Source: a virus (Duplodnaviria; Caudoviricetes). Taken from it: a DNA stretch of 24,957 nt. This document shows positions 1 to 24,957 of this stretch, piece by piece. A program made the translations under genes and the position numbers. The stretch spans positions 1-24,957 of the IMG/VR virus record IMGVR_UViG_3300014775_000942. One strand, 5' to 3'. How positions within the stretch are numbered: position 1 is the first letter of the stretch; every line of letters starts with the position of its first letter. The notes beneath the pieces were generated by a model. It was not told the origin of the DNA. It did no database searches and saw only the letters and a program-made list of their open reading frames with translations.

Positions 1-2
1 TA

Positions 3-125
3 ACTAACAGTCCTACTACTAAAATGAATAATAAGATTGCATCTTCCTTTTCTATGGATGATGTAAGTTCTATGTCCTTTGATGACATGGCTAAGATAAT
101 TAAAAAAGCAGAAGGTTCGAGGTGA
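3..125 (+). CDS. 3' end of a gene entering the window (…TNSPTTKMNNKIASSFSMDDVSSMSFDDMAKIIKKAEGSR*), probable head-associated protein
   Basis: Frame is open from base 3 to TGA at 123-125. Its C-terminal SMDDVxxMSFxD motif matches the scaffold C-terminus. Not in the ORF track. Confidence 0.7.
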   Translation, partial: TNSPTTKMNNKIASSFSMDDVSSMSFDDMAKIIKKAEGSR

Positions 126-130
126 GTAAA

Positions 131-517
131 ATGCCGGAAAGAATGACAAAAGAAGAAGCAAAAATACAGAGAGCAATTAGAGCCGCAAGAATCGCAAAAC
201 AAACTCTATTAGAAGAAAATAGAGATAGAATGCCTTTGGAAGTAGAGGAAGATTTAGTTAAGGTCACAAGACCAAAGGCTGAAAATGTCACTATTAAAGT
301 CCCTAATCAAAAGAAAGAAGGCTATGGTCTTGCAGGTGTAGAGAACGAATATAAAATTAAGAAACAAGAGCCAAGAGTTCGAGGTATAGTTGAAGATATT
401 GACGGTATTCTTTCTCAAATCCAAAATGTAAAAAATCAATATGTGAGCAATAATAACCAAAGCGGATTAATGTCTATGATGCAAGATTTGTCGGATATTG
501 CTAGAATGTATAAGTGA
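131..517 (+). CDS. hypothetical protein, charged and helical (128 aa)
   Basis: Track ORF 122..517. ATG at 131 follows the RBS GAGGTGA (119-125), so it is preferred over GTG 122. Confidence 0.75.
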   Translation: MPERMTKEEAKIQRAIRAARIAKQTLLEENRDRMPLEVEEDLVKVTRPKAENVTIKVPNQKKEGYGLAGVENEYKIKKQEPRVRGIVEDIDGILSQIQNVKNQYVSNNNQSGLMSMMQDLSDIARMYK

Positions 518-523
518 TGCTCT

Positions 524-3016
524 ATGCCCGAATCCGGCCTTCTATTTGAGAAGGATGAATCTATCTCAAGTGAAATTCTTTCTTTATTCGAAAAAGCAAG
601 AGTAGCCTATCTTTCTGCAAAAAGCGATTCTAAAAATTACGCTTCTCGTTGGAGAAAAATAATAGAAGATATTAGAGATTCTTACGATGATTTAGATTAT
701 TTAGGAGGTCAATTAAAATCATACATATCAGAAGATATTATTTCTGATAAGAATGCCTTAAATCCGGAAAGCCCTATTGCTACTAAAGTCTATGAAGGAA
801 TTAAAGAAATGCGTTTTGAATCAGATGATGTTCAAGACCCATTTGCAAAACGATTCAAAGGTGATGTTTTAGAAGCACTAATGAATGATAGTGGGGTTAT
901 GGTAAAATTTATTCATTATGCTCTTAGGTCAAATGATGAAGTTTTACCCGATGAATTATATGACATTAAAGATATAGACCCCGATGATTTAACAGTAGGG
1001 CTGAAAGGATTGGATTTAGACCCCAAAGACATTTCACTGTATATTACAGAACATTATGGTGATGGTAAAGATTCTAAAAAAATAGAAAGTAAATTTAAGA
1101 ACGGTCTATCAATGCTTAAATTATTATTTCTTTCTAAAAACTCGGAGGAAGATTGGAATAATTTATTAGGTGTAGAATTAAAGAAGGCAGAAAAATCCGA
1201 AGAAGAAAAGGCCGAAATAGATTTCATTGTTCCCAATAAGCCCATGTATAGGATTTTTGAATTAGAAGATATTGAAGATTTACAAGGTTTTAGTGGAGAA
1301 TATGTTATTCAAGAAAAGTATGATGGAATGAGAATACAAATACATAAGATAGATAACAATATTAAAATTTATTCTTATAATGAAAAAGATATTACAGATA
1401 AGTGTAAGGCTCAAGTAGAAATAATGAGCAAAAAACATTTTGGAGATTGCATTCTTGATGCAGAATTAATTCTATTTGATGGGGATGAAGCCCTACATAG
1501 GGCAGATACTATTGCTCATGTTTTCAAAAACCAATACAAAGATGCAGAATTAAGAGTTCATGTTTTTGATATTATGCGACATGATGATAGAAATATGACA
1601 CAAGAACCACTTAGAGATAGAATAGATATTTTATTTACTAACTATTCTATGCACAGTGATGAAAAATTAGCATTCCCTTCTAAAAAAGATACTCGAATCG
1701 CTGACAATATGAAAGATATGAAAGAGTATAGTGAAGAGATTATGGAAATGCCTACTGCGGAAGGTGTAGTCATTAAAGATATAGAATCAACATATTTTAT
1801 TGGAACTAAGAAAAATCCTAAATGGATTAAGTGGAAAAAGTTTGTTGACTTAGATTTGATTGTTTTAGATAAAAAGAAAACTAAATCAAATATGTATTCC
1901 TATACATTAGGTGCTGGCCCCGTAGATGAAGGAGAAGAAATTAACGGGAAGAAATACATGAATGTTGGTAAAGCAAATAATACTAAACTAAATGTAGACA
2001 TTGGAGAAATTTTGAGAGTTAAGGTAGATGAGGTTAAAGGCTCTGAAAATAAATTTACTATTTACAATGCTATTGCTATCGAAATACCGGAAGTAGAAAC
2101 TCCGGAAAAAATAGTCACTTTAGAAATGCTATCTAAAGAAACTAAACCAAGTTTAAAATTTAAAACAAAGGCTTTAGAAAAAGGCATTTTAATTACAGAC
2201 CATATACACGGTGAGGCAATTTTAAAATCTATGGATGGATTTACTTTATATGAATTTGAAAAAGATAATCTTATGTCTAAACACGCAATGATGAATTTAA
2301 GTTCTTGGAAATCTGATGCTGAAAGTATAATGAAAACTAAACAAAGTGAATTAACTGTTTATGTATTTCAAAAATTAAAAGACGGGGCTATGACAATAAA
2401 AGAACTACATAATTTCTTAGTAAAAGAATATGGTAGATTATATGATAGTGTTTTAGAAAGTAAAATGGATAGATTAAAAGATTGGTTTAGTCAAAGAGAT
2501 GGAATAAGTTTTGATTCAAAAACTAATAAATTCTTTGCAGACGATGATAAAATACTAATGGCAGAAGAAGAATATAAAACTCCCGAAGAATATAGAAAGG
2601 GTGGATTTAAAATATATTCTAGAGATGATGATGATTTAAATTTAGTAATAAAGTTAAAAGATATAGTTTTGACTTGGACTATTGATATTAATAATGACGA
2701 TGATATATTCAATTTATTTGGAAAGGCGGGTAAATTTCCTGCAAAGGTCGCTACTACTCCCGCTACAGAAGGAAAAATTATTGATGAAGGAGAAATAGAA
2801 TTAGGTGTTCAAAGGGATGGATACCATGAATATTTCTTAAATGGAAATAAGTTTGAAACTAAACTTCATATTAGAGTAGTTCCGGTAGATGAACAAGAAA
2901 TGTGGTTGGCTTGGACAGGATATAAACAAACTCCTGCCGATAAAGAAGGAGATGAAGGACTTTGGAATATTAATGAAGATAAGTATTCTAAACTAAAAAA
3001 TCCGGAAAAAGAATAA
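524..3016 (+). CDS. lig: ATP-dependent DNA ligase with N-terminal helical extension and C-terminal wHTH-like and LigD phosphoesterase-like regions
   Basis: Nucleotidyltransferase motifs I EKYDGMR, III ILDAEL, IIIa VFDIM, IV EGVVIK and V WIKWKK…DLIVL, followed by an OB-like segment. Motif VI (RxDK) is not evident. Confidence 0.9.
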   Translation: MPESGLLFEKDESISSEILSLFEKARVAYLSAKSDSKNYASRWRKIIEDIRDSYDDLDYLGGQLKSYISEDIISDKNALNPESPIATKVYEGIKEMRFESDDVQDPFAKRFKGDVLEALMNDSGVMVKFIHYALRSNDEVLPDELYDIKDIDPDDLTVGLKGLDLDPKDISLYITEHYGDGKDSKKIESKFKNGLSMLKLLFLSKNSEEDWNNLLGVELKKAEKSEEEKAEIDFIVPNKPMYRIFELEDIEDLQGFSGEYVIQEKYDGMRIQIHKIDNNIKIYSYNEKDITDKCKAQVEIMSKKHFGDCILDAELILFDGDEALHRADTIAHVFKNQYKDAELRVHVFDIMRHDDRNMTQEPLRDRIDILFTNYSMHSDEKLAFPSKKDTRIADNMKDMKEYSEEIMEMPTAEGVVIKDIESTYFIGTKKNPKWIKWKKFVDLDLIVLDKKKTKSNMYSYTLGAGPVDEGEEINGKKYMNVGKANNTKLNVDIGEILRVKVDEVKGSENKFTIYNAIAIEIPEVETPEKIVTLEMLSKETKPSLKFKTKALEKGILITDHIHGEAILKSMDGFTLYEFEKDNLMSKHAMMNLSSWKSDAESIMKTKQSELTVYVFQKLKDGAMTIKELHNFLVKEYGRLYDSVLESKMDRLKDWFSQRDGISFDSKTNKFFADDDKILMAEEEYKTPEEYRKGGFKIYSRDDDDLNLVIKLKDIVLTWTIDINNDDDIFNLFGKAGKFPAKVATTPATEGKIIDEGEIELGVQRDGYHEYFLNGNKFETKLHIRVVPVDEQEMWLAWTGYKQTPADKEGDEGLWNINEDKYSKLKNPEKE

Positions 3017-3030
3017 AGTCTTAAATACCT
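3011..3030 (+). promoter_or_regulatory. possible archaeal BRE/TATA promoter for the head operon
   Basis: Purine-rich GAATAAAG followed by CTTAAATA (3020-3027), about 30 nt before ATG 3058, in one of the few intergenic gaps. Confidence 0.3.
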
Positions 3031-3057
3031 AATAGTAAAAAGCAGGGGTTGAGGAAA

Positions 3058-4224
3058 ATGGGAAGTGCTGTAATAGCAAAGAGCGATATGGACTTTCACA
3101 TACTCAAAAGCAAAAGCGATTTAATGATTGGGGGATATGCAAGCATAGAAATCGTGGATAAGCAAAATGATTTAATTACACTAAAAGCGTTGGAGGATGC
3201 AGTAGACAAATTTATGTCAAGAGATAGATATAGAAATGTTATGACAAACCACTCAAATGTTCAAGTAGGAGAAGTAGTAAAATCTTATAGAGATAAAAAC
3301 GGAAAACTATGGAAAACAGAAGTAGATGATGTGGGATTTTTTGTAGTAATAAAATTAAGAGATGACATAGAAAAAGCAAAAGAAATTGGAAGAGGGATTC
3401 GCAAAGGAACATTAAGGAGTTTTAGCATAGGAGGACAGGCATTACAGAAAGTAAAAAAACAACATGAAGAGTTGGGTGAATACAGCGAAATCAGTAAGTT
3501 GGAATTACATGAAGTGACTATATGCGAAAAAGGAATTAATCCCGAAGCGAAGTTTGACATTTTAAAACAAGAAAAAGGTGAAGAAAAAATGAGCGAAAAA
3601 TTAGAAAAAGCGTTGGAGGAATTGGATACTCTACTTGAGGAAGTCAATACTCTAAGGAAAGAAGAAGAAATGGAAGAGAACATGGCTCCTCCATCTGAAG
3701 AAATGATGGATGAAGAAGAGAACATGGGCGGAGAATATATGGATGAAGAAGCAAAGGCATATGTTCCTACAGTAGATGGAGCAGGTGTAGAAATTGGTGA
3801 TGTAGCAGACCGTGTTGTAATAGACAATGGAAACCCACGCCACCAACCACAAACTGTTGTTAAGTCCTTTAGCAATGATGAAATTTCATCATTGAATCTT
3901 TCTCCGGAAAACATCGAGAAAGCATACCGTGAATTTAGAGCAGAACAATTGGAAAAGATTGCTTATGACAATCTTGCAAAATCTTTCGAAACAAGATTCA
4001 AGAAAGAAGTTTCTTCAAGAGAAGATATTATTTCAAAGCAAAACTATGATGCAAAGAGCGAAGTTTCCGCACTAAAGGAAGAAATCGCAGAACTAAGAAA
4101 ATCATTTACAGTAGAAAAATCTGAAATTCTCAAAGCACAGCAACCAAAATCAGTTGCTCTACCATCTATGGATGATGTAGCAAATATGTCATGGGCAGAC
4201 TTAAACAGGCTTGCTGGAAATTGA
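3058..4224 (+). CDS. HK97-type prohead protease fused to a C-terminal scaffold
   Basis: GGYAS…VDKQND, NHS (His), RSFSIGG (Ser) and HEVTIC..GINPEA motifs, then an acidic coiled-coil C-terminal half. Sits directly before the capsid gene. ATG 3058 follows GGGGTTGAGG. Confidence 0.88.
   Translation: MGSAVIAKSDMDFHILKSKSDLMIGGYASIEIVDKQNDLITLKALEDAVDKFMSRDRYRNVMTNHSNVQVGEVVKSYRDKNGKLWKTEVDDVGFFVVIKLRDDIEKAKEIGRGIRKGTLRSFSIGGQALQKVKKQHEELGEYSEISKLELHEVTICEKGINPEAKFDILKQEKGEEKMSEKLEKALEELDTLLEEVNTLRKEEEMEENMAPPSEEMMDEEENMGGEYMDEEAKAYVPTVDGAGVEIGDVADRVVIDNGNPRHQPQTVVKSFSNDEISSLNLSPENIEKAYREFRAEQLEKIAYDNLAKSFETRFKKEVSSREDIISKQNYDAKSEVSALKEEIAELRKSFTVEKSEILKAQQPKSVALPSMDDVANMSWADLNRLAGN
3589..4224 (+). 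CDS. putative nested in-frame scaffold protein (MSEKLEKALEEL…)
   Basis: Internal RBS AGGTGA (3576-3581) lies 7 nt before in-frame ATG 3589, at the protease/coiled-coil boundary. Confidence 0.55.
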   Translation: MSEKLEKALEELDTLLEEVNTLRKEEEMEENMAPPSEEMMDEEENMGGEYMDEEAKAYVPTVDGAGVEIGDVADRVVIDNGNPRHQPQTVVKSFSNDEISSLNLSPENIEKAYREFRAEQLEKIAYDNLAKSFETRFKKEVSSREDIISKQNYDAKSEVSALKEEIAELRKSFTVEKSEILKAQQPKSVALPSMDDVANMSWADLNRLAGN

Positions 4225-4237
4225 GGGGGAATTAAAA

Positions 4238-5581
4238 ATGGCAGGATACATTAACACAATTAGAGATTTAGAAGCAGAAACATACGGAATAGGTGGCGCA
4301 TTTGGCGGAAACGATATTCTAAAACAGGCAGGTGTCACACAAGGTTTGCACACTGCTCACGATATTGCTGACACTGCGGCATCCGGAGTGACAGGAATTT
4401 CTACAACAACCGGACTTTACAATGTTCTTTACGGACAAAAAGTTTGGTCTATGCTAAACAGAGAAGTAAATGCACTATCAATGATTGCAAAAAGACCTTA
4501 CACATCTTCCGGATGGAGAGTTCTAAAGAGCAGACCTTTTGGTGGCTCCGGTAATACTTTGGCAGAAGGACTACAAAGAGATGGAACAGGTGGCGGAATT
4601 GGTGCTGATGATGCACAATTTGACGAAATCGGTGGAGTAGCAGAAAACGCAGGACTATCAACTGCGGCTGATGGTTTAGGTAGTATGGCTCCAACATATG
4701 CTCAACTATTTATGAGTCCAAAAACTGTTGCACATCAATTCGATTTCTCTGAATTGGCTTTAGAAATGGCAAAGATTGATGACGGTATTGGAGATATTAG
4801 AGCGCAACTAAGAGAAGATATGGGAATTGCTCACGCAGAATCTCAAAACATGATGCTTCTAACTCCATTAGAAAACTATGGTGAAGCAAGCGCACTATCT
4901 AACATTGAGAGAAACTATACTTCTCTTAACAAGATTATTACAAGTAGAGCAGAACTTTTGGCTATTGATGGCGGAGTAATCGCTACAGATACTACTTCTG
5001 CTTCTAACAACTTGGGTAAAATTTACGGTGATGAAAGATTTACTGCGGCATCTTTCCTTGATGCAGAAGTAGATTTCGGTAGTGCTTATGGTGCAGGAGA
5101 TGTTCGTTCTCTAACACTAACTCTACTAAATAACATGATTAGAAACCTAAGAATTGCAGGTGGTTCACCAAAGGTAATTCTAACAGGATACGATACTATT
5201 CAAGCGGTTGCAGATTTGCTACAATCTCAAGAAAGATTCATGGATAGAAAGGAAATTGTTCCTACTGTTAATGGAGTTCGTGGAGTAAAGGGTGCAGAAG
5301 TAGGATTTAGAGTAGCAACATACTACGACATTCCTCTAATTCCTTGTAAGGATATGGCTTCTACAGGAAGTGCATCTACTAAACTAAGTGATTTGCTTTT
5401 CCTTGATACAGACCATCTATGGCTTGCGGTTATGAAACCAACACAATATTTCGAAGATGGTATTACTAACGGAAACCCATTCGGTGTAGGCAGACTTGGA
5501 AACCAAGCACTTTACCGAACAATTGGAGAAATGGGCTGTTCATTCTTTAAGGGTCAAGGAAAGATTACTAACATACAGTGA
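4238..5581 (+). CDS. major capsid protein (HK97 fold)
   Basis: 447 aa, follows the protease/scaffold. P-domain-like segments PKVILTG, VATYYDIPLIP and LLFLDTD. ATG 4238 follows GAGGGGG. Confidence 0.88.
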   Translation: MAGYINTIRDLEAETYGIGGAFGGNDILKQAGVTQGLHTAHDIADTAASGVTGISTTTGLYNVLYGQKVWSMLNREVNALSMIAKRPYTSSGWRVLKSRPFGGSGNTLAEGLQRDGTGGGIGADDAQFDEIGGVAENAGLSTAADGLGSMAPTYAQLFMSPKTVAHQFDFSELALEMAKIDDGIGDIRAQLREDMGIAHAESQNMMLLTPLENYGEASALSNIERNYTSLNKIITSRAELLAIDGGVIATDTTSASNNLGKIYGDERFTAASFLDAEVDFGSAYGAGDVRSLTLTLLNNMIRNLRIAGGSPKVILTGYDTIQAVADLLQSQERFMDRKEIVPTVNGVRGVKGAEVGFRVATYYDIPLIPCKDMASTGSASTKLSDLLFLDTDHLWLAVMKPTQYFEDGITNGNPFGVGRLGNQALYRTIGEMGCSFFKGQGKITNIQ

Positions 5582-5591
5582 GGCGTTTTAA

Positions 5592-5930
5592 ATGACACAT
5601 ACTGTAGCGTTAATCGCAGACCATAAAGGACAAACAAGGCCAAGAGTTAGCGGTGACGAGTATTTTGTAGATGCGGCAATTGATATTACTGCATATGTTC
5701 AAAACGGAATTACCGTCACTGCTTCCTCTTTGGGATTAAGCACTATTACAGCAGTATTTGTGACAGGAGTAGAAGAGGAAACTCATTCTGCTCAAGCAAT
5801 CGCTACTGCTGAAACCGGACTATATGAATCTACAAGCAGTTTCAAACTACTACTGAATGTTGGGGCTTCCGAGCAAACAGGAACAGCAAATGAAGGAACT
5901 GTTAGAGTAAGAGTCTACGGAAACCTTTGA
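5592..5930 (+). CDS. small beta-rich virion protein, possible capsid decoration/cement protein
   Basis: 112 aa, Thr/Ala/Val-rich, immediately after the MCP, RBS GAGGCG. Confidence 0.55.
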   Translation: MTHTVALIADHKGQTRPRVSGDEYFVDAAIDITAYVQNGITVTASSLGLSTITAVFVTGVEEETHSAQAIATAETGLYESTSSFKLLLNVGASEQTGTANEGTVRVRVYGNL

Positions 5931-5941
5931 GGGGTGTTTAT

Positions 5942-6325
5942 TTGGCTAAGGTTATTCTTAGTGAATCTTCTGTAATGGGAAGGTTAGTAATAGGTAGGGA
6001 AGAAATTACAAGAGAAGAATCTTGTGAAATTTCTGCCTTAAAAGGTCTTTTAAGAATAGAAGACCCTAACCTTCTCATTACTTTTGAAGAATCAGATAGA
6101 GAAGAATTAGAAAACTTAGATGAAAAAATATTGGTTTTGGCCTCTTCTATATTAAACTTGGAAGAAACTCCTACAGGAGAACAGGTAGCAGATGCTCTAT
6201 TACCTAAAAAGAAAATAGTTTCTAAGGTAAAGGACAGTGCTAAAAAGGCCACTAAGAAGGTAAAAGAAACAGTAGTTCCTACTGAAAGTGAGCCTTCCGA
6301 AGATGTTGAAGAAGTCGCTGAATAG
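5942..6325 (+). CDS. hypothetical protein with a Lys-rich then acidic C-terminal tail
   Basis: Track ORF 5927..6325. TTG 5942 follows RBS GAGGGGTG. Confidence 0.65.
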   Translation: MAKVILSESSVMGRLVIGREEITREESCEISALKGLLRIEDPNLLITFEESDREELENLDEKILVLASSILNLEETPTGEQVADALLPKKKIVSKVKDSAKKATKKVKETVVPTESEPSEDVEEVAE

Positions 6326-6375
6326 GCGATATCTTCAAGTATTAAGCCAATAACCCGACTATAGGAGAGGGAAGA

Positions 6376-6705
6376 ATGGTTGATAGTTGTAGGTCAAGTG
6401 GAGTTTTAACTGCAAGTGCAGTTGTAGCAGGTCATCCTTGTAAATTAAAGAGCATACATGTTAGTGCAAGGGCTAATGGGCCGGATACCGTCACAATAAA
6501 AATATTCGATTCTAAGGATGCTACTTTAACAGGCAATACTGAACTAGCGAGATTTGTCACAGATGGAACATCTATAGGATATACTAATGTTGAATATGAT
6601 ATGCACGGAGTTTTAGCAAGAGAGGGTCTTTATCTACAAATAACAAATAGTTCGGGAACTCCCGACCCTGCCACTGTTCATGCAGTTTCAGTAGAATTTA
6701 ATTAA
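6376..6705 (+). CDS. small beta-strand-rich putative virion protein
   Basis: 109 aa with an alternating hydrophobic pattern, RBS GGAGAGG. Confidence 0.6.
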   Translation: MVDSCRSSGVLTASAVVAGHPCKLKSIHVSARANGPDTVTIKIFDSKDATLTGNTELARFVTDGTSIGYTNVEYDMHGVLAREGLYLQITNSSGTPDPATVHAVSVEFN

Positions 6706-6715
6706 GGTGAAAAAA

Positions 6716-7108
6716 ATGCCGGCACTAGCACACGATACAAGATTAATTATGACTATCCTATTCGTAGGAACAGTTAGCGGAGCAAATGTTTTCTTTTATG
6801 CTAATTATGGAACTAAGTTTCCTTACACTACTTTAGCACATGCTACTTTATTTGGATTAATAACAGTAGGTTCTATTATGATATTAAAGGCAATTTTTGA
6901 TTTAGCCTTAAATGAAAAAATAGAAATGTATCTATTAGATAGAAGAGTTAGTCACTTTTGGGCGCAAAAGAGAAAAGAAGAAGAACAGAAGCAAAAGATT
7001 AGAGAAACAATGAAGAATTATAATACTACTTATAATGTTCAACCTCAATTTGTTTCTACTATGGAAGACGGAATTGGCAACGAGTTTTTAGCGGCAATAG
7101 AACAGTGA
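6716..7108 (+). CDS. membrane protein with 2 TM helices and a charged coiled-coil tail
   Basis: Hydrophobic LIMTILFVGTVSGANVFFY and ATLFGLITVGSIMILKAIF, then QKRKEEEQKQKIRE. ATG 6716 follows AGGTGA. Confidence 0.75.
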   Translation: MPALAHDTRLIMTILFVGTVSGANVFFYANYGTKFPYTTLAHATLFGLITVGSIMILKAIFDLALNEKIEMYLLDRRVSHFWAQKRKEEEQKQKIRETMKNYNTTYNVQPQFVSTMEDGIGNEFLAAIEQ

Positions 7109-7118
7109 GGTATTCCTC

Positions 7119-7331
7119 ATGGTTTTTACCGGATTCGATGAAAGCGCAATGGCGTATGATTTACAAAGAGCGCATTCTGCTGATATATGGTTTCTAAAAT
7201 TTAGAGCATATTTTTGGGGAAGTTGCGCTACTTTAGCAGGATTTCTAATAGGAAATATACTTGGAGTATTTGATATTAATATTTTAGGGTGGATTTTAGG
7301 AACTTTACAGGATGCTTGGAATCATATTTAG
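7119..7331 (+). CDS. small membrane protein (70 aa)
   Basis: TM segment FWGSCATLAGFLIGNILGVF with GxxxG spacing, then amphipathic ILGWILGTLQDAW. RBS GAGGT. Confidence 0.7.
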   Translation: MVFTGFDESAMAYDLQRAHSADIWFLKFRAYFWGSCATLAGFLIGNILGVFDINILGWILGTLQDAWNHI

Positions 7332-7341
7332 GTGATTAAAT

Positions 7342-8004
7342 GTGTCAGTCCTCGCAGGTTTCGCTATTGTAATTACAGAGGCCGCTATTTCTTTTTATAA
7401 AAGAGTTCACGCTATAAATTTTGGAGTCTATGGTGCAACAATGGTTGGTAAAACAACCTTACATCACCAATTGAGAACAAGAGGGGAAGTTCCCGAAATA
7501 CAAAAAAGAACTGTAGGATTACATAGGGGAACTCGTAAAACTGTAAAATTAGATGGAGAAACCCATACTCTCAAAACGGCAGATGTTGGGGGAGAATCTT
7601 TTTATTGGAAAGAATGGATAAAAGATATGCAAAAACGAAAAGTAAATTATATTATTTTTATGATAGACCATAGGCATTTAGAAAAGTCTGCTAACTTAGA
7701 CCATCAATTAGCATGGAAGTTTTTAGTGGATTCAATATGTTCTTCTGTATGGCCTAACGGAAAGAAAAAGAAGGAGAGCGACTATCCTTTAGCGATAGGG
7801 ATTTGGGCGAACAAATTTGACCTTTGGAATAAAAAATACCCCTATGAAGGGGAAATAAAAGACCATCCCATCTTCGAGCCTTTTAAGTATGGGATGCAAC
7901 GGTTAAATGATAAGGGGATTCCTACTTTCAAGTATATCGTATCTGCTAAATCACAACCGGAAATGGTGTATCGGGGAATTACAACAATGATAAAGGATTA
8001 TTGA
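7342..8004 (+). CDS. Ras-superfamily small GTPase, Arf/Sar-like
   Basis: G1 GATMVGKTT, G2 RTVG, G3 DVGGE, IIFMID strand, G4 WANKFD and G5 SAK, plus a hydrophobic/amphipathic N-terminal helix. GTG start follows AGGTGA. Confidence 0.85.
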   Translation: MSVLAGFAIVITEAAISFYKRVHAINFGVYGATMVGKTTLHHQLRTRGEVPEIQKRTVGLHRGTRKTVKLDGETHTLKTADVGGESFYWKEWIKDMQKRKVNYIIFMIDHRHLEKSANLDHQLAWKFLVDSICSSVWPNGKKKKESDYPLAIGIWANKFDLWNKKYPYEGEIKDHPIFEPFKYGMQRLNDKGIPTFKYIVSAKSQPEMVYRGITTMIKDY

Positions 8005-8009
8005 TTATT

Positions 8010-8657
8010 ATGTTTCAACAACCGAATTTAATAGGACAACAAATGAATACAACTGCACCTTTGGCATTTTTGCCACCGTTGCAAAGAGCGAGAGCAAGTG
8101 GCCCTGTAGAAGAATACAAGTGTATGGCAATTAAACCAAAAAAACAATTGAAAGAATTAACTAAAGTATTGCTTCCCGAAAAAAAATCTTTTCTAAAGAT
8201 AAAATATGGATATAAGTTTAATCTAAAAGACCGTTGCGTAGTTTGCGGAACTCATCATATTTGGGATAGTGGAGATTATATGCGGCCTCCTATTCCCCTA
8301 TCTAATGTAAATAAAGGAAGACCTATGCGTGGAACTTATTGCCCTAAACATTCTGCTATTCATAGACAGATGGAAATGCTACAACAACAGATTTTGGCAG
8401 AACAACATGGTTTAGAATTTAAGGCATTTATTCCTAAAATACCAAAAATAACAAAGGCAGGGCCAATTACTACACTAACTAAAGAAGATGTTAGTAGTTT
8501 AGTTTCAGCCGGATGGCTTATTAAACCTCCCTCTTTAGCAGATAATAAGACGGCTACAAATGAAGCGATAGAAATTGTAGGTGAAATAAATATTTTAACA
8601 GAAAGATTAAATCACTTAATGATAAAGCAAGGTGTGAAAGTGGAAGGAGAGGAATAA
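8010..8657 (+). CDS. putative Zn-finger (C-x2-C-x31-C-x2-H) and coiled-coil protein
   Basis: CVVCGTHH…YCPKH, Pro-rich stretches and a C-terminal heptad helix. ATG 8010 is in frame with track ORF 8001. Confidence 0.65.
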   Translation: MFQQPNLIGQQMNTTAPLAFLPPLQRARASGPVEEYKCMAIKPKKQLKELTKVLLPEKKSFLKIKYGYKFNLKDRCVVCGTHHIWDSGDYMRPPIPLSNVNKGRPMRGTYCPKHSAIHRQMEMLQQQILAEQHGLEFKAFIPKIPKITKAGPITTLTKEDVSSLVSAGWLIKPPSLADNKTATNEAIEIVGEINILTERLNHLMIKQGVKVEGEE

Positions 8658-8658
8658 A

Positions 8659-9303
8659 GTGTTTGGAACAAGTAATGGCACAGTATTAACTGCGGTTCAG
8701 CAACAGGGCGACCAACAATTCAAAAGCATGAACAATTTGTTATCTTTACAAGATAACCATGTTGAAGAATTTTTTCAATATCATGGAGAAAAATTTCTAA
8801 CTAGTTTAGAAAAATTAATTGAAGATACTGTAGAAAGAGTAGTTAGCCAAATGTTAGTTAAATTACAATTGGTTCAAGATGATACTACTAAGACTATTAG
8901 AGTTCATCCGGATGCTCTAAGAGAATATGAAAGAATTACTCAAGAAAATATACAATTAGATATTATTAATCTACTAAATTCTGCTATTGATGTAGAGGTT
9001 ATTAATCAAAGAAAAATGGCTAAACAGCAATATCTTGAATCTCAAGGTTTTGGTGGAGTTCAACCAACAGCAGGAATGGCAATAGCGGGATTAACAGGAA
9101 ATACTCAACAGTATCAGCAAATGCAAGGTGCTATGAATAATGGAAGTGGCTATCCAATTCCTCCTAATGGAACTGACCCATATGGAAGACCGTATTGGAT
9201 TGACCCACAAACAGGACAAACTTCTTACGAACCTCCTAGTAGTGGTTTAGGATTAGGTAGTGCGATTCAAAAAGGTGCGGCTTGGGCAAAATGGTTAATG
9301 TGA
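8659..9303 (+). CDS. Gln-rich helical protein with a WW-like motif and a C-terminal amphipathic helix
   Basis: GTG start follows GGAGAGGA. Contains YPIPPNGTDPYGRPYWIDPQTGQTSYEPP and ends LGSAIQKGAAWAKWLM. Confidence 0.7.
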   Translation: MFGTSNGTVLTAVQQQGDQQFKSMNNLLSLQDNHVEEFFQYHGEKFLTSLEKLIEDTVERVVSQMLVKLQLVQDDTTKTIRVHPDALREYERITQENIQLDIINLLNSAIDVEVINQRKMAKQQYLESQGFGGVQPTAGMAIAGLTGNTQQYQQMQGAMNNGSGYPIPPNGTDPYGRPYWIDPQTGQTSYEPPSSGLGLGSAIQKGAAWAKWLM

Positions 9304-9313
9304 GGCGTTAAAG

Positions 9314-10636
9314 ATGCCTACACAAGTTATTGATATTGGCAAAATTAAAATATGGCCTACTGATTATCCCGATACTTTACTACAGGTAATATTAGGAAAA
9401 GAAAAGTTAGATATTGAAAATATGATTGCAAGGTCTTCTATTGATATGAAGATAGATTTTGATGTAGAAGTATTTAGTGATGAGGGTTTAGAAGAATTGG
9501 AAAAAATAAAAGATATGAATATTTTTACTCTTTTAGATAAAATGGGAGATGTTGGTAGGGATGCTTTAAAAGATATTAAAGATACTACGGCTTTTGAAAA
9601 GTATAAAAATTTTACACTGAAAGATATTCTTGAAGATGATTATAAAAGAAATAAATTAGTCGGCTACAATGTATTTGCTTATGAACAACAAGAAGATGAT
9701 TGGGTTCCCACTACTGTTTTAGGCACTCGACAATTAGAAAGTGGGCAAAGAATGAAAGGAGTTCCTGATTTAAATTGGGAGAACTTAAATTTAAAAATTG
9801 ATGAAACGGGAGTAAAGGTGGCTGATAAATCTAAAGATTTGTTTGATATTGTTAAAGATAATGCCATAGTAGATTTCATTATTCCCGATTTAGAAGAAAT
9901 TCAAATAGAGCATATGAAAAAGTATTATGACAATCTTGCAATAGTAGATACTAATAGAAAAACCAATACCTTATCTAAAAAAATTAAATTTAATAAAAAA
10001 AAGATGAAAGAAGAAATTCTTAAAACAATAGCAGGTAGTTTTAATCCTTCTATAATAGGAGATATAAAAATAAGAATAATTAAAGATAGTTTTTCTGATG
10101 ATACTATAGAAGCAACTTTAGAAGTTTCGCATACCGAGCGTAGAAGAATAGAAGTCGCTCCTTTTGGTGTAAAAGAATCTTTAGTGACTCAAAGAGTGAC
10201 AGAAGATGATTTTAGAGAATTATTAGATGAGAATAAAGGTAGCATACCTGTTAAAAATTCTATACAAGAACCTTTTACAATATTAGAAGAAGGTGAAAAA
10301 GTAAAATTAGATTTTTCTGAGAATATAACATTAGGAGATATTCAAAATTTAGACAATTATGTTGATGTATTATTTGGAAAAGAAACTATAGAAGGGGCAT
10401 ATGATGAAACAATACACGGTGATAGAGTTAAATATAGATTTATTATGAGAACTCTTAACCGACTAAAGGCAGAATATATGGGTAAATCGGGTGCAAAACC
10501 ATCTAGAACTACTCATCTTGAAGGATATAAAGTAAATAAAAAAATGGATGATATTCTTCAAGACATTGAAGAAAGATATGTGGAATTAGAAGATGATGTA
10601 GAAAATGCCGTTGATTTCTTGGAGGGAGATGATTAA
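9314..10636 (+). CDS. hypothetical acidic protein (440 aa)
   Basis: Long ORF with RBS GAGGCG, D/E/K/I-rich, no motif recognised. Confidence 0.75.
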   Translation: MPTQVIDIGKIKIWPTDYPDTLLQVILGKEKLDIENMIARSSIDMKIDFDVEVFSDEGLEELEKIKDMNIFTLLDKMGDVGRDALKDIKDTTAFEKYKNFTLKDILEDDYKRNKLVGYNVFAYEQQEDDWVPTTVLGTRQLESGQRMKGVPDLNWENLNLKIDETGVKVADKSKDLFDIVKDNAIVDFIIPDLEEIQIEHMKKYYDNLAIVDTNRKTNTLSKKIKFNKKKMKEEILKTIAGSFNPSIIGDIKIRIIKDSFSDDTIEATLEVSHTERRRIEVAPFGVKESLVTQRVTEDDFRELLDENKGSIPVKNSIQEPFTILEEGEKVKLDFSENITLGDIQNLDNYVDVLFGKETIEGAYDETIHGDRVKYRFIMRTLNRLKAEYMGKSGAKPSRTTHLEGYKVNKKMDDILQDIEERYVELEDDVENAVDFLEGDD

Positions 10637-11958
10637 TGCCAACCGTATTTTCCCCAAGCGACTACACTTCTATTAATCCGGACTATTCCGAAGGAAGAGG
10701 ATTCTATACAGATATAAGTGCCATTTCCGACCTTCTACAAATTCCTGCTTTTACTGCTTTAACTAATCCTACTAATGCTCAAGTTGGCTCAATTATTAAA
10801 AGAGTAGAAGGAATAATTGATGATAGTATAAAGCGTTCTTTTAGACCGATTAGACATGAGAAAGAGTTTCACGATTTTCATTTTGGTAGGCATCCTGCTG
10901 ATTCTTACTACGGTGGATATGTTGGTTTTGTTCAACTACAACATATGAAAGTTAGAAAAATTGTTAGCCTACAAGTTTGGCAAGGAAACTCTTACAAAGA
11001 AATTGCTTCTGCTCAAGCAAGTATTACAATAAACGAAGATAACTACGGTGATATTAACAGTATTATTTTATCACTTCCCGATGGAACTGCCTTTACTTTA
11101 GAATCAAGCACTAATGTAGGAGGCTCTTTATTAGATTCTAAATTTAATTCAAGATTTGGCTCCAAGACAACTGCAAAGGATATTATTTCTTTAGTAAATG
11201 AACAATTTCCTTCTAATACGGCAACTTTTACAGGAGCAGACAATAAGAAAAGTCTAACAGAAGATGGAGGAACTAACTTTAATGTTTCAGATTTTTTCTA
11301 TGCTTGTAGTGATTATGATAATGGTAGAAAAATAAACATTTCAAGTTTGTTAATGGGCGAAGATGGTTCAGATTGCACATTAAAGGTCACTACTCAACAA
11401 ACTATTTCTCACACTAATTTAAGCACTAATTTAGTTGTAGAAGATACGAGTAAGTTAGCAGTTGGAATGACTATTGCTGATTCTAATAGCCATATTCCTG
11501 CAAATACAACAATCACTGCAATAGTAGATTCTACTAATATTACTATCTCAAATGCCGCCACTAATACGGGGAGTTCAACAGGAACTTTTACTTCTACAGA
11601 TTCTATTCCTAATGTTTGTGAAATTGTTCCTTTTACAGATAAGCAAGATATGAAAAGAATTGGCAGTTTTTGGAAAATAGGAAATGAAGGAAGATTATTC
11701 TTTTTGAAAGACTTCCCATACCATACTAACAATTCTGTAATTGTTTCTTACATTGCGGGAGATGCAAGAGTTCCTTCGGCAATACACGAAGCGGCTACTA
11801 AATTAGTTGCATCTGAAATACTAAGACATGACGACCAAACTATTCTTATTGCTGAAACGGGTGCAAATATCACTACTAAAGAAAAGTATGATATTTTGAG
11901 AAAAGAGGCTATGGAAATAATAAATGGTAAGAAAGATATTGTCTATATTATCGAGTGA
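10636..11958 (+). CDS. head-tail adaptor (gp6/gp15-like) with inserted beta domains
   Basis: N-terminal YTDISAISDLL and C-terminal VSYIAG..RVPSAIHEAATKLVASEIL resemble adaptor helices. Position before the tail genes fits. RBS GGAGG, TAATG overlap. Confidence 0.65.
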   Translation: MPTVFSPSDYTSINPDYSEGRGFYTDISAISDLLQIPAFTALTNPTNAQVGSIIKRVEGIIDDSIKRSFRPIRHEKEFHDFHFGRHPADSYYGGYVGFVQLQHMKVRKIVSLQVWQGNSYKEIASAQASITINEDNYGDINSIILSLPDGTAFTLESSTNVGGSLLDSKFNSRFGSKTTAKDIISLVNEQFPSNTATFTGADNKKSLTEDGGTNFNVSDFFYACSDYDNGRKINISSLLMGEDGSDCTLKVTTQQTISHTNLSTNLVVEDTSKLAVGMTIADSNSHIPANTTITAIVDSTNITISNAATNTGSSTGTFTSTDSIPNVCEIVPFTDKQDMKRIGSFWKIGNEGRLFFLKDFPYHTNNSVIVSYIAGDARVPSAIHEAATKLVASEILRHDDQTILIAETGANITTKEKYDILRKEAMEIINGKKDIVYIIE

Positions 11959-11963
11959 TTATA

Positions 11964-12173
11964 ATGTTAGAAAATACCAAACAACTATTTGAAAAATATC
12001 TCGAAATAGAAAAAGAGAGAAATTTACAAATGCTTGAAGTTTCTCGCCTATTAGGAGTAGACTTTACTTTTTCAGAAGAAGAACTTTTGAAAAACGCAGA
12101 AGAACAATTGGCAAAACATATGGAAAAACAATTAACTGAAAAGGTAGAAAAAATGTTTAAGGGGATGAAATAA
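11964..12173 (+). CDS. small helical hypothetical protein (neck region)
   Basis: ATG 11964 follows GAGTGA. E/K/L-rich. TAATG overlap with the next gene. Confidence 0.6.
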   Translation: MLENTKQLFEKYLEIEKERNLQMLEVSRLLGVDFTFSEEELLKNAEEQLAKHMEKQLTEKVEKMFKGMK

Positions 12174-12682
12174 TGGATGAAGTTAGTTTGCTAATTGACC
12201 TCTTAGATAATAATTGGTCGAGTTCTGCCACCACTTTACAGAGTGCGGGAACTATTACATCAGACCATATTGGAAAACCTAACATTATTGATATTAGAAC
12301 TCTTGAAGCAAATAGGGGAACAAGATACGATTTATCTTTAAAAGATTTAATTGTAGTTTTTGAAGATAGTCAAAATATAGAATATCCTACGGTGCATTTT
12401 GATATTAGAAATGAATCTCATTCTTTTACAATACACATTCGCCATGTTCAAGATGAAAGAGCAGGAACCGATTCAGATTTTGGCAAAGATAGGCTAAGGG
12501 CTTTATACTTGATTACTCGTCATGTGCTTGAGGGGAAGCGAACAGGTTATACTGCATCGGATGGTTCTAAGTTTAATCAAATTTTTGTAGGCTCAAGAAA
12601 TGAATCCAATGACAGGAAAAAAAGAATTTATGGATACAAAATTAGCGTTGAAACAAAAAGATTCGCACTCTCAATCCCATAG
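12173..12682 (+). CDS. tail terminator / tail completion protein
   Basis: 169 aa alpha/beta protein directly before the tail tube. Call rests mainly on synteny. Confidence 0.5.
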   Translation: MDEVSLLIDLLDNNWSSSATTLQSAGTITSDHIGKPNIIDIRTLEANRGTRYDLSLKDLIVVFEDSQNIEYPTVHFDIRNESHSFTIHIRHVQDERAGTDSDFGKDRLRALYLITRHVLEGKRTGYTASDGSKFNQIFVGSRNESNDRKKRIYGYKISVETKRFALSIP

Positions 12683-12705
12683 TAAGTAAGTAAGGAGAGA
12701 GAAAA

Positions 12706-14334
12706 ATGCCAAACACAGATATATTTTTAGGAAGTGGAGCAACTTTAACATTAGTGCCGGAAACAGATTTGTATATTGAAATACAAACTTCGGGAAGTTC
12801 TACAACAGTTTTGAATACTCATGGAGATTTTCAAGGTAAATATAAAATGGTAAATAATTTGTATGTTGGTTGCATTTTAGATTTATATGCAACAGGAACT
12901 ACAACTCCTCTATCTTCACATACTATTTCAGAAAATGATGCAAGCACTATTACTATTTCTCCTGCTTGCAGAACACCTGTTTCGGGAGATTTTGTAGTAA
13001 TTAGAGGCTACGGTGCGCCTAATGTTGGTGGTGCTAATGGAGCAGTTAAAAGATTAAATGCTGATAATTGGATTGGTATTTTAGAAAGTGCTACCTTTCC
13101 TAATGTAGAAGTAGAAGTTAAGCAAACCAATCTTTCATTAGGCGGTTCTCGAAATTTTACTCACCAATACAAAGGAGTAGAAACTGCAAGTGGAGGAAAT
13201 TTGAATATTGTTGCTAATCATGGAACTTGGTTATATTATGCTTTAGGAAAATGCACCACTGTAGAGTTAAATGCTATCGCTACTAATCCGGTAGCAGATG
13301 GAACACAAGTTGTAGCAAATGCGGCAGGTGATGTATATATTGACACTAATGGCGGAGCAGGAGGGGCAGTAAGCACTTCTAATCATTTAGAACAGGGGCC
13401 AATTTTCTACAAGACTTCTTATTCTACAACAGGAACACAATCTACTACACTTACCCCTCCTCTTGTAAAATACTTAGATGATAGAACCGCTTGTTTAAAA
13501 TTAGATGTTCCTACTACTCCTGCTTCAATAACTAAAGATATTACATATACATTTGGTGAAGCAAATGGAGAGGAACTTCCTTCTTTTGCTTTAGAACAAT
13601 CCATTAGTAAATTAGTTAGTGGTTCTGAAAACTTAACAGATACTACAAGTGCCACTCCTTTAGAAGACCTAAACTTTGTAAGAATTGCAAGAGGAAATAG
13701 AGTTAATACCTTTACTATGACCGCTAATGAAAATGAAGAAGTAAAAATGACTCTTGATGTAATGACAAGAACTGTTCATAAATTAGAACAAAATGAAGCA
13801 TATGAATCTAGAGGCGGTGCAGGAACTACTAACACTGATTTGTTTAATTTTGAAACAGATGAGTTCTTGGAACCATTCTTTTTCTCAAGAGGTTCTTTTA
13901 GTTTATTCGGGCAACAATTCCTAAAGGTCACAAATATGTCCTTGACTATTAACAATAATCTACAAGAAAAGAGGTTCATTGGAGTAGGAAATAATTCTAT
14001 TCAAGAGGCCATTCCTGCAAATAGAGGATATGAATTATCATTTACTGCTTTAGTGACAGATGATTTACTCTTTGAAGAATTATTCAATAGAAACGAAAAT
14101 ACCGGAACTTCTGTAGTGACAAACGGAACAAATTTTGCCACTGATGCACAGATTGATTTACAATTTGACAAGGCAAATGGAGAAGAAATTAATATTTCTT
14201 TCAAAAATTATTTCTTAGAAAGTGCAAACTTTACAATACCCGAAGATAAGGGGCCAATCACTGTAGAAGCAATGGTAAGGCCAAAAGATTTACAGGCTTG
14301 CACAGTAAAAACACATTGGATTCTACAGGGGTGA
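12706..14334 (+). CDS. major tail tube protein with extra domains
   Basis: Tube-type strands PSFALEQ, GNRVNTFTMTANENEEVKMTLDV, VTNMSLTINNNL and RGYELSFT. Followed by the chaperone and tape measure genes. Confidence 0.75.
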   Translation: MPNTDIFLGSGATLTLVPETDLYIEIQTSGSSTTVLNTHGDFQGKYKMVNNLYVGCILDLYATGTTTPLSSHTISENDASTITISPACRTPVSGDFVVIRGYGAPNVGGANGAVKRLNADNWIGILESATFPNVEVEVKQTNLSLGGSRNFTHQYKGVETASGGNLNIVANHGTWLYYALGKCTTVELNAIATNPVADGTQVVANAAGDVYIDTNGGAGGAVSTSNHLEQGPIFYKTSYSTTGTQSTTLTPPLVKYLDDRTACLKLDVPTTPASITKDITYTFGEANGEELPSFALEQSISKLVSGSENLTDTTSATPLEDLNFVRIARGNRVNTFTMTANENEEVKMTLDVMTRTVHKLEQNEAYESRGGAGTTNTDLFNFETDEFLEPFFFSRGSFSLFGQQFLKVTNMSLTINNNLQEKRFIGVGNNSIQEAIPANRGYELSFTALVTDDLLFEELFNRNENTGTSVVTNGTNFATDAQIDLQFDKANGEEINISFKNYFLESANFTIPEDKGPITVEAMVRPKDLQACTVKTHWILQG

Positions 14335-14338
14335 TTCT

Positions 14339-14446
14339 TTGGATAAATATACTAAAAGAAGAATTATGGCTGAAAAACTAAAGGCTAAGAAAAGAGGCCG
14401 ACCAAAAAAAGAAGAGGTAGTTAAAGAAGAAGAAACTACTGAATAA
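14339..14446 (+). CDS. 35-aa AT-hook micro-protein (MDKYTKRRIMAEKLKAKKRGRPKKEEVVKEEETTE)
   Basis: TTG follows GGGGTGA (14328-14334), the ORF fills the gap after the tube gene, and it contains KKRGRPKK. Below the track's length cut-off. Confidence 0.6.
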   Translation: MDKYTKRRIMAEKLKAKKRGRPKKEEVVKEEETTE

Positions 14447-14448
14447 TT

Positions 14449-14487
14449 TTCCACCAACTGTTTGTTTGTTTGTTGGTAGGGGTGGAA
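14449..14487 (+). promoter_or_regulatory. hairpin with (GTTT)3 loop overlapping the chaperone RBS; possible terminator/attenuator
   Basis: TTCCACC (14449-55) pairs with GGTGGAA (14481-87), and ACCAAC (14453-58) pairs with GTTGGT (14472-77). Confidence 0.45.
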
Positions 14488-14491
14488 GAAA

Positions 14492-14860
14492 ATGATTGAT
14501 AAAAAAATAGTAAGTAATAAGAGTGTAATGTTTGCACTCGCAGAAGCAAAATGCCATTGGGTAAAAGTAGCACCGGATTCAGACGAATATCTGAAAGTGT
14601 GGATAAAAGACCCTACATGGTTAGAAGTAGAAAAAGCGGTTAATACATTATTAAAAATTGATGCTAAGAATCAAAACTTAGACATTGATATGAATAAAAT
14701 GTATCGCTACATGGTTGACAATTTTATTACAAAGACAGAACCATCTTTGTCAACTGTAGATTTAATTAAACTCACACCGTATATCGGTAATCAAATAAAA
14801 GAAATTTTACCTAATCCTTTCGAAATGTTAGCGGAGGATGAGGAAAAAAACGAAGGTTGA
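14492..14860 (+). CDS. tail assembly chaperone (lambda gpG-like)
   Basis: 122 aa between tube and tape measure genes, ending in a slippery site. Confidence 0.75.
   Translation: MIDKKIVSNKSVMFALAEAKCHWVKVAPDSDEYLKVWIKDPTWLEVEKAVNTLLKIDAKNQNLDIDMNKMYRYMVDNFITKTEPSLSTVDLIKLTPYIGNQIKEILPNPFEMLAEDEEKNEG
14845..14851 (+). other. programmed -1 ribosomal frameshift site A AAA AAC
   Basis: X XXY YYZ heptamer in the correct phase, 2 codons before TGA. The -1 frame continues into ORF 14857..15063. Confidence 0.8.
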
Positions 14861-15063
14861 GGCGAGCAATTAGAAGCGGTCAAGGCGACCCTTCTATAGC
14901 AAGCCTCATAATGGTTTATACATTAGCAAGAGCGTTGAAGATAAGCCCATTAGAAGTATATCAGATGCCGGCACAATTAGTAAAAGATATGTTAGCGATT
15001 CACGGATATGTAGAAGAGTTAAAAGCAGAAGAATTAGAGAAGCAGAGTAAGAAGAGGAAGTAG
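14857..15063 (+). CDS. frameshift extension of the tail chaperone (gpT-like)
   Basis: In the -1 frame of the upstream ORF. LARALKISPLEVYQMP resembles gpT-type helices. Confidence 0.7.
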   Translation: MRRAIRSGQGDPSIASLIMVYTLARALKISPLEVYQMPAQLVKDMLAIHGYVEELKAEELEKQSKKRK

Positions 15064-15064
15064 T

Positions 15065-16516
15065 ATGGCTACAATGGAAGAGTATATTAGTGGCTTAGAA
15101 AAGAGTGCTTCTAAAGTATCTGCTCTTGAACAAAAAATAAAAAGTTTAGAAAAAAGTTTAGCCTCACAACAAAAAAGCATGGAAAAGGGTGCTAAAGAGG
15201 TCACTAAGTATAGGGGTTTTCTATCTAAAGCGGGTGATGCAGTTGAAAATTTCATGAACTCGGAAAATTCCTTTGTTTCCTTTACTCGAAGAGTAGTATA
15301 TTCTTTAGGAGGATTTTCTGTTTTAAATAAGGTGAATGTTTGGCTTAGAGGAACAGGCAAAGTTTGGGATACTTTTGTTGGAGGGTTTATTAAAAAAGTT
15401 CCTCTTCTTTCAAAATCTATAGGCGAAGTCACTGAAAAAAAGGGCTTTATGGAAAGACTAAGCGGATATGGTGAATATTTAGCAGGAGCCACGACAGGAA
15501 AGGAAAGTCTCTTAAGATTAGGTGGGAAAAAAGTAAGAGAAAGAGGAGAAGCAAGGAGGGGAGCCATAAAAGGAATGTTCAGAAAGGCCGCAGGTAAAGA
15601 TACAAGTATGAACTTTGCAAACTTTTTTGAACAAATAGAAAATAATAATGATGTTTTAGTAAATCATAGTAGAAAAATGGCATGGTTAAGAAAAGGCGGA
15701 AATTTAATATTAAATGTGATTAAAATAGCAGGTAAGGTTTTACTAAAAGCATTCACATTTATGATAATGACTACTGTTTATATTATGGCTATTATTGCAA
15801 TTGCCACCACTGCATATACCTTCTTAAAAGGATTTGCTGATGGTTTTAAAGAACAATTTTCTCCAATAATAGAAGTCTTTAAACAAACAGTAGAAGTAGT
15901 ATGGAATGGAATAAAAGGAATATTTGGTTTTATATTTGGAGATACTTCATTTGAAGAAATGATTTTTGGGATATTTGATGCGGCATGGGCTTTAATTTCT
16001 TTTGCACTACAATTTACATGGACTTTACTTAAAGCATTAGTAGCGGGATTATGGTCGGGTCTTCAATCACTATACAAAAAAGCGGTAGATATATTCAAAG
16101 GACTTTCATTAAAAGGAAAAATCATAGCGATTGTAGTAGCAATCGGGGCAATAGTATTGTGGTTATATGGCCTTCCTGTAATTATGCCACTAATTATTTT
16201 AGGAGCATTATATTTATTTGGTAAATGGTTCCTCAAAAAATTCGATTTCTTGGCTACAGGAGGAACAGTAAATTCTCCTGTTCAGATAGTTGGAGAAAGG
16301 GGGCCGGAAATAGTTTCATTACCAAGAGGCTCAAAGGTGTTTAGCAATACCCAAAGTAGAAGAATGGTAGGAAATTCCGGAACTCAAATTAATAACTACA
16401 TCACAATAAATGCTAAAGATACTTCTGATATGGAAATGAGAAGAATCGCAGATAAGATTGCAGGAATGGTTAATAATAAGATTAATCGAACAACAAGTAG
16501 TAGAACAATGGGGTGA
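15065..16516 (+). CDS. tape measure protein (483 aa)
   Basis: N-terminal coiled coil, hydrophobic/amphipathic helices and the C-terminal FLATGGTV…IVGERGPEIV motif typical of TMPs. Follows the chaperone. Confidence 0.8.
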   Translation: MATMEEYISGLEKSASKVSALEQKIKSLEKSLASQQKSMEKGAKEVTKYRGFLSKAGDAVENFMNSENSFVSFTRRVVYSLGGFSVLNKVNVWLRGTGKVWDTFVGGFIKKVPLLSKSIGEVTEKKGFMERLSGYGEYLAGATTGKESLLRLGGKKVRERGEARRGAIKGMFRKAAGKDTSMNFANFFEQIENNNDVLVNHSRKMAWLRKGGNLILNVIKIAGKVLLKAFTFMIMTTVYIMAIIAIATTAYTFLKGFADGFKEQFSPIIEVFKQTVEVVWNGIKGIFGFIFGDTSFEEMIFGIFDAAWALISFALQFTWTLLKALVAGLWSGLQSLYKKAVDIFKGLSLKGKIIAIVVAIGAIVLWLYGLPVIMPLIILGALYLFGKWFLKKFDFLATGGTVNSPVQIVGERGPEIVSLPRGSKVFSNTQSRRMVGNSGTQINNYITINAKDTSDMEMRRIADKIAGMVNNKINRTTSSRTMG

Positions 16517-16520
16517 TTAA

Positions 16521-17141
16521 ATGGTTCAAGGACAAGTTTATCTTAAATTTAAAAATAATGAAGATGATGATTCTACTGCTTTAAATCAAAATGTAATTCC
16601 TCTAAAAATTACTTCTCTTAGTATTTCTACAGATAAAGTTATTCCATCTTTCCCTGTTCCTTTAAGTGGTTTGGCTACAGGAGAAGCACTCGTAGCGGCC
16701 TTAGATGCGGGTATGTCTACTAAAAGTGTTAGTTTGCAAGGTTTTATTTTGCCCGATATTATTGTAAGAAAAGGAAAAGGAGGACACGATTCATCTTTGA
16801 ACTATACTGCTCACGAAATTGCACAAATAATACATTCCGGTGTAGATTCTACAGGGGCGGCAGTGAATCAAGGATTTGCAGAGTTAGTTTTTTTAATTCC
16901 TTCTATAGTAGATGAAAATTTTAATCAAGTAGCGGAGAGAAATATTCCTTTTACTTATAAATCAAGAGGAGGTAGGGGAGAATACGATAATTATAGAGTT
17001 CCTTTGAGTGGTAGTTTTCCAACAAATGAATATTCTACAGGATTTACCGGATTCATTAGGCAATTTTCTACAGACTTTACAAGCGATACTATAGAAGTTT
17101 CTTTTAACATGCAATTTGAAATAGCAACTGTATTCCCATAA
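16521..17141 (+). CDS. distal tail (Dit-like) protein
   Basis: Directly after the TMP. Tube-like strands KSVSLQG, GFIRQFS and VSFNMQF. RBS GGGGTGA. Confidence 0.5.
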   Translation: MVQGQVYLKFKNNEDDDSTALNQNVIPLKITSLSISTDKVIPSFPVPLSGLATGEALVAALDAGMSTKSVSLQGFILPDIIVRKGKGGHDSSLNYTAHEIAQIIHSGVDSTGAAVNQGFAELVFLIPSIVDENFNQVAERNIPFTYKSRGGRGEYDNYRVPLSGSFPTNEYSTGFTGFIRQFSTDFTSDTIEVSFNMQFEIATVFP

Positions 17142-17150
17142 GGTGATTAA

Positions 17151-18302
17151 ATGTATGAAATTTTAACAGGAAAACAAAGAGGTTTAGTTTTTCCTGTAAT
17201 GTGTAATGGGCATGTTGTTATAGATTATAGAGATAATATTGCCGATACAGAAAATGATACTGATACTACAAATGATGTTGCATATGGATTATGGGCGCAT
17301 GAAGATTCTTTTACCTTTGAAAGTATTATTACTCCATATGAAATAAATGGATATGGAACTTATTCTTCTTTAACTAAACCTACATACACTAGTAAAAAGG
17401 TAATGCCGGCACTTTCGCAATCTGTTTATACGGCAGGAAATGAAGCAGACTATCAAAGCGAATTATATCTATCAAGAACTGCAAGATTGACTCATGAAAT
17501 GATGATTTTTTACAATACTAATTTTCAAGTATCTTTAGTTAATTCTACACTACATAATGAAAATGAACCCGCAAAATACAAAATAAGAGTTAGGCTAAAA
17601 TTAGGTTCTTCTACAGAAACATATACAACGGGGGAAGTTATCCTACCTGCACAAAATGGAAGGTCTTTCAAATATGAAACAATTTTAGGTTCTCCATCAT
17701 TAGCCACTGATGCAAACGGTAGAAAAATATACAGAAAGGTAGCAAGTATTTCAAGTCACAGTGGGGCTACTTTTACTACAAGTGCCGCACAATATTTATT
17801 TGCAGGAGATAAGCAAGAAATTTTTATTATTAATAGCGGAACTCCGGTTTCTTTAGGAACTATTAACGCTCTTAGTGCATCTACAGGAAGTGCTACCGTC
17901 ACACTAACTTCTGCCTATTCTCCTACTATTTCAGATGGAACTAATCTGTATATTAAGGAAGAACAAATGGCTACCTATACGGAAAAAGCGTTTCATATTG
18001 CTTGTTCTTTTCAAGCCTCTACTCGAACTTTAAACATTTTTTTAGACGGTGATTTAATTTCTACTAACACGCATTCTACCGATGCTACATTCTCTTTTGC
18101 AAGAGAAGATACTTATTTGGGGGCAAATGGAAGCGGGGCTACAGGAGCAGGTTCAGCCACCACAAATAAACAATTTATGGGAGTTTTACACGAACTTTCT
18201 ATAATGAATGTTAGCAGAAAACAATTTTTAGGTATTACTAATTTATTACCTAATTATGATAACACCTTAGTTTATTTTAGATTTGAGGAGGTAGACCTAT
18301 GA
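17151..18302 (+). CDS. LamG/concanavalin A-like tail protein
   Basis: FTFESII, FHIACSF…LNIFLDG, YLGANG, FMGVLHELSI and LVYFRFEE match the Laminin_G_3 pattern with an insertion. RBS AGGTGA. Confidence 0.7.
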   Translation: MYEILTGKQRGLVFPVMCNGHVVIDYRDNIADTENDTDTTNDVAYGLWAHEDSFTFESIITPYEINGYGTYSSLTKPTYTSKKVMPALSQSVYTAGNEADYQSELYLSRTARLTHEMMIFYNTNFQVSLVNSTLHNENEPAKYKIRVRLKLGSSTETYTTGEVILPAQNGRSFKYETILGSPSLATDANGRKIYRKVASISSHSGATFTTSAAQYLFAGDKQEIFIINSGTPVSLGTINALSASTGSATVTLTSAYSPTISDGTNLYIKEEQMATYTEKAFHIACSFQASTRTLNIFLDGDLISTNTHSTDATFSFAREDTYLGANGSGATGAGSATTNKQFMGVLHELSIMNVSRKQFLGITNLLPNYDNTLVYFRFEEVDL

Positions 18303-21300
18303 CGGATAGAGTTAATATTTTATCTTCGGGTCAAACCACTACATATGGGCATAGTGGGCAAACCTCTACAGGAAGTGCAACTATTACTTCTATAACTCCT
18401 ACTAATGTTTATGTAGGAATGAAAGTAAGTGGTCTTTCTTCTATTCCCGATAATACTTTTGTAGAGAGTGTTGGGGCTTCTACCGTCACTATGACAAATA
18501 ATGCTACGAATGCAGTAAGCGGTATTGTAAAATTTCAACAAGTAAATTATGATGTTCCAACAAATCCACAAATTTCTTTAGTTAAAACTCTCACCACTGA
18601 AAGAATTTTTACAGGAGTATATGGAGATGATTCTAATTCTACTCTACAATTTAAACAAGTTGGGTATTCAAGCACTATTAATGAAGAGTTTGAAAATTTA
18701 GCCAATACAGAAGGATTTAGAATAAAGTGTTATGATTCTACTTCGCAAGAAGGAGTTCAATTAATAGATGCAACTACAAATTATACTGATGCTTTATTTG
18801 ATACTAATGATTTTTTTGTCTTACTACATTCTGATGATTATTTATTACATCATGTTGCTAAAATTACACAAGTTCTGAGAGGAGATGTTAGCGGGGATAG
18901 TTTTGAATTTCAGCCAAGATTGGGAACAGAAATTCCTAAAGGAACCAAATTTATGATATTTCAAGGGCCGGCAAAAACAACTTACCCATTGGCAATATCA
19001 ATAGGAATAAAAAAAGATTTACAATTTGACTTACATTGTTCTCGCCCATTGTTTTACTTTTTTAACGATAATTTAGATAAAGATAATGAATTAAATCATA
19101 ATACAAAATATTACACTTATGTTCAAACTACTAATAGTGCGGGGGTTGTAGATTTAGCGGCAGGAAACACGGCAACTACTTTGACAGTGACAGAGTATGC
19201 TCAAGATATTGTAGACTATAGTAAATATAATCTAAGGGCTAAGGTAGTAGATAATTTAAGAACTTTAGACGCTCCTTTAACAAATACAAGCAATGAAGGA
19301 AATACTCCTAACTCTTTAGATTTTACAGACTATGATGATGCTTTTCCTAATGCTAGAAGGGATGATGATGACGACCATACTACTCTTCAATATAGAGGCA
19401 TAAGAAGATATTTGCACTACGGATATTCTCCGGACAACTGCAATTTTACCTACAATGTATATGATAATACAGTGTTTGAATCATATGGGCAAAGAGGAAG
19501 TTATTCCGAAAGTAAAATAGCAGATTTATTTAGAATACAGAATAAAAAGATTATAGAAAATACGCCCTATAGAATAAGGCATTCGGTTCATAGGGGAAGT
19601 TTAGAGGATTGGTTTGCTTTAGATGCAAAAATAACTGTAGATTCTTCACCTACTTATACGGTGCAAACACCATTTGATTTAAATAATTTCTTAAATAATA
19701 ACGATGAAATAAAAATAGGAGATACTATATTTTTAATAAATTCAATGGGGAGTTTTGTTTCTGCTACAGGAACTACTCCTTCTACTCAAACAATTACTTT
19801 AAGAACAAGTGGAGCGAATAAATTGAGTAAAGCAGATGGCGTTGCCGGAGTATTTAGTGCTTCATCAGACCCAACGATTGCGATTGATTCAATAATTTAT
19901 AGAAGGGCATTTAATAGGGCAGATATTACTTTAATGACAGATTTTCCTTTAGTAGATAATAGGCAAAATAGCCTCTTTGTTAAATTAATTTCTACAGAAT
20001 ATCCAAATCTTAGAGCAGGAGTGACTTCTATTGATGTAGATAAAAAATTATTAACTCTTAATTTTTCTTCAAAATCATATATCCCATATACTTCTACAAA
20101 TGGAACTGCCTTACAGTGGGCTACAGGTTCGTATGAATTAGAAATAGAAAAATTTAACGGCACTGTTGAAGATATTAATTCTTATCAAGAAAACGGGCAA
20201 AGAATTTTGGCAATAAGTGGTAGAAATAATTTAAGTAAGTTATTATCTCCTGTAGTGAATAAAAATACTTTGCATAGTAAAGATATTATCTATTCTACTA
20301 ATAGTCCATTAAATAATATTTCTTTAATATTGAATGCTCCTGTTATTGTTTGTTCTTTTGATACTGATGTTGTCACTTTCATAGAAAGTAGTGGAGGAAC
20401 TCCTACTAACCACTATTTATCTGTAGGTCAAGATGTTTTTGTTTATCATGAAGAACATAAAACCTTTTCTTATGTAGGTAGGGTAAAAACAGTAGATAGC
20501 GCAAGTCAAATAACATTAGAGCAAAATTCTCTTGCAGAAACAAGTGGCAACTATGGGACAGAAGAAGGAGATGATATAGGAGCATATGCAACTTCTAAAC
20601 ATTATATATTTAATAAAGCCCTATCAACAAATTCTTTTCAAAACACAAGCACTGATTTAACTGCTACTTCTGAAAAAGGACTATTTTTTGATAGTGGGCA
20701 AACTATTTCAAGTGTAGGAGCAGAAACAGAAACCTTAGTTGGAACTTCTGCAAGTGATGATAGTAGAGCAATAGGGTATTTTATTAGTGATACTAAAGCA
20801 ATAAAAAGCGATAGTAAGTTTCAAGCAAGATTAGATGATAATGCCACTTCTAAAAATTATGAATCATTTGATACAATTAATACTTTAATTGATTTTTCTA
20901 TATTAAGCATAAAGAGGTCTGATAATAATACTTTAGTTGAAATTGCGCCTCATCTTCCTTTAACTTTAGGAAGAGTAGATATTAACTACGCAAACACTCA
21001 AGATACTACATTTACAGATATTGGGGCTTGTAGTGTAGGAACTTCCGGAAATAGTTATTTTACTATAGATAAAGATGTTAGCACTGCTCTATTATCAACT
21101 ACAGCAGACCCAAGAAAATATCACAATAAGCCAATATATTCTAATGGAACATTTATTGGAAAAATGCTACTTTCTACTTTACATACAGACCACGATACAA
21201 TTTATGTTTATTTAGATAGAAAATTAACTTCTACAATTAGTGGAGAAACAATTCAAGTTTTGACAGAAGACTCTTATTTAGAAAGCAGTAAATTAACTCA

Positions 21301-24300
21301 TGAATTAAATTTATTGAATGCCGGACATTTACATACAGGAAAAATTATTTCTCTTTTAAGCCCTTTTATTAATTCTGCAACTATTAACAAGACACTCTCT
21401 ATGAATTATCCACTGTATTATAATACAATGGATGAAGAATTTACTTATGTAGAAAAATATGGTTCTCCATTCTATCGAATAATGAATTTAGAAAAGGGAA
21501 ACTATAATAGAATAACTTCTACTTCTACAACTAACATAAAAGATGTAGCGGAATATTATTTAGAAACACCAAGTAAAGTTTCTTATTATGCAAGTGCATA
21601 TAGATTTAATTTAGGAGATTTAGCAACTAATAATTATTGGTCTATTGTAGGAGTTGGGAAAACAGGATATGATGGTGACATTCATCCTCTTCCCGAATCA
21701 AGAGGATTTACTTCTGTTTATGGTTCAAGATTCTTTGACACTATTTTACATGAATCGGGTGGTAGTCCATTAAGAACCTTATTTACACATGACCCAACTA
21801 TTACTAATACTGTAGCAGATGTGGCAGGAACTCATGAAAATGTATTTACTTCTAAAGACCATTTAGATTTATTAGACCATAAAGTAGCAAGAATGTTTTT
21901 GTTTGCTAATTCTGACCTACACCCATATTCTTCAAAGAGATATGATAGTTTAATGTATGATGGGCAGAGTAGAGATATTTCTAATTACAATTTATTTGCT
22001 TTAGAAACTCCTATTGAAACCTCTTCTTCTGATAGTAAAAGTGATGTTGTAGGAAAAACTAATACTTTGACTTTAAATGATTCTAATTATTCTTCTGCCT
22101 CTATTATTTCTTCTGATAGGACTTTATCAGAACTAAAAAGATTTTCAGTTATGCGACTAACAGAAGTTGTATTTGATTGGGCTTTTAATCAAATTGACCC
22201 CGAAAATATAATTTCTAAAGATAGGGTTTTGCCTATGTTTAAATATTCAGGATTTGATTTTGACGGATTAGATTCTTTGTTTGCGACTACTAATCAAGTT
22301 GCTACAGGAGATTATTTAGATTATACAGTAGGTGGAGGTTCGTATAATAACAGCACAAGTATTACAGTCACTTCTACTGCATCTCTAAAAGCAGGAATGC
22401 CTGTTAGTGGAAATGATATTCCGGCAGGTGCTACTATTGTTTCTGTAGATAATGCAACTGATTTTACAATTAGTGTTGCGACTACTAATGGGTCGCACAC
22501 AGGAGAAACAATAACCTTTGGCTCATATATTGCTACTGATACTACTGTAAATCCTAATACCCTCACAGGAGAAAGAGAAATTATTGCTGACTCTAATGGA
22601 AGATATATTGGAGAAGTAGCCGCTACAGAATTTTCAAGTCCTAATGGTAAAATTGTTTTAATGGATAAAGCAAGAAAAACTAATGGCACTAATTATTTTG
22701 CAGGAACTATATTTTCTTTAACTGCTATGAGAAATTCAAATGGAACGGCAAGTAGACAAAATACGACAATTAGAGGACATGGAAAAGAAGATACATTTGT
22801 AGATTTAAAATCTGCTCCACATATGATGAAATCAATAATAGTAAATGATGTAGGTTCGGGACATTATGGAGATGGAAGTCTTTCTGCATTTAGAGTTAAA
22901 AATTCTCAACCTTTAGATACTGTAAATTTAGGAAGTGGGGCAAAATCATTTAATTCATACTTTCCTATTGATTTAGATTCAGCAGGGCATTTTGGAGACA
23001 CTTCTTCAAGTAGTTCATTGATTTCAGAACACACTATTAGATTATTCGATATGTTGCATGGGCCGTTAGGAGAGCCGGACAGTAATCCTCCTACGGGTAG
23101 TGAATGCCTATACAATTTATTTTTACCTGTATTTTTAGATAGATTTGATGTAGAAGAGGGTGGGGGTTCAATGGTTTCTAAAGGAACTGTTGCCGGCCCA
23201 ATTACTGCTATAGCATTTAGAAGTTCTCAAAATATAGGAACAGATTTTTGTTTAATTGGTATGGGGATACTCAATGATTTTGCCCAATATCAAGATTCTG
23301 TAGACACAGCAAAAACATATGATAAAGATGCAGACGGAGTAATGATGGGATTCAAGCCCCGATTATATCTAGATTCTACTTCGCTTGCTTCGGTTAGCGG
23401 AACTAATAAAGCGGCAGGAGATAGAAATGTGTATAATTATGTAATAGATTTAGATACTGATGTGACGAGCATTACCTACTTCGATGAAGACGCTGTAGGA
23501 AATTCTGAAACCTTTCCGGCAATAAATAGAAAGAGTTTAAAATTAATGAATGATTTAACAGGGTGTTATTTAGTTTCTGAAAAAGGAAAATATTATGATG
23601 ATGATTTTACAGTTCAAACATATTCTGATTTATTAGCCAATACGCCTTCACTAAACGAGCAAACTCCTAATATTATTGCATATGTAATATCTCATGAAAT
23701 AGATACTACTAATTCTACAGAAAGGCATATTTTAACTTTAGATACTCAAATTACTACAGATATTTATAGAATCATGCAACCTAATCATACTTGTTTCTAT
23801 GATTTTTCTCCTAAGAAAATTAGACTAAATACTCTATCTTCTGCATACACTAAGAAAAGCGGAGAAGATGCTTGCTATGAACCTCACAATATTAATTCCT
23901 ATATGGTTTCTAATAAAAGCGGAAGTAGAACTTTTACAAGATTTAACAATACAGGAGGAAGAGAAGCGGCACTTTCTATGTATGTTGTATTAGACCCCGA
24001 TGCTCAAAGTGATAGCGAATACTTAATGCTTAGAGATGTTAATGATATTGAAAGTCTTTTAGATGCAGATACAAATTATACTATGGCTGTATCTGATGGA
24101 GAAAAAGCCTACAAAACTTCTATGAAATATAATGATAATGGAGATGATATAGGCCACTTCTTGACCTTTGATACAATGGGAGAAACTTTAGGAGTGGCTT
24201 CTATTAGCGAAGTTGCAACACTAACGGTTAATGGAGATATTTCTTTTGATTCTAAAAGAGCCATGATTGGAACTGCTGTCACTATTTGTAAAGAGGGAGA

Positions 24301-24957
24301 AAATCTAATCAATGATTTATTAGAAGAAAATGATATTGAATTTACTATAACTAATGAAACCGACTATCCTTATTTCTTAGCACCTAATTATCAAAGCATT
24401 GATTTGTTTTCGGCTATTAATTTAATATTAAGTAAGAAAACAAAAACTTTGGCTATTCAATATAATGCGTCAAATATAGATAATCCGGCAGAGGCAACTT
24501 TTACTATTGTCAATAGAACAAATGTTAGAAACTATCCAAGTGTAGTCTTGAGCGATAATGGAGACTATCAAATATTTGCCTATGAAGAAGTAAAATCAGT
24601 TTTTGATTTTTATAATGAAGTAATAGTTTATGGAAATGCTCATAAATCTACAAGAAAAGATTTGAGAAGCATTCAAAAAATAGGAAGAAAAACCTTAGAA
24701 GAATATGATACTAATTTAACAACTCAAGAAGAAGTAGATTTAAGAGCATCTGAATTACTAAGAATACATTCTGATGATAATATTAGACTCAATATTACAG
24801 TGGGACATGACAATATTAGCCAATTACAAGCAGGAGATATTATTAATGTAGAATTAGAGAAAGAAGGCGTAGCACTTAGCGAATACATAGTTTTACAGAT
24901 GAAGCATTTAATGAACGGAATGTTAGAATTAGAATTGGGTAAGTTTAGTAAAAAGTT
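18299..24957 (+). CDS. giant tail-tip / hub (Tal/gp27-like) adhesion protein, >=2219 aa, 3'-partial
   Basis: ATG 18299 (ATGA overlap, RBS GAGGAGGT). No stop in the parts I translated, and the track lists no closed + strand ORF here. The C-terminal FYNEVIVYG…SIQKIGRK…LQAGDIINV is hub-like. Confidence 0.8.
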   Translation, partial: MTDRVNILSSGQTTTYGHSGQTSTGSATITSITPTNVYVGMKVSGLSSIPDNTFVESVGASTVTMTNNATNAVSGIVKFQQVNYDVPTNPQISLVKTLTTERIFTGVYGDDSNSTLQFKQVGYSSTINEEFENLANTEGFRIKCYDSTSQEGVQLIDATTNYTDALFDTNDFFVLLHSDDYLLHHVAKITQVLRGDVSGDSFEFQPRLGTEIPKGTKFMIFQGPAKTTYPLAISIGIKKDLQFDLHCSRPLFYFFNDNLDKDNELNHNTKYYTYVQTTNSAGVVDLAAGNTATTLTVTEYAQDIVDYSKYNLRAKVVDNLRTLDAPLTNTSNEGNTPNSLDFTDYDDAFPNARRDDDDDHTTLQYRGIRRYLHYGYSPDNCNFTYNVYDNTVFESYGQRGSYSESKIADLFRIQNKKIIENTPYRIRHSVHRGSLEDWFALDAKITVDSSPTYTVQTPFDLNNFLNNNDEIKIGDTIFLINSMGSFVSATGTTPSTQTITLRTSGANKLSKADGVAGVFSASSDPTIAIDSIIYRRAFNRADITLMTDFPLVDNRQNSLFVKLISTEYPNLRAGVTSIDVDKKLLTLNFSSKSYIPYTSTNGTALQWATGSYELEIEKFNGTVEDINSYQENGQRILAISGRNNLSKLLSPVVNKNTLHSKDIIYSTNSPLNNISLILNAPVIVCSFDTDVVTFIESSGGTPTNHYLSVGQDVFVYHEEHKTFSYVGRVKTVDSASQITLEQNSLAETSGNYGTEEGDDIGAYATSKHYIFNKALSTNSFQNTSTDLTATSEKGLFFDSGQTISSVGAETETLVGTSASDDSRAIGYFISDTKAIKSDSKFQARLDDNATSKNYESFDTINTLIDFSILSIKRSDNNTLVEIAPHLPLTLGRVDINYANTQDTTFTDIGACSVGTSGNSYFTIDKDVSTALLSTTADPRKYHNKPIYSNGTFIGKMLLSTLHTDHDTIYVYLDRKLTSTISGETIQVLTEDSYLESSKLTHELNLLNAGHLHTGKIISLLSPFINSATINKTLSMNYPLYYNTMDEEFTYVEKYGSPFYRIMNLEKGNYNRITSTSTTNIKDVAEYYLETPSKVSYYASAYRFNLGDLATNNYWSIVGVGKTGYDGDIHPLPESRGFTSVYGSRFFDTILHESGGSPLRTLFTHDPTITNTVADVAGTHENVFTSKDHLDLLDHKVARMFLFANSDLHPYSSKRYDSLMYDGQSRDISNYNLFALETPIETSSSDSKSDVVGKTNTLTLNDSNYSSASIISSDRTLSELKRFSVMRLTEVVFDWAFNQIDPENIISKDRVLPMFKYSGFDFDGLDSLFATTNQVATGDYLDYTVGGGSYNNSTSITVTSTASLKAGMPVSGNDIPAGATIVSVDNATDFTISVATTNGSHTGETITFGSYIATDTTVNPNTLTGEREIIADSNGRYIGEVAATEFSSPNGKIVLMDKARKTNGTNYFAGTIFSLTAMRNSNGTASRQNTTIRGHGKEDTFVDLKSAPHMMKSIIVNDVGSGHYGDGSLSAFRVKNSQPLDTVNLGSGAKSFNSYFPIDLDSAGHFGDTSSSSSLISEHTIRLFDMLHGPLGEPDSNPPTGSECLYNLFLPVFLDRFDVEEGGGSMVSKGTVAGPITAIAFRSSQNIGTDFCLIGMGILNDFAQYQDSVDTAKTYDKDADGVMMGFKPRLYLDSTSLASVSGTNKAAGDRNVYNYVIDLDTDVTSITYFDEDAVGNSETFPAINRKSLKLMNDLTGCYLVSEKGKYYDDDFTVQTYSDLLANTPSLNEQTPNIIAYVISHEIDTTNSTERHILTLDTQITTDIYRIMQPNHTCFYDFSPKKIRLNTLSSAYTKKSGEDACYEPHNINSYMVSNKSGSRTFTRFNNTGGREAALSMYVVLDPDAQSDSEYLMLRDVNDIESLLDADTNYTMAVSDGEKAYKTSMKYNDNGDDIGHFLTFDTMGETLGVASISEVATLTVNGDISFDSKRAMIGTAVTICKEGENLINDLLEENDIEFTITNETDYPYFLAPNYQSIDLFSAINLILSKKTKTLAIQYNASNIDNPAEATFTIVNRTNVRNYPSVVLSDNGDYQIFAYEEVKSVFDFYNEVIVYGNAHKSTRKDLRSIQKIGRKTLEEYDTNLTTQEEVDLRASELLRIHSDDNIRLNITVGHDNISQLQAGDIINVELEKEGVALSEYIVLQMKHLMNGMLELELGKFSKK
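22281..22489 (+). repeat. 14-bp direct repeat TTGCGACTACTAAT, 195 bp apart
   Basis: Copies at 22281-22294 and 22476-22489. Confidence 0.8.

Follow-up and report, generated by a model that had tools for sequence, protein, structure and literature searches.

A conserved five-gene small-GTPase cassette in magroviruses and other marine archaeal viruses, a candidate membrane switch for virion release

Five neighbouring genes built around a Ras-superfamily small GTPase are shown, as judged from synteny, to be one self-contained conserved cassette that moves as a unit. The cassette was found in a virus record of 24,957 bases (the window, meaning the whole stretch of DNA analysed, estimated at 27% of the complete genome). 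The reading we favour, which in our estimate falls a little short of probable, is that of a GTP switch anchored in the membrane that would act late to release virions from the archaeal host. A 71% identical GTPase in a Poseidoniales virus (YSH_150918 gp088) marks the window as the structural block of a magrovirus. Its genes run in the order ligase, prohead protease, major capsid protein, three small genes, the cassette, four genes, tail tube, chaperones, and tape measure (Table 1). In magrovirus groups A and B, the ligase sits within the structural module (PMC5434244), and from the ligase in the structural block together with the Poseidoniales virus homologue of the GTPase, a Marine Group II archaeon is predicted as the host. 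Magroviruses are abundant viruses of a major surface-ocean archaeal group, and the exit of tailed viruses from wall-less archaeal cells is poorly understood.

Table 1. Cassette genes and flanking structural genes in the window.
Feature	Position	Strand	Start and product length	Description or basis
Gene A	6716-7108	+	ATG start, 130 aa	Predicted two-transmembrane protein with charged helical tail; no family
Gene B	7119-7331	+	70 aa	Predicted single-pass membrane protein; invariant RAHSAD, FWG, and G45xxxG49
GTPase	7342-8004	+	GTG start, 220 aa	Ras-superfamily; hydrophobic then basic N-terminal helix; invariant Arg56-Thr57
Gene D	8001-8657	+	TTG start	Predicted Zn-binding (C79, C82, C114, H117); RPPIP, near-invariant R107, C-terminal helix; candidate regulator
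Gene E	8659-9303	+	GTG start, 214 aa	Helical, Gln/Gly-rich; sub-threshold WW-like stretch; invariant Trp/Lys C-terminus; candidate membrane-binding effector
Outside cassette: prohead protease, major capsid protein, three small genes	3049-6705	+		Pfam, PHROGs
Outside cassette: variable gene, G440/h72/i169, tail tube, chaperones, tape measure	9314-16516	+		Pfam, PHROGs

All five ORFs listed in an earlier reading of the letters alone (the sequence-only reading) are present at 6716..9303, co-oriented and tightly packed, with gaps of 10, 10, −4, and 1 nt in the order A, B, GTPase, D, and E. The third gap becomes +5 nt if gene D starts with the ATG at 8010, which its homologues favour over the TTG at 8001. 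Gaps of 10 nt also separate the cassette from its flanking genes, so tight packing alone cannot delimit the module; comparative genomics does. Genes A, B, D, and E had no match above the Pfam cut-off and none in PHROGs, in agreement with the claim that no member resembles a standard head or tail component. Likewise, no holin or endolysin family was matched among the 23 window proteins scanned in Pfam and PHROGs, as had been stated for the endolysin. The reported location between head and tail genes holds for the window lineage only; in the second lineage described below, the cassette lies outside the head-tail block. Downstream, G440, h72, and i169 are by their position probable neck genes.

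Rough pN/pS values in seven close loci were 0.12-0.17 for the five cassette genes versus 0.11 for the capsid protein, and 0.35-0.62 for g112, g132, g109, and h72 (five loci for h72). On these ratios, the cassette genes are shown to be under purifying selection and are not chance ORFs. The same values bear on the reading of the cassette as a conflict system, that is, a nucleotide-gated toxin or an anti-defence unit acting against the host membrane or competing viruses. Prokaryotic conflict systems usually combine an NTPase with transmembrane proteins, and the patchy presence of the cassette would suit such a role; nevertheless, with conservation near that of the capsid protein, a fixed gene content, and no variable effector among the five genes, it appears very improbable.

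A scan of IMG/VR found 314 relatives, and partner genes were counted in the best 80 of them. In loci with room for the respective gene, A and B each stood beside the GTPase in 79/79, D in 68/69, and E in 66/66; the next gene downstream of the cassette was recognised in only 15 of 61. A scan for the switch-II motif gave 120 loci, 80 of them with flanks, and yielded 17 loci of a second lineage, whose GTPases are 27-35% identical to that of the window and whose capsid protein is about 44% identical. The order of a 2-TM gene, a gene for an approximately 80-aa membrane protein, the GTPase, a D-like gene, and an E-like gene was kept in all 17, and also in 75/75 lineage-2 loci with room among 80 further loci. 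Co-occurrence in related viruses, a test set beforehand, was therefore borne out. The lineage-2 cassette stands about 21 kb before the capsid gene on the same strand, and that of the window lineage (lineage 1) just after it.

Between the two lineages, homology was recovered by hhalign for gene D (97%) and gene E (94%), the latter also bridged by locus L603. For gene A the direct comparison was weak (14%, P 0.002), with L600 as a bridge (E 0.0046 and 2.7e-15), and for gene B direct profile comparison was not significant, with L600 as a weak bridge (E 0.044 and 2.8e-4). A third carrier group comprises four loci; the two non-redundant ones that were examined have the same cassette order, and the group forms a weak bridge between lineages 1 and 2 for A, B, and E. 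In its members G037 and G038, the cassette stands behind a thermosome gene. Genes starting with MWxx[IV][LI]K insert into the cassette; in lineage 2, it is flanked by genes with a similar AWxLLK start. The additional 2-TM and HTH genes of lineage 2 have no lineage-1 counterpart, so a sixth conserved gene was rejected. Longer or fused forms were not found among 8000 scored candidates, which counts as weak evidence.

Relatives that do without the cassette were sought among 24 records of at least 30 kb chosen by capsid motif, of which 23 were searchable. The GTPase was present in 13 and had no match in 10. According to coordinates and capsid type, eight of the ten are lineage-2 contigs that end before the place where the cassette is expected; the other two have protease, capsid, g112, G440, i169, and tube in order and no cassette. 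The GTPase and D profiles gave no matches in the eight searchable of ten long records of this cassette-free type. Three such relatives, G029 and G031 (both 100% complete) and G033 (88%), were searched as whole records, with eight profiles run unfiltered against all six frames. No cassette was found in them, the best match outside controls having E 0.14, and the two control loci were strong. All three keep capsid, g112, G440, i169, and tube, and the protease-like gene, capsid, and g112 stand in the same order in cassette-free relatives. Their capsid proteins are 46-57% identical to that of the window, as close as or closer than those of lineage 2. Since relatives 88-100% complete keep the flanking head and tail genes while all five cassette genes are absent, the latter are not essential neck or tail parts, and the possibility that they are known proteins of this kind, named in the sequence-only reading, falls away to that extent. 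It follows that the module is separable and that this virion can be built without it. The finding also speaks against the cassette as the sole way out of the cell, since the complete relatives must have another exit.

A further and unexpected setting of the cassette is G038, a 110-kb record (79% complete) that carries it in the same order and in which the window capsid has no match. Scanned were 38 of its 71 ORFs of at least 200 aa (30 in Pfam, 26 in PHROGs). G038 encodes an Rpb1-like RNA polymerase subunit, a family-B DNA polymerase, a thermosome with archaeal-type group II chaperonins as the best solved-structure matches, and a 238-aa ATPase with HerA/FtsK matches; no major capsid family was matched among the 38 ORFs. 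Against a non-tailed reading of this element count the best PHROG label of the ATPase, terminase large subunit (E 1.6e-17), a weak "portal" match (over a NUDIX domain), and a weak tape-measure match. Neither the ATPase nor a 314-aa candidate capsid protein had an informative PDB match. G038 could yet be a mis-assembled record.

Carriers and non-carriers together bear on two other explanations. The cassette could be a membrane-anchored assembly platform that recruits procapsids or internal proteins to the membrane and lets them go on GTP hydrolysis. Its place next to the capsid genes in lineage 1, the MWxx[IV][LI]K genes within it and AWxLLK-like genes around it in lineage 2, and the preceding thermosome gene in G037 and G038 would all agree with this. 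It is nonetheless improbable, as the cassette-free relatives build heads without it from capsid proteins 46-57% identical to that of the window, and it occurs in G038 with no match to the window capsid. The second explanation is a host-takeover or superinfection-exclusion module, whose GTP switch would alter the envelope (division arrest, receptor removal, or vesicle output) and would not serve exit. The gaps of at most 10 nt and the location of the lineage-1 cassette inside the capsid-tail operon suggest late expression and count against such a role, which we consider doubtful. It would accord with the optional presence of the cassette among close relatives and with its sharing by an element of very different gene content, as host-interaction modules may often be shared; in addition, loss of the small GTPase ArvA alters cell shape in Haloferax (PMC10927574).

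By its motifs and predicted fold, the GTPase is a Ras-superfamily small GTPase, with G1-G5 motifs and a single G domain. In the window the motifs read GATMVGKT, RT57, DVGG, NKFD, and SAK. Residues G31, G36, K37, T38, T57, D81, G84, N157, K158, and D160 are invariant in 40/40 sequences of 27-89% identity, as is the pair Arg56-Thr57, and RT is present in both the G037 and G038 proteins. The G5 motif is SAK in the window lineage and AT[KR] or S[AS]Q in lineage 2. DxGG is followed by Trp eight residues on in 42/42 GTPases, and ANKxD is also present; the residue directly after DxGG is E in 23/42 (including the window), Q in 17/42, and H in 2/42. The spacing from the switch-I Thr to the Gly is 27 in the window lineage (26/26), 35-37 in 14/14, and 37-38 in 2/2. 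The AlphaFold model (pLDDT 66) matched Ras, Rab, and G-alpha in Foldseek at E of about 1e-7, with TM by target length reaching 0.64. In viral models, it matched giant-virus Ras/Rab proteins with 8-20% identity. In a PDB profile search, Rab33B (9e-5) and Asgard ArfR (8oun, 1e-4) were recognised, and Ras tied with them. Pfam Arf was matched in three of 45 members, and JGI labels some homologues "GTPase SAR1 family protein". An N-terminal amphipathic helix had been claimed. This is correct for the second, basic stretch (muH about 0.5), but the first approximately 13 residues are uniformly hydrophobic (mean H 0.65, muH 0.10-0.18).

The full profile search gave 176 matches, and beyond the viral lineages these are approximately 220-aa proteins, many with hydrophobic N-termini. 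Arg-Thr is not kept in these wider prokaryotic relatives (E 1e-18 to 1e-4). Look-alike clusters of the GTPase in the Atlas are mostly bacterial, and no match at E <= 1 was found among INPHARED phages. In GTDB, the one relative among 17 pattern matches is a 12-kb contig in a Maricaulis MAG (74% identity), which is probably a mis-binned virus.

Hydrophobic segments were predicted in three of the five products and in neither D nor E; sequence evidence supports a GTPase unit associated with the membrane. Protein A has two of them (10-28 and 43-61, KD19 1.76 and 1.99) and then a charged helix, and protein B has one (KD19 1.84) with G45xxxG49 invariant in 21/21 sequences; the descriptions of A as a 2-TM protein and of B as a 70-aa GxxxG membrane protein were confirmed. 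Protein D also answers its description as a Zn-finger/Pro-rich protein, with invariant Cys/His residues, a predicted Zn-binding site, and an RPPIP motif. C79, C114, and H117 are kept in 75/75 sequences and R107 in 73/75. Its model (pLDDT 74) had no Foldseek match at E <= 0.001, and the best VIA Z was 4.2, which speaks neither for a new fold nor against any particular family. The stretch CxxCxxIHR, which we take to be an ArfGAP-like motif, was rejected as such a feature in D, R122 being kept in only 13/75. In protein E, the WW match lies below the Pfam gathering score (21.2 bits versus a cut-off of 26.9; E 3e-4), and in a PDB profile search Itch was matched only at E 0.39. The C-terminal AIQKGAAWAKWLM has nine of 13 positions invariant in 13 sequences and a hydrophobic moment of 0.33-0.40. 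Thus the WW-like stretch stands as a sub-cut-off match and the C-terminus is conserved, but the amphipathicity claimed for it is only moderate. Gene E had no usable match in the Atlas.

If the cassette serves virion release, it would be co-expressed with the late capsid and tail genes, and A and B would mark a membrane site. The GTPase would stay tethered to the host membrane, without Arf-like on/off toggling. For GTP hydrolysis it would rely on an arginine of its own, Arg56, much as MglA relies on Arg53, after a partner has put this residue in place. The partner that times hydrolysis would likely be the putatively Zn-binding D; alternatively, R107 of D may be an arginine finger acting in trans. 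The GTP state may gather E, whose Trp/Lys C-terminus could enter the membrane and bend it or make it unstable, and so set the time of lysis or budding.

Several observations support the release model: the synteny of the cassette, its movement as a unit, and its absence from relatives that keep the virion genes; the hydrophobic segments; the invariant R56-T57 while the residue following DxGG varies; the lack of a holin or endolysin family match among the 23 window proteins scanned; and precedents in MglA (PMC3199381) and in Haloferax vesicles (PMC10927574). Against it, G029, G031, and G033 must leave their cells otherwise, and lysis genes may lie elsewhere, as the window covers about a quarter of the genome and other Poseidoniales viruses are reported to have holins (PMC11706807). 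Furthermore, the lineage-2 cassette is outside the head-tail block, and late timing is deduced from position only. The intrinsic finger is called into question by the lack of a conserved Arg-Thr in wider prokaryotic relatives and by R107 of D as an alternative.

In an extended form that we regard as unlikely, a portable five-gene GTP-switched machine common to unrelated marine archaeal virus types would release virions without holins, by means of a GTPase combining an Arf-like anchor with an MglA-like intrinsic arginine finger. The virus types meant are the tailed magroviruses and the approximately 110-kb RNA-polymerase-encoding element with a short HerA/FtsK-type ATPase. Archaeal viruses leave cells by ESCRT budding or through pyramids, and such a machine, if real, would be a third exit route. 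Apart from this extended form, the cassette would add a virus-borne small-GTPase branch of mixed Arf/MglA design, relevant to the origin of GTPase-controlled membrane trafficking. As the cassette is compact (2.6 kb), has switch residues open to mutation (K37, T38, R56), and is naturally missing from some relatives, the question of virus exit becomes testable in a laboratory archaeon. No description of the cassette was found in the literature on magroviruses, Poseidoniales viruses, and archaeal virus GTPases, mostly papers outside subscription journals. By term search, the main texts of PMC11706807, PMC5434244, PMC10160649, and PMC8651126 mention no GTPase; their supplements may list the gene.

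Among known systems, holin-endolysin lysis, reported for Adrikavirales (PMC11706807), shares with the cassette small membrane proteins in a late operon, the timing of the cassette being judged by position. It differs in that the cassette is organised around a GTPase. The nearest relatives outside cassettes are the prokaryotic GTPases of about 220 aa with an N-terminal hydrophobic helix, in which Arg-Thr is not conserved.

In MglA of group 1, Arg53 beside Thr54 is an intrinsic arginine finger (PMC3199381), and the cassette GTPase likewise has an Arg directly before the switch-I Thr (R56-T57), with a catalytic role that may be the same. The Thr-to-Gly spacing of 27 in the window lineage is also that of MglA, counted to Gly81 (PMC3199381, PMC4316618). 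In contrast, G3 is DxGG[EQH] with no fixed Gln, versus TVPGQ in MglA (PMC3199381, PMC4316618), and the cassette GTPase has an N-terminal anchor. Roadblock, the family of the partner MglB, had no Pfam match among the window proteins.

With Arf, including Asgard ArfR, the cassette GTPase shares a helix preceding the G domain, a Trp eight residues after DxGG, ANKxD, and the profile match to 8oun. The Arf-defining features were taken from bioRxiv 10.1101/2024.02.28.582541 (N-terminal helix, interswitch, switch-II Gln). In the cassette protein, the helix starts with a uniformly hydrophobic half, and Rab33B and Ras score as highly as ArfR in the profile search. The short interswitch of the Arf two-residue toggle is absent, as the Thr-to-Gly spacing is 27-38 compared to 22 in HodArfR1 (T49-G71; bioRxiv 10.1101/2024.02.28.582541), and in place of the catalytic switch-II glutamine stands E, Q, or H. 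On sequence grounds, the protein is not a bona fide Arf. The sequence-only reading, which called it Arf/Sar-like, was right only in part: the defining features of Arf are not clearly present and the Arg-Thr pair is MglA-like.

A functional precedent is the vesiculation operon ArvA-ArvB-ArvC (OapA/B/C) of Euryarchaeota, in which the gene of an archaeal small GTPase likewise stands together with that of a Zn-binding protein, as D is predicted to be (PMC10927574). In Haloferax, a small GTPase and a Zn-ribbon protein control vesicle release: loss of ArvA abolishes RNA-bearing vesicles, and vesicle output rises when the Zn-ribbon protein ArvC is lost (PMC10927574). DUF2073 (ArvB) and DUF2072 (ArvC) had no match at E <= 0.1 among the 23 window proteins. 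A membrane-remodelling role is shown for ArvA (PMC10927574). Compared to that system, the cassette is viral, has no close cellular copy in GTDB, and adds two predicted membrane proteins and a hydrophobic anchor.

Upstream of the five-gene GTPase cassette (genes A, B, GTPase, D and E), the window carries an ATP-dependent DNA ligase, and such a ligase in the structural block is already described for magroviruses in PMC5434244. The acidic gene downstream is highly variable, with about 33% identity, and was recognised in 15 of 61 loci from the best 80 of 314 relatives; in cassette-free relatives, its position is occupied by a variable gene of 800-1000 aa. No confident family was found in Pfam or PHROGs for the gene of more than 2200 aa.

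Features of the cassette and its surroundings
Feature	Location	Remark
ATP-dependent DNA ligase, 830 aa	window 524-3016	inside structural block
Acidic gene, 440 aa	window 9314-10636	immediately after cassette
Gene >2200 aa	window 18299-24957	after tail genes, continues past window end
Lineage-2 extra genes	L305:10385-11653 and equivalents	~80-aa predicted 2-TM gene and Cys/His-rich HTH protein
G038 cassette	L603:2832-6271	
Cassette insertions (examples, among others)	L001:6660-7073; L017:6660-7830; L042:5056-5999; L078:6668-7204	

In lineage 2, all 17 loci found with the switch-II motif carry two extra genes directly 3' of E. The HTH protein weakly matches terminase small subunit (E 0.0095), and counterparts of neither gene were found in lineage 1. 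Another carrier of the cassette is G038, a 110-kb virus record (L604-L609). Its products include an Rpb1-like RNA polymerase and PolB, along with a thermosome of the archaeal type and a HerA/FtsK-type ATPase that is short; among the 38 scanned of its 71 ORFs of at least 200 aa (Pfam, PHROGs), no major capsid protein was recognised. Possibly, G038 is an undescribed non-tailed archaeal virus. A 12-kb contig in a Maricaulis MAG (L082, GTDB), with GTPase 74% identical, is probably a mis-binned magrovirus fragment.

Variable genes interrupt the cassette in 24 of 66 loci. At one locus (L075:6679-7310), gene D is apparently frameshift-split into 92 and 158 aa. Nineteen of 21 non-redundant inserted ORFs start with MWxx[IV][LI]K; the similar AWxLLK opens genes neighbouring the lineage-2 cassette, and ILKQA or LLKA lies close to the N-terminus of capsid proteins. 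Internal proteins of T4 bear a capsid-targeting or protease-cleavage tag, and, with these as model, the MWxx[IV][LI]K-type start could possibly be such a tag.
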